64,000 nt of DNA from Thermoplasmatota archaeon. Its GTDB lineage: Archaea; Thermoplasmatota; E2; JACPAO01; JAHFTW01. This document shows positions 1 to 64,000 of this stretch, piece after piece; the stretch's first letter is position 1, and every line of letters starts with the position of its first letter. The translations under genes were made by a program, and so were the position numbers. The notes under the pieces were generated by a model that was not told the origin of the DNA, searched no databases, and saw only the letters and a program-made list of their open reading frames with translations. Location of the stretch: positions 18,409 to 82,408 of the forward strand of contig JBBSVQ010000007.1 of assembly GCA_038046725.1 (NCBI GenBank), written 5' to 3'.

Positions 1-711
1 GCCGTCTCCATCGCGGTCGGCGTCGCCACGCACAAACTCGCCAGCGACCTCTACGACAAGCACGGCGCCGCCTTCGAGGCCGCTGCCAGCCTCGTCGCCG
101 TCGCCATCCTGACCTACATGGTCGTGTGGATGTACAAGCACACGCAGCAGTCGATGGGCGCGCTGCACGCCAAGGCCAAGGACGCCGTCCTGTCCGGGCG
201 CTCATCCGTCCTGCTGGGCCTCGCCTTCGTCGTCGTCGTGCGCGAAGGCCTCGAGACCGTCGTCTTCGTCGCGGCCCAGGCCGGCCAGACCAGCGCGGGC
301 GGCATCGTCCTCGGACTCGCCGTCGGCATCGCAGTGAGCGTCGTCCTCGCGTTGCTGCTGTTCCGCGGCATCGTGCACCTCAGCGTCGAGCGCTTCTTCG
401 CCGTCACGGGCATCCTGCTCATCCTCGTCGGCGGCGGCCTGCTCGGCTACGCGATGCATGAGGGCGCCGAAGTCGGATGGTTCCCCGAGACGCCCCAGGC
501 CTGGGACACGTCCGGCGCGCTGCCGCACAAGTGCCCCGAATCCGGCCCCGTCGATGCCGGCTGCATCACGGGATCGTTCCTGCACGGCCTGATGGGCTAC
601 CGCGACACGCCGGCCTGGCTCGACCTCGGCGTGTGGCTCGCCTACGTCGGCGCCATGAGCGTGTGGTACCTGCGCCCCATGATGGCGCGCCGCGGCCACA
701 CCCAGGCTTGA
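1..711 (+). CDS. FTR1/EfeU-family high-affinity iron permease (5-prime end outside window)
   Basis: Frame 1 is open from base 1 to the stop at 709-711. REGLE motif (VVVREGLETVVF) and several hydrophobic helices. Confidence 0.8.
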   Translation, partial: AVSIAVGVATHKLASDLYDKHGAAFEAAASLVAVAILTYMVVWMYKHTQQSMGALHAKAKDAVLSGRSSVLLGLAFVVVVREGLETVVFVAAQAGQTSAGGIVLGLAVGIAVSVVLALLLFRGIVHLSVERFFAVTGILLILVGGGLLGYAMHEGAEVGWFPETPQAWDTSGALPHKCPESGPVDAGCITGSFLHGLMGYRDTPAWLDLGVWLAYVGAMSVWYLRPMMARRGHTQA

Positions 712-894
712 CACGGCCGACCTCGATGTTGTCCCAGGGACTCCCTGAGGGTCGACCTTAAGCCGAGGAGCGACCACATTGTGGTGCTTCACAACAGAAG
801 GCAAAGACCGCCCCGGAGCGGCCCGCCGCCCCCATCTCTATAGATTCTGGGGGGCGCAGCCAAGTCGCCGCCCGGCCAATTGCAACTCACGAAC

Positions 895-1512
895 ATGAAC
901 GACAACAACAAACTGCGCATCGCCGTCGATTTCGACGGCGTGCTCTTCGACCACGTCCCGTACGTCCTGCGCGGCTTCCGCGACCGGCTTGGCATCGACC
1001 TCGCCGCCGAAGGATTCCGCCACTGGGACTACTACCAGTACCAGCAGGTCAAGGACGCCGACTTGCCGCCCAGCCAAATCCAACGCGTGCTGCGCGACAT
1101 CGAGACCGACTTGAAACTGCACCGCGAGGCGCCGCGCGACAAGCTCGCCGGCCGCGTCATCGCCGAATGGATTGCCGCCGGCCACACCGTCGACATCGTC
1201 ACGGCCCGCAGCCGCGACGCCGAGAAGGCCACCCGCGCGTTCCTCAACGAGCACAGCATCCCCCACCACGGACTCGTGATGGAACGCTGGCTCAAGACCG
1301 GCTGGGACGTCCTCATCGACGACGCCCCGCACAATGCGCTGCTGGCCGCCGCCGACGGCACCCTGGCCCTGCTCATGGACCACCCCTACAACCGCGACGT
1401 GCCCACGCACACCAACCCGGTGCGCGTGCGCGACTGGCAAGAAGTCGCGGAACGCGTCGAGGCCCACCTCGACAAGCTCGCGGTCCATGCCCAGGCCCAG
1501 CACAGCGGTTGA
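895..1512 (+). CDS. HAD-superfamily 5-prime(3-prime)-deoxyribonucleotidase-like nucleotidase
   Basis: N-terminal IAVDFDGVL HAD motif I, TARS motif II, LIDDAP motif. ATG at 895 preferred over the TTG at 880 used by the ORF track. Confidence 0.65.
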   Translation: MNDNNKLRIAVDFDGVLFDHVPYVLRGFRDRLGIDLAAEGFRHWDYYQYQQVKDADLPPSQIQRVLRDIETDLKLHREAPRDKLAGRVIAEWIAAGHTVDIVTARSRDAEKATRAFLNEHSIPHHGLVMERWLKTGWDVLIDDAPHNALLAAADGTLALLMDHPYNRDVPTHTNPVRVRDWQEVAERVEAHLDKLAVHAQAQHSG

Positions 1513-2023
1513 AACGGCCAACCGGGTGCGGCCCGTTGGGGGGCCTTGGATTTAGCAGAAACTCTGCAAATCAAGCGGGCCCCAAGCCTTCGGTTGGCCC
1601 GCGCACGCCTTGCAATTCAGCTGATTCAGGCCGCCCGACGGCGCGCGTTCGGTGACCCGCGCCAGTGCAACGCCTTCCGCCGGCGACTCCGACGCCCACA
1701 AGACGAAAGGCATCGGCGCCCCGCGCCCATTGCATCTGGTTGGTGCCGTCGTCGGAGTCGTCACAAGGCGAAGCATTGCCGTGACTCAGGAACGGGCGCA
1801 GTCAGCCGCTTTGGGCATCCCGTGGATTGGCAGGAATCTGCTGAATCCAAGGTCCCCCAGCGGGAGCCGAAGGCCCCCAGCTGTAGCCGCCGACCAGCGG
1901 CAGGCTCAAGAACACCCTCGGGTCGGCAGGGCTGCTCCGGAAGCCACATGGTGAACTGACCCGAAGCCCAAGCCCGCAAGGGCCGGGGACGAAGGTCGGG
2001 ATACCCGGAGCGAGTTGACCCCC

Positions 2024-2428
2024 ATGGCATCCTTCAAACTCGTCATCAACGACCCCGCGACCGGGAAATCCTTCAACTTCGAAGTGACCGGCCACCACGC
2101 CCAGTCCTTCATGGGCAAGAAGATCGGCGACCAAATCGACGGCATCAACGCCAACCTGCCCGGCTACAAGCTCGCCATCACCGGCGGCTCGGACAAGGCC
2201 GGCTTCCCGATGCGCGGCGACTTCGAGGGCTCCACCCGCCGCCGCCTGCTCCTGACCGAGGGCGTCGGCTTCCACCCGAAGGACTACCCCGGCAAGCGCA
2301 AGCGCATGTCCGTCCGCGGCAACCGCGTGTCCGTCGAGATCGTCCAGGTCAACCTGAAGGTCAGCAAGGCCGGCAGCAAGCCGGTCGGCGACCACTTCGC
2401 GGCCCTCGCGCCCGCTGAGAAGAAGTAG
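2024..2428 (+). CDS. rps6e: 30S ribosomal protein S6e
   Basis: MASFKLVINDP...GSDKAGFPMRGD...KRKRMSVRGN is the S6e signature. ATG at 2024 inside ORF 2015-2428. Confidence 0.9.
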   Translation: MASFKLVINDPATGKSFNFEVTGHHAQSFMGKKIGDQIDGINANLPGYKLAITGGSDKAGFPMRGDFEGSTRRRLLLTEGVGFHPKDYPGKRKRMSVRGNRVSVEIVQVNLKVSKAGSKPVGDHFAALAPAEKK

Positions 2429-2457
2429 GACCGAAAAGCCCGCAGGGTTTTTCGGTC
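2429..2457 (+). terminator. Hairpin with embedded T5 run directly after rps6e stop
   Basis: gaccgaaaagccc / gggtttttcggtc forms a 13-bp stem with one mismatch and a 3-nt loop. T5 at 2448-2452. It starts 1 nt after the TAG at 2426-2428. Confidence 0.55.
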
Positions 2458-2824
2458 TCTAGGCCACGCCCGCAGGGCGGCGCCGTCCGCATCGGACCTA
2501 GCTTGGGCGAACACAGATTCCCCAGACAAATTGGGGCTTGCCTGGCGTTCCAGTGAGAAGCCCACAGATTCATCCTTGGTGTCATCGATCTCTGGCTGAA
2601 GCCAAACCTTCCATGCTTGACCGAGACGCCCCAAATACCTCCGGGCGAGTCTGGGCGGCATGGACGACATCTTCGCACCGCCCACCCGCGCGGAACTCGT
2701 CTGGACCCTGCTCGGCATCGCCGCCGTAGCCATCCTGGCGCACTTTGCCGTGCCCCTCATCGCATCCTAAGGCAAATTCGCGCTCTCAGGTAGGGTTTTC
2801 TCCAGGACCTCCGTCGCGCGCCCC

Positions 2825-4096
2825 GTGGCAGCCAAGAAGGCCGTGACCGAATCCATGACGGAGGGCGCAGCCTTCGAGCAGCCCGAGGTCAACATCGGCC
2901 TCATCGGCCACGTCGACCACGGCAAGACGACGCTCACCAAGGCGCTGTCCGGCACGTGGACCGACACGCACTCCGAGGAAGTCAAGCGCGGCATCAGCAT
3001 CAAGCTGGGCTACGCCGACACCACGTTCTACAAGGGCAAGGACAAGGACGGCGCCGACTTCTACTCCACGAAGCCCGACGACGTCCGCCTCGCCGGAACG
3101 CCCGCCAAGTTGCGCCGCGTCTCCTTCGTCGACGCCCCCGGCCACGAGACCCTCATGGCCACGATGCTGTCCGGAGCCGCCCTCATGGACGGCGCACTCC
3201 TGCTCGTCGCCGCCAACGAGAAGTGCCCGCAGCCACAGACGCGCGAGCACCTGATGGCCCTGCAACTCGCCGGCGTCAAGACCATCGTCATCGTCCAGAA
3301 CAAGATCGACCTCGTCGACGAGAAGCGCGCCCTGCAAAACTACGAGGAAATCAAGGCCTTCGTCAAGGGCACGGTCGCGGCGGGGGCCCCCATCATCCCC
3401 ATTTCGGCGCACCACGACGTCAACATCTCGGCCCTCATCGAGGCCATCGAGAAGACGATTCCCACGCCGACGCACGACCCCAAGGCGGACCCCCTCCTGC
3501 TCGTTGCGCGTTCCTTCGACATCAACAAGCCCGGCACGCGCCCCGAGAAACTCAAGGGCGGCGTCCTGGGCGGCTCCATCATGCGCGGCGCCGTGCGCGT
3601 CGGCGACGACATCGAAATCATGCCCGGCCTGCGCGTCGAGCAGGGCGACAAGGCCACCTACGTGCCGCTGCGCACCAAGGTCGTGAGCCTCATGGTCGGG
3701 ACGCAAGCCGTCGAATCAGCCGGCCCCGGCGGCCTGCTGGCCATCGGCACCGAGCTCGACCCGTCCGTCACCAAGGCCGACAACCTCGTCGGCCGCGTGC
3801 TCGGCCACCCGGGCAAGCTGCCCAAGACCGTCGACCGCATCACGATGCAGGTCCACCTTTTGGAGCGCGTCGTCGGCGCCGAGGACGAGTCGGCCGTCGA
3901 GCCCATCAAGATCAAGGAGCCGCTCATGCTCAACGCGGGAACGGCCACGACTGTCGGCATGGTCCTGAAGTCCGCCAACGACGTCGTCGATGCCGTGCTC
4001 AAGCTGCCGGTGCCCGTCGTGCCCAACCAGCGCATCGCCGTGTCGCGCCGCGTTGGCGGCCGCTGGCGCCTCATCGGCTACGGGATCCTCAAGTGA
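2825..4096 (+). CDS. eif2g: Translation initiation factor aIF2 gamma subunit
   Basis: GHVDHGKTTL G1 motif, DAPGHE, NKIDL, zinc-knuckle-less EF-Tu-like domains II/III. GTG start at 2825, alternative ATG at 2855. Confidence 0.95.
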   Translation: MAAKKAVTESMTEGAAFEQPEVNIGLIGHVDHGKTTLTKALSGTWTDTHSEEVKRGISIKLGYADTTFYKGKDKDGADFYSTKPDDVRLAGTPAKLRRVSFVDAPGHETLMATMLSGAALMDGALLLVAANEKCPQPQTREHLMALQLAGVKTIVIVQNKIDLVDEKRALQNYEEIKAFVKGTVAAGAPIIPISAHHDVNISALIEAIEKTIPTPTHDPKADPLLLVARSFDINKPGTRPEKLKGGVLGGSIMRGAVRVGDDIEIMPGLRVEQGDKATYVPLRTKVVSLMVGTQAVESAGPGGLLAIGTELDPSVTKADNLVGRVLGHPGKLPKTVDRITMQVHLLERVVGAEDESAVEPIKIKEPLMLNAGTATTVGMVLKSANDVVDAVLKLPVPVVPNQRIAVSRRVGGRWRLIGYGILK

Positions 4097-4491
4097 CGCG
4101 CGCCGTCGTCTTCGACACCAACGCGCTCCTGCTGCCGTTCGCCAATGGAACCAAGCTCGAGGATGAGATCCTGACGCTTCTCGGCGCCACCGAGTGGCTC
4201 GTACCATCGAGCGTGATGGTCGAACTCAAGACGCTGGCGCACAAGGGCGAGGGTGCAACGATGCGGCACGCCAAGATGGCCGTCAAGTACGCCGAACGCT
4301 GCAAGGTCGTCACGACGAAGCTCGCCGGCGACGACGGTCTGCTTGACGTTGCCCGCAGCCACAAGGCAGCCGTCGTGACCAACGACAAGACGCTGCAAGA
4401 GGAATGCGTGCGCTCCGGCCTCACGGTCATCGTGGCGCGCGAGAACGGCCGCCGGCTCGCCATCAAGGGCGCGGCTGCTGGTCCGTTCTAG
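4093..4491 (+). CDS. PIN-domain protein (Fcf1/COG1412-like) coupled to aIF2-gamma
   Basis: GTG at 4093 overlaps the aIF2-gamma TGA (GTGA). VVFDTNALL...VTNDKTLQEE matches PIN acidic motifs. It is the C-terminal part of track ORF 2956-4491. Confidence 0.8.
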   Translation: MTRAVVFDTNALLLPFANGTKLEDEILTLLGATEWLVPSSVMVELKTLAHKGEGATMRHAKMAVKYAERCKVVTTKLAGDDGLLDVARSHKAAVVTNDKTLQEECVRSGLTVIVARENGRRLAIKGAAAGPF

Positions 4492-4511
4492 GTTTCGCGC
4501 AGCTCACTCCG

Positions 4512-4586
4512 CCCAAACAGGGATTCCGGTGATCTCGGTGATGCTAGCTTCGGGATCACCGCGCATCACCGGAATCCCTGTTTGGG
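4512..4586. repeat. Perfect 22-bp inverted repeat (long hairpin) between convergent genes
   Basis: cccaaacagggattccggtgat (4512-4533) is the exact reverse complement of atcaccggaatccctgtttggg (4565-4586). A nested ggtgatc/gatcacc pair lies inside the spacer. Confidence 0.55.
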
Positions 4587-4591
4587 AGTCG

Positions 4592-4900
4592 TCAGCGCAG
4601 TTGGCGGCGAGGCAGCGGCATGGGCTGCGGGCCGCGCCCGCGCAGGCGCTTGGCCGCCGAGCGGCGCAACTGCGAATCGACGAGCAGGGGCAGCACCGTC
4701 AGCACGGCGAAGATGCTGATGGCGGACACGACGGTGCCTTGGAAGCGGTACCACAGCCCGAAGCCGATGGCGAGGACCACGATGAGGATGGCTGTGCGCG
4801 CCTCGCTGCGAGCGGACTCAAGGAGGATCTCGGAAGCCACCGCGGGGTCGAGTTCGGATTCCCCGTACCGGAAGACGCCGGTGACGAGGGACTTGGCCAC
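4592..4900 (-). CDS. Hypothetical small membrane protein (2 predicted TM helices)
   Basis: 102-aa ORF with two hydrophobic stretches (ILIVVLAIGFGLW, VVSAISIFAVLTVLPLLV). No recognisable family. Confidence 0.35.
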   Translation of the reverse strand: MAKSLVTGVFRYGESELDPAVASEILLESARSEARTAILIVVLAIGFGLWYRFQGTVVSAISIFAVLTVLPLLVDSQLRRSAAKRLRGRGPQPMPLPRRQLR

Positions 4901-5045
4901 GCCTCACCAAGACCGCCGTTGGGGAAAAGGGCTGCGGATGCTGGAAGGCCAATGGATGTGCGACTTCACCGACCCCGTGGTTTCAGTCAAGGCAACCGGC
5001 CGCATGGACAGATTGATGAACTTGGCAAGCGTATACGGCGTATAC

Positions 5046-5276
5046 ATGACAAAGATGGTCCAGTTGTCGGAGGACGCTTACGTCCGCCTGCGTAGCGTGA
5101 AGAAGTCTGACGAGTCGTTTTCTGACACGGTCATCCGCCTCGTGCGCGGCCAGGCGCGGCGCGTTCCGCTGCAGGGCCTCAAGTCGATGCGAACCGACGC
5201 CGAACGGGACGCGCATCTGCGCTGGATCAAGGAAGTCGACGCTCTCGACAAGCCGAAGCGCTTGCCCCGGAAGTGA
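5046..5276 (+). CDS. vapB: VapB-type antitoxin (archaeal DUF217-like)
   Basis: MTKMVQLSEDAYVRLRSVKKSDESFSDTVIRL matches the archaeal VapB antitoxin N-terminal pattern. It ends 4 nt before the PIN toxin gene. It is an internal ATG of track ORF 4620-5276. Confidence 0.7.
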   Translation: MTKMVQLSEDAYVRLRSVKKSDESFSDTVIRLVRGQARRVPLQGLKSMRTDAERDAHLRWIKEVDALDKPKRLPRK

Positions 5277-5280
5277 CGCC

Positions 5281-5661
5281 ATGGCCGTCCTCGATACGAA
5301 CTTCCTCATCGCGCTTGAGCGCCAAGACCCGAAGGCCATCGCCAAAGTCGACGACCTCGTCAAGTCCGCGGCTCACCTGCGGATTCCCGCGGCGGCCTGG
5401 GTCGAGTATCTGTCCGGGGTCTCGTCCAAGCGTCGCCACGCCGCCCAGGCCGACCTGGACGAAACCTGCGTCTTCGAGCCCTTCACCCGGGACCAGGCAA
5501 TCATCGCGGTGCGGCTCCAGTTGGACTTGATGGAACGCGGGGCACGCATGAGCTGGAACGATCTTCAGATTGCGGCGGCCGCCTTGCACTTTGACGAGCA
5601 GGTCGTTTCCCGGGACGCGGCCTTCGACGACGTCACCGGATTGGTCCGTGTGGCCTTCTGA
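5281..5661 (+). CDS. vapC: VapC PIN-domain toxin
   Basis: MAVLDTNFLIAL (first PIN Asp), later conserved acidic positions (WNDLQIAAAA, SRDAAFD). 126 aa, immediately downstream of the antitoxin. Confidence 0.85.
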   Translation: MAVLDTNFLIALERQDPKAIAKVDDLVKSAAHLRIPAAAWVEYLSGVSSKRRHAAQADLDETCVFEPFTRDQAIIAVRLQLDLMERGARMSWNDLQIAAAALHFDEQVVSRDAAFDDVTGLVRVAF

Positions 5662-5693
5662 AAGGTCTTGAGCACGACCCGCGTCGCCCAATC

Positions 5694-6332
5694 GTGCAGA
5701 CCCGGCTCTGGTTCACCCGCCACGGCGAAGTGGAAGCGCCTTGGGTCGGGACCTTCGTCGGCACCAAGGACGTCGCCTTGAGCGACCTCGGCCGCCACCA
5801 GGCGGAGGCCATCGCCAAGTACCTGGAGGACGCCCCCGTCGACGCCATCGTCAGCAGTCCACGCAAGCGTGCCCTGGACACAATCTCCCCCCTCGCGCGC
5901 GCCAAGGGCCTCAAACTCGACGTCCGCAAGAACCTGGGCGAAATGGACTTCGGCGCCTGGGAGGGACTCGACTGGCCCGCCATCCAGCAACGCGACCCCG
6001 ACGTGGCCCGCGAATGGGCCGCCGACCCCGCCAAGGTCCCCTGCCCGAGTGGCGAGAGCTGCGACCTGTTCTTCGAGCGCTGCAGCGCGGAGATCGGGAA
6101 ACTCGTGGAGGAGTACAAGGGCCGCACCGTCGTGCTGTCCGGCCACGCCGGCGTCAACCGCTGCATCCTGGGAACCGTCCTCAAGCGCCCCTACCTGGAT
6201 TGCTTCGCCTTCGCCCAGGACTACGGCTGCATCAACGCCGCCGGCTGGGGAGCGGATGGCTTCGGGCAGATTGCATTGGTGAACTTCGTTCCGGGGCCGC
6301 GGGCTGCGAAGCAGGGCGATTCGGTGGAGTAG
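5694..6332 (+). CDS. Histidine phosphatase family protein (phosphoglycerate mutase/CobC-like)
   Basis: RHGE catalytic motif near the N-terminus (FTRHGEV), SSPRKRA, LSGHAGV. GTG start. Confidence 0.85.
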   Translation: MQTRLWFTRHGEVEAPWVGTFVGTKDVALSDLGRHQAEAIAKYLEDAPVDAIVSSPRKRALDTISPLARAKGLKLDVRKNLGEMDFGAWEGLDWPAIQQRDPDVAREWAADPAKVPCPSGESCDLFFERCSAEIGKLVEEYKGRTVVLSGHAGVNRCILGTVLKRPYLDCFAFAQDYGCINAAGWGADGFGQIALVNFVPGPRAAKQGDSVE

Positions 6333-6622
6333 TCCGGGCTCCCCCTTCGCGTCCTTGACACGGCCCATCGCTTGTTTGGCAAGCCATTCGAGTTCCTGCA
6401 TGGCACTCACTGTCTTGGTGTTCGTCGCAGAATCGCGCCACAGCCGCACAGCGCGAACCGCAGCCTTGGCTAGGTCTTCCATGCTGTCGGATGTGCGGCG
6501 GTGCAGAACAAGAAATCGAAGGGGTTGGCGGATTCGCTGAAACCTGTTTCCGTGGAGGACTTTCACGTGGTTTCGCGACCTCGCCGCCGTGGACTTGGCT
6601 TTGCAGGTCGTACGCGTCGGCC

Positions 6623-6826
6623 ATGCGGCAGAAAATGGATGTCGTAGAGCTGAAGTCGACCGCGAACGGGTACGAGTTCACGCTGCGAGGCCAGGAGTTC
6701 CGGCTGCGGTTCGAGGATGGGGCCTGGAGGCTGCGCTCGCCGGGCCAACCGGACGTCTCGGCGTTGTTCGAGTCGTTCAATGAGGCGATGAACTTCGCTT
6801 TGGAGAACGGCCCGTTCGATAACTAG
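6623..6826 (+). CDS. Hypothetical small protein
   Basis: 67-aa internal-ATG product of ORF 6491-6826 (MRQKMDVVELKSTANGYEFTLRGQEF...) with balanced composition. No family recognised. Confidence 0.3.
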   Translation: MRQKMDVVELKSTANGYEFTLRGQEFRLRFEDGAWRLRSPGQPDVSALFESFNEAMNFALENGPFDN

Positions 6827-6986
6827 GGTCTCGGGCAACTTCGATTGTCCAATTTCTGCCACAAGGACACGTGGATTGCCAAATCCATCCGCGATAATCC
6901 TTGGTGTCCTCGATGAGCCCAAGCTTCAGAATGCGGCCGCAAGGGCAACCCACTTCGGGGACCAACATGCCTCCGAATATCCCCAA
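6777..6986 (-). CDS. Hypothetical small CPCG...CPCG (zinc-ribbon-like) protein
   Basis: 69-aa ORF starting 29 nt downstream of the DpnI-like stop. Contains GCPCGR and TCPCGR pairs. Its 3-prime end overlaps ORF 6623-6826 by 50 nt, so both may not be real. Confidence 0.25.
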   Translation of the reverse strand: MGIFGGMLVPEVGCPCGRILKLGLIEDTKDYRGWIWQSTCPCGRNWTIEVARDPSYRTGRSPKRSSSPH

Positions 6987-7014
6987 GTCTCTACGTGCTT
7001 GTCCTAGAGGTCAG

Positions 7015-7791
7015 TCAAAGGCGCCTGTATGTGCCGGGCACCACGCGCTCGATGACGCCGCCGGCGACGAGTACCTGAAGTTGTTGGCGAACCTTGGGTC
7101 GAACATTGCGATTCTTGGGGTGGAGGGCCTGGAGCTTGTCCTCGCATCCGTACACATCAGTCAAGGTGAATTGACTGCCTGAACGCAAGGCGAGGTCGTC
7201 CAGACACGAAAGCACGTCCGTCACCCATCCACGTTTCTCGGCTCCAAGGGCTCGCAGAAAGGAAAGCTCGGCGAACTGTTTGCGAACGGCTGCCTTCTTG
7301 GCAAGCCGGCCGTCGGCAACGACTGCAATCTTTCCGACCCGAGGGATTCGGTCCAGGTGGAGGTTCGACCCGATCCAGCCGGCGCGTCGGGCCGTCGCCT
7401 TGAGCGGCTTGCGCTTCGACACGACGCTGAGCGTCATGAAATGGCCCGGGACCCAGACCAGGTCGTTGACGAGCAACGCATCGCGGTCATAGGCCATGAA
7501 ACAATAGTCGGGAGCCCGCCCGGCAAGAATTGCGGCCCGCTTCTTCTCGTATGCAGAATTGCTCACGGTCGAAGCCAGCCGGCCATGCTTGGCCTTGAGT
7601 TGCACGCGGCGAGAGCAGGTCGGACACTGGTAGTCCTCAACCGCCCGGTTGGGCTCGTGGGCTGTGAGGCGGTTGGAAGCGCAAGCGAGGCAGAACAGGT
7701 TCCCCTCGGCCCAGCCTTCAGTGACCTTGCGGGCCCACTGGCTCTTGCTTGTGAAGTGGTCGCCGAGTCGGCCATCCAATGCAAGGTTCAC
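7015..7791 (-). CDS. DpnI-family (Dam-replacing family) methyl-directed restriction endonuclease
   Basis: Colinear with DpnI: KSQWARKVTEGW, CLAC/CPTC cysteine pairs, VQLKAKHG, RKPLKATARRAGWIGSN, C-terminal winged-helix VRQQLQVLVAGGVIERV...YRRL. Confidence 0.85.
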   Translation of the reverse strand: MNLALDGRLGDHFTSKSQWARKVTEGWAEGNLFCLACASNRLTAHEPNRAVEDYQCPTCSRRVQLKAKHGRLASTVSNSAYEKKRAAILAGRAPDYCFMAYDRDALLVNDLVWVPGHFMTLSVVSKRKPLKATARRAGWIGSNLHLDRIPRVGKIAVVADGRLAKKAAVRKQFAELSFLRALGAEKRGWVTDVLSCLDDLALRSGSQFTLTDVYGCEDKLQALHPKNRNVRPKVRQQLQVLVAGGVIERVVPGTYRRL

Positions 7792-8282
7792 TTTGGCCGG
7801 CCCCGCAAGTTGACTTGGAATTGGATGCGCCGCTTGCTGGTCCGTTGTTCGACTTCATTGAGCGTCAGCAGGACGAAGAACGGCGGCTTCCCCTCCGAAG
7901 GCGACAAGACCACGAAGGCGAACTTGTAGCGGTCGCCGAGCCTTGCAGCAAGCTTGTATTCGTTCTCGGTGGCCCCAAAGAAGAAGCCGTACAGGTTGTC
8001 ATCCTCGATGGCCTTCTTCGTGGCCTTGACCTCGACCAACCGGACTCCGTCGATGTGCTCATGCACGTTTTCTGCGGTGAGAGGCGGGGTTGGCACGTCC
8101 GTCTGGATGAGGTCGAAGGCGCGAGCCGAGAACTGCTCCACCCCCAGCAATTCCAGGATGCGTTTTCGCGTGGCCGAATCCGGACGCTGGAACGCAGAAT
8201 CGCGCTTGAGGAGCACGTCGAGGGCCGCGTCCTCCTTGACGTTGTTGAGCTTCGTCTTGCCGTACGAAGCCTCCCGACTCAT
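7788..8282 (-). CDS. PD-(D/E)xK nuclease-fold protein, DUF3883-like
   Basis: 164 aa. AFDLIQTD ... LVEVKATKK (D...ExK) followed by GATENEYKLAARLGDRYKFAFVV, resembling the DUF3883 C-terminal pattern. Its stop overlaps the DpnI-like start by 4 nt. Confidence 0.6.
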   Translation of the reverse strand: MSREASYGKTKLNNVKEDAALDVLLKRDSAFQRPDSATRKRILELLGVEQFSARAFDLIQTDVPTPPLTAENVHEHIDGVRLVEVKATKKAIEDDNLYGFFFGATENEYKLAARLGDRYKFAFVVLSPSEGKPPFFVLLTLNEVEQRTSKRRIQFQVNLRGRPK

Positions 8283-8474
8283 TCAGTCGTTTCAGCCAAG
8301 CGAGATCCATAGATCTGCCGATCACCGGGACTTCGAGGCGCGCGAAGCGCCGCCGAGTCCGGGCCGTAGCCGGCCGAAGGCCGCTGCGGCCCCAGGGGTG
8401 TCGGGGGCGAAGCCCCTGACGCCGACGCCCGCCCGGGGCGCATCAGTGCTCCGGGCGCTAGGAGGCGCCGTAGG

Positions 8475-8558
8475 CGCCGACGCCAGGATTTGAACCTGGA
8501 TGCGCTTGCGCGCGGCGGTTTTCAAGACCGCTACCATACCGGATTAGGTGACGTCGGC
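8475..8558 (-). tRNA. tRNA-Ser (anticodon UGA)
   Basis: Reverse strand reads GCCGACG...GCGGTCTTGAAAACCGC...long variable arm CGCGCGCAAGCGCATC...CCAGGTTCAAATCCTGG CGTCGGC G. Acceptor 7 bp, anticodon loop CU-UGA-AA, class II variable arm. Confidence 0.9.
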
Positions 8559-8670
8559 AGTTGAGGTGGCCGCTGCTCGCAGTGAGCGCGGCCTACGCTG
8601 ATGATTCGCGGGCGTTGTGGCCCAAGCCGTTCATCGCGTCATCCATGCCTGGCCGGGCACTTGAACCCGC

Positions 8671-9795
8671 CTACGATTCGGCCGTGACGGTGACGTGCAG
8701 GCGGTGCTGTCCCTGTGGTTCCGTGTGCTCCACGAAGTACCAGAGGTTCCACGTCCCGGGGGCGGGGTCGTTGACGACGAGGGTGAGTTCGTCGCCGGTG
8801 AAGGCGCCCTGGTCGAAGTAGTCGGCGGGGCCGCGGATGCGTCCGTTGGTGGCGAAGACCTCCAAGGGGGCTTGCAGGCGTTCGAAGTGCGCCGTCATCG
8901 TCAACATCCCGTTGGGGACCTCGAAGTCGGTGATCTTCACGTCGTTGCCAAACGGTCCGCTGGGCACGCCGTTCGTGTAGTTCCAGTCCATGTCGACGAG
9001 GACCTTCGTGCCGGTCGTGGCGACCTCGGTGGCGTCGGCTTCGAGGACCTCGCCGGTCTCGGCGTCGATGAGGACGGTGGCCCCCGTTGTGTCCTTGCCG
9101 TCGGCGGCGGCCTCGAGGTCGGCGTAGGTCACTTGCCAGAACCCGCGGGCCTCGCCGCCGCAGCCATCCAGGAAGCCCTCGTTCATCGTGAGCTCGTACA
9201 GGAACTGCCCGTCGGGCGTGGCTGCGATGGCTGTTTTCATGGCATCCTGGCGCCGCGCGATGTCCGCGGCCTCGGAACTCGTGACCTTCCAGTCGGCGAC
9301 GTCGGATTGCCGGCACACGTTCAGGCCGCCCGCCTTCGGTTCCTCCGTTGAGTCGGCGTCCTGCCCATCCTGGCCGTACACGCGCACGCTGCCGCCGGCC
9401 GTTCCCGTGGCTTCATGGATGGCGATGGCGGCGTTGCCGTCCTCGCCGAGCATGAGGAAGAGGACGACCCAGCCGCCGACGACGCCGTCGCCGAGCCTGC
9501 CGTCGCGTCCGTCCTCCAAGGCGAGGGCGGTGAACGCGTCCGCGAAGGCGTCCCGTTCTCCGATGACGGCCTGCGTGGCGCTGGCGTTGAGGTCGCCCTC
9601 GAACCCGACCAGGCCGACGAACACGCTTTCGGTGTAGCCGCCGGCCTCCATGTTGCGGTCCAGGCTGCTGCGGGCGCGGTCGTAGGCCTCGCGAGCCGTG
9701 ATTGGGTCGTAGCGCCCCGGCATCAGGCAGCCCGAAAGGACGCCTACGAGGAGCAGGCCAGCGGCAACGACAGCGAGACGCATCATGACGCGCAC
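8671..9795 (-). CDS. Secreted lipoprotein, function unknown
   Basis: Signal peptide with lipobox (LLLVGVLSGC). 374 aa, acidic Thr/Gly-rich mature part. Confidence 0.75.
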   Translation of the reverse strand: MRVMMRLAVVAAGLLLVGVLSGCLMPGRYDPITAREAYDRARSSLDRNMEAGGYTESVFVGLVGFEGDLNASATQAVIGERDAFADAFTALALEDGRDGRLGDGVVGGWVVLFLMLGEDGNAAIAIHEATGTAGGSVRVYGQDGQDADSTEEPKAGGLNVCRQSDVADWKVTSSEAADIARRQDAMKTAIAATPDGQFLYELTMNEGFLDGCGGEARGFWQVTYADLEAAADGKDTTGATVLIDAETGEVLEADATEVATTGTKVLVDMDWNYTNGVPSGPFGNDVKITDFEVPNGMLTMTAHFERLQAPLEVFATNGRIRGPADYFDQGAFTGDELTLVVNDPAPGTWNLWYFVEHTEPQGQHRLHVTVTAES

Positions 9796-9882
9796 CGGGG
9801 CTGAAGTAAAGCCTTCTCCGGTGCATCCCTCGGCCAGGGGAAGCGGGAATCCGGGAGCCGACCTTCATAACCGGGCGCCCTC

Positions 9883-11664
9883 GTGCTGGCCCCCGTGCAG
9901 AAGACGGCCCCCGCGACAGCCGAGCTGATGGCCAAGGCCCACCGCGTGGACCATCCCCACCTCGTCGGCGCCGTCCTGCCCAGCTTCGACCTCGGCGTCG
10001 ACGGCATCGGGGACCTGCTCGAGCGCCGCGCCCGCGAGGCCCCCGACAAGCCGTTCCTCGTCTTCTACGACGACGACGCCCGCACGCGGTCTGACTTCAC
10101 GCGCCAGGAATTCCTCGTCGAGGTGCGCAAGGCGTGCAAGGTGCTGGATGACTTGGGGTTGAAGGAAGGCGACGCCATCGCCACCGCGGACGAATTCAAC
10201 CACAGCGACACCCTCGTCGTCTTGTTCGCTGCCTGGGCCTCGGGGATCCTCGCGGTGCCCCTGAACCTGAAGGAGGACGAGGAGCGCCTGCACTACATCC
10301 AGCACCACGCCGGCGTGAAGGCCGTCTTCGTGCGCGACGCCTGCACCGCCCGCGTGGCGCCCATCGCGCGCAAGGCCGGCGCCGAGATCGTCGTGTCCTT
10401 TGGTGAAGAGTGCGTCCGCACCCTGTATGACGCCGAGTGGGGCGAGATGATGTACTCCGTGCAGGACGAGGCCGACCTGCCGCCGCGCCGCCTCGACGCC
10501 CCGGCACTCAACGTCTACACGTCGGGAACCACCGGGCACCCGAAGGGCGTCATCCTGACCCACGAGATGCTGTACGACGCGCACGGCATCGCCACGCACC
10601 ACGGCTTCGCGGAATCGGACGTCTTCATGACGGCCATGCCGCTGTTCCACGTCAACGCCGTCGTCACGACGTGCCTCACCGCCCTGTGGTGCGGCGCAAG
10701 CATCGTGATGAACCGCAAGTGGAAGCCGCAACTGTTCTGGGAGCGCGTGTACGCCGAGAACGTGTCCGCCACTTCCGTCGTGCCCGCGATGCTGAAGTCG
10801 CTGACGGACGTCGGCGACGACCTCGCCAAGTACTCCGGCATCCGCAACCGGTTCCGCACCGTCATTTGCGGCGCGGGCCAGCTCTACGTCGACGTCGCGG
10901 AGGCATTCACCAAGAAATTCGGCGTGCGCATCGCGCACGGCTGGGGCATGTCGGAGACGACGTGCTACTCGTGTTTCCTGCCCTCGGACTTGACGGACGA
11001 GCAATACCGGACTGCCATCACATTCCACGGGTTCCCCTCCATTGGCATCCCCATTGCGCACAACCAGATGGGCATCATCGACCCCGACACCGGCAAGCCG
11101 CGCCCCGCAGCCAAGTTCGGGTCCCCCGTCGGCCGCGAGCACTGGGGCGAAATCGTCGTCTCCGGCCGCAACGTCATGAAGGAGTATTTCCGCAACGAGG
11201 AAGCCAACCGCAAGACGTTCCAGCATGGCGTCCTGCAGACCGGCGACGAAGGCTTCTGCGCCCTCGACGCCAAGGGCCGGCCATTCTTCTTCATCGTCGG
11301 CCGCATCAAGGAACTCATCGAGCGCGGCGGCGAGAAGTACTCCACGTTCGAGATCGACCAACTGCTGCGCGCCATGCCCGGCGTCGAGAACGCCCTCGCG
11401 TACGGCTTCAAGTCGCAGAAGATGGGCCAGGAGATTGGCGCCGTCATCGAATTGCAAAAGGGCGCCAACTTGACCGAGGGCGCCGTGCAGGCGTGGTTCA
11501 AGCGCAAGGGCGTCCCGTGGGAGAAGTCCCCGAAGGTCGTCCAATTCGTCGAGGCCATCCCCAAGACGGCGACCGGCAAGGACCAGCGACTCAAGTTCGC
11601 GCCGCTGTTCGAGTCGCACTACGAAACCCAGTTCAGGCCCAGCGATGCCTGGAAGCAGGCCTAG
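9883..11664 (+). CDS. AMP-dependent acyl-CoA synthetase/ligase
   Basis: YTSGTTGHPKGV AMP-binding motif, TGDEG, GRIKELI, PKTATGK C-terminal lysine motif. 593 aa. Confidence 0.9.
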   Translation: MLAPVQKTAPATAELMAKAHRVDHPHLVGAVLPSFDLGVDGIGDLLERRAREAPDKPFLVFYDDDARTRSDFTRQEFLVEVRKACKVLDDLGLKEGDAIATADEFNHSDTLVVLFAAWASGILAVPLNLKEDEERLHYIQHHAGVKAVFVRDACTARVAPIARKAGAEIVVSFGEECVRTLYDAEWGEMMYSVQDEADLPPRRLDAPALNVYTSGTTGHPKGVILTHEMLYDAHGIATHHGFAESDVFMTAMPLFHVNAVVTTCLTALWCGASIVMNRKWKPQLFWERVYAENVSATSVVPAMLKSLTDVGDDLAKYSGIRNRFRTVICGAGQLYVDVAEAFTKKFGVRIAHGWGMSETTCYSCFLPSDLTDEQYRTAITFHGFPSIGIPIAHNQMGIIDPDTGKPRPAAKFGSPVGREHWGEIVVSGRNVMKEYFRNEEANRKTFQHGVLQTGDEGFCALDAKGRPFFFIVGRIKELIERGGEKYSTFEIDQLLRAMPGVENALAYGFKSQKMGQEIGAVIELQKGANLTEGAVQAWFKRKGVPWEKSPKVVQFVEAIPKTATGKDQRLKFAPLFESHYETQFRPSDAWKQA

Positions 11665-11786
11665 CCGCCCGCCCAATCCGCCGATGACGCCGAGCTCGCC
11701 GATGCGGTGGTCGGCAATCGGCGCCGTCGGCACGATCGGCGGATTGGTTCGCTAGCCTCAAGAGCCAAAGGGAGCGTGGCAAACGC

Positions 11787-12326
11787 GTGGCCAGTCCCCC
11801 GCCTCCCAAGATGCCCGGCAAGCCCAAGGAGCCCACCGCGGCGTGGCGCCTGAAGGTCGGCATGGTCACGCCTTGGCTGTTCGCCGCCTTCGTCATCGGC
11901 GGCCTCATCCAGGTCTTCCTCGCCGGCTACGGCATCGAGAACCTCGGCGCGCAAGGCATGGAGTACCACGGCTTCTTCGGAGGCGCGGTCCTGCACCTCC
12001 TTCCCCTCATCATCGCCCTCGTTGGCTTCCTTGGGGCCGACTGGCGTGCCGGCGTGGGCGGCGTCGTCCTGATGGTGCAGTTCGAGCTTCAATTCGCCTT
12101 GCTCGGCGGCACCTACGCTCCCGTCCTGGCCTTGCACGCCCTCAACGGTGTGCTGATGGTCGTCTTGGCGACCGCGTTCTTCTTCCGCCGCCTGCCCTGG
12201 GCCAAGAAATCCGTCGCGGCCCCGGCATCGGTGGCTGCCCCCAGGCCCATGGTGAGCCTCCGGCCCGCCGCCCCGCCGCTGCACACGCCCAACACCCCGC
12301 GTCCACCCACCCCCCCGCAACGGTGA
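11787..12326 (+). CDS. Hypothetical membrane protein (4 predicted TM helices, Pro-rich tail)
   Basis: 179-aa ORF with four hydrophobic helices and high GC3 in frame. Confidence 0.5.
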   Translation: MASPPPPKMPGKPKEPTAAWRLKVGMVTPWLFAAFVIGGLIQVFLAGYGIENLGAQGMEYHGFFGGAVLHLLPLIIALVGFLGADWRAGVGGVVLMVQFELQFALLGGTYAPVLALHALNGVLMVVLATAFFFRRLPWAKKSVAAPASVAAPRPMVSLRPAAPPLHTPNTPRPPTPPQR

Positions 12327-12351
12327 ATGCCTCCGGGCACCATGGGCGGGC

Positions 12352-12744
12352 ATGCAGTATGCCCTTCGCAAGACCACGAGCAAACCCTTCGCGCAGGCGG
12401 TCGCGCGAGCCCGCGAACTCATCGCAAAGGAGGGCTTCGGGATCCTGTGCGAAATTGACATCCAAGCGAAGATGAAGGAGAAACTCGGGCGGGACATGCC
12501 GCCCTACCTCATCCTCGGGGCCTGCGCTCCCCCCTTGGCATGGAAGGTCCTTGGCGTGGCCCCCGACGTCGGAGTGTTCCTGCCCTGCAACGTCTGCGTC
12601 TACGTTGACGCCACCGGCAAGACCGTCGTCAGCGCAATCGACCCCGACACCATGGAGGCCATCATCCACAACCCAACCGTGGCCGAGGTCGCCAAGGAAG
12701 TCAAGGGGCGCCTCCAGCGCGTCGTGGACGGCACCGCGGCATGA
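12352..12744 (+). CDS. DUF302 domain protein
   Basis: FGILCEIDIQAKMKEKLG...YLILGACAP...LPCNVCVY is the DUF302 pattern. 130 aa. Confidence 0.8.
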   Translation: MQYALRKTTSKPFAQAVARARELIAKEGFGILCEIDIQAKMKEKLGRDMPPYLILGACAPPLAWKVLGVAPDVGVFLPCNVCVYVDATGKTVVSAIDPDTMEAIIHNPTVAEVAKEVKGRLQRVVDGTAA

Positions 12745-13364
12745 GCCTGCACGAGTTGCAACCCGCCGCCGAGGCGCGCTGGTCCACGACCGACAAGGTC
12801 CTGCACAAGGTCTCGAAGAAGACGCCGCTCGACCCCGACCCGCAGATTGCCGAGGCCGACGGCTTCGCCACCCTCGTGACCTCCATCGTGCACCAACAGG
12901 TCTCCATGGCCGCCGCCCGCACCATCCATGGGCGCCTCGTTCAGGCCTTGGGTGGCAAGGTGACCCCGCGCCGCGTCCTCAACCGCACGCCCGACCAGTT
13001 GCGCGCGGCCGGGCTGAGCCGAATGAAGGCCGCCTTCATTCTCGACCTCGCCGACAAGACGTTGCGCAAGGAGGTTGAGTTCGCGCGCTTTCCGGCCATG
13101 ACGGACGACGAAATCCTTGCGGAACTCACGGAAGTCAAGGGAATCGGGACCTGGACGGCGAAGATGTTCCTCATGTTCCACCTCCACCGCCCCGACGTCC
13201 TGCCGTTCGAGGACCTGGGCTTGCGCCTCGCCGTGTCCGAGGTGTACGGGGTGCCGCCCGAAATGGCTCCCCAAGTCATGGCGGAGCACCGCGAGGCGTG
13301 GTCGCCCTATTGTTCAGTGGCCAGCCGCATCCTTTGGCAGTCCCGGCGCACGCCCGCCAAGTAG
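12741..13364 (+). CDS. DNA-3-methyladenine glycosylase II (AlkA-like, HhH-GPD)
   Basis: HhH-GPD signature LTEVKGIGTWTAKMFLMF...PFEDLGL with catalytic Asp. ATGA overlap with the DUF302 gene. Confidence 0.85.
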   Translation: MSLHELQPAAEARWSTTDKVLHKVSKKTPLDPDPQIAEADGFATLVTSIVHQQVSMAAARTIHGRLVQALGGKVTPRRVLNRTPDQLRAAGLSRMKAAFILDLADKTLRKEVEFARFPAMTDDEILAELTEVKGIGTWTAKMFLMFHLHRPDVLPFEDLGLRLAVSEVYGVPPEMAPQVMAEHREAWSPYCSVASRILWQSRRTPAK

Positions 13365-13490
13365 GCCGCGCCCCGCCTCTTCTGGCCGCTTTTCCTCTGT
13401 ATGCAGCAACTCCCGGCAACGGGGTCCATTTCCGGGGAATGGGCGGAACCGAATCGGCGAGGCTAAAGGTCTGTTTCCGGTGGAAGTGGC

Positions 13491-13694
13491 ATGGATGGGG
13501 ACATGTTCACTCGAAACACGCAGCGCACCGGCTTCGACTGGTCCAGCTTCAACTGGTGGGGCCTGTTCATCCTCATCATCGGCGTGCTCTGGCTCGGCGA
13601 CGAACTGGAGTGGTTCAACTTCGATTGGTCCATGATGGCCCCCATCGCCCTCGTCTTCGCCGGCATCATGGCCTTCCTGCCGAAGCGCCGCTAA
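13491..13694 (+). CDS. Small membrane protein (LiaF-N/DUF5668-like)
   Basis: 67 aa, two hydrophobic helices, Trp-rich (FNWWGLFILIIGVLWLGDELEWF). Confidence 0.45.
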   Translation: MDGDMFTRNTQRTGFDWSSFNWWGLFILIIGVLWLGDELEWFNFDWSMMAPIALVFAGIMAFLPKRR

Positions 13695-13795
13695 GGTCAC
13701 CTGGCCAGACGTTCCCCGGCTTCTGTGAGTTCCCCGGAAGCCCGACTAGGGCGCCCACGGCAACCTTGAAGCGCCCTGCCCTAGCTCGGCCGCGC

Positions 13796-15502
13796 ATGCG
13801 CCTGACCCCCATCGTCCTCGTCGCCCTGTCCCTGCTGGCGGGCTGTTTCGGAGGCGAGGATGGCACGTCCGACCCAGTTCAGGACGAGCCGGTGTCCGGC
13901 CTGTCCGCCGACGCGGACCTGACCACATACGCTCCGTTTTCGCTGCAGCTCTGTGATCAAGGATACCGCCTCGTGCAAGTCGCGATGCAAGCTACCGCCG
14001 CTTCCGCAGACCGGTCGTGCGATTTCCGCGTCACGAAGCCCCTCGAGGACCCCACGCGCTTCGATTGGCAGGGCCAACACGGCCCCGGCAACGAAGTCAG
14101 CATGGCCGTCGACCCCAATTCGCCCCTCACGCTGGCCGGCGGCGCCAAGGACTACACAGTCTCCTACATTTCGGACACGGCGGACTGCGGCGAGTACACG
14201 GTGTGGAACGGCCACTTCTGGAGCCACGACGGCGGCCGCACCTGGGCCAACGACCTCGTCCCCGGCTTCGTCGGCGACCCGCGCCCCAGCCCGCTGAAGG
14301 GGAACCTGTGCAACACCGACCCCGTGTCCGTGTTCGACTCCGACGGCACGTACTGGCACAACGGCCTGAACTATCGCGGTGCCCGCGAGGACGTCGGCGA
14401 CCCCATCACGCCCACCGGCGACGGCGGCGTGCTGACCGGGAGCCAGATCTTCTTCGCGCGCAGCACCGACGGGGCGCAGACCTTCGACCGCATCACGTTC
14501 GCCAGCTATGGCCAGAACGACCCGGGCATCTTCAACGACAAGAACTGGGTCGCCGTCGATCCCGACTCGGACCACATGATCCACACCTGGACCAACTTCT
14601 ACGCGGCCGCCCCCCTCATCATGTACGTCGAATCCTTCGACGCGGGCGCGACGTGGTCGCAGCCCGTGCCGCTCACGCCCGGCCCCAGCATCCCGGGCAT
14701 CACGGGGGGCCAGGCCGGCCTCGCCGCACCCACGGGCCAGTTCTCCATGCCGCAGTACGACGCCGACGGCGACGTCTGGGTCATCTGGAGCGCAGCGGGA
14801 GGCGTGGCCATCACACGCGGCGACAGGCACCGCGACCTCATCGAGCAGGACGAACGCGTCGCGACTGTCTTCGAGCCGGCGCGCATCGCCGTCACGCCGG
14901 GCGGCATGGGCGGCACGGGCTGCCTGACGAAAGCCGACTTCCGGACGTCCGTGTACCCGGTCTTCGCGGTGGACACCTATGGAGCCGATCACCGCAACCG
15001 CAAGTACCTCGCCTGGCCCGCCGCCGGGGTAACTGGGACGGGCATCTGGGTGTCCCACTCCGACGACGCCCTCACGTGGACGGCGCCCGTCGAGGTCACC
15101 AAGGACCTGCCCGAGGACCAGTTCATGTCGTGGATTGACGTCGACCCCTTCGGAACCGTGCATGTTGCTTACTACGACTGCTCCGTGGACGTCGGCGGCA
15201 CGAACATGACGATGGGGTACACCTACTCCCTCGACGGCGGCGACACCTGGGCGCCCAACGTCTGGGTCGGCCAAATCCCCTTCGACGGCGACCTCGGCCA
15301 CCACCAGTCCGGTGTGCCCTTCATCGGCGACTACATCGCCGTCGACGCCTCCTGCCAGGCCGTCCACTTCTTCTGGGCCGACACCCGCCACGGCCGCAGC
15401 GACGTCTACGCGGCGACCCTGTTGCGCGACCCGCTGGCGATGAATGCCTACGCCCCCGAACTGGGCTCGGGCGGCGTCAGTTGCGACTACGACGGCCCGT
15501 AG
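13796..15502 (+). CDS. BNR/Asp-box repeat (sialidase-like beta-propeller) lipoprotein
   Basis: Internal ATG gives MRLTPIVLVALSLLAGC lipobox. Repeated SxDxGxTW boxes: SHDGGRTW, STDGAQTF, SFDAGATW, SDDALTWT, SLDGGDTW. Confidence 0.8.
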   Translation: MRLTPIVLVALSLLAGCFGGEDGTSDPVQDEPVSGLSADADLTTYAPFSLQLCDQGYRLVQVAMQATAASADRSCDFRVTKPLEDPTRFDWQGQHGPGNEVSMAVDPNSPLTLAGGAKDYTVSYISDTADCGEYTVWNGHFWSHDGGRTWANDLVPGFVGDPRPSPLKGNLCNTDPVSVFDSDGTYWHNGLNYRGAREDVGDPITPTGDGGVLTGSQIFFARSTDGAQTFDRITFASYGQNDPGIFNDKNWVAVDPDSDHMIHTWTNFYAAAPLIMYVESFDAGATWSQPVPLTPGPSIPGITGGQAGLAAPTGQFSMPQYDADGDVWVIWSAAGGVAITRGDRHRDLIEQDERVATVFEPARIAVTPGGMGGTGCLTKADFRTSVYPVFAVDTYGADHRNRKYLAWPAAGVTGTGIWVSHSDDALTWTAPVEVTKDLPEDQFMSWIDVDPFGTVHVAYYDCSVDVGGTNMTMGYTYSLDGGDTWAPNVWVGQIPFDGDLGHHQSGVPFIGDYIAVDASCQAVHFFWADTRHGRSDVYAATLLRDPLAMNAYAPELGSGGVSCDYDGP

Positions 15503-15554
15503 CGGACCCCACCTCCCGGCCTACCCTTAATATCGCCTGGCATTTGCCACCCTC

Positions 15555-16112
15555 GTGGCATACATCCGGGTCGTCGGGGAGGACGAGGCCGACGGCAAGC
15601 TCTTCGACATCTACGACGAGATTCAACGCAACCGTGGCCGCGTCAGCAACATCCTGCGCGCCTCGAGCCTGGACCCCAAGGCCCTGCGTGCCCACCTCGA
15701 CCTCTACATGGCCACCGTGTTCGGCAAGGGCGGACTGAGCCGCCGCGAGGCCGAGCTTCTCGCCGTCGTCGTGTCGGCCGCCAACGGCGACGACTACTGC
15801 GCCCAGCATCACAGCGAGGCCCTCGACCGCTACGCCAAGGACCCCGCCTGGGTCAAGACCCTGGCCGCCGACCCCGGCAAGGCCAAGCTCAACGAACGCG
15901 AGGCCGCCCTCGCGCACTTCGCCCTCGGCCTGACCAAGCACCCGGCCAAGGGCCAAAAAGAGGCCGTCGCCGCCCTGCGCAGCCGCGGCTTCACGGACGA
16001 GCAGATCCTGCAGGCCGCCCAGGTCGTGGCGTACTTCAACTTCGCAAACCGCATCAGCCTTGGCTTGGGCGTCGAACTCGAGCAAGACGGCGAACGCGAC
16101 TACCACTACTGA
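15555..16112 (+). CDS. Carboxymuconolactone decarboxylase/AhpD-like peroxidase-related protein
   Basis: CMD-domain pattern with the CxxH motif (DYCAQHH). GTG start. Confidence 0.8.
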   Translation: MAYIRVVGEDEADGKLFDIYDEIQRNRGRVSNILRASSLDPKALRAHLDLYMATVFGKGGLSRREAELLAVVVSAANGDDYCAQHHSEALDRYAKDPAWVKTLAADPGKAKLNEREAALAHFALGLTKHPAKGQKEAVAALRSRGFTDEQILQAAQVVAYFNFANRISLGLGVELEQDGERDYHY

Positions 16113-16222
16113 GGTCGCGCCACAGGACAGCATCCGTGATATCGGTGTCATCGGTGGATTGTCGGGCGGCAAGGCACGCCCATCCACCGATGTCACCGAT
16201 GACACCGATGCGGTGACCTGGC

Positions 16223-16804
16223 ATGACTGAACCAATCGTCGCAATGGCCCTCGGCCTCGGCCTTGGGCTTTCCTTGGCCGCCCCGCCGGGGCCAGTCAAT
16301 GCCCTCATCGCCCGCGAGGCCACCGTGGGCGGTGTTCGTGCCGGTGTTCGCGCCGGGCTGCCCGCGCCCATCGTCGATACGGCGTACATGCTGCTCGTCC
16401 TCTTCGGCGTCGCCCGCCTGGTGGACCTCGAGTCCATGACTCCATGGCTGGCCACCATCGGCGCCGCCTTGATGGCCTGGCTTGCCGTGCAGGTCGCCCG
16501 CGTCCGCGACGGGGCCGGCAAGTCCCTGACGGGGCCGGCCGCGGTGTGGATGGTCACCCTGACCAACCCCTTCCAGTACGCCTGGTGGCTGTCGGCCGGC
16601 GCCGGCGACCTCGTCCAACTCGGCGCCTTCGGCATCGCCGGCTTCCTCCTGGCCATCTTCGGTTGGGTGTTCGCCTTCAGCGGCCTCGTGTCGCTCGGCG
16701 CCCTGCGCTGGGCATGGTTCCCGTCCGCCATCACGGTGCTGTCCGCGGACCTGTTGCTGCTCTACGCCATCCGCTTGCTTTGGCGCGGCGGCCTACTCGG
16801 TTAA
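16223..16804 (+). CDS. LysE/RhtB-family amino-acid exporter
   Basis: N-terminal PPGPVNAL motif, about six TM helices, 193 aa. Confidence 0.8.
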   Translation: MTEPIVAMALGLGLGLSLAAPPGPVNALIAREATVGGVRAGVRAGLPAPIVDTAYMLLVLFGVARLVDLESMTPWLATIGAALMAWLAVQVARVRDGAGKSLTGPAAVWMVTLTNPFQYAWWLSAGAGDLVQLGAFGIAGFLLAIFGWVFAFSGLVSLGALRWAWFPSAITVLSADLLLLYAIRLLWRGGLLG

Positions 16805-16858
16805 GCCTTCACAAGGGGCACGGACAACGCGCGGGGTGATGTTTTCAACCGGCCCCCG

Positions 16859-17380
16859 GTGGCCGCGTCCGTGAGCCTGGCCGACGCCGCACGCGACTTC
16901 CTGGAGGGCGCCGGCATCCCGCCTTGGCTCGTCGTGGTCGCGCTCACCCTTGCACCCATCCTTGAGGTGCGCGCCAGCATCCCCGTTGCGATGCTGTTCT
17001 ACGATTGGGGCTGGGCCGTCACGTTCGCAACCACGTTCCTGGCAAGCCTCCTCATCATCCCTCTCGCGTACGGCATCCTGATCCTGTTCGAACGTCTCGC
17101 CCGTTATTCCCGCCGCCTGGCCGCCATCCTCGACTGGCTGTGGCTGCGCACGCGGCGCAAGTCCCTCAAGGCGCAGCGCGCAGGTCACGCCGGGCTGTTC
17201 GCCATCGTGGCCCTGCCCCTGCCGGGCGCTGGAACGTGGACGGCCTGCCTGACCGCGTACGTGCTCGGCATGCCGGCAAAGAAGGCGCTCCCCACCATCG
17301 TGCTCGGTGCCATCGTGGAATGCGCAATCCTCGTCATCGTCGTGCTGTTCTTCCGCGGCGCGCTGCACTACTTGGCCTAG
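16859..17380 (+). CDS. Small multidrug-export-related membrane protein (COG2426-like)
   Basis: PILEVRASIPVAM motif and LPLPGAGTWTA motif typical of the family. 173 aa. Confidence 0.65.
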   Translation: MAASVSLADAARDFLEGAGIPPWLVVVALTLAPILEVRASIPVAMLFYDWGWAVTFATTFLASLLIIPLAYGILILFERLARYSRRLAAILDWLWLRTRRKSLKAQRAGHAGLFAIVALPLPGAGTWTACLTAYVLGMPAKKALPTIVLGAIVECAILVIVVLFFRGALHYLA

Positions 17381-17463
17381 TGGATTTCGGAGGCCCTTGC
17401 GTAGGACGCAACGACGTGGTACGCCTCGCACAGCCGTTGGCCTTCGATGGGTTGGGCCCCGGT

Positions 17464-18117
17464 TCAGCGGCCCGGAACGTCGCCCCAGAGCAATTTGTGC
17501 ATCTGCACGCCTGCATGGACGGCAAGGGGCTGCTTTTCCGCCAGAAGCCATTCCGTGATCGCCTTCGCGTCGGTGCCGCCGACGGGATTGAAGTAAACCG
17601 GGCACGGGAACGGCCCATGCTCGCGCACGACCTTGGCGGCGAAGTCGAAGTCAGCGCGGTCGGCGACGACGAACTTGAGCTGGTCGGGGGCGCGCAGGTC
17701 CGCAAGCAACGAGAGGTCGTTCTTGTCCGCCATGCCCGAGCCGGGGCACTTGACGTCCATGCTGATGCAGAGCCTGTCCCGCACGGCCGGCTCATATTGG
17801 TTCGCGCGGGCGAAGGAAAGGTTGCCTGACGTCTCGATGAGCACCGAATAGCCGTCATCGAGCAGGCGCGTGACGAACTCCCACGCGTCCTTCTGCAGCA
17901 GCGGCTCGCCGCCCGTGAAGCAGACTTCCCTGCTCGGGTTGGCGGCCACCTGGACCATGAGGTCGTCGAGGCTGCGCTTCTCGCCGCCGTAGAAGGCGTA
18001 GGCGGCGTCGCACCAAGTGCAGCGCAGGTGGCAGCCGGTCGAGCGCACGAAGGTGGTGGGCACCCCCATGCGGCGGCCCTCGCCCTGGATGGAGTAGAAC
18101 ACCTCCGTGACCTGCAC
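17464..18117 (-). CDS. queE: 7-carboxy-7-deazaguanine synthase QueE (radical SAM)
   Basis: EVFYSIQGEG...GCHLRCTWCD radical-SAM cluster motif. GTG at 18117 chosen because the upstream part of ORF 17464-18258 overlaps the TerC gene. Confidence 0.85.
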   Translation of the reverse strand: MQVTEVFYSIQGEGRRMGVPTTFVRSTGCHLRCTWCDAAYAFYGGEKRSLDDLMVQVAANPSREVCFTGGEPLLQKDAWEFVTRLLDDGYSVLIETSGNLSFARANQYEPAVRDRLCISMDVKCPGSGMADKNDLSLLADLRAPDQLKFVVADRADFDFAAKVVREHGPFPCPVYFNPVGGTDAKAITEWLLAEKQPLAVHAGVQMHKLLWGDVPGR

Positions 18118-18193
18118 GGGGCCGCCGAGGCCGTCCCCGCTTAAGGCCGATGGCTGCGGGCCGTCTCGCAGGGGGTCGCACCGGGTTGGGCGC

Positions 18194-19096
18194 CTATTCG
18201 CGCGGAAGGTTCTCGCCCGGGTGCTTCGGGTCGCCCTGGGACACGGGCTCGCCGCCATGCTTCGGGTCGGCGATGTCCTTCTCCATGGCGGCGTGTACGC
18301 CGGGGTGGCTCTTGGGGACCTTGAAGACGAGCTTGACGAGCACGGGCACCGCGAACAGGGACAGCGTGATGGCGATTTTCACGGCCTTTTCGACGTGGAA
18401 GAGCACGTGTGGCGCCCCCGCGGCCTCCGGGTTGGCGACCAATTGCAGGCCGTGGACGACGGACACATGCTCGCCGACCATCAGGGCGCCGACGAAGCCG
18501 ACGGCGACGAAGGCCATGTGTTCGAGCAAGGGAAGCCAGTCCATCAGGCGCCCGATGACGGGGGCCAGCAGGCGCAGGCTGAGCAGGCCGAGCGAGGCGG
18601 CGATGACGATGAGGACCGTGGAGTGCCTGAGGGTGAAGCCGGCGACGGTGCTCGTGTCGCTGACGTCGCGCACGAAGCCGACCGCGGCCACGACCTGGTC
18701 GAGGGCGAAGACGAGGTCGATGATTCCGATCTCGACGACGACGGCCGCGAAGGCGGACAAGCCCAGGAAGGCCAGGAGCGGCTTCTTCTCGTGGGCCAGG
18801 TGCTCGTCGCCCTTGCGCTTGAGGGCAACAAAGTGCTTGACCCCGGTGAACAGCAGGTAGGCTCCGCCCAGCACGATGAAGAGCGCGTTCTGGACCAGGA
18901 CTGCGGCGGCTAGGATGGCGCCGATGCGCAGCACGTAGGCGATGGCCAGACCGTAGTTCAGGGCCCGACGCCGCAGGGCCGGGTCGTGCATGCGGCGCGA
19001 CAGCACGGTGAGCATCGCGGCGTTGTCGAAGGACAGCACGGCCTCAAGCAGAATCAGGACAAGGATGATCAGCGCGTAGCCGGCGAGGTCCGCCAT
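18194..19096 (-). CDS. TerC-family integral membrane protein (paralogue 1)
   Basis: LLEAVLSFDNAAML and second DxV(F/A)A(L/I)D motif (IIDLVFALDQVV). 300 aa. Confidence 0.9.
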   Translation of the reverse strand: MADLAGYALIILVLILLEAVLSFDNAAMLTVLSRRMHDPALRRRALNYGLAIAYVLRIGAILAAAVLVQNALFIVLGGAYLLFTGVKHFVALKRKGDEHLAHEKKPLLAFLGLSAFAAVVVEIGIIDLVFALDQVVAAVGFVRDVSDTSTVAGFTLRHSTVLIVIAASLGLLSLRLLAPVIGRLMDWLPLLEHMAFVAVGFVGALMVGEHVSVVHGLQLVANPEAAGAPHVLFHVEKAVKIAITLSLFAVPVLVKLVFKVPKSHPGVHAAMEKDIADPKHGGEPVSQGDPKHPGENLPRE

Positions 19097-19147
19097 CGCG
19101 CCGCCGACGAATTGGCGCGCTTAAGCCTGTGGAAGGGGTGCGGCAGC

Positions 19148-20020
19148 TCAGTGCGGTGGGGGGTCGCGTGGGCGCGGCGGCTGGCGCACGCCGTCAATGT
19201 CGCGCGGCGCGTCCTTGACGTCCTTGTTCGCCGCCGCCAGCTTGACCGCGTCGACGGGCGGCTTGGGGGGGTCGGAGTTCGTGGCGGCCACGTGCATCCC
19301 GGCCGGGGTGCTCTTTGGCCAACCGAAAGCCAGCTTGACGAGGACGGGCACCACGAAGAGCAGCATCGTGACGGCGACGCTGATCGGCGTCGGGATGTGC
19401 ACGCCGTGGCCGTGGTTGATGAACTCCACCGGATAGAGCAAGACCAGCTTCATGCCGACGTACGTGACGGCGACATACGCCATGTGCTCGAGCAGTGGCA
19501 GCCAGTCCATCACACGGGCAATCATGGCAGCGGCGAGGCGCAGGAACAGGATGCCGACGAAGCTCGCGATGACGATGAGCCAGATTTTGGGTGTGAAGGC
19601 AACGGCGACGATGACCTGGTCGATGGCGAAGGCCAAGTCGATGAGCTCGATCTGGATGACGATGGCCACGAGCGCCGGGATGCCCATCCGGGTGAACATG
19701 TCCGTGTGCATCTCGTGCTCTTTGTGCGAGTGCTGCTTGTGCCGCAGCATGCCGTAGAAATGCTTCGCACCAATGAAGATGAGGTAGCCGCCGCCGACCA
19801 CCTTCAGGATGGGGTTGGCGATGAGGAACGATGCGAGCAGGATGGCGGCGAAGCGCAGGGTGTACGCGCCGACCAGGCCGTACAGGAGTGCCTTCTTTCG
19901 GTCGCGCATGGGCAATTTGCGCACCATGGCCGCAAGCACCGCCGCGTTGTCGAAGGACAACACGGCCTCCAGCAGGAGCAGGGTCAGGACGATGGCCGCG
20001 TCTTCGAGGAAGACGTCCAT
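19148..20020 (-). CDS. TerC-family integral membrane protein (paralogue 2)
   Basis: LLEAVLSFDNAAVL, LIDLAFAIDQVI. ATG at 20020, 9 nt after the queC stop. Confidence 0.9.
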   Translation of the reverse strand: MDVFLEDAAIVLTLLLLEAVLSFDNAAVLAAMVRKLPMRDRKKALLYGLVGAYTLRFAAILLASFLIANPILKVVGGGYLIFIGAKHFYGMLRHKQHSHKEHEMHTDMFTRMGIPALVAIVIQIELIDLAFAIDQVIVAVAFTPKIWLIVIASFVGILFLRLAAAMIARVMDWLPLLEHMAYVAVTYVGMKLVLLYPVEFINHGHGVHIPTPISVAVTMLLFVVPVLVKLAFGWPKSTPAGMHVAATNSDPPKPPVDAVKLAAANKDVKDAPRDIDGVRQPPRPRDPPPH

Positions 20021-20029
20021 GAACGCCAC

Positions 20030-20740
20030 CTAGGCCACGCTCCGCACAGGGTCCACGACGCCTGCTGCCTCGAAACCCTTCCGACGGAGCACGCAGGACT
20101 CACAGGTCCCGCAGGCACGGGCGCCGCCCCGGTAGCAGCTCCAGGTCAATTCCAGGGGGGCTTTCAGGCGCATGCCGAGGCGCACGATGTCGGCCTTGGA
20201 CAGGTCGACCAAGGGGGCGAGGATACGCAGCGGCTTGCCCTCGACGCCAGCCTTGGTCGCAAGGTTCGCCATGGTCTCGAAGGCGGTCAGGTACTCGGGC
20301 CGGCAGTCGGGGTAGCCGGAGTAGTCGAGGGCGTTGGCGCCGATGACGATGGCGCGGGCCCCGACGACTTCGGCGTACGCGAGGGCCAAGGACAGGAAGA
20401 CGGTGTTGCGCGCTGGGACGTAGGTCGAGGGGATGCGGTCCCCGATGGTCTTGCCCGCCTTGGGAACGGCGATGGACTTGTCCGTCAACGCAGAGCCACC
20501 CAGGGCGCCGATGGGCACCTTCAGGACCCGGTGTTCGACGACGCCGAGCGCCTTGGCGACCTTGCGGGCGCTGGCGAGTTCGCGGCGGTGACGTTGCCCG
20601 TAGTCGAAGGAGACCGCGTACAGGTCATGCCCCTCGGCCTTGGCCCAGGCAGCGGCCGTCGTCGAATCGAGGCCACCCGAGAGCAAGACGACCGCACGCG
20701 GCTTGCCGCCAGATGGACGGCTGCGACGCGCGGCGAGCAC
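20030..20740 (-). CDS. queC: 7-cyano-7-deazaguanine synthase QueC
   Basis: [14 protein letters not shown]-loop, FDYGQRH, C-terminal CxxCxxC zinc motif ([10 protein letters not shown]). GTG at 20740 avoids overlap with queD. Confidence 0.9.
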
Positions 20741-20828
20741 ACCTTGGCCACGGGTCGGGACTTGAAAACCCCCGCCCCGCGAAATCGACGGGGCCCCGTC
20801 CAGGCGCCCCGTCCCGTCACCTGTTGGG

Positions 20829-21425
20829 TCAGCGCTTCTTTGCGGCTGGCCCTTTTGCCGCCGCGGCCCTGGGCTTCGCCGGCGCTTGGTCGGGTTCGTG
20901 GTCCCCGCCACCCGAGGTCATGCGGACGCCCTTGTGGTCGGAGAACCAGGCGCCCTTGCCGTAGCCCTCGTCCACGCCGACTTCGACGAACGCGGTGTCC
21001 GTCGTGAACTTCGTGCGCCGCATGAATTCGCGGTACACGTACTTCGCCAGGTCCTCCGCCGTCGTGGACGGGATGGGCAGAAGCGCGCAGTCTTGACGAG
21101 GGAAGCTGAACTCCTTCGGCTCACCCGTGTAGGGGTCGGTGACGCGGAACTCGACGACCTTCTTCGTGACCTTGAGGTCGGAGTAGTGGTTGCTGCCCGT
21201 CGGGACCAGGACCAGGTGGTCGATCTCGTCGCCGATTGCCTTCAGGGTATCCGTGATGACGCCGAAGTCGAGCACGATGCCCCACTCGTCCTGGTCGCCG
21301 CGCATGCGCAAATGGATGGCGTAGGTGTGTCCGTGCAGGCGGCCGCACTTCTTGTGCTCGGGGGTGATGTGGGCGCTGCTGAAGCGCAGGCCCTTGCGCC
21401 AGCCGTCGATTTTCAGTTCCAGCAT
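20829..21425 (-). CDS. queD: 6-carboxy-5,6,7,8-tetrahydropterin synthase QueD-like (PTPS family)
   Basis: FSSAHI...CGRLHGHTY zinc/catalytic motif. Basic Ala/Lys/Pro tail at the C-terminus. Confidence 0.85.
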
Positions 21426-21451
21426 CGGACGTGCCGACCCCCGCCTGCGCA

Positions 21452-21766
21452 ATGGCCTTTTCCCTGTCGGCTCGATGGTGCCCCGTGAACGACGGCTGCC
21501 TTGCCTTGGACGCGTGGCTGCTCGCCGCGGGCGCCGTCGGCGTCGTTGTGGTCGTCGCGGACAAGCGCCGCGCTCGGACTGGCCGCCGGCGGGTCCCGGA
21601 ATTGGTCTTCCATGCCCTCGGGTTGCTTGGCTCCTACGGTGTCATCCTGGCCATGTGGCTCGTTCGGCACAAAACTCGCAAGCCGCGCTTCCTGGTCCCC
21701 TTCATGGCCGCGAACGTGCTGAGCCTGGCGTGGGTCATCGCCTTGGGCATCCGTCTGAATTGCTGA
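21452..21766 (+). CDS. DUF1294 membrane protein
   Basis: RRVPELVFHALGLLGSYGVILAMWLVRHKTRKPRF matches the DUF1294 core. Confidence 0.7.
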   Translation: MAFSLSARWCPVNDGCLALDAWLLAAGAVGVVVVVADKRRARTGRRRVPELVFHALGLLGSYGVILAMWLVRHKTRKPRFLVPFMAANVLSLAWVIALGIRLNC

Positions 21767-21834
21767 GGCCAACGGCCGTCCGAGTTCACAGGGCCCCCCG
21801 CAGAAGGAAAACCCTGGGCAACGATTCGTCGAGC

Positions 21835-22071
21835 ATGGACCCCCAGATCCTCACCGTGCTCGTCGCTCTCCTCGGAACCGTAGCGGGTTCACTCGGCACT
21901 TGGATGGTGTCACGCTACCGGGACCGAGAACGCGATGCCAGCCAGGCGGACCAGACACTGCGGGACAAGGTTCATCAGCTTGAGATTCGCATTGTGAAGC
22001 TTGAGGTCGAGAACAATGCCTTCATCGCCGTCGGCCGCCACGAAGCCGAACGAGGTGGCCCTGATGCTTGA
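21835..22071 (+). CDS. Hypothetical small TM plus coiled-coil protein
   Basis: Internal ATG of ORF 21325-22071. N-terminal TM (ILTVLVALLGTVAGSLGTWMV) then a heptad-like stretch (LRDKVHQLEIRIVKLEVEN). Lower GC. Confidence 0.4.
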   Translation: MDPQILTVLVALLGTVAGSLGTWMVSRYRDRERDASQADQTLRDKVHQLEIRIVKLEVENNAFIAVGRHEAERGGPDA

Positions 22072-22291
22072 CGTCCTGGCAATGGAGCGGCTCCGCCAGC
22101 TTGCAGGCAGCGCCGGTCGCGGGACCATCAAGCCCGACGAAAAAGGCGAGGTGCGCTCCATCCTGGCACGAGCCGCTCCCGCGGCCCAGGACCTAGCCTG
22201 GCCCGACGTCCTGCAAGTCGCGTACATGTTCTTGGGTGTCTATTCCATCGGGCGGCTGGCCGCCGAGACGGCTGCGGCGGACGCTTCATAG
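22064..22291 (+). CDS. Hypothetical small protein, coupled to the preceding ORF
   Basis: ATG at 22064 overlaps the upstream stop (22069-22071) by 8 nt. 75 aa. Confidence 0.3.
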   Translation: MLDVLAMERLRQLAGSAGRGTIKPDEKGEVRSILARAAPAAQDLAWPDVLQVAYMFLGVYSIGRLAAETAAADAS

Positions 22292-22313
22292 CCGACCCTT
22301 CCGTGGCGCAAGC

Positions 22314-23255
22314 ATGCCCAAGACCGTCAAGACGCCGGCCAAGGGGAACGCCAGCAAGGCCGAGACGGACTCGCCGGACGTGCAGGCCGCCCTCGCCCCA
22401 CGCCCTTACCGGCTGACGCGCGTCGGCGTCCGCGGCGTCAAGAAACCCGTTACCGTCCACCGCCCTGGTCACAAGCCGACGGGCGTCGTGGCGCGCTTCG
22501 ACCTTTTCGTGGACCTTCCCAAGACGCAGAAGGGCACGCACATGAGCCGCAACCTCGAGGCCCTCGCCGACATCCTCGACGAAGAAGTCGCCACCGAGTC
22601 GCCGAGCCTGGAGAACCTGTGTCGCCGCCTCGCGCTGCGCCTGCTCGACAAACACGACTACGCCAGCCACGCGCACGTCAAGGCCGACGCCGACTACTTC
22701 CTGACGCGCACGAATCCCGGCGGCAAGCCCAGCGTCGAAGCGTACCGCCTGCTTGCGGAGGCCGAGGCGTTCCGCGGCAAAGGCAAGGCCAAGCCCGCAA
22801 CCACGCGTCGCATCGGCGTCGAGGTCGTCGGCATGTCGGCCTGCCCGTGCGCCATGGAGACCGTGCGCCACAAACTCGCCAAGCAAGGCAAGAACGTGCC
22901 CGCCGACCTGCCCTTCATCACGCACAACCAGCGCAACCGCGTCACCCTGCGCCTGGACTTGCCGGGCGACGCCGACGTCGAGGCCGCCGACCTCGTGACC
23001 CTGTGCGAATCTGGCTTGAGCGCCCCCACGTTCGAGTTGCTCAAGCGCGGCGACGAAGGCGACCTCGTTCTGCAGGCCCACCACAACCCGCGCTTCGTCG
23101 AGGACGTCGTGCGCGAAGTCCTGCACAAGGCCGCGGCGCACTACAAGTCGCTTGGGCCCACGGCCGCCCTGTTCGTATCCTCCGAGGCGGAGGAGTCCAT
23201 CCACAAGCACAACGCGTACGCGGAACGCCACACGACCCTGGGTGACTTGATTTGA
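22314..23255 (+). CDS. GTP cyclohydrolase, FolE2/MptA family (type IB / archaeal)
   Basis: KGTHMSRN motif and MSACPCA metal-binding motif. Divergent from the queD-queC-queE operon. Confidence 0.85.
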   Translation: MPKTVKTPAKGNASKAETDSPDVQAALAPRPYRLTRVGVRGVKKPVTVHRPGHKPTGVVARFDLFVDLPKTQKGTHMSRNLEALADILDEEVATESPSLENLCRRLALRLLDKHDYASHAHVKADADYFLTRTNPGGKPSVEAYRLLAEAEAFRGKGKAKPATTRRIGVEVVGMSACPCAMETVRHKLAKQGKNVPADLPFITHNQRNRVTLRLDLPGDADVEAADLVTLCESGLSAPTFELLKRGDEGDLVLQAHHNPRFVEDVVREVLHKAAAHYKSLGPTAALFVSSEAEESIHKHNAYAERHTTLGDLI

Positions 23256-23259
23256 CGAA

Positions 23260-23922
23260 ATGCCGCGTTGGATTCGCCGAATTGGCGGTGCCTTGATGGC
23301 CAAGGCCACACGCACGTCGCGCCCATCCGGCAAATCCCCCGGCCAATCCGGCGAATCAAGGTTCACCGTCTTCCTCGACCGCGACGGCGTCTTCAACGTC
23401 AACCCCCGGCTCGGCGTGCGCCTCTACCGCAACCTCAAGTGGCTTCCCGGGACCCGCGAGGCCTTTGCTCGGCTCAACCAGCCGCACGTCCAGACCAGCC
23501 TCGCCACCAACCAGCCGTGGGTTGGCCTGCTCACCGCGACGCCCGGGATGATGCGCCGGCTGCACGAACGGTTCAAGGCCGAACTCGAGGCGTACGGCGG
23601 CCGGCTGGACCACATCGAGATGGCGTTCGCGCCGCCCCTGATTGGCAACCGCCGCAACAAGCCCCGCCCGGGCATGCTCGAGGACGGCGCCGCCGCGTTC
23701 GCTTCCGAGGGCCGCTTCGTCGACAAGCGCCGCGCCGTCATGGTCGGCGACAAACTGAAGGACGCGCAAGCCGCGGCCGCCTTCGGCATTCCAGCCATCC
23801 TGTTGGCAACCACGTCGGACGCGGCGAGCCTTGAGGACAGCGCCCGTCGCCACAACGTGCCGTATGCGGCCATCGTGCCGGACCTCGCGGCCGCAGTGGA
23901 CCTCATCCTGTCGTGGGCCTGA
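23260..23922 (+). CDS. HAD-IIIA phosphatase (GmhB/histidinol-phosphatase-like)
   Basis: FLDRDGV motif I, TNQ motif II, KPRPGM, MVGDKLKD motif. Confidence 0.75.
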   Translation: MPRWIRRIGGALMAKATRTSRPSGKSPGQSGESRFTVFLDRDGVFNVNPRLGVRLYRNLKWLPGTREAFARLNQPHVQTSLATNQPWVGLLTATPGMMRRLHERFKAELEAYGGRLDHIEMAFAPPLIGNRRNKPRPGMLEDGAAAFASEGRFVDKRRAVMVGDKLKDAQAAAAFGIPAILLATTSDAASLEDSARRHNVPYAAIVPDLAAAVDLILSWA

Positions 23923-23986
23923 ACCGACGCCGAAGTCCCGGCGCGCGGTTCCAACACGTTCATGATGGCGGGCCCGCGTCGGGACG

Positions 23987-24640
23987 TTGGTGGCCCCTTT
24001 GGCGTTCATCCGCTGTCCCCAATGCAAGACGACGATCGAGAAGCCCGCGACGGGGAAGCCCGTCTGCCCGAACTGCGGCTTCGGAGCGCCCAAGACCGCC
24101 AAGAAGACGACAAAGACCGCGTCCGCCCCGGCCCCGATGGCCGCCCCGGCGACGTGGACCCCTGCCCCCGTGACCCCAGCCTTCTCGTCCCCCGGTGAGG
24201 GCATGATGCCGATGCAGAGGAACTCGGGCAAGGCCGTGACGGCCATGATTCTCGGCATCGTGGCCTGCTGCATCGGATTCGTCCCCTTCATCGGCGGCTT
24301 CCTTGCCCTTCCCTGTGGCATCGCCGCCCTGATTCTCGGCATCCTCGGCGTGAAGGAATGCAACCGCGACCCGGCCACCTTCAAGGGCAAGGGCATGGCA
24401 GTCACGGGCATCGTCCTCGGCTGCATCATGATCGTCCTCGGCATCGTCCTGCTCATCCTCGTCACGGTGGGCCTCGAAGCCCTCGAGGACGCCGTCTGCG
24501 AGGACGACCCCAACAGCGACGCATGCAAGAGCCTGCGCGACCGCTCTGCCATGGTGCCCCCGTCCACGATGGCCGTCACCAGCGACCGCCTGTGGGTCGC
24601 GGGCTTCGCGGCCCCAGGCAACCGGCCTGTTCCCGCATGA
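23987..24640 (+). CDS. Zinc-ribbon plus DUF4190 membrane protein
   Basis: CPQC...CPNC ribbon at the N-terminus. DUF4190-like double helix (AMILGIVACCIGFVPFIGGFLALPCGIAALILGILG). Confidence 0.7.
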   Translation: MVAPLAFIRCPQCKTTIEKPATGKPVCPNCGFGAPKTAKKTTKTASAPAPMAAPATWTPAPVTPAFSSPGEGMMPMQRNSGKAVTAMILGIVACCIGFVPFIGGFLALPCGIAALILGILGVKECNRDPATFKGKGMAVTGIVLGCIMIVLGIVLLILVTVGLEALEDAVCEDDPNSDACKSLRDRSAMVPPSTMAVTSDRLWVAGFAAPGNRPVPA

Positions 24641-25155
24641 GGGACGAGGCGCGCGTCGCCGTCCGCCTGCTGCTGCAGCACCATCCGCTATGCGGGTGGT
24701 TCGCCTCGGACCGCATTCGCATCGGCCCGCTCACGGTGTGCTCGGGCTGCCTCGCAGCTGCCCCCGCAGCATGTGTCGGGCTCGCCGTCGGGCTCGTGCT
24801 TGCCATCAAGGGCACGCCAGCCGAAGCCGTGGTGGCCGGCGGCCTGGTGTTTGGTTTGCCGCAGCTCACGACTTACCTGCACCGCGGCACGCGCGGCTGG
24901 CGGTTCGCCGTCAAGCTGCTGGGCGGCTTCGGGCTTGGAGCCCTGCTTGGCGGCGCGCTCTTCCTGCCTGTGTCCAATGCCTGGCTGGTCGGCGGCGCGG
25001 TGTTGCTGGCCGCCACGTTCGTTGGCCTGCAAGCCGTGCGCGTCCGATCCATCCTGGCCACCTGCGACGCCTGCCCTTACCGGCGGGACTGGGACGCCTG
25101 CCCCGGCTTCCGCGTGACCCCGCCGCAACCTGCCTCCGGCAGCGCGGAGCCCTGA
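24637..25155 (+). CDS. Cys-rich multi-pass membrane protein, function unknown
   Basis: ATGA overlap with the upstream gene. HHPLCGW...CSGC at the N-terminus and CDACPYRRDWDACPGF at the C-terminus flank four TM helices. Confidence 0.55.
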   Translation: MRDEARVAVRLLLQHHPLCGWFASDRIRIGPLTVCSGCLAAAPAACVGLAVGLVLAIKGTPAEAVVAGGLVFGLPQLTTYLHRGTRGWRFAVKLLGGFGLGALLGGALFLPVSNAWLVGGAVLLAATFVGLQAVRVRSILATCDACPYRRDWDACPGFRVTPPQPASGSAEP

Positions 25156-25233
25156 GCGCGCTGCGCGCCTGCCACCCGGCCTGGCGTCCGCTTGCCAAGC
25201 CCCTTAAGCCGGCCAACGATACGTCGAGGCGAA

Positions 25234-26199
25234 ATGCGGGTCCTGCACATCGAGGATGATGCGGCGGAGGCCCAACAACTGCGCGACGCCCTGCGCAGCG
25301 GGCCCATGCCCTCGCGCTACGACCCCGTCCGCGTGGAGACGCTCGCGGCCGGCCTCGAATCCTTGCGCAAGGGCAAGTTCGACGTCGTCGTCACCGACCT
25401 CGGCCTGGCGGATTCGCAAGGCCTGGCGACGTACCGCGCCATCCGGGCGGCGTATCCCCACGTGCCAACCGTGGTTCTCGGTGGGCCCGACGACGAGTCC
25501 ATGGCGCTGCAGGCCCTGCGTGAAGGCGCGCACGACTACCTCGTCAAGGGCGCCTACGCCAGTGGCGAGCTCACGCGCGTGCTGCGGCACAGCATCGCGC
25601 GTGCCAGCATCCAGACGCAACTGCGCGACGAGCGCCGGCGGCTGAAGAAGCCGGAGCGGCCGGGCCGCATCCGCCTCGTGCACGTCCAGCCGGACGAGCA
25701 CCAGGCCGCCGTCGCCGCCCACCTGCGCCGCATCGAATCGCAGGGGGCGCTCATCGTCCTGGCCTGCTTCGAACGCGGCCACGAGGCCGTGCGGGCGCAA
25801 CTGCACCACGACCACGTCAAGACGTCCGCCGTGGTCTTCGTGGACGCCAGCGGCCTCGCCGCCGTCGGAGCCGCGCCGGCCGGCGTCGTCATGGCAGGCT
25901 CCTCCGCCCACCTTGACACCGTGGCGCTGCGCCTCGAGCAGGCCTGCGGCCGCCTTGGTCTGCAGACGCACGTCGTCATCGACGCACTCAACCCCATCCT
26001 GCGCCAGACGGACGCCCGGCAGACGCTGCACTTCATGCACCTCGTCGCCGGCCGCATCCGCGCCCTCGGCATTGGCCTCGACTTCATCGTGGCCGACGAC
26101 GCCGTGGGGCGCGGCCTGTCCGCTGCGGTGCAGGACATCGTGGACACCGTCCTCGGGGCCTGGCCGGCGCCGCGCGGGCCCGGACCTAGCACGGCTTGA
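25234..26199 (+). CDS. Response-regulator receiver domain fused to a P-loop-less KaiC/RecA-like domain
   Basis: MRVLHIEDD...VVVTDLGLADS...YLVKG is CheY-like REC. The C-terminal 190 aa are colinear with ORF 51395-51934 (FVDA, V(V/M)I(D/L)(A/S)L, DF(I/V)V). Confidence 0.75.
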   Translation: MRVLHIEDDAAEAQQLRDALRSGPMPSRYDPVRVETLAAGLESLRKGKFDVVVTDLGLADSQGLATYRAIRAAYPHVPTVVLGGPDDESMALQALREGAHDYLVKGAYASGELTRVLRHSIARASIQTQLRDERRRLKKPERPGRIRLVHVQPDEHQAAVAAHLRRIESQGALIVLACFERGHEAVRAQLHHDHVKTSAVVFVDASGLAAVGAAPAGVVMAGSSAHLDTVALRLEQACGRLGLQTHVVIDALNPILRQTDARQTLHFMHLVAGRIRALGIGLDFIVADDAVGRGLSAAVQDIVDTVLGAWPAPRGPGPSTA

Positions 26200-26300
26200 C
26201 CCGGGCGGGCCGCAAGGTCCGTTGGCAACGGCTAAGACCCGGCGGTGGGCTCGACGCTAGGGATGCACATGGTCGCCAAGCGAGCCGGAGGCTGGACCTG

Positions 26301-27008
26301 ATGGACGTCATGGACGCGGGCGTGTACGTCAGCAAGTGGGAGGCGGCCGTTCCCAAGCACACCAAGATGACGCTGTGGGGCCCGCTGCAGGCCAAGGAAA
26401 TGGGCCTGGACGGATGGGAGGTGCAGGACGGCGGCGAGACTGGCTTCGTCATGCACAACCCCGGCGTGCGCCTGACGATGGGGCGCGCCACATCCACGTT
26501 GATCTTCGTGCGCCGCCTCGAGCGTGCCTTCCTCACCGTGTACTTCGGCGGCTACCCCACCGATGCACCGGGGCCGCAGCGCAAGCTCGACATGCAGAAG
26601 GTCGTGGGCGCCTGCGAAATCTTCCTCGCCAAGCTCGCCAAGGACCGGGTGCGCTTCGAGTTCCAGGGCGAGATTGCCCTCGTCGACAACTCGGACGACG
26701 CGACCGCCGTGCGCGGAGGGGCCCGGGCGCCGTCGAAGGCCATCGGCGGCGGCAAGCTGTCCAAGTCCGGCGACATCATCGACGCGGACGAGGAGCTCGC
26801 CAAGAAGGCAGGCTATGTCTCCGTCACGGAGAGCAAGAAGACCAAGAAAGCCACCGGCCGCAGCGACGAACCCGAGGCCGAACACGTCGACGGCGCGCCA
26901 TCGTGGGTGCGCGTGCCCAAATCCGCCAAGGGCGGCAAAGTCATCGACGCCGACGTCGTGGCGAAGAAGACGTCGGGCAAGGACAAGAACGAAGTGTGGG
27001 AAGTCTAG
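26301..27008 (+). CDS. Hypothetical protein with Lys-rich repeated C-terminus
   Basis: Internal ATG of ORF 26196-27008. The C-terminal half repeats GGGKLSKSGDIIDADEELAKKAG / KGGKVIDADVVAKKTSG. No family recognised. Confidence 0.45.
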   Translation: MDVMDAGVYVSKWEAAVPKHTKMTLWGPLQAKEMGLDGWEVQDGGETGFVMHNPGVRLTMGRATSTLIFVRRLERAFLTVYFGGYPTDAPGPQRKLDMQKVVGACEIFLAKLAKDRVRFEFQGEIALVDNSDDATAVRGGARAPSKAIGGGKLSKSGDIIDADEELAKKAGYVSVTESKKTKKATGRSDEPEAEHVDGAPSWVRVPKSAKGGKVIDADVVAKKTSGKDKNEVWEV

Positions 27009-27071
27009 GGAAGCCTCGCGGACTTCATGGGAACGGGCCGGCGCGGGCGCCCAAGCGACCAACCGGCTTGC

Positions 27072-27191
27072 AACCTCCTCGCCAACGCCGTGACGTTCAC
27101 GCCGGCGGGAAAGGCCGTGCATGTGCGCTCCGTGCGGGCGTCCGGCGGCGTCGCCGTGTTCATCCAGGACGAGGGCATCGGCATCAGCTAG
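27072..27191 (+). pseudogene. Histidine-kinase HATPase_c remnant (N-box to G1-box only)
   Basis: Translates to NLLANAVTFTPAGKAVHVRSVRASGGVAVFIQDEGIGIS-stop. No DHp/H-box upstream and no G2 box downstream. Confidence 0.5.
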
Positions 27192-27254
27192 ACGCTGTCG
27201 AGCCGCGCTGGCATCCCAGCGTTTCCAGACCCCTGTTTCGCGTGGACTAACGGC

Positions 27255-27284
27255 TTTATAGGGGGTCGGTGTCGGCGACTAGCC
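27255..27284 (+). promoter_or_regulatory. Putative TATA-box promoter of the L1-P0-P1 operon
   Basis: tttatagggggtcggtgtcggcgact lies about 40-70 nt upstream of the L1 start. It is nearly the same extended motif as the two rRNA-leader elements at 39386 and 39523. Confidence 0.45.
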
Positions 27285-27322
27285 GGCAGGAGACGGGTTT
27301 CCCGTCGCACGCACTGCCCTAG

Positions 27323-27976
27323 GTGATTCCCATCGCCGAGAAATCCACCATCGAAGCTGTCGCCAAGGCCCTTGAACAGGCCAAAGCCCAGGACCGCAAG
27401 TTCACGCAAACCGTGGACCTCGCCATCCTGCTGAAGAACGTCGACCTGTCGGTCCCCAAGAACCGCATCGACGAAGACATCATCCTGCCCAAGGGCCGCG
27501 GCAAGCTCGCCAAGGTCGGCGTGTTCGCCGCCGGCGAAGGCGCTGCCAAGGCCAAGAAGGTCGCGGACGTCGTCATCCAGCCCGACGAGTTCGAGGCCCT
27601 GCAGAAGAACAAGCGCAACTTCAAGCGCGTCGTCAACGAGACGACGTACTTCCTCGCCGAGGCCCCCCTGATGGCCAACATCGGCAAAACGTTGGGTGTG
27701 GTCCTGGGTCCCCGCGGCAAGATGCCCCGCCCCCTGCCCCCCGGCTCCGACCCGTCGCCGCAGATCAACAACCTGCGCAACACGGTCAAGGTCCGCTCCA
27801 AGGACAAGAAGGTCTTCCACTGCGTCGTCGGCTCCGAGACCATGAAGGTCGAGGACATCGCCGACAACATCGAGGCGGTCATGAAGCGTGTCGAGGCCAA
27901 GCTTGAGCACGGCCGCATGAACGTCGGCTCCGTCTACGTCAAGACGTCGATGGGCCCCTCCGTGAGGATGATGTAA
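27323..27976 (+). CDS. rpl1: 50S ribosomal protein L1 (uL1)
   Basis: Full-length uL1 pattern (KFTQTVDLAI...LGPRGKMP...). GTG start. Confidence 0.95.
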   Translation: MIPIAEKSTIEAVAKALEQAKAQDRKFTQTVDLAILLKNVDLSVPKNRIDEDIILPKGRGKLAKVGVFAAGEGAAKAKKVADVVIQPDEFEALQKNKRNFKRVVNETTYFLAEAPLMANIGKTLGVVLGPRGKMPRPLPPGSDPSPQINNLRNTVKVRSKDKKVFHCVVGSETMKVEDIADNIEAVMKRVEAKLEHGRMNVGSVYVKTSMGPSVRMM

Positions 27977-27977
27977 G

Positions 27978-29021
27978 ATGACGAAGGGCACCACCGAGGG
28001 CCACGCGCACGTCGCCCCCTGGAAGAAGGAGGAAGTCTCCCGCCTGAGCCGCATCCTCATCGACAACCCCGTCGTCGCCGTCGCCGAAGTGTCCGGCATC
28101 CCGGCCCCCCAGATGCAGCAGATGCGCGCCAGCCTGCGCGGCTCCGTCGCCGTCCTCGGCTCGAAGAACCGCCTGCTCGTCATCGCCATCAAGGAAGCCG
28201 CCAAGCAGCGCCCCGGGCTCGAGGGCCTGGCCGACAAGCTGCACGGCCAGTCCGTCATCCTGGCGACGAAGAACAACCCGTTCAAGCTGTTCAAGGCCCT
28301 GAAGGCCGGCGCCTCGATGGCGCCCCTGAAGGCCAACCAGCTCGCCCCCCACGACATCGTCATCCCCAAGGGCCCGACCCCGTTCGGCCCCGGACCGATC
28401 GTCGGTGAGCTGCAGAAGGTCGGCATCGCGGCCAAGATCGAGGCCGGCAAGGTCGTCATCTCGAAGGAGTCCACCCCGGTCAAGGCCGGCGGCGTCGTCT
28501 CCGCCGAGCTGGCCTCCATGCTCGCCAAGCTCGAGATCCGCCCCCTGGAACTCAAGATCGACTTGAAGGCCGCCTTCGAGAAGGACACGCTGTTCCTGCC
28601 CGAAGCGCTCGCCGTCGATGAAACGGTCATCATGGGCCAGATTGGCCTCGCCGTGCGCACGGCCAACGAACTGTCGCTGCAGATGGCCTGGATCACCCCC
28701 CAGACCGCTGACGCCCTGCTCGGCCGCGCCTACAAGCAGGCCATCGCCCTGGTCCTCGAGAAGGGCCTGGACGTCGACGAGGCCGTCAAGCAGACGGTCA
28801 CCGAAGACTACGCCAAGCTGCTGGCCACCATCGGCAAGAAGGAGAGCGACCTCTCCGACGAGCTGAAGGCCCGCCTCGGCGACGCCGTCAAGATCCTCAG
28901 CCAAGTGGCCGTTGCTGCTCCCAGCTCGGCCGGTGCCAAGGCCCCCGCGGCCGAGGCGCCCGAGGAGAAGGGAGTCAGCGAAGAAGAAGCGGCCGCCGGT
29001 CTCGGCGCGCTGTTTGGTTAA
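27978..29021 (+). CDS. rplP0: 50S ribosomal stalk protein P0 (uL10)
   Basis: PWKKEEV N-terminus and C-terminal [13 protein letters not shown] stalk tail. 347 aa. Confidence 0.95.
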   Translation: MTKGTTEGHAHVAPWKKEEVSRLSRILIDNPVVAVAEVSGIPAPQMQQMRASLRGSVAVLGSKNRLLVIAIKEAAKQRPGLEGLADKLHGQSVILATKNNPFKLFKALKAGASMAPLKANQLAPHDIVIPKGPTPFGPGPIVGELQKVGIAAKIEAGKVVISKESTPVKAGGVVSAELASMLAKLEIRPLELKIDLKAAFEKDTLFLPEALAVDETVIMGQIGLAVRTANELSLQMAWITPQTADALLGRAYKQAIALVLEKGLDVDEAVKQTVTEDYAKLLATIGKKESDLSDELKARLGDAVKILSQVAVAAPSSAGAKAPAAEAPEEKGVSEEEAAAGLGALFG

Positions 29022-29027
29022 GGAGGA

Positions 29028-29336
29028 ATGAACACCATGGAATACGTCTACAGCGCGCTGCTCCTGCACAGCGCCAAGAAGGAAGTCAACGAAGCGAACG
29101 TCACCGCCGTCCTGAAGGGCGCCGGAATCCCGGCCGACTCCGGTCGCGTCAAGGCCCTGTGCGCCGCCCTCGAGGGCGCCGACATCGCCGCCGCGATCAA
29201 GAACGCCAGCGCCGCCCCGGTCGCGATGGCCGCCGCCCCCGCGGCTGCCGCCGCCCCCAAGGCCGAGGAGAAGCCCGAAGAGAAGGGTGTCTCCGAGGAA
29301 GAGGCCGCCGCCGGCCTCGGCGCCTTGTTCGGCTAA
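29028..29336 (+). CDS. rpl12: 50S ribosomal stalk protein P1 (L12)
   Basis: [11 protein letters not shown]... and the identical C-terminal [13 protein letters not shown] tail. 102 aa. Confidence 0.9.
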
Positions 29337-29350
29337 TCGCTTCGCGACAG

Positions 29351-29392
29351 CCCCCTCTTCCCTCTCTCTTCCCTTTCCCTCCCTTTCTTTTT
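29351..29392 (+). terminator. 42-nt pure pyrimidine tract ending in T5 after the stalk-protein operon
   Basis: ccccctcttccctctctcttccctttccctccctttcttttt contains only C/T. T5 at 29388-29392. Archaeal termination uses oligo-T. Confidence 0.45.
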
Positions 29393-29417
29393 GTAATCCA
29401 ATGAGCGTAGCCGGGGC

Positions 29418-29699
29418 ATGGACCCTGCGCAACGCGAGGCGACCTTCCTCGAACAAGCGGGACGCGGCAGCCGACGGTGGAACAAGGCCGCGAGCTGGAG
29501 CCTTGCGTTTGCAGGCGTCTTCGGCCTCGTGGCGCTGTATGGGTTCGTTAGCCTCGTCCTCACGAGGGACTCCAGCAACGTCACCACAATGGTTCTCGGG
29601 CTTGGGATGGTCACCTGGCAGATGACGCTGTTCGGCCAATACCGCTTGCTCGAAGGCGCCGCGATTCACCTGGAACGGTCGCGCGCCCCCGTAGCCTAG
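29418..29699 (+). CDS. Hypothetical small membrane protein (2 TM)
   Basis: 93-aa ORF with two hydrophobic helices and plausible codon bias. Confidence 0.4.
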   Translation: MDPAQREATFLEQAGRGSRRWNKAASWSLAFAGVFGLVALYGFVSLVLTRDSSNVTTMVLGLGMVTWQMTLFGQYRLLEGAAIHLERSRAPVA

Positions 29700-29988
29700 G
29701 CGCTTGACGCGACCCCTTGTTATTGCATTAGCCAGTCGTGTTGTTCCCAAGCCAGGCACGTGCCGCATCGACTGCATTTGCAAGTCGGGCATTGCCTGTG
29801 GCTTCGCCCCAGGTCCGGAAAATCCTGCAGGTCAGACGTCTCGCACCGGCGACCATAGAAGTGCCGCACGTACATCCAGGACAACAGTCGGTCAAGGGGC
29901 CGAGTGAGCATATGTCCGAGAGCGCCTGACGGTTCTTGGACCTCCAAGTTTCATCGCAATCTATCTCCGGACCTCGGGTTGCTAGCTC

Positions 29989-30894
29989 GTGGCCGACGAC
30001 CCCGAGTGGACCCTTTCCGCCGGCCCCTGGCGCGCCACCGTCTCCCCCGTCGGCGCCTCCCTTCGCCGCCTGTCGCTTGAGCGTCCCGGCGAAGCGCCAC
30101 GCGACGTCCTGTGGGGTTATTCCGGAACCGCCAACAAGAAAGGCGGGCAAGGGGACGTCCTCATGCCGTGGCCCGGCCGCATCCGCGACTGCAAGTATTC
30201 GTTCGCGGGCAAGGCCCATGACCTTCCGAAGAACGACAAGGAGGGGCCGAACGCCATCCACGGCTTCCTGCGCTCGCGCACCTGGGAGGGCGAGCACGAC
30301 GGCGCGACGGCCCGCTTCCGCACGCGCATCCGCGCAGACGACCATTCCGGGTACCCCTTTGACCTCGACGTCGTGCTCGGCTACGAACTGTTGCCCGCTG
30401 GCTTGGCGTGTGCCTTCGTCGTGCGGAACGCCGGGACTGGGCCGGCCCCGTTCGGCGCCGGATTCCACCCCTACGTCCTGGCCGGTGGCGGCCGCGTGGA
30501 CGACGTGACCTTGCGCTCGCCGGCGGCGCACGTCGTCGAATTCGACGGCCTGCTGCCCACGGGCCGCGTCGCTGAGGTGCCCGCGGAACTCGATTTCCGA
30601 GCGCCGCGCCGCGTCGGCGCCACGCGGTTCAACCACTGCTTCACGGGGCTCGGGCGCGAGGCGGACGGCTTCGCCCGCGTGCGCGTCGACGACATCGAGG
30701 TGTGGATGGACCGGGGCTATCCCTACGTCGTCCTCTACACGGGGGAGGCATTGGGCAGCGATGCGCGACGGGCGCTGGCCATCGAGCCCATGACGTGCGC
30801 CACGGACGCGTTCAACCACCCCAAGTGGGGGTTGCGCGTGCTCGGACCTGGCGAGGCCATGACGGGAACCTGGGGCGTCGGGCTGCGGCCCTAG
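29989..30894 (+). CDS. Aldose 1-epimerase (galactose mutarotase-like) family protein
   Basis: GASLRRL, IHGFLR, GFHPYV and EPMT motifs of the aldose epimerase fold. GTG start. Confidence 0.8.
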   Translation: MADDPEWTLSAGPWRATVSPVGASLRRLSLERPGEAPRDVLWGYSGTANKKGGQGDVLMPWPGRIRDCKYSFAGKAHDLPKNDKEGPNAIHGFLRSRTWEGEHDGATARFRTRIRADDHSGYPFDLDVVLGYELLPAGLACAFVVRNAGTGPAPFGAGFHPYVLAGGGRVDDVTLRSPAAHVVEFDGLLPTGRVAEVPAELDFRAPRRVGATRFNHCFTGLGREADGFARVRVDDIEVWMDRGYPYVVLYTGEALGSDARRALAIEPMTCATDAFNHPKWGLRVLGPGEAMTGTWGVGLRP

Positions 30895-31661
30895 CCGGGC
30901 CGCTTGGCTTGCTTGCGGGCGTCGAGGACCTCGCCGAGGATGCCCCACAGCACCAGGGACGCGACGATGGCGAAGGTCAGGATGGGTGGGATGCGGGGGT
31001 CGAGATTCTCGATGAGGCCGAAGAGGAGGTCGTAGGCGTACGTCCAGATGATGGCCGCGACGATGGTCGCCCCGACAACGGGAAGGATGAGCCACTTCGT
31101 CGCGATGCCCGACACGCGCCCCACCGCCGCGCCGAGCAGGGGGCCGTTGACGAGGAACGGGACGAGCATGAAGACGAAGATGCCGAACGGCCCCCAGCGG
31201 TGAACGAAGGTCCGGTGCTTGACGGCGTGGGCCTGCAGGCGGCGCATGCGGCGCATGACAAAGTTGTCGCGGTCCTGGTAGCGGTGCAGCGCCCACAGGA
31301 ACGCGGGGTACGCGATGCAGACGACGCCGATGTCCTGCGTGGCGCTGACCTGGGCGACGATCCAGGGTGGCGCGCCGCCGCCGAGGGAGAGCGGGATGCC
31401 GACCTCGCGACCGGAGAACATCTCGAAGACGAGACCGCGCCACAGTGCCTGGCCGGCTTGCGGCCAGACGTAGGTCCCGATGGCCAGCTCGACAAGGACG
31501 GCGCCCAGCAGGATGCAGCCGACGACGATGATGCGCACCTCGAGCACGCGGCTGGAGATGCGGTGGAAGCCCTCATTCAAGTCGGGGTTGGCCGCCGTGG
31601 CCGCGGCCTGGTCCGCGGACGGCGGTGGCGGCAGCGACGTCAGGTCCGGGTCCTCGGCCAT
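30891..31661 (-). CDS. Multi-pass membrane protein, COG2426-like
   Basis: FSGREVGIPLSLGGG motif and FMLVPFLVNGPLLGAAVG. Its ATG overlaps the upstream AI-2E gene stop (ATGA). Confidence 0.55.
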   Translation of the reverse strand: MAEDPDLTSLPPPPSADQAAATAANPDLNEGFHRISSRVLEVRIIVVGCILLGAVLVELAIGTYVWPQAGQALWRGLVFEMFSGREVGIPLSLGGGAPPWIVAQVSATQDIGVVCIAYPAFLWALHRYQDRDNFVMRRMRRLQAHAVKHRTFVHRWGPFGIFVFMLVPFLVNGPLLGAAVGRVSGIATKWLILPVVGATIVAAIIWTYAYDLLFGLIENLDPRIPPILTFAIVASLVLWGILGEVLDARKQAKRPG

Positions 31662-32779
31662 CAGGACGTTGGCTCCGACGGCGGCGCTGCAGGAGGCGGC
31701 CCGTCGGCGGGCGGCTCATCCTGCAAGTGCAAGGGGTCGAGGTACTCCTCTTCCCAGACCTTGAGGACGGACACGGTGACGCCAACGAGGAGTGGGCCGA
31801 GGAAGAGTCCGATGAAGCCGAAGGCCGCCACGCCGCCGAGCACGCCGACGAGGACGAAGAGCGGGTGGATGCCCGTGCTGCGGCCGATGAGCAGTGGGCG
31901 GACGATGTTGTCGATGTTGCTGACGACGATGAAGCCGTACAGGAGCAGGAAGATGCCCCAGCCCACCTTTCCGATGACGAGCAGGTAGATGCCGGCGGGC
32001 AGCCAGATGAGGAAGGCGCCGAGAACCGGCAGCAGCGAGAACACCGCCATGACCGCCGACCACAGCACGACGCCGGGGACCCCGGCGATGAAGAACCCGA
32101 TGCCGCCAACGATTCCTTGGATGATGCTGGTGAGGATCTGCCCGACGAACACGGCGCGCAAGCCGCGGTGACCTTCGCGCAGCAGGTAGTCCATTTGGCG
32201 GGCAGGCAGCGGCGCGGCGCGGCGCAGGAAGCGCACGAGGCGGTCGCCATCCGTGAGCACGTAGTACGTCACGAACAGGATGACTGTGAAGGCAATGAGG
32301 AAATTGCCCAACCCCTCGAGGAGCCGTTGCCCGAACGCCGTCAGGAAGGCATTGGCGCGATCCTCGGTCGTATTGACGATGCGGTCGATGGTCTGGTTGC
32401 GCTCCTGGGCCGTCTGCGGCGGGAACCACTGGTCCACGATGCCATAGGCTTGGTCCGCCCACTCCTCGAGCTTGCCATCGTTGATGTCCTGCGCGATGTC
32501 GGACACGTCCTTGTACAGGGCCCACCCCAGGCCGGCCATGGGGGCCGTGATGAGCACGAGGATGCTCAGGATTGTCATGATGGCCGCGACGCGGTTGGGG
32601 AAGATGCGTTCCCAAAGTCGGTCGATGGGAAAGGCGAGAACGGCCACGAATGCGCCCGTGACCATGTAGATGACGAAAGGCTGGAACACCTTCCACGTCA
32701 GGAAGAGCATGAGGAAGAGCAGGCCGAGGAAGAACCACTGGCTCTGCTTCGACAAGCGGGCCCTCGTCTTCGTCGTCAT
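31661..32779 (-). CDS. AI-2E family transporter (PerM/UPF0118)
   Basis: Internal ATG (MTTKTRARLSKQSQWFFLGLLFL...). Typical 8-TM AI-2E layout with the GIPGVVLW / PLLIGRS-type motifs. Confidence 0.85.
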   Translation of the reverse strand: MTTKTRARLSKQSQWFFLGLLFLMLFLTWKVFQPFVIYMVTGAFVAVLAFPIDRLWERIFPNRVAAIMTILSILVLITAPMAGLGWALYKDVSDIAQDINDGKLEEWADQAYGIVDQWFPPQTAQERNQTIDRIVNTTEDRANAFLTAFGQRLLEGLGNFLIAFTVILFVTYYVLTDGDRLVRFLRRAAPLPARQMDYLLREGHRGLRAVFVGQILTSIIQGIVGGIGFFIAGVPGVVLWSAVMAVFSLLPVLGAFLIWLPAGIYLLVIGKVGWGIFLLLYGFIVVSNIDNIVRPLLIGRSTGIHPLFVLVGVLGGVAAFGFIGLFLGPLLVGVTVSVLKVWEEEYLDPLHLQDEPPADGPPPAAPPSEPTS

Positions 32780-33060
32780 CGGGGGCGCGGCCTCGTCGGG
32801 CACGCGCACGGGACCCAGCGGGCGCTTGATAGCCTTCGCGGCGACCTTCAAGCGAAGGTCGATCACGCTGGGTGACGGCGCACTGCCAAACGGCAGTGCA
32901 CAACGTTGGGTGACGGCGGGGGTCGCTGCGCGACCCCCGGGAGAACCCGTTCGGCGCCGCCCGCTGCGCGTGCCGGCGGCCAGAGGCCAGCTAGCCGAAA
33001 GCGCGCAGCGCCCCGCGCCCGATGCGAGTGCTTCAACCCTCCAGCCGACCCGGAATCCAG

Positions 33061-33642
33061 CTAGCGCTTGGCCGCTTCCTCGCAGATTCGGACGAAATTC
33101 TTGAAGATGGTCACGCCCGCGACGGTGTGCTCGACCTCGGGGTGGAACTGCAAGCCGAAGAGGGGGCGCGTCTCGTGGCGCATGGCCTGCACCGGGCACG
33201 AGGGGCTGGTGGCCAGGACGCGGAAGCCCTTCGGCACGACGCTGACCTCGTCATTGTGGTTGGCCCACACGACGGTCTTGGCCGGGACGCCGCGCAGGAT
33301 GTCGTCGTGGTCCTGGATGTCGATCTCGGTGGAGCCGAATTCGGGCGAGTGGCCGGGCTTCAGCTTGCCGCCGAAGTGGTGCGCCATGTACTGGTGGCCG
33401 GCGCAGATGCCGAGGATGGGGACCTTCAGGCCGTCGAGGTAGTCGCTGACGGAGCCGAGTTTGCCGTCGGCAGCGGGGGATGCCGCTCCACCTGAGAGCA
33501 CGATGCCGTCCAGGTTGGCGGCCTGCAATTCGGCCAGCGGCTTGTTGTTGGGTACAATCTGCGTGTCGACCTTGAGGTAGCGCAGGACACGCCATTCCCG
33601 GTGCGTCCATTGACTGCCGTTGTCCACGACCCAGATCTTCAC
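33061..33642 (-). CDS. guaAA: GMP synthase, glutamine amidotransferase subunit A (split archaeal GuaA)
   Basis: GICAGHQ nucleophile elbow and QFHPEV His-Glu motif. GTG start at VKIWVVDNGSQ. Confidence 0.9.
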   Translation of the reverse strand: MKIWVVDNGSQWTHREWRVLRYLKVDTQIVPNNKPLAELQAANLDGIVLSGGAASPAADGKLGSVSDYLDGLKVPILGICAGHQYMAHHFGGKLKPGHSPEFGSTEIDIQDHDDILRGVPAKTVVWANHNDEVSVVPKGFRVLATSPSCPVQAMRHETRPLFGLQFHPEVEHTVAGVTIFKNFVRICEEAAKR

Positions 33643-33739
33643 GGGGTTCGCCACAGCGGACCCCAAGAAAAAGGGGCCGAAGGTGGAGAGGCCGTGCCGG
33701 CCTGTCTGCGGGGCCGCAGGCCCGCTAGTGAACCGCTGG

Positions 33740-33990
33740 ACTGACGAACGTGAGTCCCCGGGCGACCTGAAGGTCGCCCGGGGGGCCACTGCCCAACAGC
33801 GTAACGGGGCCCGCGCGCTGCTCCTTGCGGAGCCGCGCGCGCCCGGTAGCCTTCCGGGCTACCGGCCTTCATCCAATCCCGATGACGGGACCGTCGGACC
33901 CTTGACCCGCCAGTTGGCGCAAAGCCAAGGCGCCGTCCCCGTGAGGGGCAGCAGAGGCGCCAAGGCCTGGGACTGTGTCGTGTTCGTGGC
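33740..33990. ncRNA. Candidate structured ncRNA (multi-hairpin domain closed by a long-range helix); class and strand unresolved
   Basis: ORF-free 570-nt gap. acgaacgtgagtcccc (33743-33758) pairs with gggactgtgtcgtgttcgt (33967-33985), enclosing four or more GC-rich hairpins with perfect 8-13-bp stems. On the minus strand two loops are GGAA and GCAA, followed by GGAGCAGC. T5 on the minus strand at 33668-33672. Confidence 0.35.
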
Positions 33991-34284
33991 CGTGTGTGGA
34001 CCGTTGTTGTCTCCCCCCTCATTGGGTGACGTCGCGTCTGGAGCCTAGGGGGAGGGCCGCCCCGGGAGGGGCACGGTCCTTGGTCCGGCACAGCCGGTGG
34101 GTGATCGGCCGGGACCGAAGTCCCCGCCGCCCTGTCGCACGGCCATTGCGCCCCCTCTCACGGTCCGCCTGACGGCGGTCTCGGGGGGCCTTCGGGCCGG
34201 GCAACGCCTCCCGTGGCGCGCCAGGGCATAACCCTATCGCTGCTGGACCGCCGCCTCCTTGTGCAGGGGGCGCCTGCAGCAAGC

Positions 34285-34605
34285 ATGGTCTCCTGGCGCG
34301 ACGCGGTCCAACCCGCCGACGGCGGCGTCCGCCTCCTGCTCGAGGCGTCTCCGGGGGCCGGCCATGCCCGCTTCCCCGACGGCTACAACCCTTGGCGCAA
34401 GCGCCTGGGCATCCGCGTCAAGGAGCCAGCGCGCGACGGCCGCGCCAACGAGGCCGTCCTCGCCATGATTGCGGACTTCTTCGGCGTGAAGTCCACGCAA
34501 GTGGTGCTGGAGGCCGGCGCGCTGGACAGCCGCAAGACGGTGCTCGTCCTCGGAGTAAGCGTCGCCGACGCTCGCATGCGCCTCGTACCGGCCCTGGGCG
34601 CCTGA
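34285..34605 (+). CDS. DUF167 (YggU/UPF0235) family protein
   Basis: RLGIRVKEPARDGRANEAVLAMIADFFGV is the DUF167 core. Internal ATG of ORF 34213-34605. Confidence 0.75.
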   Translation: MVSWRDAVQPADGGVRLLLEASPGAGHARFPDGYNPWRKRLGIRVKEPARDGRANEAVLAMIADFFGVKSTQVVLEAGALDSRKTVLVLGVSVADARMRLVPALGA

Positions 34606-34607
34606 GG

Positions 34608-35021
34608 ATGCGCGGAACGCCGGCGGACGAGGAACGGCTGCTGCGCCTCGAGGACGCCATCGACCGGCTGCGCGAAGCGGCCGAGACCGGCACGGTCGTC
34701 GTCGAAGGGGCACGTGACTTGTCGGCCCTCGACTGGCTGGGCATCGGCGGCCACCACGTCACCGTGCACCACGGGGCTCCCCTCGCGGGCCTCGTGGAAG
34801 AACTTGCATCGTGTCCAGTGCCCATCGTCCTCCTCGTGGACTGGGACCGCACCGGGGGAACCCTGGCCCGGCGCCTGGGCGAGGGGCTGGCCGGGCGCGT
34901 GGCCGTCGACGTCGACTGCCGGCGACGGCTTGCCGGGGCGACGCGCGCCCGGACGCTGGAGGAGTTGCCGTCGGAGTTGACGGCGCTGAGACGGGCCGTG
35001 CATGGGGCCGGGCGACCATGA
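34608..35021 (+). CDS. Small Toprim-domain protein (RNase M5/primase-like)
   Basis: VVVEGARDLSAL (Toprim Glu) and LLVDWDRTG (DxD). Starts 3 nt after the DUF167 stop. Confidence 0.7.
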   Translation: MRGTPADEERLLRLEDAIDRLREAAETGTVVVEGARDLSALDWLGIGGHHVTVHHGAPLAGLVEELASCPVPIVLLVDWDRTGGTLARRLGEGLAGRVAVDVDCRRRLAGATRARTLEELPSELTALRRAVHGAGRP

Positions 35022-35168
35022 CGGACCTGAGGGGACGCCGCAGCCCCCAGGCCAGCCGGGTCGAAGAACCGGTTCGGCGTCTGGCCGCGTCGTCGAACCG
35101 TTGCTTGACGTGGCCAATTCCCTCCCGTTGACCTGGCATTTGACCAGCAACAAAGCGTAAGAAGTCAC

Positions 35169-36704
35169 GTGAGGGTCCGCCCCCGAATGGTCGTTCGAGT
35201 CGCCACCCTCGCGTTCCTCCTGCTCGCCGCCCTGTGGCTTCCAGCCGCCTGGGCCCAGGACCCGCCCGTCGCTGATGCCACGCAGACGCGCGAAGACATC
35301 CTCAAGCAGCCTGGCTTGCCGGTCACCTTCTATGGGCACATCTTCGCCCACGGCACGGGCGATCCGATGCCGATGAACACACAGTTCCCCACTGGCGAGG
35401 CCGACTACTCGATTGGTGAGGCAGGGGGTTGCGGACAGCCTCCGCCGCTTCCGGCCGGCCCGCCCCACGTGGCTGGCGGCGAGGATTGCGAGACCTGGGG
35501 CTCGAACACGCAGCTGTGGTACAGCACCGCCGGGTTCGTGCAGGTCAAGACCGCCGAGGCCGCAGGGTGCCCGGACTGCGACTACACGCTCTTCCACAAC
35601 GAACGCGGGTTGACGAAGGACGTCTTCGTCGACCTGTCGCAAAAACCGGTCTCGACGTACTACATGAGCGCCGACTTCCACGGGTGGGTCGTCACCCTTT
35701 GCCAAGCCGTTTGCTGGAACTGGGACCCTGGAATGTTCCAGGATTGGGTCGTGGAGTCCTGGATGTTCCATGCCCCGCTCGGCGAATTGCACGCGGACGC
35801 GGACAAGGAACCGGACCTGACGCCTGTCCTGAACCGGGATGCAAAGGCAGTCCTCATGGCGCACGGCAAGACGGAACCAATCGACATGGTGAGTCTGGAT
35901 CCCACCATTCCCACGGGCGTGCAGACCGTGTATCCGTTCGTGAGCGAGATGGAATGGGATCCGGCGTTCGCCGCGACGGACGGCTCGGTGCCGAACACCT
36001 CGAACATCGTGATGCAGTTCCGCTGGTACCAGGAGACGGACGGCCAGAAGTACATCCTTGGGTACGCCACGGCCTTCCCCAACTGGAATGTCAACAGTGG
36101 CGAGGACTACCCCGCCAACGTCGTCGTGCCAGTCCGCAACCCCATCGATGTCGAGCTCGTGTACCCCCAGTTCATCCACGACAAGCTCGTCCTCCTCTCG
36201 GTCATCAACACTCCCTGGGGATCCTACGACATCGACCCCTCGCTCATCACGCTGACCGTGAAGGACGCCTCCGGCAACAAGGTCGCGTTCAAGGACGGCA
36301 CGCTGGCGCAGGTCCTGGAGCAGAGCGTCGCGCACAGCGGGCACTACATGCCAATCAAGCCGACCTGGGTTTGGGACTACAAGACCCAGGGCTTGGAGCC
36401 GGGAGATTATTCGGTGACGGTCGGAGTCACCAACTTCCAGCATTCCGTCACGACGGAAACAACGGCCCTGTTCACCATCAACAAGGATGGCGGCGGTGAG
36501 GCACAGGAAGGTCGCAGCGGGATCCAAACCCTGCAAGGCAACCTGCATGCCGGGCATGAAGGGACTGCCGCTGACCCCAACAGCCAAGGGAAAGCCACGA
36601 GCACGGCACCGGCAACGACCACGGAGAAGAGCCCCGGTCTGGCGCTGCCATTGTTCGTAGCCGGTCTCGTGGCCCTCGTCGTGCTGCGGAGGCGCAAGGC
36701 ATGA
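35169..36704 (+). CDS. Secreted surface protein with PGF-CTERM-like anchor
   Basis: N-terminal signal peptide. C-terminus has a Thr-rich linker, then SPGLALPLFVAGLVALVVLRRRKA (PGF-CTERM architecture with PGL). Confidence 0.75.
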   Translation: MRVRPRMVVRVATLAFLLLAALWLPAAWAQDPPVADATQTREDILKQPGLPVTFYGHIFAHGTGDPMPMNTQFPTGEADYSIGEAGGCGQPPPLPAGPPHVAGGEDCETWGSNTQLWYSTAGFVQVKTAEAAGCPDCDYTLFHNERGLTKDVFVDLSQKPVSTYYMSADFHGWVVTLCQAVCWNWDPGMFQDWVVESWMFHAPLGELHADADKEPDLTPVLNRDAKAVLMAHGKTEPIDMVSLDPTIPTGVQTVYPFVSEMEWDPAFAATDGSVPNTSNIVMQFRWYQETDGQKYILGYATAFPNWNVNSGEDYPANVVVPVRNPIDVELVYPQFIHDKLVLLSVINTPWGSYDIDPSLITLTVKDASGNKVAFKDGTLAQVLEQSVAHSGHYMPIKPTWVWDYKTQGLEPGDYSVTVGVTNFQHSVTTETTALFTINKDGGGEAQEGRSGIQTLQGNLHAGHEGTAADPNSQGKATSTAPATTTEKSPGLALPLFVAGLVALVVLRRRKA

Positions 36705-37993
36705 AGGCCCTCCTGGTCGTGGCCCTTGTGGCCGCGCTCACCCTTGCCGGGTGCAGTGGCGGAAAAGGCAAGAAGGAGCAGCCGACGTTCGTCCTGCCCC
36801 CGGAAATCAACGAGCGCGACATCAACCGCCTCAGCAACCTCGCCTCGAAGTTCCCGACCGCCTTCAGTTTCGAGGGTCAGCAGGCGCTTGAGCCAGTCAT
36901 TCATTGGATCAACGGCACGGTGGAGGCTGGAACCGGCTCCACCGGCATTGAACTCCCGAACGACGACGGACCGATAGACTACGGCGGGGACATCCTGACA
37001 TTCGACTTGGCCGACAAGGTGCCCGTGGGGCAACCCGTCGAGGTCCGCATCAACCTCAAATGGTGGGGGGACCCGGGGCGCGGGGCCGATCTCGACATTT
37101 ACGTCGACATGCCCGGCGAGCGAGGGGCCCTGAACCCGGAGCAGTATGACGAATCGAACAACTGGAACATCGTCAACAAGGCACGCGTGGTCAACTCCGT
37201 GCACCTGGAAGGCAAGCCGTTCCTCGTTGGGCTTCAGGTCAACAATGGCCGCATCGTCGACCCTGCCGGCATCCCCTATTCCATGAAGGTGGACCTCAAC
37301 TTCGTCGCCAACGTGTTGCCGCCGGCCACACCGTACGCCTTGCAGGTCCCGGAGAATTCGACCTTCATTGTCGTGGACACGGAACGCGTGGTCGGCGATG
37401 AACACGTCGACGTGGACTTCGTCGTCGTCGGGCCGGACGACAAGCGCATCTGGTCCATGCACCACAATGACATTGGCCAGGAAACGTTGTCGATCAGCGT
37501 CCGGGGCGGCGGGGAGTACATCGTCTACGCGCAACGAATGCACGGTGGCTTCCTGCGCATTGAAAGCGAAATCCCGAACGAGCAGTTCATCGCCCGCCAA
37601 CTCGAGTTGACCGAGACGGAAGTGATGCTGCACGCCGGCCCAGCACCGGCTCCTGGCACCTACGCTGAACAGGGCGGCGTGTCGTCCAACTCCTTCGGCG
37701 CCGAAGGAACGTTCGACGTCGGGCCCACGTTCCCCCTGGACATCATCCCGGTGATCACCGCCAGCGGCGGCAGCGTGGACGTCGCCATCAACGTCACGTC
37801 ACCCGTCGGGTGGCTCATCACGACCTTCGCGCGGGGAGCCTACGAGGACGAACGCGGCCGCGTCGGCGACTCCGCGACCGTTCGCATGGCGCCCGGTCGC
37901 GAGACCATGGACGTCGGGACGTACAGCTTCGGCGTCGTATCGAACACGGCGGGCGCCTCCCTTAGCGTGCTCGTCCTGTCGTACGTCCGGTGA
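36701..37993 (+). CDS. Secreted lipoprotein, function unknown
   Basis: MKALLVVALVAALTLAGC lipobox. ATGA overlap with the upstream gene. Confidence 0.75.
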   Translation: MKALLVVALVAALTLAGCSGGKGKKEQPTFVLPPEINERDINRLSNLASKFPTAFSFEGQQALEPVIHWINGTVEAGTGSTGIELPNDDGPIDYGGDILTFDLADKVPVGQPVEVRINLKWWGDPGRGADLDIYVDMPGERGALNPEQYDESNNWNIVNKARVVNSVHLEGKPFLVGLQVNNGRIVDPAGIPYSMKVDLNFVANVLPPATPYALQVPENSTFIVVDTERVVGDEHVDVDFVVVGPDDKRIWSMHHNDIGQETLSISVRGGGEYIVYAQRMHGGFLRIESEIPNEQFIARQLELTETEVMLHAGPAPAPGTYAEQGGVSSNSFGAEGTFDVGPTFPLDIIPVITASGGSVDVAINVTSPVGWLITTFARGAYEDERGRVGDSATVRMAPGRETMDVGTYSFGVVSNTAGASLSVLVLSYVR

Positions 37994-37997
37994 TCCG

Positions 37998-39266
37998 ATG
38001 CAACGGCTTTCGGCACTCCTCGTGCTTGCCTTCGTTGTTGCCGGATGCTCGGGCTCTCCAGGAAAGACGGAGGGTGGGCCGACAGGGGATGTGATTCTCT
38101 CCATCACCGATTCGCTGGCGACCGGCCGCATCGAGCTCCAAGGCGCATACCTGCGGGGAAGCGAGGGCTATGCACAAGCCATCGAAAACGGGACCACGTT
38201 CGCCTTCACGGGCACGGGCACCAATGTGTCCTCCGCCGGTCAGGTTCCTGCGGGCGCCTACGACCGCTTGCGTCTCTCGTTCGCCTCCGTCGAGTCGGGA
38301 GGACGCAAGGCGCTGATGACGCAAAGTGGCGTCGAGGTCGCCGTCAACATCACCGTCACGGACGGGGGAACGACGTCGATCAACTTGGCGTTCGCCTGGG
38401 CCGACTCGTTCTTCCCGAGCGAAAATGGCCTTGCCTTCACACCAATCCTGTCGAAGCTCCTCGTCACCGTGGACGGGGCCGAGACCCTTCGCCTCGAGGC
38501 CGCGCAAATCTCGACCGGGTCGGGCAAGGCGCCGGTGGCGCGCATGCGCGTCTTCGACGCAACAGGCCTCGAGGCCTTCGCCAGCACCTTCGTGGCCGAC
38601 AGTCCAGACAAGCCCGTCGTGGCGAACGCTGGGAACCTCACCTTCACGGCGACGCAATCCGAGCCGCTGCAGCCGGGCACCAAGCTCGCGAAGTATTCGT
38701 GGGACATCCAAGGGTTGCAACTCACTGGCAACACGGTCAAGTGGACGTCGCCTCTGAGCGGCGGGAACTTCACTGCGCGCCTGACCGTCGAGGACTCGGA
38801 CGGCAACACGGACGCGCAGACGATCAAGCTGGCATTGAAGCCGGGTGTGGCGTCGAAATCCGTGACATTCACCGGCGAGGCAACGGGCGCGGGCGGGACG
38901 CAAGGCGTCGTGGAACATCTCTTCGCGGTCAACACGACGGCGTTTGACAATGCGTCGGCTGCCCTCTCGCACGTCCTGCTGGTGATGGCGCCGGGTGCAG
39001 CGACCGTCCCCGCAAGTGACCTGGACGTGACGTTGGATGACGCTGCTGCCAAACGCATCGGCGCGCAGACGGGCCAAGGGTCCCAGCACAAGATCGACGT
39101 GGATGTCAGCGGCGTGGCCTCCGGGGATTGGAAGATCCGCGTCATCCCGGATCCTGCCGTGGGAGCCGCATACACCGTCACGGTGACGCTCACCTGGAAG
39201 GGCGTCAACCCGGGCATGGAAGCCTTCCTGGCTGCCTACGAAGACGGCCACTCGCACGTGCACTGA
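37998..39266 (+). CDS. Secreted lipoprotein with PKD-like domain
   Basis: LAFVVAGC lipobox. PKD-like segment YSWDIQG...FTARLTVEDSDGNTD. Confidence 0.75.
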   Translation: MQRLSALLVLAFVVAGCSGSPGKTEGGPTGDVILSITDSLATGRIELQGAYLRGSEGYAQAIENGTTFAFTGTGTNVSSAGQVPAGAYDRLRLSFASVESGGRKALMTQSGVEVAVNITVTDGGTTSINLAFAWADSFFPSENGLAFTPILSKLLVTVDGAETLRLEAAQISTGSGKAPVARMRVFDATGLEAFASTFVADSPDKPVVANAGNLTFTATQSEPLQPGTKLAKYSWDIQGLQLTGNTVKWTSPLSGGNFTARLTVEDSDGNTDAQTIKLALKPGVASKSVTFTGEATGAGGTQGVVEHLFAVNTTAFDNASAALSHVLLVMAPGAATVPASDLDVTLDDAAAKRIGAQTGQGSQHKIDVDVSGVASGDWKIRVIPDPAVGAAYTVTVTLTWKGVNPGMEAFLAAYEDGHSHVH

Positions 39267-39290
39267 GGCCTCCAGGAGGCCTCCAGGAGG
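39267..39290. repeat. Tandem 11-mer (ggcctccagga x2), self-complementary, directly after stop codon
   Basis: ggcctccaggaggcctccaggagg. ggcctccaggaggcc is a perfect palindrome. Likely a terminator hairpin. Confidence 0.4.
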
Positions 39291-39385
39291 GGGCAGAGAC
39301 GCGTTTCAAGGGAAAACCTTCATAAGCAACCAGGGACAACAATGGGTCCCCGACCCGGAATCGACCCCATGGGCTCCAAACGCTC

Positions 39386-39414
39386 ATATAGGGGTCCTCT
39401 TTGGGCGAAACTCC
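39386..39414 (+). promoter_or_regulatory. Putative rRNA operon promoter P1 (TATA-like element plus conserved downstream block)
   Basis: atataggggtcctctttgggcgaaactcc is similar to the copy 137 nt downstream and to the L1 promoter. Confidence 0.4.
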
Positions 39415-39522
39415 CCACATGGGGACCCCGGTGACCCGCCCTCTGGCGGCAAGGGGATGTGCGCCTTGATGCGCACGAGATCCACAATCCGTACCTCGGA
39501 ACCTTCGGGCTCCGAAGTGTAC

Positions 39523-39549
39523 AAATAGGGGTCGTGTTTCGGCGACTCC
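39523..39549 (+). promoter_or_regulatory. Putative rRNA operon promoter P2
   Basis: aaataggggtcgtgtttcggcgactcc, compared with tttatagggggtcggtgtcggcgact at the L1 operon. Confidence 0.4.
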
Positions 39550-40019
39550 TACCCCCAGTGGCCATATGCCATGGGGGGCTGACCGAGTCGCCCCGCAAGG
39601 GGGCAGGCGCGGGACCATTGGGTCCCTTTGAGGTCGCAACGAAGCCGGGTCTCTTCGGAGATTCGGCACAACCGATTCCGGCCATGTGCCGGAGTCAACA
39701 ATGGACACGACAGTGTCCTTGCCGGCGAAACTCCGTTTCGTCGGCGCAACGCGCGGGTCCGTTGGACCTTGAGAGGGCATCGCCCACGATGAGGCGGTCC
39801 ATCCAACCCGCTCGACATTCATGAGGGCCCTGAAACCCGACACGTCGTCTTCGGACGACCTCTGACGTGACCTCAACGGCCTGATGCACGAGACAGCAAG
39901 CAAGAAGATTGGTGCAAACTGAACCGGGATCGAGTGATCCCTGGTCGGTCCGCTGATTCCTAGAACGGATGGTGCACAACGTGTGTATCATCCACTAACA
40001 TGACCGTGTTGGTGGATCA

Positions 40020-41489
<1,470 letters not shown>

Positions 41490-41707
41490 ATAATTTCGTA
41501 CCACTCCGTTCTGGAGTAGTTGGTGCGCTCAACAGCGCATCGGCCTGCGGGCCGACCGGGCACTAGACGGTCCCGGTTCAAGTGAGCACCAATCTGAAGT
41601 CTGTCTCGTGCTGTCGCGGAAAACCAGCGCCTCGAGCGCGGAGCTGCCATGGCTCCGGGTCCGGTCATGCCTCAGGCAAGACCGAGCCCGGCGCGCTGCG
41701 GCGCACC

Positions 41708-41780
41708 GGGCTCGTAGCTCAGCTGGTAGAGCACCCCGTTTGCAACGGGGTGGCCTCGGGTTCAAATCCCGACGAGTCCA
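41708..41780 (+). tRNA. tRNA-Ala (anticodon UGC) in the 16S-23S spacer
   Basis: gggctcgtagctcagctggtagagcaccccgtttgcaacggggtggcctcgggttcaaatcccgacgagtcca. G3:U70 identity pair, anticodon loop UU-UGC-AA. Confidence 0.95.
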
Positions 41781-42065
41781 TGGGAGCAATCCCAGCCTGG
41801 ACCTCGCAAGAGGTCCGCGACAAATCCAAAATCCGTCTGCCATGCAACTCATGGTCGACGGGAACACCCTAGGCGGCCTGTCAAGACAGCAGGCATGTCC
41901 CGCACGTCAGTGCGTGGATCGCCGATGAAGGTGGTCGGTGCAAAATGTCAGCCCGTCGATGCCCTTTGGGGCGTCGATGCGGCTGATGCCGCATCGACGT
42001 GCATACGCAGCCTGGACTAAGCAGAGTGCCGAAGTCAATTTTATTAGAGTTCGACTTCAGGAATG

Positions 42066-44945
<2,880 letters not shown>

Positions 44946-45103
44946 ATGACTGAATGTCCGATCTAGGAGAACCGACTTCGGTACTCTGCTTCCAAAAGGC
45001 TGCGTATGTATGCGCAGATTCCACAGATTGCAAAACAACATTCCGCAGATTGATTTCTGCGAAATCGTTGGTCCGCGATCTGCGAAATCTGTGCTTCACA
45101 CTC

Positions 45104-45229
<126 letters not shown>

Positions 45230-45371
45230 TCCCTCTCCATCCCTTCGGGGTTGGGGAGGTTAGGCTCCGGCCGCAAGGCCGGGGTCTTCCTATCCATCGT
45301 CCAGGCTGCAATCACCCTGGATTCCTTCCCCCTTGCATCTCGGTCGAGCCACGAAGGCTCCCCTTCCCACC

Positions 45372-48300
45372 ATGGCGGTCCTCCGCTACTGCCCCCACGG
45401 CAACCTGCGCTCCACGTGCCCTCAGTGCCGGGGCGATGTCGTCGCGGAGGCCGAGACCCGAGCCGCCGCCAACCGCGCCCGTGGCGAGTCGGGCAGCATG
45501 GGCCGCATCGAGGGCGCCGAGCTGCACTATCCTTGGCAGCGCTCGGCCTTGGAGGCTTGGACCGACGGGGGCCGCACCGGCCTCGTCGCCTTCTCGCTCG
45601 GACTGCCGACCGGCGATCTGCCCTACGCCGTCATCGCCGACATCGTCAACGCCAGTCCCACGTCGAATGTCCTGGTCGCATGTGCTCCCAGCGAGTCCGA
45701 GGAGATGCGGTCCACGCTCGAGGGCCGGTTTGGCCTGCGGCCCACGGCCCTCGTCGACCACCACTTCCTTGAGCCGCGCAACGACGGTGCCCTGGTCATT
45801 GCCGACTTGCAGGAGCTCGAGACCATCGACGTCTCCTCGTGGGGCCGCTTCGCGAGCAACGGCCTTCTCCTTCTGTTGGACGCGGACGGCGTCACGCAGG
45901 GTCTTGGTGCCCACCTCGTCGAGGCGCAGTTCCGCCACCGCTTCTGCCTGAGCCGCCAGCCCAGCGCCATCGACCTCCTGTGGACCCGCCCTTGGGCCCG
46001 CGCCTTCGGTCCCCTGCTGTTCCGCAGCACGGAGGAGGAGGCCCGCGACCTCGGCATCCTGCCGCGCATCAAGTACAGACTGCACGTCGAAATGCTCAAG
46101 CCGGAGGCCCGCGGCAACTCTGGCTTCGGACCGGAGGGGCCGTGGGAAGCCGCGGACATCCCGACGCGCCTCCCGGCCCTGCAAGCAGGGCCGTTCATCC
46201 GTAGCCGCGCCCGCGACGTGGCCATCCGCCGCGCCAAGGAATCGCCGGACCTTCTCGTCATCCACGACGGCGTTCCCGTGCCAGGTGCCCAGGCAACCCT
46301 CAAGCTCTCGGAGCTTCCCGACAAGCGCGATCCGGCTCCGGCTGCTTGGGTCCTCGCCACGCCGACGGCGGACGGCAAGGCCATCCTGCGTCTTGCAACC
46401 GTGGCCTTCAAGACCATCGGGCAACCCGGTGCCATTGGCGCCGTGGAGGACGCCGTCGTTCTGCCCGTCCCCGTTGACCTGTGCCGTCAGCCGCCATGGA
46501 GCGACCAGTGGCGCATGGCCGCCAACCAGCTTGACCGCGTCGCGGCGGGCCTCTTGCTGGCCACGGATGTCAGCCAGGCGATGATGGTCGAGGACCTCGA
46601 GTCCCTCGTCGGCGTTGCCCTTGCCTTGCGCGGCATTCCCGCGGAGGAACTCTACAAGCTCACGCCCGTCGTCGCCGAGGCCGCCCAGGCTGCGCATGCC
46701 GGCGAATCGATTGCCCCCGACCGCGTCCGCGCCGCGGCACGCTCGGCCGGCGGCCTCGCTGCGTCCCTTCTCGTCGCCGCCGAATCCGGTCCTCTGCACC
46801 TGCTTCGCATCGCGCATCCGCGCTTCACGCCCGTCGTGCCCGACCTGCCGCATCCTAGCCTATACGATGCGCGTCGGCACGCGTGGCGCGGCCGGGCCTT
46901 CGCCGCCCTCGCAAACGCAGCCAAGGCCGCCGACCTGGTCACCGCCTGGGGCCGCTACCCGGAGCTGCGCTTCGTCTTCCCGTCCTCCGCCTTGCTCGAG
47001 GCCGCCACGGCCTACTGCGCCAAGCACAAGCTGCGCGGCCCCCTCGATGACGAGGAGTTCAAGCCCATCCCGGACAAGACGGCCATCGCCAAGGGCGACC
47101 GCGCCGGCGCAGCCGCCGTCCTGAAGGAATGGAACGACGCCCTGGTGCTCGCCGAGGAGCACGAACGCGAATTCCTGGCGGACATGCACGCCCGCCAGCC
47201 CGAGCGTGAGCGCCGCCGCGAAGGCGCCGCCCTGCCCAACGTGTACGTCGTGGACCGCAGCCCGGACGCCATGACGCTTGAGGCGCAGGAAGGCCGCTTC
47301 CCACCCACCAACATTTCCCCCGGGTCCGAGGTCGCCCTCGTGGAGATTGGCCTGCGCGACGAGCTGTGCCGCGGCATCGTGTCCAAGATCAGCCGCCGGC
47401 GCATCGTCATCGAGTTCCCGGCGGGCGCGCCACGGCACCGCATGCCGCCCAAGCTCACCGTCAACCTGGTCTTCGATGCCAAGGTGTTCGAGGCCTACCA
47501 CTCGGCGGTCCTCGGGGCGCAGCGCGCCCTCTCGGCCACGACTCCAGTGGACGACGGCCCGGACGGCCTGCTGCGCGCCGCCCTCCTTGGCGAGTCCGAC
47601 CCGCCCGAGTCCATTCGCCAGTCCCTCCGGGGCGGCTCCCTCACGGATTCGCAGCGCACCTCCATCAACCAGGTCCTGTCGGGCGGCCGCGTCCGCCTCG
47701 TGCACGGCCCGCCCGGCACCGGCAAGACGCACACCCTGGTGCACCTCGCCCTGGCGCTCGCCCGCGCAGGCCACTCCGTTCTCGTCACGGCAGATTCCAA
47801 CGCCGCCGTGGACAACCTCGTCGTCGGCTTGCGGCGCAACGGCGGCCTCGCGGTGCGCATCGGACACGCCGTCAACCTGCGTGACGAGGCGGCCGAGGCT
47901 GCGCGCATCGACCCCATGGAAGCCCCGCCCTTCGTGCGCTGGGCCGCCCAGCAGGGCATCATCGTCGCCACGACGAACTACGGCGCCTTCCGCTACATCG
48001 ACCCCAAGGGCGGCATGAGCCCCTTCGTCTTCGACTACGTCATCCACGACGAAGCCGGGCAGGCGACGGCGCCGTCCAGCCTTGCCGCCGTCATGCGCGG
48101 CCGCCGCCTCGTGCTCGCCGGCGACCCCAAACAGCTTCCCCCGACGGTCGTCTCGATGGATGCCAAGGAGGCCGGCCTCGACGTCACGTTGTTCGAGCGC
48201 ATCGAGTCGCTCACCGGGCGCACGCGCACGCGCATGCTCGAGACGCAGTTCCGCATGCGGACGGAGATTGCCGCATTCAGCAATCTCCGTTACTACGAAG

Positions 48301-49643
48301 GAAAACTCAAGACGGACGAGAGCGCCGCGAAGCAGGAAGGCCTGCCCGACCTGCCTGCCGCCGCATTCCAGCACGTCACCGGGCGCGAGAACGAGCGCCA
48401 ACGCAACGGCTCCATCTCCAACGACTTCGAGGTCGCCTGCGTCGCCGACCTCGTGGAGAAGTTCACGCCGGCCTGCCGCGAGCAGGGCTGGACGATGGCC
48501 GTGCTCACGCCGTACCAGGCGCAACGCGAAGCCATCCGCCGCCGCCTGCCGGACACGGAAGTCTCCACGGTCGATGGCGCGCAGGGCCGCGAATGGGACG
48601 TCGTGCTGTACTCGACGGTGCGTTCCAACCCGCAGCACCGCCTCGGCTTCGTCGAGGACGAGCGCCGCCTCAACGTTGCCGTCACGCGCGCCAAGCGCAA
48701 CTTCATGCTCGTCGGCGATGAGCGCACCTTGGCCGACAACGACGCCTTCCGTTCGCTGCTTTCGACGCTCGGCAAGGTTCGCCTGCACTATCCGCCCCGC
48801 GACGCGCACGGCCGTGACCAGCGCGGCGCCCCGTTGCCGCCGCAGCGCCACCAGGCGCCGCAGGACGGCGGATTCGACGGTGGCCGCCGCCGGCGCCGCC
48901 GCCGGCGCGGCGGACGCGGCCGCGGCGACGACGTGGGCGGCCCCGAGGAAGGCATGCCGCGTCCGGCGCCCGGTCCGACGTACAGTCCGCCGCCGCGCCA
49001 AGCGCAGCCCGCACCGCAGCAGCGCCCGGACGATCGCCAAGCCGCGCCGCGCCGCGACGAGCGCGCGCCGCAGCGTCAGCGCCCCGATCCGCGCGTCGAT
49101 CTCCCACTGCCCGAGTTGCCCACGGGGCCGCGCCCCGAGCGGCGCAAGTTCGTCGTGGGCGAAGCCCACGACGCGGCGCAGCCGCCCGATGTGTCACCTG
49201 AACCACAGTCTTCGGCATCGCCCGCCGCAAAGCCGGCGACGCCGGAACCGTCCCTGCCAATGCGTCCGTCGGCGCCTGCCATCCCCTTGGCGGCCAGCGA
49301 CGACCGCCCCGTCAAGGGCAAGCGGTCGGCCAAGGCAGCCAAACCCGGATCCAAGTCAGGCCGGGCCGGCACCAAGTCCGAAGCGCCCGTCGCTGCCGCT
49401 GTAGTGCCGACGGCCGCCAGGCCGAAGGCCGCGGGCAAGGCTCCCAAGGCGGCCAAGGCCGACGCGCCGACGGACAAGCTTGCCGGGAAGACGGGCAAGC
49501 CGGAGAAACCGGCCAAGGCTGCGAAGGCCGCGAAGCCGGCCGCGGGCAAGGGCGGGCTGTGCGCTGGAGCAACGCAGGCCGGCGGCGCTTGCAGGAACAA
49601 GGCGCAGCCCGGTTCCCGGTTCTGCGCGCGCCACGCCGTCTAA
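45372..49643 (+). CDS. Giant multidomain helicase: Zn knuckle, degenerate SF2/ResIII-like module, Upf1/IGHMBP2-like SF1 helicase (AAA_11/AAA_12), RGG and AKP-rich tail, C-terminal CCCH knuckle
   Basis: VHGPPGTGKTH (Walker A), IHDEAGQ (Walker B), LAGDPKQLPP, TQFRM, LTPYQAQ, VDGAQGRE, RRLNVAVTRAK. The N-terminal region has PWQRSALEAW plus LPTGDLPYAV in place of a P-loop. Tail has GGRRRRRRRGGRGRGDD and KAAKAAKPAAGK. Ends CAGATQAGGACRNKAQPGSRFCARH. Confidence 0.85.
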   Translation: MAVLRYCPHGNLRSTCPQCRGDVVAEAETRAAANRARGESGSMGRIEGAELHYPWQRSALEAWTDGGRTGLVAFSLGLPTGDLPYAVIADIVNASPTSNVLVACAPSESEEMRSTLEGRFGLRPTALVDHHFLEPRNDGALVIADLQELETIDVSSWGRFASNGLLLLLDADGVTQGLGAHLVEAQFRHRFCLSRQPSAIDLLWTRPWARAFGPLLFRSTEEEARDLGILPRIKYRLHVEMLKPEARGNSGFGPEGPWEAADIPTRLPALQAGPFIRSRARDVAIRRAKESPDLLVIHDGVPVPGAQATLKLSELPDKRDPAPAAWVLATPTADGKAILRLATVAFKTIGQPGAIGAVEDAVVLPVPVDLCRQPPWSDQWRMAANQLDRVAAGLLLATDVSQAMMVEDLESLVGVALALRGIPAEELYKLTPVVAEAAQAAHAGESIAPDRVRAAARSAGGLAASLLVAAESGPLHLLRIAHPRFTPVVPDLPHPSLYDARRHAWRGRAFAALANAAKAADLVTAWGRYPELRFVFPSSALLEAATAYCAKHKLRGPLDDEEFKPIPDKTAIAKGDRAGAAAVLKEWNDALVLAEEHEREFLADMHARQPERERRREGAALPNVYVVDRSPDAMTLEAQEGRFPPTNISPGSEVALVEIGLRDELCRGIVSKISRRRIVIEFPAGAPRHRMPPKLTVNLVFDAKVFEAYHSAVLGAQRALSATTPVDDGPDGLLRAALLGESDPPESIRQSLRGGSLTDSQRTSINQVLSGGRVRLVHGPPGTGKTHTLVHLALALARAGHSVLVTADSNAAVDNLVVGLRRNGGLAVRIGHAVNLRDEAAEAARIDPMEAPPFVRWAAQQGIIVATTNYGAFRYIDPKGGMSPFVFDYVIHDEAGQATAPSSLAAVMRGRRLVLAGDPKQLPPTVVSMDAKEAGLDVTLFERIESLTGRTRTRMLETQFRMRTEIAAFSNLRYYEGKLKTDESAAKQEGLPDLPAAAFQHVTGRENERQRNGSISNDFEVACVADLVEKFTPACREQGWTMAVLTPYQAQREAIRRRLPDTEVSTVDGAQGREWDVVLYSTVRSNPQHRLGFVEDERRLNVAVTRAKRNFMLVGDERTLADNDAFRSLLSTLGKVRLHYPPRDAHGRDQRGAPLPPQRHQAPQDGGFDGGRRRRRRRRGGRGRGDDVGGPEEGMPRPAPGPTYSPPPRQAQPAPQQRPDDRQAAPRRDERAPQRQRPDPRVDLPLPELPTGPRPERRKFVVGEAHDAAQPPDVSPEPQSSASPAAKPATPEPSLPMRPSAPAIPLAASDDRPVKGKRSAKAAKPGSKSGRAGTKSEAPVAAAVVPTAARPKAAGKAPKAAKADAPTDKLAGKTGKPEKPAKAAKAAKPAAGKGGLCAGATQAGGACRNKAQPGSRFCARHAV

Positions 49644-50230
49644 GGTGCCTTTCGTTCCTTGACGAGGCGCCGGACCTTGCGTCCCACGGTGACGATGACG
49701 AGAAGGACACTTGGCGTGGCGGCGATGTAGCCGAGAACCAGGCTGCGCGATTCCTCCTCGAGGTACCGGATGGTGATCTGAACGCTTACGGCCCCCTGCG
49801 TCGGTCCCGTCAAGTCAGGCACCGTGTCGTTGCTGTAGTGGTTGTCGGAGTTGTCGAAGACCAGGAGGTACTCGGTGACGCCGTCGGACAGCAAAGCGAA
49901 GACGGCTTCTCCGTCCACCCCGATGCGCGAGTGCTCGGCGTAGTAGCTGAACGGCTGCTGCAGCGACAGGCGGCCATTGTCGGCCAGGGAATCGGACCAT
50001 TCTTTTTCCATGACGTACAGGTCGAAGGCGCCGCCCGTGGCGTGGACCTCGATGGCGATGGGGGTGCCAGCAATGGTCGGTTGCAAGGTCGTCTGGCGGG
50101 CCTCCCCCGGCGCAAGTTGGAAGGCGGGGGCGCTGTCGACCTTCAGTTCGTTGTCGGGGTCGTAGTAGATGAGCGCGAAGATTGCGCCGAAGACGGCGAG
50201 GCCGACGAGGGCAACGGTGAGACGGATCAC
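49640..50230 (-). CDS. Bitopic/double-anchored membrane protein, function unknown
   Basis: GTG at 50230 overlaps the upstream stop (GTGA). N-terminal TM (LTVALVGLAVFGAIFALI), about 140-aa extracytoplasmic beta-rich domain, C-terminal TM and basic tail. Confidence 0.55.
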   Translation of the reverse strand: MIRLTVALVGLAVFGAIFALIYYDPDNELKVDSAPAFQLAPGEARQTTLQPTIAGTPIAIEVHATGGAFDLYVMEKEWSDSLADNGRLSLQQPFSYYAEHSRIGVDGEAVFALLSDGVTEYLLVFDNSDNHYSNDTVPDLTGPTQGAVSVQITIRYLEEESRSLVLGYIAATPSVLLVIVTVGRKVRRLVKERKAP

Positions 50231-50586
50231 GGCGACCCTCCGCCCAACCAATTGCCGGATTCCGGTTGCGCGCCGCGCTGGCCCCGCTCGACGTCGCGGT
50301 CGCTGGCGCAGGTGCGGCACAGGCGAAGCATGATCCACAGATCAGCCGCACAGGCGGCCCGGCCACACATCGCGCACGTGCCGCGCGCGGGGCGGGTGGC
50401 GCACAAGGAGCACATGCCGTTGCTGGCCGCGTTGGAGGAGGGCGGGGGCTCGACGGCCTGCGTCTGTGCGTTTGCCGGCTTGCCGGCTGCGCGGCGTCGC
50501 CGTTCCTCCTCGAGGACGGCCGCAGGGTCGGTGGATTTGGCGCGGCGGCGCAAGTCAATCAGTGACTCGTCGTCAAGCAGGTCCAT
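50227..50586 (-). CDS. Small Cys-rich (zinc-ribbon-like) protein
   Basis: CSLC...CAMCGRAAC...LCRTC gives eight Cys in about 45 aa. The N-terminal half is acidic/basic and low-complexity. Starts 2 nt after the carS stop. Confidence 0.5.
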   Translation of the reverse strand: MDLLDDESLIDLRRRAKSTDPAAVLEEERRRRAAGKPANAQTQAVEPPPSSNAASNGMCSLCATRPARGTCAMCGRAACAADLWIMLRLCRTCASDRDVERGQRGAQPESGNWLGGGSP

Positions 50587-50587
50587 G

Positions 50588-51289
50588 TCACCACCAGACT
50601 TCCTTGAGTTTCAGGACGTATCCGAGGACGTTGACGAGGAAATGCAGCAGGGGCGTGAGGACGATGAGGGTGGCGAGCACGACCCAGTCGTCGAGCAGGG
50701 CCGCCTTGACCCAGCCGTCGGCAAGCAGTGGGCTCGCGATGGCCATGGCCAACAAGCCGAAGACGACGAAGTCGAGTTGGTCGAAGGGCACCCAGGGCCG
50801 GCCGCGGTCCCGGCCGGTGCGGCGCTTGAAGTAGGATTTCACGGCGTCGCCGACGAGGGCCATGAAGCCGACGAAGGCACCGAAGAGGGCGATGGCCCAG
50901 AGGGGGGAAGACGGCGGTGCGGCGCATATGGCGGCGATTGGGTCAGGCGTGTCGTTGCAGGGTTCGTCGGAGCCGATGGGCGCGCCGTCGAAGCCGTTGT
51001 ACCCGTAATCCCAGCCGTCCCAGAGGCCGGCGGCATCGTAGGGGGGGACAAGGAGTGCCACCGCGACGGCGGTCGCCGCACCGAGCAAGGTGCCGCCCGC
51101 GAGCCCGCGCCACGTCTTGCCGGGTCCGAGCAGGCGTTTGCCGTCCTTGCCGAGCCGTCCGCCGTCGATGGGCGCCTTCCAGCCCGGGATGAGCTTGGCG
51201 ACGAGCACGGGACTCATGTTCGCCACATAGGCCGGCAGGAACACGAGCAAAGCGTGCAGAATTGAGGCGACGACCATGCCCGGCCGCAT
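50588..51289 (-). CDS. carS: CDP-archaeol synthase CarS (start uncertain: 51289, 51316 or 51361)
   Basis: LPAYVANMSPV...PGKTWRG...GDAVKSYFKRR...PFDQLDF are the CarS/DUF46 motifs. It contains an insertion of about 45 aa (PPYDAAGLWDGWDYGYNGFDG...). Confidence 0.8.
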   Translation of the reverse strand: MRPGMVVASILHALLVFLPAYVANMSPVLVAKLIPGWKAPIDGGRLGKDGKRLLGPGKTWRGLAGGTLLGAATAVAVALLVPPYDAAGLWDGWDYGYNGFDGAPIGSDEPCNDTPDPIAAICAAPPSSPLWAIALFGAFVGFMALVGDAVKSYFKRRTGRDRGRPWVPFDQLDFVVFGLLAMAIASPLLADGWVKAALLDDWVVLATLIVLTPLLHFLVNVLGYVLKLKEVWW

Positions 51290-51394
51290 CCACGAGACCC
51301 CGTCAATTAAAGGCATCAGGGACCGGCCGGAGGCCCTCCCTGACCCTGGCGCACCCCACACCTTTTATGGGGCCAGAGGTGAGACCGCCCGAGC

Positions 51395-51934
51395 GTGGTG
51401 GCTGTGGGGCGGGTGAGAGTGATTGTGCCGGCGTCGGGCGCCCATGTCCGCAGCCTCGGCGCCCACATCTTGAGGCTGCAGAACGACGGCCGGAAGGTCG
51501 TCTTCGTCTCAGCCGACCGTCCCTACCATTCCTTGACGCAGGCCCTGCGCGAACACGGGGTCGCCGTCGATGACATCCACTTCGTTGACGCGGTGAGCTC
51601 CCTCAGCGGATCCGCTCCGGCCCACCGGCCGAGCAACGCAACGTTCCTGCCGTCGCCAACGATGCTCGAGATGCTGGCCATGCGCGTCGAACAGGCCGTC
51701 CTGCGGTTCGGTCCAGGGGCGCACATGATTCTGGACTCGCTGGACACCCTGAGCCTGTACAACGGCGCCAACCCCGTGCAAGAGTTCAGCCACTACCTCG
51801 CCAACCGCCTGCGCCTGCACGGCATCAACGGCGACTTCGTTGTCCGCGACGGCCCCAACGGCCGCCAGTTGCACGACAACATCCTTGCCTTCAGTGACGA
51901 CCGCCTCGAGTTGCCCTCTGGAGCCCCCGCATGA
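51395..51934 (+). CDS. P-loop-less KaiC/RecA-like domain protein
   Basis: Colinear with the KaiC single-domain layout. The Walker A position reads VPASGAHV. VVFVSADRPY, IHFVDAVS, HMILDSLDTL (Walker-B-like strand). Paralogue of the C-terminal domain at 25.6-26.2 kb. Confidence 0.55.
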   Translation: MVAVGRVRVIVPASGAHVRSLGAHILRLQNDGRKVVFVSADRPYHSLTQALREHGVAVDDIHFVDAVSSLSGSAPAHRPSNATFLPSPTMLEMLAMRVEQAVLRFGPGAHMILDSLDTLSLYNGANPVQEFSHYLANRLRLHGINGDFVVRDGPNGRQLHDNILAFSDDRLELPSGAPA

Positions 51935-53304
51935 GCCGCCTCTCCCTCCTTTGCGCAGCCGTCGCCCTCGTCCTGGCGGCCCCGATGGTCGTGGGCGCCA
52001 ACGCCGACGTGCATGAGGTGTCCTTCGACCGCATCGAAGCCGTCGCCGTCGCGGACTTCCGCTTCATTCCCTGCCAGGACACCGGCGCCTTCGTTCTCTT
52101 GGAAAACGGGTTCCGTTTCGAGGAGCGGCAACCCGGCACCGGGGACGCTCAACCCTACCCCGGCGGCTATCTGGCCATCGGATGCGGAGAAGCCGCCGTG
52201 ACGCGCACCGCCCCCGCAGGAGCCCGTAGCGTCGAGGTCCTGTTCCAAGGGGACCGCGTCGTCGAGGAGTTCGACGTCCAAGGCAATTCCGTCACCCGGC
52301 CTGGAGTCGCCTTCGACCAGCGCATCGCCTTCCGCAGCGGCAACGCCTCCAGCGACCGCCAGGTGGATTACATGGATCCCGGCGCCGGGTCGCTGCCGAT
52401 GCAGCCCGTCGCGCCGGACAGCTTCCTGCTGGCGCGCAGCGCGGCGACCTTCGACCTGGCGTGGGTGTTCAGTGACCAGAGTTACTTCGTCGGACCGGAC
52501 TTCCCTGACGTCCTGTCCGGCCAGGCCTTCAGCGCGACCGTGCAGAACGTCACCTTGCGCTACCCCGGGTTGCCCGTGGCCAGCAAGGTGACGGACAGCC
52601 TGCAGCGCGAGGGGACGCTGCTCGTCGGCAAGACCCGCATCGCCGCCGACATCTCCGACCCCGAGGCCGGCGACTTGCGCGTCGTGGTTGCCAACGGCCT
52701 CGCCTTCTCGCACCTGCGCGCACCCGACGGCACCAAGTTCGACACCCAGGCCAGCCGCCTCGCGGCGGGGCCCGACGGCTTCGACCGGTCGGCCGTGCTC
52801 GTCGAGACCTTGGAGGACGGCTCCGTCCAAGTCACGGTGCCTCGGGAAGTGCTCACGGACTTCGGGGCCGGCCGCTATACGGTCTCCTTCACCAGCGTGG
52901 GTGCCGTCCACACCTTCCCCTGGTTGATCCCCGTCGCGGTGCTCGTCCTCTTGGCCCCCCTGCCGTTCGCCTTGTTGGCCTACCTGCACGTGCGCCGCTT
53001 CGAGGATGAGGCCTTTGGGGGCTTCCGCCGGTCCGCCCGCAACCTGCGCATCGCGCTCGTCGTCGCCTTCGCCTATTACGTCGCGGTCCTGGTGAGTCAC
53101 TTCGCCGGCTCGCGCCTTGACCTCATGACGGCGTGGCCACTGCCATTCGAGGCGTTCCTGCTTTACCTCCAAGTCGTCATCGCCGTCGGCGCCTTCCTGG
53201 CGCTCTTCGCCGTCGCACGCGAGCTCTACCGCATCACCGTTCCCAAGGCCCTGCCCGACGCCGCTCGGGCCGGCCCTGCCCCCATGCACGAGGACGCCGA
53301 ATGA
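51931..53304 (+). CDS. Membrane protein with about 310-aa extracytoplasmic domain and 3 C-terminal TM helices
   Basis: Signal peptide (LLCAAVALVLAAPMVVGANA). ATGA overlap at both ends with neighbouring genes. Confidence 0.7.
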   Translation: MSRLSLLCAAVALVLAAPMVVGANADVHEVSFDRIEAVAVADFRFIPCQDTGAFVLLENGFRFEERQPGTGDAQPYPGGYLAIGCGEAAVTRTAPAGARSVEVLFQGDRVVEEFDVQGNSVTRPGVAFDQRIAFRSGNASSDRQVDYMDPGAGSLPMQPVAPDSFLLARSAATFDLAWVFSDQSYFVGPDFPDVLSGQAFSATVQNVTLRYPGLPVASKVTDSLQREGTLLVGKTRIAADISDPEAGDLRVVVANGLAFSHLRAPDGTKFDTQASRLAAGPDGFDRSAVLVETLEDGSVQVTVPREVLTDFGAGRYTVSFTSVGAVHTFPWLIPVAVLVLLAPLPFALLAYLHVRRFEDEAFGGFRRSARNLRIALVVAFAYYVAVLVSHFAGSRLDLMTAWPLPFEAFLLYLQVVIAVGAFLALFAVARELYRITVPKALPDAARAGPAPMHEDAE

Positions 53305-54575
53305 CCCCCGAAAAGACCGCCCCGGGTTCCGTGACCATGCAGATGCGACCGGAGCAACTGCTCGAAATCTGGCACCGCGCCAACGACGTCCTGTACGTGC
53401 ATGACCTGGGCGGCCGGTTCCTGGCCGTCAATGCGACGGCGAGCCAAACGTACGGGTACACGCCGGCCGAGTTCCTCGGGATGTCCATCAAGGACCTCGT
53501 TGACCCCGAGCACCTCGGGACGGCCATGGCCAACCTGACCGCCAAGGCAAGCGGCGCCACCGAACAGACCGTCCCCTACGAGTTGTTGACGCGCGCCAAG
53601 GACGGGCGCCCCGTTTGGGTGGAGGTCAGCACGCGCGTCCTCGCCGAAGACGGCCACGCAACGGCAATCCAGGGCTCCGCCCGCGACATCACCAAGCGCA
53701 AGCTAGCCGAAGCCGTGGCGGACCTCGTGCACGAGACCGCGCTCGCCGTGCATGAGGCGCGTTCGCTGGAGGCCGGCATCCAGGCCGTCCTCGGGCGCAT
53801 CGCAACGGTGGCGGGCTGGTCGTACGGCGAGGCCTGGTTCCCGGACGTCGACGGACGGTGCCTCACGCTGGGCCCGCAATGGGTCGGCGGCAACGGCTTG
53901 GAGAAGTTCAGCCGGCTCGCCCGGCAATACCAGTTTGCCCCCGGCGAAGGCGTCCCCGGCCGCATCTGGGCGGACGGCAAGCCGGTGTGGGGCAGCGAAC
54001 TGCCCGGCGAGGCCGACTGCCCCCGTCGTGCTGCGGCCCATGCGGCGGGCCTGCGCACGTTTGCCGCAATCCCCGTCGCCAACGGCGGCCAAGTCGCGGC
54101 AGTCTTGGTCTTCTTCGGCACGCAGGCCCGCCACGAGGACGCGCGCTGGGTGGCTGCGGCCGAGAAGGTCGCGGCGCACCTCGGCGCCTCCATCGGCCGC
54201 CGCCTGGACGTCGAGCGCGTGCGCAGCGCGGGCCGCTTGTTCGCAGCCCAGTTCGAGGCCCTGGGCGACGCGATGCTCATGCTCGATGCCGAGGGCGTTC
54301 CCCGTCAGGCCAACGCGGCGTTCCTGCGCCTGTGCGACGTCACGGTCAGCAGCAACGACGCAGCCGTCCCGCTGACGGAACGCGTCGACGACCTGCCGAA
54401 GTTCCTCGCCGCCGTCACGACGCTGTACGAGGACCGCAGCGCCGGCCGCGACACGGTCAGCTTCGAGGGCCGCAACTTGTGGCGCAACGTTGCCCCGCTG
54501 CGTTCACGCAACGGCACGAGCCTGGGCGTGCTGCTGCAAGTGCGCGAGGACGCTGCAGCGTCCTCGCGAGCATAG
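53301..54575 (+). CDS. Cytoplasmic PAS-GAF(-PAS-like) sensor protein without recognisable output domain
   Basis: PAS: VLYVHDLGGRFLAVNATASQTYGYTPAEFLGMSIKDLV...VWVEVSTRV. GAF-like: IATVAGWSYGEAWF...GEGVPGRIW...AIPV. The C-terminal 110 aa are PAS-like. No HisKA/HATPase. Confidence 0.8.
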   Translation: MTPEKTAPGSVTMQMRPEQLLEIWHRANDVLYVHDLGGRFLAVNATASQTYGYTPAEFLGMSIKDLVDPEHLGTAMANLTAKASGATEQTVPYELLTRAKDGRPVWVEVSTRVLAEDGHATAIQGSARDITKRKLAEAVADLVHETALAVHEARSLEAGIQAVLGRIATVAGWSYGEAWFPDVDGRCLTLGPQWVGGNGLEKFSRLARQYQFAPGEGVPGRIWADGKPVWGSELPGEADCPRRAAAHAAGLRTFAAIPVANGGQVAAVLVFFGTQARHEDARWVAAAEKVAAHLGASIGRRLDVERVRSAGRLFAAQFEALGDAMLMLDAEGVPRQANAAFLRLCDVTVSSNDAAVPLTERVDDLPKFLAAVTTLYEDRSAGRDTVSFEGRNLWRNVAPLRSRNGTSLGVLLQVREDAAASSRA

Positions 54576-54614
54576 TCGGCGAGCCAGCGCCGGCGCTTGC
54601 CTGGACGCGATGAG

Positions 54615-54644
54615 GTGACGCGACGGACGCGGCCGTCGCGTCAC
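54615..54644. terminator. Perfect 12-bp hairpin between convergent genes
   Basis: gtgacgcgacgg-acgcgg-ccgtcgcgtcac. The right arm overlaps the stop codon of the minus-strand KaiC-like gene. Confidence 0.4.
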
Positions 54645-55435
54645 ACAATCCGTTCCAGCGTCTCGAGGCGGAAGCCCTGCGGCGTGATGTCGTACGTGCT
54701 GACGCCGATGCCGTAGGCGCGGTTCTTGACTTTCTTCACCATGAAGAAGCGCTCGAACGTCGTGCCCTTGCGGGTGACTTCGAGTTCGAGGAGGCAGTCG
54801 GCCAGCAGCTCCAAGCGGCGTTCGGCGGCCACGCCGTGCGCTCCCTTCGACAGCACCCACAGGGCGAGGCTGCCGTTGCGGGACGTGGCGGCCTTGATGG
54901 CCGTGAGTGCTGCGACGACCTCTTCGAGGGAGTGGTGGTTGAGGAAAAAGTCGAGGCTGTGCACGACGACGCGGTCCGGCGGCCGGATGCGCGACTGGAC
55001 GCCGACGAGGCGCTGCAGGTAGTCGGCGCCGCCTCCTGGCTTGCCTGGTGCCGGCTTGGCTTGGCGCAGGTAATCCATGGAGTCGGCGCCCTCGAGGAGC
55101 CGGCGCGGGTCCATGCGCGGGCGCTCGTCGGTGGCCTTGCGGCGCTCCTGCGACGCCATCATGCTCTCGGCGAATTCCGTCTGCAGGTCGATGACCTCGA
55201 CGTGGGCGAAGTCCCAGCCGGCTTCCTTGACGGCCTGGCGCACTTCGTTTGCGGACTCGTCCGTCGTGATGTAGGCGACCTTGTCGCCGGGGTTGCCGAC
55301 GCAGAACTGCTTGGCGAAGATCTCGGCTCCGGCGCCGGCGGGGGCGAGCAGGAGGCTCGTGAATCCGCGAGGCAGGCCCCCTTTGAGGAAGGCGTCGAGG
55401 GCTTCGATGCCGGTGCTGACGACGCCGTCCGTCAC
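54641..55435 (-). CDS. KaiC-like protein with degenerate Walker A
   Basis: STGIEALDAFLKGGLPRGFTSLLLAPAGAGAEIFAKQF: KaiC N-terminal pattern, but GxGKT is replaced by GAGAE. The GTG start overlaps the upstream stop (GTGA). Confidence 0.7.
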   Translation of the reverse strand: MTDGVVSTGIEALDAFLKGGLPRGFTSLLLAPAGAGAEIFAKQFCVGNPGDKVAYITTDESANEVRQAVKEAGWDFAHVEVIDLQTEFAESMMASQERRKATDERPRMDPRRLLEGADSMDYLRQAKPAPGKPGGGADYLQRLVGVQSRIRPPDRVVVHSLDFFLNHHSLEEVVAALTAIKAATSRNGSLALWVLSKGAHGVAAERRLELLADCLLELEVTRKGTTFERFFMVKKVKNRAYGIGVSTYDITPQGFRLETLERIV

Positions 55436-56184
55436 GGCGTCACCGCAGTCGTGTCCCCGAACTTCTTCAAGAGGGGGGCCAGGCTGATGCCGTACTCGGA
55501 CAAGTCCATCATGAAGCGGGCGCGGCTGTGCTCGGTTCCGCGCATCTTGATGACCTGCAGGGTGCGCACGAGGTCGTTGTGGCGCTCCAGCTCGGAGAGG
55601 AAAATGATGCCGTCCGCGATGAACTCCTCCACGCCGAACATGCTGTAGCGCAACTCGCGTGGCGGCGTCTCGCTCGTCAGAAACGTCGTGCACCCGAGGC
55701 CGGACAGCATGGCGCCCAGGCGGAAGGTGAAGTCGCGGATGCGGCCCCTGTCCTCGAGGCGTTGGCAGATGGCGGTGATGGAGTCGATGACGAGGCGCTT
55801 GATCTGGAACTCCTTGACGATGGATTCCAGGGCGTCCACGAGGGCGGCACCGTCCTCCATGGAGTACGTGCGCTCCTGCGTGATGCCCATGCGGTGCAGG
55901 ATGGTGCGCAGATCGACGAGGCGGATGGAGCCGTCGCGCAGAAACTTGCCGTCCAGGAAGGCGTACTCCTTGGCGTTTCGTTCCAGGATTGCGACCGGTT
56001 CCGTGACGGAGAGGAACATGCCCTTCTGGCCCTTCTCGGCGCCGTGGGCGAGGAACTCCAGGGCGAGCGTGGTCTTGCCCATGCCGGAGCCCCCGGCGAG
56101 CAGGACGACGTTGCCTTCCGGGATGCCGCCGCGCAGGATCTGGTCCAGCTCCTGGATGCCGGTCTCGCAGCGGTGGATGGTCAT
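55432..56184 (-). CDS. KaiC-like single-domain RecA-superfamily ATPase (FlaH/ArlH-like size and layout)
   Basis: TGIQELDQILRGGIPEGNVVLLAGGSGMGKTTLALEF (intact Walker A), LVIDSITAI (Walker B), LQVIKMRGTEH. 250 aa. Confidence 0.88.
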   Translation of the reverse strand: MTIHRCETGIQELDQILRGGIPEGNVVLLAGGSGMGKTTLALEFLAHGAEKGQKGMFLSVTEPVAILERNAKEYAFLDGKFLRDGSIRLVDLRTILHRMGITQERTYSMEDGAALVDALESIVKEFQIKRLVIDSITAICQRLEDRGRIRDFTFRLGAMLSGLGCTTFLTSETPPRELRYSMFGVEEFIADGIIFLSELERHNDLVRTLQVIKMRGTEHSRARFMMDLSEYGISLAPLLKKFGDTTAVTP

Positions 56185-56224
56185 GCCCGCGCCCTCCTGT
56201 ACCCTTGCGGCTTGTAAGAGTTGC

Positions 56225-57550
56225 TCAGTTGACGGTGGCCTCGGCGTCTACGACGTGCAGACGCACAAGCCAACTGGAAACCCCGGTCGCCCCGCCGGCG
56301 GACAGGGTCAGGGTCGCCGCGTCCCCGGACCCCCCAGAGGCGGCGGCATCCTCGCTGGAGGAGGCCAGGATGCGGTCGGCGAAGAAACCGCGCCAAGCGG
56401 CGGCGTTGCTCGAGTCAAGGGTGAAGGTGGCGCCCGTCACCTCGAACAGGAGGTCCGAGGAGCCGTCGTGCCGCACGGACACGGTAGCCGTGTCACTCCC
56501 GGCGCGCTGGCCGGAGCCGGTCAGGTCCACGACAGTCCAGCGCAGGTGGCCGGTCCCGGTGGTGGCATCGACCTCCAGGTCGAAACCGGGGTCAACGAGG
56601 ACGACGCCGCCGAGCGTGCCCTGGCTGGCGAGCACGGCGCCACCCTCGTAGGCCAAGGTCTGGGAGGGGAAGCGCTGGTAGCGGGGGTCGAAGACGATGC
56701 GGCCGCCCGAGCGGTCCAGGGAATACGTGGTGGCGGCACCGGCCCCCGCGGCATGCTGCAGGCCATCGACGTCCGTCCACACAGCGGCGTAGGTGCCGGC
56801 CACCGTGGCACCGACGGCTCCGTCCGTGACCGTCAGGGTGTAGCCGTCCTCGAGGTCGCGCAAGGCCGAGGCGAAGGCAGGTTGCGCGAGGAGGTCGACG
56901 CTGTACTGGGGGACGGCGATGTCGACGTCGCACAGCAGCGGCACCGTGCGCGTCCCCGTGGCCGCGGTGACCGTCAGGATGATGCCGGGGCCGCCGCACC
57001 CAGCGGGGCTCGCGTCGGCGTCATGCGTCAGGCGGGCGGTGACCGTTGCGCCGGCCCCGTCGTCCGCCACGGCCTCGACCCAGGAGAGGTCGTTGTTGTC
57101 GACGCTGCCCGACTGCAGGCCAAGCGAGAACGCCTCGAGGCCCGTCACATCGGTGATTGGGGCGCCGTTGGCGGGTTCCGCCGGAACGCCGACGGCGACG
57201 CCGTCCTGCAGATGGAGGACGGCGCCCGTGAAGGTCACCTGGACCGCGAATGTCGCGTCCTCGTAGGCCAAGTGCCCCGACGCGGCCGCGCCTTGCAGGA
57301 GGGGCACCTTGGCGGGCGCGAGGTCGAACACCGTCGTCGAGGGTCCAGGGGCGTCTTGGGCCGCCAGGGCGTCGAGGCCGGCCTTGACCTGGCCCATGGC
57401 CTCCTGCGCATCGCCTTGGTGGTTGGCTTCGCGCTCCTGGATCCACACGGGCAGCGTCGTGAAGGTCCAGATGGTCATCGCCGTCGTGAAGAGTGCGACG
57501 AGAAGGACGGCGGAGACCACGCTCGAGACGCCCTCATCGTTGCCGGTCAC
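56225..57550 (-). CDS. Large archaeal type IV pilin-like protein (class III signal peptide)
   Basis: N-terminus MTGNDEGVSSVVSAVLLVALFTTAM matches the archaeal pilin N-terminal (DUF1628-type) pattern. 441 aa, Thr/Ala/Gly-rich beta-type body. GTGA overlap with the upstream pilin-like gene. Confidence 0.75.
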   Translation of the reverse strand: MTGNDEGVSSVVSAVLLVALFTTAMTIWTFTTLPVWIQEREANHQGDAQEAMGQVKAGLDALAAQDAPGPSTTVFDLAPAKVPLLQGAAASGHLAYEDATFAVQVTFTGAVLHLQDGVAVGVPAEPANGAPITDVTGLEAFSLGLQSGSVDNNDLSWVEAVADDGAGATVTARLTHDADASPAGCGGPGIILTVTAATGTRTVPLLCDVDIAVPQYSVDLLAQPAFASALRDLEDGYTLTVTDGAVGATVAGTYAAVWTDVDGLQHAAGAGAATTYSLDRSGGRIVFDPRYQRFPSQTLAYEGGAVLASQGTLGGVVLVDPGFDLEVDATTGTGHLRWTVVDLTGSGQRAGSDTATVSVRHDGSSDLLFEVTGATFTLDSSNAAAWRGFFADRILASSSEDAAASGGSGDAATLTLSAGGATGVSSWLVRLHVVDAEATVN

Positions 57551-59232
57551 AAGGTCACCACGCGGACCGTGTCAAGAAGGAGGCTGCCTTGCGTCGTGCT
57601 GGTTGGAGTGAGGTCGACGAGCCGGATGCGCGGGGCCCCGCCGTTGTACTCCGCCGTCGTGAGGGCGTGGGTGAAGGTCGCGACGGACGCCGAGGACAAG
57701 GTGCCTCGCGTGGTGTAGCTTGCGCCGTTCCAGACCTGGACCTCGAAGGTCTCGCCCGCCGTACGGTAGACGAGTTCGAGCGTCTCGCTCGAGCCGTCCG
57801 GGACGCCGGCGAGGTCCATCGTGACGTCAAGCGTGTAGGCCGGAGTGAAGGCAACCTCGACCCAGGCTTGGTCGACACGCCAAGTCTCCCCCGTCGCGCC
57901 GGCTCGGATGCTGGTGAGGCGGACTTCGAGGTCCTGGATGTCGGTCCACGTCCAGGAGCCGCCGCCCGGTCGCGCCGAGGTGACGATCCATTCAATCTGC
58001 GAGTCTGACGATGTCGCGGTGCGCGTGGGAGACGTCGTGCCGCAGGTGTTGTCGAAGCAGGCGCCCAGGGTGAAGCCGTCCGCCCCGTTTTGGCCCAAAA
58101 TGGACACGTCGGCGCGCAACGTGACGGCGGTGATTGTGCCCGTGGAGAGGGTGGGGTTGACGAGCGTGAGTTGGAGGTCGCGGTTGGCGCTCGTCGTCGT
58201 CGCGTACGACGCGTCGTCGAGGAACGTGTTCGCTGTGCCACTCCATTGGGCCGTCGTCCGGCTGGACACGCCGTTGGCCGCCAGCGTCAGTGGGCTTGAC
58301 CCCGTTGCGCCTTCAAGGACGGTTGCCTCTGCCCCGCCATCATCGCCGTCTTGGGCCGCCGCGAACGCGGCGACTGAACCCGCCGTGTCCGTGTGCGCCG
58401 AGACGTAGGTGATGAGGGTGACGGCCTCGATGAGTTCATCCTGGGAGCCGGGCGATGCGGCCAGGTTGCCGTTGAGGTCCTGCATGCCGGAGACTTGAAG
58501 GCCCAACGTCTGGCCGCCCAGGAGGTTCCAGGACTGCGCGGGCACGTCGGCGCTCCACTGGTTCGCCCCCAAGGGCGCCATGGCTCCGACGGTCGTGTAG
58601 GATGGCCCGCTGCCGTCGTCGATGCGGAAAGCCAGCGAGGGGGCGACGCTGTCGTCAATGCCCACGCAGTCGTCAGCAAGCGTCGCCGTCACCGTCACGG
58701 CCCCCGTCGTCGTGCTGAGGACGTCGGCGGGGGAAAGGGTCCAGGCAGCCACCGTCGGGGCCGTGCCGTCGAGCGGGCAGACACTGAACTCGCCGCGTTC
58801 GCCTTCATCAGCCAGAAGGGTGGAGGAGGCAATCACGGCGGCGCCGAGGATGGTGCGCTCCTGCAGCAGGCAGCTGCGCGACGGGTCCGGGGGCGAGGGG
58901 CCGGACAGGCATAGGCTGTCGCCGATGCGCCACGTCCTGCCGTCCGCGACCTGGTCGGCGACGGCCGTGAGGTCGTAGCGCACCTCGAAGCCGTCGACGT
59001 TGAGGACGAGTTCCCCGTTCGACAAGGCAATGGCCTCGCCGCCCCGGTGCACGAGCACGGCGCGCGTGCCTTCCTGCTGCAGCACGAGGTCGGCTTGGGG
59101 GGCGGGGGCATTTGACCGCAATTCGCCGAGGACGACGAAGCTGATGCCGCCGAAGACCGCCACCGTGATGGCCAGCATGAGGATGGTTCCGACGACGCTT
59201 GAGACTCCCTGCTCACCTGCGCCAGCGTTCAC
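57547..59232 (-). CDS. Large archaeal type IV pilin-like protein (class III signal peptide, DUF1628-type N-domain)
   Basis: MNAGAGEQGVSSVVGTILMLAITVAVFGG followed by the LVLQQEG...VLVHRGGEAI...WRIGD pilin-N domain. 561 aa. Confidence 0.8.
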   Translation of the reverse strand: MNAGAGEQGVSSVVGTILMLAITVAVFGGISFVVLGELRSNAPAPQADLVLQQEGTRAVLVHRGGEAIALSNGELVLNVDGFEVRYDLTAVADQVADGRTWRIGDSLCLSGPSPPDPSRSCLLQERTILGAAVIASSTLLADEGERGEFSVCPLDGTAPTVAAWTLSPADVLSTTTGAVTVTATLADDCVGIDDSVAPSLAFRIDDGSGPSYTTVGAMAPLGANQWSADVPAQSWNLLGGQTLGLQVSGMQDLNGNLAASPGSQDELIEAVTLITYVSAHTDTAGSVAAFAAAQDGDDGGAEATVLEGATGSSPLTLAANGVSSRTTAQWSGTANTFLDDASYATTTSANRDLQLTLVNPTLSTGTITAVTLRADVSILGQNGADGFTLGACFDNTCGTTSPTRTATSSDSQIEWIVTSARPGGGSWTWTDIQDLEVRLTSIRAGATGETWRVDQAWVEVAFTPAYTLDVTMDLAGVPDGSSETLELVYRTAGETFEVQVWNGASYTTRGTLSSASVATFTHALTTAEYNGGAPRIRLVDLTPTSTTQGSLLLDTVRVVTL

Positions 59233-59339
59233 GACCCAGCCTCCACCCTTTGGTCGGCCATGGGCCTAAAAGGCTTGCCTCATCAACCCGTGCCCACGGC
59301 CCCCTCTCAGCGGTGCGGCATCCGAAGGGTCATACCCCG

Positions 59340-60368
59340 GTGCCCAGTGAGCAACGCGTGGACGAGCCGGCCGAGGACACCGAGTCTGTGCTCGCCGCCT
59401 ACCGCGAGCGCAAACGCAAGGCCCTGGAGGCTGCCCGCGGCTCCGGCCTTGCCGAGGCGGCGCCCGCCCCCGATGCCCCCGTTCCAACGCGCGCCCTCAA
59501 TTCTGCCGTCGCCCCGCCCGTGGCTCCACCTGAGCCGCCCCAACAGGCCCCCGTCCAGGTGCCTGAACGCGAAGTCCTCCCCGCCGCGCCGGTGCAGGAG
59601 GATTGGGGGTCGCGCTCGCTTGAGGTGCAGCGGCCGGCGCCCATCTCCGTCCCTGGCGCGACCCTGAGCCCGCTCGGCCCCGTGCTGCGGTTGTCGGAGG
59701 CCCTCCTGAAGGACACCAAGGTGTCACTGCGGGGATCCCCCCGGGCCCGCGTGGCCGGCGTGACGATGCTGCTGCTTGGCCTGGGGTTGGCCGTGCTCGA
59801 GCGCCGACAAGCCGCCGTCGGTGCGCCCATCAATGGGCTCGACCTCGCCGCAGTCGCCCTTGCCTCCGTCGGCTTGGTGACGGCCGTCGTCGGCATGCTG
59901 TGGCCGCGCAACCGTCGCCTCGCCGTGCGCCTGGCGGCCAGCCAAAAGGAGGAGTGGCAACGAATCCAAGGCGAAACGCGCCGCCTGCAGGTCCAGTCGC
60001 GCATCGGCTTGGGGCTCACCATTGTCGGCCTCCTCACCCTCGTTGCGGGGTATGCCTTGCTGTCCCTGGGGATCCTCGCCGCCGGTGCCGCCATTGCAGG
60101 CGTCGGAATCCCCGTTCTCGTCATCGCCCAGGTGCGCCGCAGCCTGGCGCGCCGCCTGTACGTCCAGACCCTGGTCTTGAGCGGCCTCGAGGCCTCCGGC
60201 ATCGGCGGTGCCGCCCCCGACGGGCGCGTGCAACCCGTCATCATCGCCCTCGACCGTCTCCTTGGCGCGCTTCCGGAAGCGGAGGTCCAAGCCTTCCTGG
60301 CCACGCCGCAAGCGCGGGCCTACCTCGAACTGGTGGACGAGGCGACGAGGTCGCAGCGTGGACCCTGA
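59340..60368 (+). CDS. Membrane protein with Pro/Ala-rich N-terminal region and 4 TM helices (start uncertain)
   Basis: GTG at 59340 chosen to avoid overlapping the divergent pilin-like start at 59232. High GC3 in frame. No family recognised. Confidence 0.5.
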   Translation: MPSEQRVDEPAEDTESVLAAYRERKRKALEAARGSGLAEAAPAPDAPVPTRALNSAVAPPVAPPEPPQQAPVQVPEREVLPAAPVQEDWGSRSLEVQRPAPISVPGATLSPLGPVLRLSEALLKDTKVSLRGSPRARVAGVTMLLLGLGLAVLERRQAAVGAPINGLDLAAVALASVGLVTAVVGMLWPRNRRLAVRLAASQKEEWQRIQGETRRLQVQSRIGLGLTIVGLLTLVAGYALLSLGILAAGAAIAGVGIPVLVIAQVRRSLARRLYVQTLVLSGLEASGIGGAAPDGRVQPVIIALDRLLGALPEAEVQAFLATPQARAYLELVDEATRSQRGP

Positions 60369-62328
60369 CGACGCGGCCGAGGAGAGGCCCGGCCTGGCCG
60401 CGCGCCTGCGCGAAGCCGGCAACGCCGACGACGCGGCCGTGGCGCGTGCGCGCGCGCACAAGGCTGGCCTGGCGGAGCGCATGCGCGCCATGGTGGCGGA
60501 CGGCGGCGTGGAGCCGGTTGCGGCCGTCGCGGACCTCGGCACGACGACGTCGCGTGCCGATGTGGCGCCCGTCGAGCCCGAGGTCGCGACGTTCGCGCAG
60601 CGGCTGCGCGGCGGCAAGGCTGCTCCGGCCGCCCTGTTCGAGCGCGCGGCGCAGGCTCCAGCGCGCAACGAATCCCCTTCGGATTCCGCTCGCGCCCCCG
60701 CTGGCGTTCCGCGTGCACAACCCCCGCCGGCGCGGGTCCAGCCGGCAGCCACCACGCGCATGGTGCGCTGGTTCCTCGGGCGCGAGGAGCAAACGGCGGG
60801 CGAGGGCCCGGTCACGCCGATTCCTCCGCTGGAAGCCGGTTGGGAGCAGGTGGACTTCTACGACCTCGACCCGCCCTTCTCGTTCGTGCGCATCGTGCGC
60901 CAGAGCGACAACGGGCAGTTGCGCTACGAGGCCATCGAGCCCGTGCTGTCGGAGCGTGAACAACGCACCTTCGAGTTCGTGCAGGACGCCCTGGTGCGCG
61001 GCCTGAACATCGACCCGGGGCCGATGAAGCCGGAGCAGCGCGAGGGGTACCTGCTTGGGGCGGTGCGCCAGATCCTGAAGGACTACCGCATCCGCCTCGA
61101 CACCCGGGAGCAACTGCGCGTCGAGTACTACCTGCGCCGCGACTTCCTTGGGCTCGGAACAATCCATTCCGTCATGGTGGACCCGCGCATCGAGGACATC
61201 TCGTGCGACGGGGCCGCGGAGCCGCTCTTCATCTTCCACCGCGAACACGAATCCATCCCGTCCAACATCCGCTTCCGCTCCGACGGCGAGCTCGACGCTT
61301 TCGTCATCCGCCTGGCGCAGCGCTCCGGCAAGGCCATCTCCATCTCCGACCCCATCCTGGACGCAGCCCTCCCGGACGGGTCTCGCCTGCAGGCGACGTT
61401 GGGTCGCGAGGTGACGCAGAACGGATCCACGTTCACCATCCGGCGCTTCAAGCCCGACCCGTTCACGCCGCTCGACCTGGTGCGCTTCGGGACCATGAGC
61501 ATCGACATGCTGACGTGGTTCTGGCTCACCGTCGAAGCCGGCCAATCGCTCATTTTCTCGGGTGGAACGGCCTCGGGCAAGACGACGGGCCTGAACGCCA
61601 TCGCCCAATTCATCCCGCCCCAGGCAAAAGTGGTGTCCATCGAGGACACGCGCGAAGTCAACCTGCCGCACCACAACTGGATCAAGGCCGTCACGCGCAG
61701 CGGATCGACGTCCGAGGGCACGGGGGAGATCGGCATGTTCGACCTGCTCAAGGCGTCGCTGCGCCAGCGCCCGGAATACATCCTCGTCGGTGAAGTGCGT
61801 GGCATCGAGGCGACGGTCGCGTTCCAGGCCATGGCGACCGGCCACACGGTGTACTCGACGATGCACGCCGACTCAGCGCGCTCCGTCGTCTATCGGTTGG
61901 AGAACGACCCCATCAACGTCCCGCGCCTGGTGCTGCAGGCCCTCGACATCATCGCCATCCAGGCCCAAGTCCGCTACAAGGGCAAGCGCGTGCGCCGCGT
62001 CAAGGAAATCGTCGAACTCGTCGGCATGGACCCGTCGACGAAGGAGATTCTCACGAACACCGTGTTCAAGTGGGACGCGGCGAACGACACGTTCGAGATG
62101 GGCGCGCGCTCGTACCTCATCGACGACATCGCCAGCGACCGCAACTGGAGCAAGGCGCGCATGGCCGAGGAGCAGGCGAACCGCCGCCGCGTCCTGCAAT
62201 GGATGATTGACCAGGGGTACCGCGACGTGCGCGAGATCACGGCCGTCGTGCAGGCCTACTACCGCGACCCAGCCTCCGTCCTGCAACGCATCGCCGCCTC
62301 CCCAGCCGCTCCGGGGGCCAAGGCGTGA
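60358..62328 (+). CDS. Type II/IV secretion-family ATPase (FlaI/PilB/VirB11-like) with N-terminal Ala-rich extension
   Basis: FSGGTASGKTTGLNAI Walker A, EDTREV Asp box, YILVGEVRG Walker B, TGHTVYSTMHA His box. GTG at 60358, alternative ATG at 60760. Confidence 0.9.
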   Translation: MDPDDAAEERPGLAARLREAGNADDAAVARARAHKAGLAERMRAMVADGGVEPVAAVADLGTTTSRADVAPVEPEVATFAQRLRGGKAAPAALFERAAQAPARNESPSDSARAPAGVPRAQPPPARVQPAATTRMVRWFLGREEQTAGEGPVTPIPPLEAGWEQVDFYDLDPPFSFVRIVRQSDNGQLRYEAIEPVLSEREQRTFEFVQDALVRGLNIDPGPMKPEQREGYLLGAVRQILKDYRIRLDTREQLRVEYYLRRDFLGLGTIHSVMVDPRIEDISCDGAAEPLFIFHREHESIPSNIRFRSDGELDAFVIRLAQRSGKAISISDPILDAALPDGSRLQATLGREVTQNGSTFTIRRFKPDPFTPLDLVRFGTMSIDMLTWFWLTVEAGQSLIFSGGTASGKTTGLNAIAQFIPPQAKVVSIEDTREVNLPHHNWIKAVTRSGSTSEGTGEIGMFDLLKASLRQRPEYILVGEVRGIEATVAFQAMATGHTVYSTMHADSARSVVYRLENDPINVPRLVLQALDIIAIQAQVRYKGKRVRRVKEIVELVGMDPSTKEILTNTVFKWDAANDTFEMGARSYLIDDIASDRNWSKARMAEEQANRRRVLQWMIDQGYRDVREITAVVQAYYRDPASVLQRIAASPAAPGAKA

Positions 62329-63251
62329 GCGGCACGGCGGCCGCCGAGGGGGAGGCGCCCCCGCCGGTCGCCACCATCGGGCCAACGGCGTTCGAGCGCC
62401 TGTGCGGCCGCTGGTTCGGCAGCGCCGGCGCCCGCAACCTTGCCAATCATCCGTTGCTGGGAATCCGGCTGGCCCAGGCGCGCAACCCGCTCGTGCCCTC
62501 CGTGTACCTCGCCTCCGTGTACGGCCAGGTCGGAGTCGCGGTCCTCGTCGGCCTCCTTCCATTGGTCATCGCTCTCGTGCTCGCGGGGGGCCCCGTTGCC
62601 CTCGGCGTGCGCTGGATCGTCCCCTTGACGGGCCTGCCGGGCTTGCTGGCCACGGCGACCTACGCGTGGGGCATGCTGCGCCCCGACCTGGAAGCCAAGG
62701 CGCGGCGGCGCGACGTGGAATCGCACCTTCCGTACGCGCTCAACTTCATGGCCGCATTGGCGTCGGCCGGCGTGGTCCCCGTCGAGGTCTTCGGGGCCCT
62801 CGGTTCGCAACGGGTGTATGGCGAAATGGCGGCGGAGGCCAACCTCATCTACCGCGACACGAAGCTGTTCTCGCGCGACCTCGTCACGGCGTTGCAGGCC
62901 GCGGCGCGGCGCAGCCCAAGCCAGCAGCTCGAGGAGTTCCTGCAGGGCGCCGTCAGCACGATCACGTCGGGCGGCGACCTGAAAACGTACCTCCTTGCCA
63001 AGGCTGAGCAGTTCGCGCAGGAGAACCGCCGCGAGCAGAAGGCGTTCCTGGAATCGCTGGGGGTCATGGCCGAGTCCTACGTCGTCGTCGCCGCGGCGGC
63101 GCCACTGTTCCTGCTCGTGATCCTGTCCGTCATGATGCTGGTCAGCGAGGGCCTCGACCCCACGTTCATGCTCAACATCCTCGTGCTCGTGGCCTTGCCC
63201 GTCATCCACAGCATGTTCGCCTACATCCTGCGCACCATGAGGCCCGATTGA
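62325..63251 (+). CDS. T2SSF-domain platform protein (FlaJ/TadC-like, single domain)
   Basis: LPYALNFMAALASAGVVPVEVF...LQGAVSTITSGGDL...LGVMAESYVV is a T2SSF domain. GTGA overlap with the ATPase gene. Confidence 0.85.
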   Translation: MSGTAAAEGEAPPPVATIGPTAFERLCGRWFGSAGARNLANHPLLGIRLAQARNPLVPSVYLASVYGQVGVAVLVGLLPLVIALVLAGGPVALGVRWIVPLTGLPGLLATATYAWGMLRPDLEAKARRRDVESHLPYALNFMAALASAGVVPVEVFGALGSQRVYGEMAAEANLIYRDTKLFSRDLVTALQAAARRSPSQQLEEFLQGAVSTITSGGDLKTYLLAKAEQFAQENRREQKAFLESLGVMAESYVVVAAAAPLFLLVILSVMMLVSEGLDPTFMLNILVLVALPVIHSMFAYILRTMRPD

Positions 63252-64000
63252 TGCCCGAAGCATCCCTTCCCGCGCCCCGCGGTCCGCGCCCGTCGTGGGC
63301 CGTCGGCCTCCTCGTGCTCGGGGTTGCCGCGGTGCTGTGCGGAGCGGGTGCCGCCGTGACGGAAGGCACGCTGCGCCGCGTGCTTCTCGTTCTCCTCTTC
63401 GCGACGGCGATTGCCGTTGCCTGGCTCGCCTCGGGCCGTTTCATCGAACGGCCACCGAGCACCGTCGTTGGTGGCGCGGGCTACACGGCGCCGCGCACCG
63501 GCTTCGAGAAGGTCCTGCATTCCGTCCTGAGCCTGCTCTACAACGCCGGCATCATGATCGTCGTCTTCGCGGCCCTGCTGCGCTTGAAACTGGTCCTGCT
63601 CGAATTCCCCGCCATCGTGACGGCCTGGTTCCCGGTCGTCGTCGGCGGCTACGTGGCGTTGCTGGCCGTCGCCGCTGAACGACGCATCCTCGAACAGGGC
63701 GGCGTCCTGCGCACATGGTACACCCGCGCCCACGGCTGGGTGCTGGCCGGCATCAGCGTCCCCATCCTGGCCGCCGGGCTCATTCTCGCCATCGTTGGCG
63801 AAGTCGAAAGCGGCGGCGTGCGCTACCTCGTCGAAGACGACTTGGTCGTGCTCGTCCTGGTCGGCGTCATGGGCGTCGGGACGCAGCTCTTCCTTGCTGC
63901 GAACCTGCCCACCATGTTCGACTTGGCCACGGCGTTCCTGCGCGTCGTCACGACGCGGCGACGCGTGGGCGACACGCCACCCTTCGTGTATGCCGCGGTC
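63251..64000 (+). CDS. Multi-pass membrane protein, 3-prime end outside window (possible second platform subunit)
   Basis: ATG at 63251 overlaps the upstream TGA by 1 nt. The frame is open to the window edge. My own translation gives at least six hydrophobic helices. Not in the ORF track because no stop is reached. Confidence 0.6.
   Translation, partial: MPEASLPAPRGPRPSWAVGLLVLGVAAVLCGAGAAVTEGTLRRVLLVLLFATAIAVAWLASGRFIERPPSTVVGGAGYTAPRTGFEKVLHSVLSLLYNAGIMIVVFAALLRLKLVLLEFPAIVTAWFPVVVGGYVALLAVAAERRILEQGGVLRTWYTRAHGWVLAGISVPILAAGLILAIVGEVESGGVRYLVEDDLVVLVLVGVMGVGTQLFLAANLPTMFDLATAFLRVVTTRRRVGDTPPFVYAAV

What the first reader, a model, noticed from the sequence alone, without database searches (positions are those of the whole stretch)
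55432..64000. Type IV pilus-like locus with two giant pilin-like proteins and embedded KaiC-like genes, but no archaellin-type genes
Two divergent operons are present. On the plus strand: a Pro/Ala-rich membrane protein, a FlaI/PilB-type ATPase, a single-domain T2SSF protein, then a further multi-pass membrane protein running off the window (possible split platform). On the minus strand: two very large (561 and 441 aa) proteins with class III signal peptides (GEQGVSSVVGTILMLAITV, NDEGVSSVVSAVLLVALF), followed by two KaiC-like genes. Nearly all junctions are 1-11-nt overlaps. A FlaH-like KaiC ATPase is a hallmark of archaella, yet no archaellin, FlaF/G or FlaCDE-type genes are visible here, and the pilin-like proteins are far larger than normal pilins. 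This could be a distinct KaiC-regulated surface filament or adhesin system.
Basis: partly seen in the sequence, partly recalled or inferred. Interest (0 to 1): 0.65.

Follow-up and report, generated by a model that had tools for sequence, protein, structure and literature searches.

The report
Archaeal pilus locus with KaiC regulators
This is a real, conserved type IV pilus (adhesion filament) gene cluster of an uncultured Thermoplasmatota archaeon, not a swimming archaellum, and it combines parts that have each been described before (split platform, large minor pilins, KaiC-type regulator genes), so it is a lineage-specific variant rather than a new kind of machine.

Summary
On the plus strand lie a 4-TM accessory membrane protein, a secretion ATPase and a platform protein split over two genes. 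On the minus strand lie two large pilin-like proteins with class III-type N-termini, an intact single-domain KaiC-like ATPase and a Walker-A-degenerate paralogue (54641-55435, just outside the stated start).

It is not an archaellum. The ATPase scores 422 bits on NCBI's FlaI model (cut-off 550). A true FlaI scores 620 and the non-archaellar A. fulgidus GspE scores 430. The ATPase carries a PilB3-type C-terminal domain. The KaiC proteins are not ArlH (about 34 bits against a 215 cut-off). In related genomes the operon ends after the second platform gene, with no archaellin, ArlF/G or ArlC/D/E genes nearby.

The eight-gene core recurs in six independent Thermoplasmatota loci. In one of them the KaiC pair, DUF7504 and PAS/GAF genes have moved to the other side of the machinery operon yet stay linked.

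Published work already covers KaiC and inactivated-KaiC neighbours of euryarchaeal pilus loci, 250-550 aa minor pilins, and split platforms (Makarova 2016; Cuniculiplasma CdiP 2025).

Verdict: a new lineage-specific variant of a known kind, of modest interest. The regulatory role of the KaiC proteins is inferred, not shown.

The parts
57547..59232 (-). Large pilin-like protein A (561 aa). It has a class III-type N-terminus (GEQG|VSSVVGTILMLAITV), a pilin head, and three further beta-sandwich/jelly-roll domains. Probably a minor pilin or tip adhesin.
   Evidence: Pfam Pilin_N, E=3e-11. AlphaFold2 model with pLDDT 83.7: helix 10-37, then all-beta domains. Foldseek matches multi-beta-sandwich, CBM and adhesin proteins. 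Orthologues range from 445 to 1082 aa, and the L027 orthologue carries CARDB.
56225..57550 (-). Large pilin-like protein B (441 aa, DUF7289) with a class III-type N-terminus (NDEG|VSSVVSAVLLVALF). Probably a minor pilin.
   Evidence: Pfam DUF7289, E=1e-9. 4-nt overlap with gene A. Always paired with A in relatives. The AF2 model is of low confidence (pLDDT 57.8) but shows a long N-terminal helix followed by beta strands.
55432..56184 (-). KaiC1: an intact single-domain KaiC-like ATPase (Walker A GGSGMGKTT).
   Evidence: Pfam KaiC, 191.6 bits, full length. Best PDB hits are KaiC CI domains and PH0186. It is the most conserved protein of the locus, 73-97% identical to orthologues.
54641..55435 (-). 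KaiC2: an inactivated KaiC-like paralogue (iKaiC). Walker A is degenerate (APAGAGAE; the Lys-Thr pair is lost) in every orthologue.
   Evidence: Pfam KaiC, 74.7 bits. Alignment A5. 4-nt GTGA overlap with KaiC1.
59233..59357 (.). Divergent intergenic region between the two operons. It presumably holds the promoters and contains an A/T-rich TAAAAG element in otherwise 70% GC DNA.
   Evidence: Sequence read directly. The start of the plus-strand gene was set by orthologue alignment. Promoter function is not tested.
59358..60368 (+). Accessory membrane protein (336 aa from GTG 59358; the ORF opens at 59199). It has a Pro/Ala-rich N-terminus, about 4 TM helices and a conserved C-terminal cytoplasmic domain (RLYVQTLVLSGLE...LDRLLGALPE).
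   Evidence: No Pfam or NCBIfam family. Always the first gene of the machinery operon. Small family: 57 representatives among 1.84 billion. TM prediction.
60358..62328 (+). Secretion/assembly ATPase of the PilB3/afGspE type (656 aa), with a low-complexity N-terminal extension of about 150 aa.
   Evidence: T2SSE plus PilB3_C. PDB best hit 2OAP at 436 bits, against FlaI at 286. FlaI NCBIfam model 422.5 bits, below the 550 cut-off. Controls: FlaI 619.6, afGspE 430.4.
62325..63251 (+). Platform protein, N-terminal half (TadC1/PilC-N; 308 aa, one T2SSF domain).
   Evidence: T2SSF, E=2e-13. Aligns to ArlJ model positions 20-248 of 555.
63251..64000 (+). Platform protein, C-terminal half (TadC2). It carries an extra N-terminal domain of about 8 TM helices. 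The window truncates it; the full length is about 600-620 aa.
   Evidence: The identical contig L001 extends it to at least 607 aa, with T2SSF at 396-521. Aligns to ArlJ model positions 290-538 of 555. TM prediction. Orthologues are 596-621 aa.
53301..54575 (+). Cytoplasmic PAS-GAF-PAS sensor protein with no output domain, convergent with the KaiC genes. Probable ATG at 53301; the ORF opens at 53133.
   Evidence: Pfam PAS_4, GAF_2 and PAS_8. Linked in most relatives. In L030 it moved together with the KaiC pair. Absent from L029.
51931..53304 (+). Membrane-anchored protein (457 aa) with a signal peptide, an extracytoplasmic domain of about 300 aa and 3 C-terminal TM helices. Possibly a sensor.
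   Evidence: No Pfam family. Topology. 4-nt overlaps with both neighbours. Conserved in L003, L026-L029 and L008, absent in L030.
51395..51934 (+). DUF7504 protein (179 aa): a P-loop-less KaiC/RecA-like domain. First gene of the sensor operon.
   Evidence: Pfam DUF7504, E=7e-11, and a weak KaiC hit. Linked in L003, L008, L026, L027, L029 and L030.
54615..54644 (.). Hairpin with a 12-bp perfect stem and a 6-nt loop, between the convergent PAS/GAF and KaiC2 genes. It overlaps the KaiC2 stop codon and may act as a terminator.
   Evidence: Sequence and inverted-repeat scan. Function not tested.

Best explanation
The locus encodes a non-archaellar, euryarchaeal-type (PilB3/afGspE-like, 'clade 2'-like) type IV pilus assembly system of an uncultured Thermoplasmatota archaeon, together with its own regulatory module.

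Proposed mechanism, with shown and inferred steps marked:
1. The two large proteins A and B are inserted into the membrane by their class III-type N-terminal helices. The motif is shown. A prepilin peptidase encoded elsewhere is inferred to cut after the Gly/Ala at -1 ([DE]x[GA]|VSS).
2. The hexameric ATPase (60358-62328) is inferred to dock on a platform made of two half-proteins, TadC1 and TadC2, and on the 4-TM accessory protein. Together they would lift pilins out of the membrane into a filament.
3. A and B are too large and too variable to be the bulk subunit. They are inferred to be minor pilins, forming a priming or tip complex whose beta-sandwich/CARDB/CBM-like domains mediate adhesion.
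4. The filament body would be built from a small PilA-like pilin encoded in trans. Such a gene (120-158 aa, ...EEA|VSPVIGVILMVAITV) lies 1-2 kb beyond TadC2 in two relatives.
5. KaiC1 (active P-loop) and KaiC2 (inactive paralogue), probably as a hetero-oligomer, are inferred to act as an ATP- or phosphorylation-dependent switch. They could bind the ATPase directly, as ArlH does ArlI, or act as a signalling hub. Inputs would come from the DUF7504 / membrane sensor / PAS-GAF operon.
For: - Domain content of the locus.
- The ATPase is nearer to A. fulgidus GspE (436 bits, 46% identity) than to S. acidocaldarius FlaI (286 bits, 38%).
- On the FlaI equivalog model it scores 422.5 bits, below the 550 cut-off. 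Controls: FlaI 619.6, afGspE 430.4.
- PilB3_C lies above Pfam's gathering score in the window ATPase and in L028, but not in afGspE or FlaI.
- The platform halves map to the two halves of the ArlJ/PilC profile.
- The class III motif is conserved in all orthologues and matches that of a bona fide PilA-like pilin in L003 and L029.
- The AF2 model of protein A shows an N-terminal helix plus four beta domains. CARDB is present in one orthologue.
- The eight-gene core is conserved in L003, L026 (same population as L002), L027, L028, L029 and L030, with different outer flanks. In L030 the KaiC pair, DUF7504 and PAS/GAF are relocated downstream of TadC2 but remain linked.
- Cytoplasmic parts are far more conserved (KaiC1 73-97%, ATPase 61-82%) than the surface proteins (34-47%).
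- Literature: KaiC and inactivated-KaiC neighbours of clade-2 pilus loci, two tadC genes, and 250-550 aa minor pilins (PMC4858521). Split platform with remote pilins in Cuniculiplasma CdiP (PMC12448462). The KaiC-like CirA controls motility genes in Haloferax (PMC10983859).
Against: - No major pilin and no prepilin peptidase were found in the 64-kb window.
- No experiment shows a filament, signal-peptide cleavage or KaiC-ATPase contact.
- Position -2 of protein A's signal is Gln rather than a charged residue.
- More distant ATPase relatives (40-48% identity: L010-L012, L020, L021) have no KaiC gene within their flanks. The KaiC link is therefore confined to a narrow lineage.
- Placement in Makarova's 'clade 2' rests on similarity to afGspE and the PilB3_C domain, not on a reference phylogeny.
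- The model of protein B is of low confidence.
Confidence: 0.72

Rival explanations
1. A bindosome- or pseudopilus-like display system. The machinery would assemble no long pilus. It would instead insert and present the two large class III-signal proteins, with their carbohydrate-binding/adhesin-like beta domains, at the cell surface, much as the Sulfolobus Bas system does for sugar-binding proteins.
For: - The only class III substrates encoded in cis are the two large multi-domain proteins.
- Foldseek finds CBM, lectin and adhesin-like folds.
- There is no major pilin in the window.
- Protein A varies from 445 to 1082 aa by domain gain and loss.
Against: - BasE and BasF models score far below their cut-offs (195 against 1000; 46 against 1300).
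- A typical PilA-like small pilin lies next to the homologous locus in L003 and L029.
- DUF7289/Pilin_N proteins of this size are regarded as minor pilins of ordinary PilA-based pili (PMC4858521).
Confidence: 0.15
2. The KaiC-like, DUF7504 and PAS/GAF genes are merely neighbours. They would belong to the general archaeal KaiC signalling network and have no specific role in this pilus system.
For: - KaiC-family genes are very abundant in archaea, and another REC-DUF7504 gene sits 30 kb away in the same window.
- Outer synteny (CarS, helicase) is also conserved among the closest relatives.
- ATPase relatives at 40-48% identity lack KaiC neighbours.
Against: - KaiC1 and KaiC2 follow the pilin genes on the same strand, with a 40-nt gap and then a 4-nt overlap.
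- The pair stays with the locus in L027 and L028, where the flanks differ, and in L030, where it has moved to the other side of the machinery operon.
- Homologous pilin pairs elsewhere sit beside other signalling modules: a Roadblock, GTPase and iKaiC set, or a histidine kinase and response regulator.
Confidence: 0.08
3. A highly divergent archaellum. Proteins A and B would replace the archaellins or ArlF/G, KaiC1 would act as ArlH, and the 4-TM protein would be an ArlX-like scaffold.
For: - FlaI is the best-scoring NCBIfam model for the ATPase (422 bits).
- A KaiC-family protein is present.
- Some database entries name protein A's relatives 'FlaG/FlaF family flagellin'.
Against: - The FlaI score is below the cut-off and equals that of the non-archaellar afGspE.
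- The ArlH model scores 33-35 bits against a 215 cut-off. ArlJ models score 84 bits or less against cut-offs of 400-570.
- There is no Arch_flagellin domain and no ArlC/D/E/F/G/X gene in the window or in the complete relatives' loci.
- The 'FlaG/FlaF' names derive from the shared N-terminal pilin domain only.
Confidence: 0.03

Closest known systems
Euryarchaeal 'clade 2' type IV pilus systems (Haloferax volcanii PilB3-PilC3 with PilA pilins; census of Makarova, Koonin & Albers 2016, PMC4858521)
   Same: - VirB11/T2SSE-family ATPase with a PilB3-type C-terminal domain.
- TadC/PilC platform, often as two tadC genes.
- Large all-beta minor pilins (250-550 aa) encoded in the locus.
- Major PilA-type pilin often encoded in trans.
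- KaiC and inactivated-KaiC genes recorded in the neighbourhood.
   Different: - Here an intact KaiC and an inactive paralogue sit in the same transcription unit as the pilin-like genes.
- The second platform half carries an extra N-terminal domain of about 8 TM helices.
- A lineage-restricted 4-TM protein with no family heads the machinery operon.
- Protein A reaches 1082 aa in relatives.
- Clade membership was not tested by a reference phylogeny.
Cuniculiplasma divulgatum CdiP pilus machinery (Thermoplasmatales; PMC12448462)
   Same: - Same phylum.
- Platform split into N-half and C-half genes (CdiPFa/CdiPFb).
- Filament pilins encoded away from the machinery operon.
- Adhesive, non-twitching pilus.
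   Different: - CdiP has two tandem ATPase genes, an arrangement seen here only in the more distant loci L010 and L011.
- The paper mentions KaiC only once, in a passage not read here, and its description of the CdiP machinery operon names no KaiC-family gene.
- No large pilin-like pair is reported beside the CdiP machinery.
Archaellum motor module ArlH-ArlI-ArlJ
   Same: A KaiC-superfamily protein is encoded together with a T4P-type ATPase and a PilC-like platform. ArlH's ATP-dependent binding to ArlI is the best available analogy for what KaiC1/KaiC2 might do.
   Different: - The ATPase, platform and KaiC proteins all fall well below the Arl equivalog cut-offs.
- There are no archaellins and no ArlF/G, ArlC/D/E or ArlX.
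- The KaiC genes lie with the pilin genes, not next to the ATPase.
Archaeoglobus fulgidus GspE (PDB 2OAP/2OAQ)
   Same: Closest solved structure to the ATPase: 436 bits, about 46% identity across the N-terminal and catalytic domains.
   Different: - The window protein has an extra low-complexity N-terminus of about 150 aa.
- Its C-terminal domain is PilB3_C-positive, a domain Pfam does not detect in afGspE.
Archaeal KaiC-like signalling hubs, including inactivated KaiC (iKaiC) domains and Haloferax CirA (Makarova 2017 as cited in PMC5847659; PMC10983859)
   Same: Single-domain KaiC-like ATPase, P-loop-less paralogues (KaiC2, DUF7504) and PAS/GAF sensors are clustered together. CirA shows that a KaiC-like protein can control a T4P-related surface organelle.
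   Different: - CirA acts on archaellum gene expression.
- No KaiB-like partner or DNA-binding output is seen here.
- No function has been tested for this pair.
Sulfolobus bindosome assembly system (BasEF)
   Same: A T4P-type ATPase and platform handle large non-filament class III-signal proteins.
   Different: BasE and BasF models are far below cut-off (195 against 1000; 46 against 1300). The substrates here are pilin-domain proteins, not solute-binding proteins.

Membership tests
Archaellum (arl/fla operon) | ArlI/FlaI-type motor ATPase (NCBIfam NF058587 equivalog, cut-off 550 bits) | tested here: not met
   Window ATPase scores 422.5 bits. Controls: S. acidocaldarius FlaI 619.6, non-archaellar afGspE 430.4.
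Archaellum (arl/fla operon) | ArlH/FlaH KaiC-like protein (NF052589, cut-off 215 bits) | tested here: not met
   KaiC1 scores 34.6 bits and KaiC2 33.2 bits. No FlaH structure appears among the PDB hits.
Archaellum (arl/fla operon) | Archaellins (ArlA/B) and ArlF/ArlG | tested here: not met
   Proteins A and B hit Pilin_N and DUF7289 only. No such genes occur in the window or within 10 kb of the homologous loci L003 and L026-L030.
Archaellum (arl/fla operon) | ArlC/D/E or ArlX scaffold, and a single two-domain ArlJ | tested here: not met
   No ArlC/D/E/X hits. The platform is split and scores 84 bits or less against ArlJ cut-offs of 400-570.
Archaeal type IV pilus system (euryarchaeal PilB3/clade-2 type) | T2SSE/VirB11-family assembly ATPase with PilB3-type terminal domain | tested here: met
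   T2SSE at 137.6 bits and PilB3_C at 34.1 bits, above the gathering score of 27. Orthologues also hit PilB3_N and PilB3_C.
Archaeal type IV pilus system (euryarchaeal PilB3/clade-2 type) | PilC/TadC platform with two T2SSF domains in total | tested here: met
   One T2SSF domain in each of two adjacent genes. They align to the N- and C-halves of the ArlJ/UpsF profiles.
Archaeal type IV pilus system (euryarchaeal PilB3/clade-2 type) | Pilins with class III signal peptide and hydrophobic N-terminal helix | tested here: met
   Pilin_N domain is present. The conserved [DE]x[GAS]|VSSVVG motif is followed by a TM helix in both proteins and in all orthologues. Cleavage itself cannot be tested here.
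Archaeal type IV pilus system (euryarchaeal PilB3/clade-2 type) | Small PilA-type major pilin | tested here: inconclusive
   None in the 64-kb window. One is present 1-2 kb beyond TadC2 in L003 (158 aa) and L029 (120 aa). The corresponding region of this genome lies outside the window.
Archaeal type IV pilus system (euryarchaeal PilB3/clade-2 type) | Prepilin peptidase PibD/FlaK/EppA in the genome | not testable with these tools
   No GxGD-motif ORF and no Peptidase_A24 hit among the window proteins scanned. The rest of the genome is not available.
Archaeal type IV pilus system (euryarchaeal PilB3/clade-2 type) | Phylogenetic placement of the ATPase in Makarova's clade 2 | not tested
   Only indirect evidence: closest to afGspE and carries the PilB3_C domain. 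No reference set of PilB1-4, ArlI, AapE, UpsE or EpdL sequences was at hand.
KaiC-like ATPase superfamily | RecA-fold KaiC domain with intact Walker A and B | tested here: met
   KaiC1: PF06745 at 191.6 bits over the full length, with GGSGMGKTT and a VIDS Walker B. KaiC2 hits the same family (74.7 bits) but its Walker A is degenerate in all orthologues, which makes it an inactivated KaiC.
Circadian KaiABC oscillator | Two-domain KaiC (CI+CII) with KaiB partner | tested here: not met
   Single-domain proteins. circ_KaiC model scores 113.8 bits against a 546 cut-off. No KaiB/thioredoxin-like gene in the locus.
Bindosome assembly system (Bas) | BasE ATPase and BasF membrane protein | tested here: not met
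   BasE 195 bits against 1000; BasF 45.7 bits against 1300.

The most novel reading that the evidence does not exclude
The KaiC1/iKaiC2 pair would be a dedicated, ArlH-like but independently recruited switch. It would bind this non-rotary pilus motor and gate assembly of an adhesin-tipped pilus in response to the linked PAS/GAF, DUF7504 and membrane-sensor proteins. That would be the first pilus whose motor is under direct KaiC-type, ATP- or phosphorylation-dependent control. It would also suggest that KaiC-motor coupling predates, or arose in parallel with, the archaellum's ArlH-ArlI pair.
Probability: 0.25. Interest if true: 0.6.

Novelty: new variant of a known kind. Interest (0 to 1): 0.33.

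Why it matters
How archaea switch adhesion pili on and off is largely unknown. KaiC-like ATPases are proposed to be central archaeal signalling hubs, but few have an assigned target.

This locus offers a compact, conserved and genetically coherent candidate. It puts an active KaiC, an inactive paralogue, a P-loop-less relative, a PAS/GAF sensor and a membrane sensor next to one pilus machine and its adhesin-like minor pilins.

If the link is functional, it makes the idea that KaiC hubs control T4P machines directly testable, and it gives a comparison point for ArlH-ArlI in the archaellum. Otherwise the locus is an ordinary, if elaborate, member of the euryarchaeal pilus repertoire in an uncultured lineage.

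Tried and rejected
1. Retrieving the source contig beyond 64 kb.
2. Genome-contig scan with the ATPase. It gave one partial Thermoplasmatota MAG locus (L005).
3. Metagenome-contig scans. A2 found nothing. A4 gave 17 ATPase loci, mostly more distant and without KaiC.
4. Structure of the 441-aa protein. pLDDT was 57.8 and Foldseek gave no significant match, so no fold claim is made.
5. Motif scans for further class III signals and for a GxGD prepilin peptidase in the window. Both were negative.
6. The bacterial-type promoter/terminator scan is uninformative for an archaeon.
7. Makarova et al. 2017 (mBio; KaiC hubs) is not held in the library. It is cited only through papers that cite it.
8. The archaellum reading was considered and rejected (see rivals and the membership test).
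9. A split two-domain KaiC (CI+CII) reading was considered. KaiC2 aligns only over its first 75-95 residues to the N-terminal part of KaiC domains. This neither supports nor excludes the idea.

Full report
**Source and setting**

The window is archaeal and about 68% GC. It carries a 16S-tRNAAla-23S-5S operon at 40020-45227. Relatives of its proteins come only from Thermoplasmatota/Thermoplasmata metagenome-assembled genomes.

**Observation**

All but one have coding-type third-position GC of 0.81-0.94. That filter did not return the second KaiC gene, because its ORF was scored from an upstream start. It is supported instead by its Pfam hit, its 4-nt overlap with KaiC1 and its conserved orthologues.

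Minus strand, in order of transcription:
- A 561-aa protein with the archaeal Pilin_N domain (E=3e-11).
- A 441-aa DUF7289 protein (E=1e-9), overlapping the first by 4 nt.
- After a 40-nt gap, a 250-aa KaiC-domain protein (E=2e-56).
- Overlapping that by 4 nt, a second KaiC-like protein of 264 aa at 54641-55435 (E=9e-21). This gene lies just outside the finding's start coordinate.

Plus strand:
- A Pro/Ala-rich membrane protein with four predicted TM helices and no family. Its real start is probably GTG 59358.
- A T2SSE-family ATPase, starting at GTG 60358, an 11-nt overlap.
- A 308-aa protein with one T2SSF domain (4-nt overlap).
- A further membrane protein (1-nt overlap) that runs off the window.

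An identical 3.8-kb public contig (L001) extends that last gene to at least 607 aa. It has about eight N-terminal TM helices, then a T2SSF domain at residues 396-521. The 308-aa protein aligns to positions 20-248 of the 555-position ArlJ profile. The long one aligns to positions 290-538. The platform is therefore genuinely split into an N-half gene and a C-half gene.

**Is it an archaellum?**

No, on four independent counts.
1. The ATPase scores 422.5 bits on NCBI's FlaI equivalog model, whose cut-off is 550. As controls, a truncated S. acidocaldarius FlaI scores 619.6 and the non-archaellar A. fulgidus GspE scores 430.4. By direct comparison the ATPase is nearer to afGspE (436 bits, 46% identity) than to FlaI (286 bits, 38%). 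It carries Pfam's PilB3_C domain above the gathering score, whereas FlaI and afGspE do not.
2. The two KaiC-family proteins score 33-35 bits on the ArlH model (cut-off 215). Their best solved relatives are KaiC CI domains, PH0186 and SSO2452, not FlaH.
3. The pilin-like proteins hit Pilin_N and DUF7289, not the archaellin family.
4. In relatives with complete flanks the machinery operon ends after the second platform gene. What follows is a toxin-antitoxin pair, a Cas4-like gene, methyltransferases or permeases. No ArlB/F/G/C/D/E/X genes follow.

**Conservation**

I recovered further loci through homologues of protein A and of the 4-TM protein. The core has two divergent halves:
- 4-TM protein, ATPase, TadC-N (291-322 aa), TadC-C (596-621 aa).
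- Pilin_N protein, DUF7289 protein.

This core, together with the KaiC1-KaiC2 pair, is present in L003, L026 (the same population as L002), L027, L028, L029 and L030, and partially in L008 and L004. The outer flanks differ between these loci.

In L030 the KaiC pair, a DUF7504 gene and the PAS/GAF gene have moved from beside the pilin genes to the far side of the machinery operon, yet they remain attached to the locus. Linkage that survives a rearrangement is the best evidence here that the KaiC module belongs to the system.

Identity to the window proteins:

| Protein | Identity |
|---|---|
| KaiC1 | 73-97% |
| ATPase | 61-82% |
| TadC-N | 61-88% |
| KaiC2 | 54-91% |
| TadC-C | 49-84% |
| DUF7289 protein | 36-59% |
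| Protein A | 34-47%, often only over the first ~140 residues |

Protein A ranges from 445 to 1082 aa and has a CARDB domain in L027. This pattern, with a conserved cytoplasmic motor and regulators and fast-evolving, domain-shuffled surface proteins, is what one expects of an adhesive surface organelle.

The 4-TM accessory protein family is small and has no names. It has 36 word-index hits and 57 representatives among 1.84 billion at E<=1e-3.

ATPase relatives at 40-48% identity show no KaiC neighbour. They include loci with two tandem ATPases and two short TadC genes (L010, L011), an arrangement like the Cuniculiplasma CdiP machinery. The KaiC link is thus a trait of one lineage.

**The pilin-like proteins**

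Both have a short polar leader, a conserved [DE]-x-[G/A/S] followed by VSSVVG, and a single N-terminal TM helix.

A classic small PilA-like pilin next to the homologous loci in L003 and L029 uses the same site (...EEA|VSPVIGVILMVAITV). The motif is therefore the lineage's normal class III signal.

The AlphaFold2 model of protein A (pLDDT 83.7) shows helix 10-37, a pilin-type beta head reaching about residue 141, and three more beta-sandwich/jelly-roll domains. Foldseek finds only multi-beta-domain proteins such as reelin repeats, CBM51, Vip3/Cry domains and an ice adhesin, all at low TM-score.

The model of protein B is poor (pLDDT 57.8) and gave no significant structural match.

No other class III ORF exists in the window. 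No GxGD-type peptidase motif was found. The other predicted genes of the window that were scanned against Pfam are housekeeping genes or have no family.

**The KaiC module**

KaiC1 has an intact Walker A (GGSGMGKTT) and Walker B. In KaiC2 the Walker A Lys-Thr pair is replaced (APAGAGAE) in every orthologue. It is an anciently inactivated paralogue, the 'iKaiC' of the literature (PMC5847659).

A tightly overlapping operon lies convergent to these genes:
- DUF7504, a P-loop-less KaiC/RecA-like protein.
- A 457-aa protein with a signal peptide, an extracytoplasmic domain and three TM helices.
- A PAS-GAF-PAS protein without an output domain.

More divergent copies of the pilin pair sit beside other signalling sets. 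L007 has Roadblock, a small GTPase and an iKaiC. L006 has a PAS-histidine kinase and a receiver.

**Mechanism**

This is inferred except where marked. The class III proteins are membrane-inserted and trimmed by a peptidase encoded elsewhere. The ATPase hexamer, the two-piece platform and the 4-TM protein extrude a filament whose body is a PilA-type pilin encoded in trans. Proteins A and B act as minor pilins, forming a priming or tip complex with adhesive domains. KaiC1/KaiC2, fed by the sensor operon, switches the motor or the locus on and off. The nearest analogies are ArlH-ArlI (PMC8978795) and CirA (PMC10983859). What is shown is domain content, motif conservation and conserved linkage.

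**Comparison with the known**

Makarova, Koonin and Albers (2016) described euryarchaeal clade-2 pilus loci with these features:
- a VirB11-type ATPase;
- often two tadC genes;
- a signature minor pilin of about 250-550 aa that is prone to duplication;
- major PilA pilins encoded in trans;

Their supplementary table lists inactivated KaiC-like genes next to such ATPases in Archaeoglobus.

The Cuniculiplasma CdiP pilus, from the same phylum, has an experimentally described machinery with a platform split into N- and C-halves and pilins 500 kb away.

What is particular here:
- the KaiC plus iKaiC pair on the pilin transcription unit;
- the 8-TM extension of the C-half platform;
- the family-less 4-TM first gene;
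- the conserved sensor operon.

I therefore rate it a new variant of a known kind, restricted to a narrow uncultured lineage.

**Limits**

- There is no reference phylogeny for the ATPase.
- The rest of the genome is unavailable, so the major pilin, the peptidase and any separate arl operon cannot be checked.
- The equivalence of DUF7289 with arCOG02911 is assumed from size, context and fold type, not tested.
- All functional statements about KaiC are inference.

Noticed in passing
window 25192-26199 (+), with 26196-27008 (+): A response regulator that fuses a receiver domain to a DUF7504 (inactivated KaiC-like) domain. A 270-aa ORF with no family follows, overlapping by 4 nt. It is a second KaiC-superfamily signalling gene in the window, 30 kb from the pilus locus.
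   Followed up: partly
window 35169-39266 (+): Three consecutive large ORFs (511, 430 and 422 aa) with coding-type composition but no Pfam family, immediately upstream of the rRNA operon.
   Followed up: no
window 45333-49643 (+): A 1436-aa superfamily-1 helicase (AAA_11/AAA_12, Upf1-like) with a very long Lys/Ala/Pro/Arg-rich low-complexity C-terminal tail, directly after the 5S rRNA gene. A homologous gene flanks the locus in L002 and L003.
   Followed up: partly
window 4620-5661 (+): A VapB-like antitoxin gene followed by a PIN-domain toxin gene.
   Followed up: no
window 54543-54568 and 54615-54644: Two perfect palindromes (arms of 13 and 12 nt) in the short zone where the PAS/GAF gene and KaiC2 converge. 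They may be bidirectional terminator hairpins.
   Followed up: partly
L003 1491-1967 (-) and L029 16176-16538 (+), with the adjacent genes L003 1-1440 (-) and L029 16619-18283 (+): In two relatives a typical small PilA-like pilin lies 1-2 kb beyond the platform genes, after a Cas4-like nuclease gene. A family-less polytopic membrane protein follows it (554 aa in L029; a 607-aa gene cut by the locus end in L003). This is a candidate major pilin with a possible modification or assembly partner. The same may lie just beyond this window's end.
   Followed up: partly
L007 348-2774 and L006 418-2109: More divergent copies of the Pilin_N/DUF7289 gene pair sit beside other signalling modules. L007 has Roadblock/LC7, a small Ras/Arf-like GTPase and a KaiC-like/DUF7504 protein. 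L006 has a PAS histidine kinase and a receiver. The pilin pair seems to be habitually coupled to signal-transduction genes of varying type.
   Followed up: partly
L010 390-5780 and L011 2-5569: ATPase relatives at 47-48% identity occur as two tandem ATPase genes followed by two short (~300 aa) TadC genes. The arrangement was reported as unique for the Cuniculiplasma CdiP machinery. In L011, weak pilin-like ORFs follow.
   Followed up: partly
window 57547-59232 (-) gene start: The public gene call for this protein (P0001, 543 aa) starts at the internal Met19 and so removes the class III signal. Alignment with orthologues supports the upstream GTG start. Automated annotation would miss the pilin nature of this gene.
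   Followed up: yes
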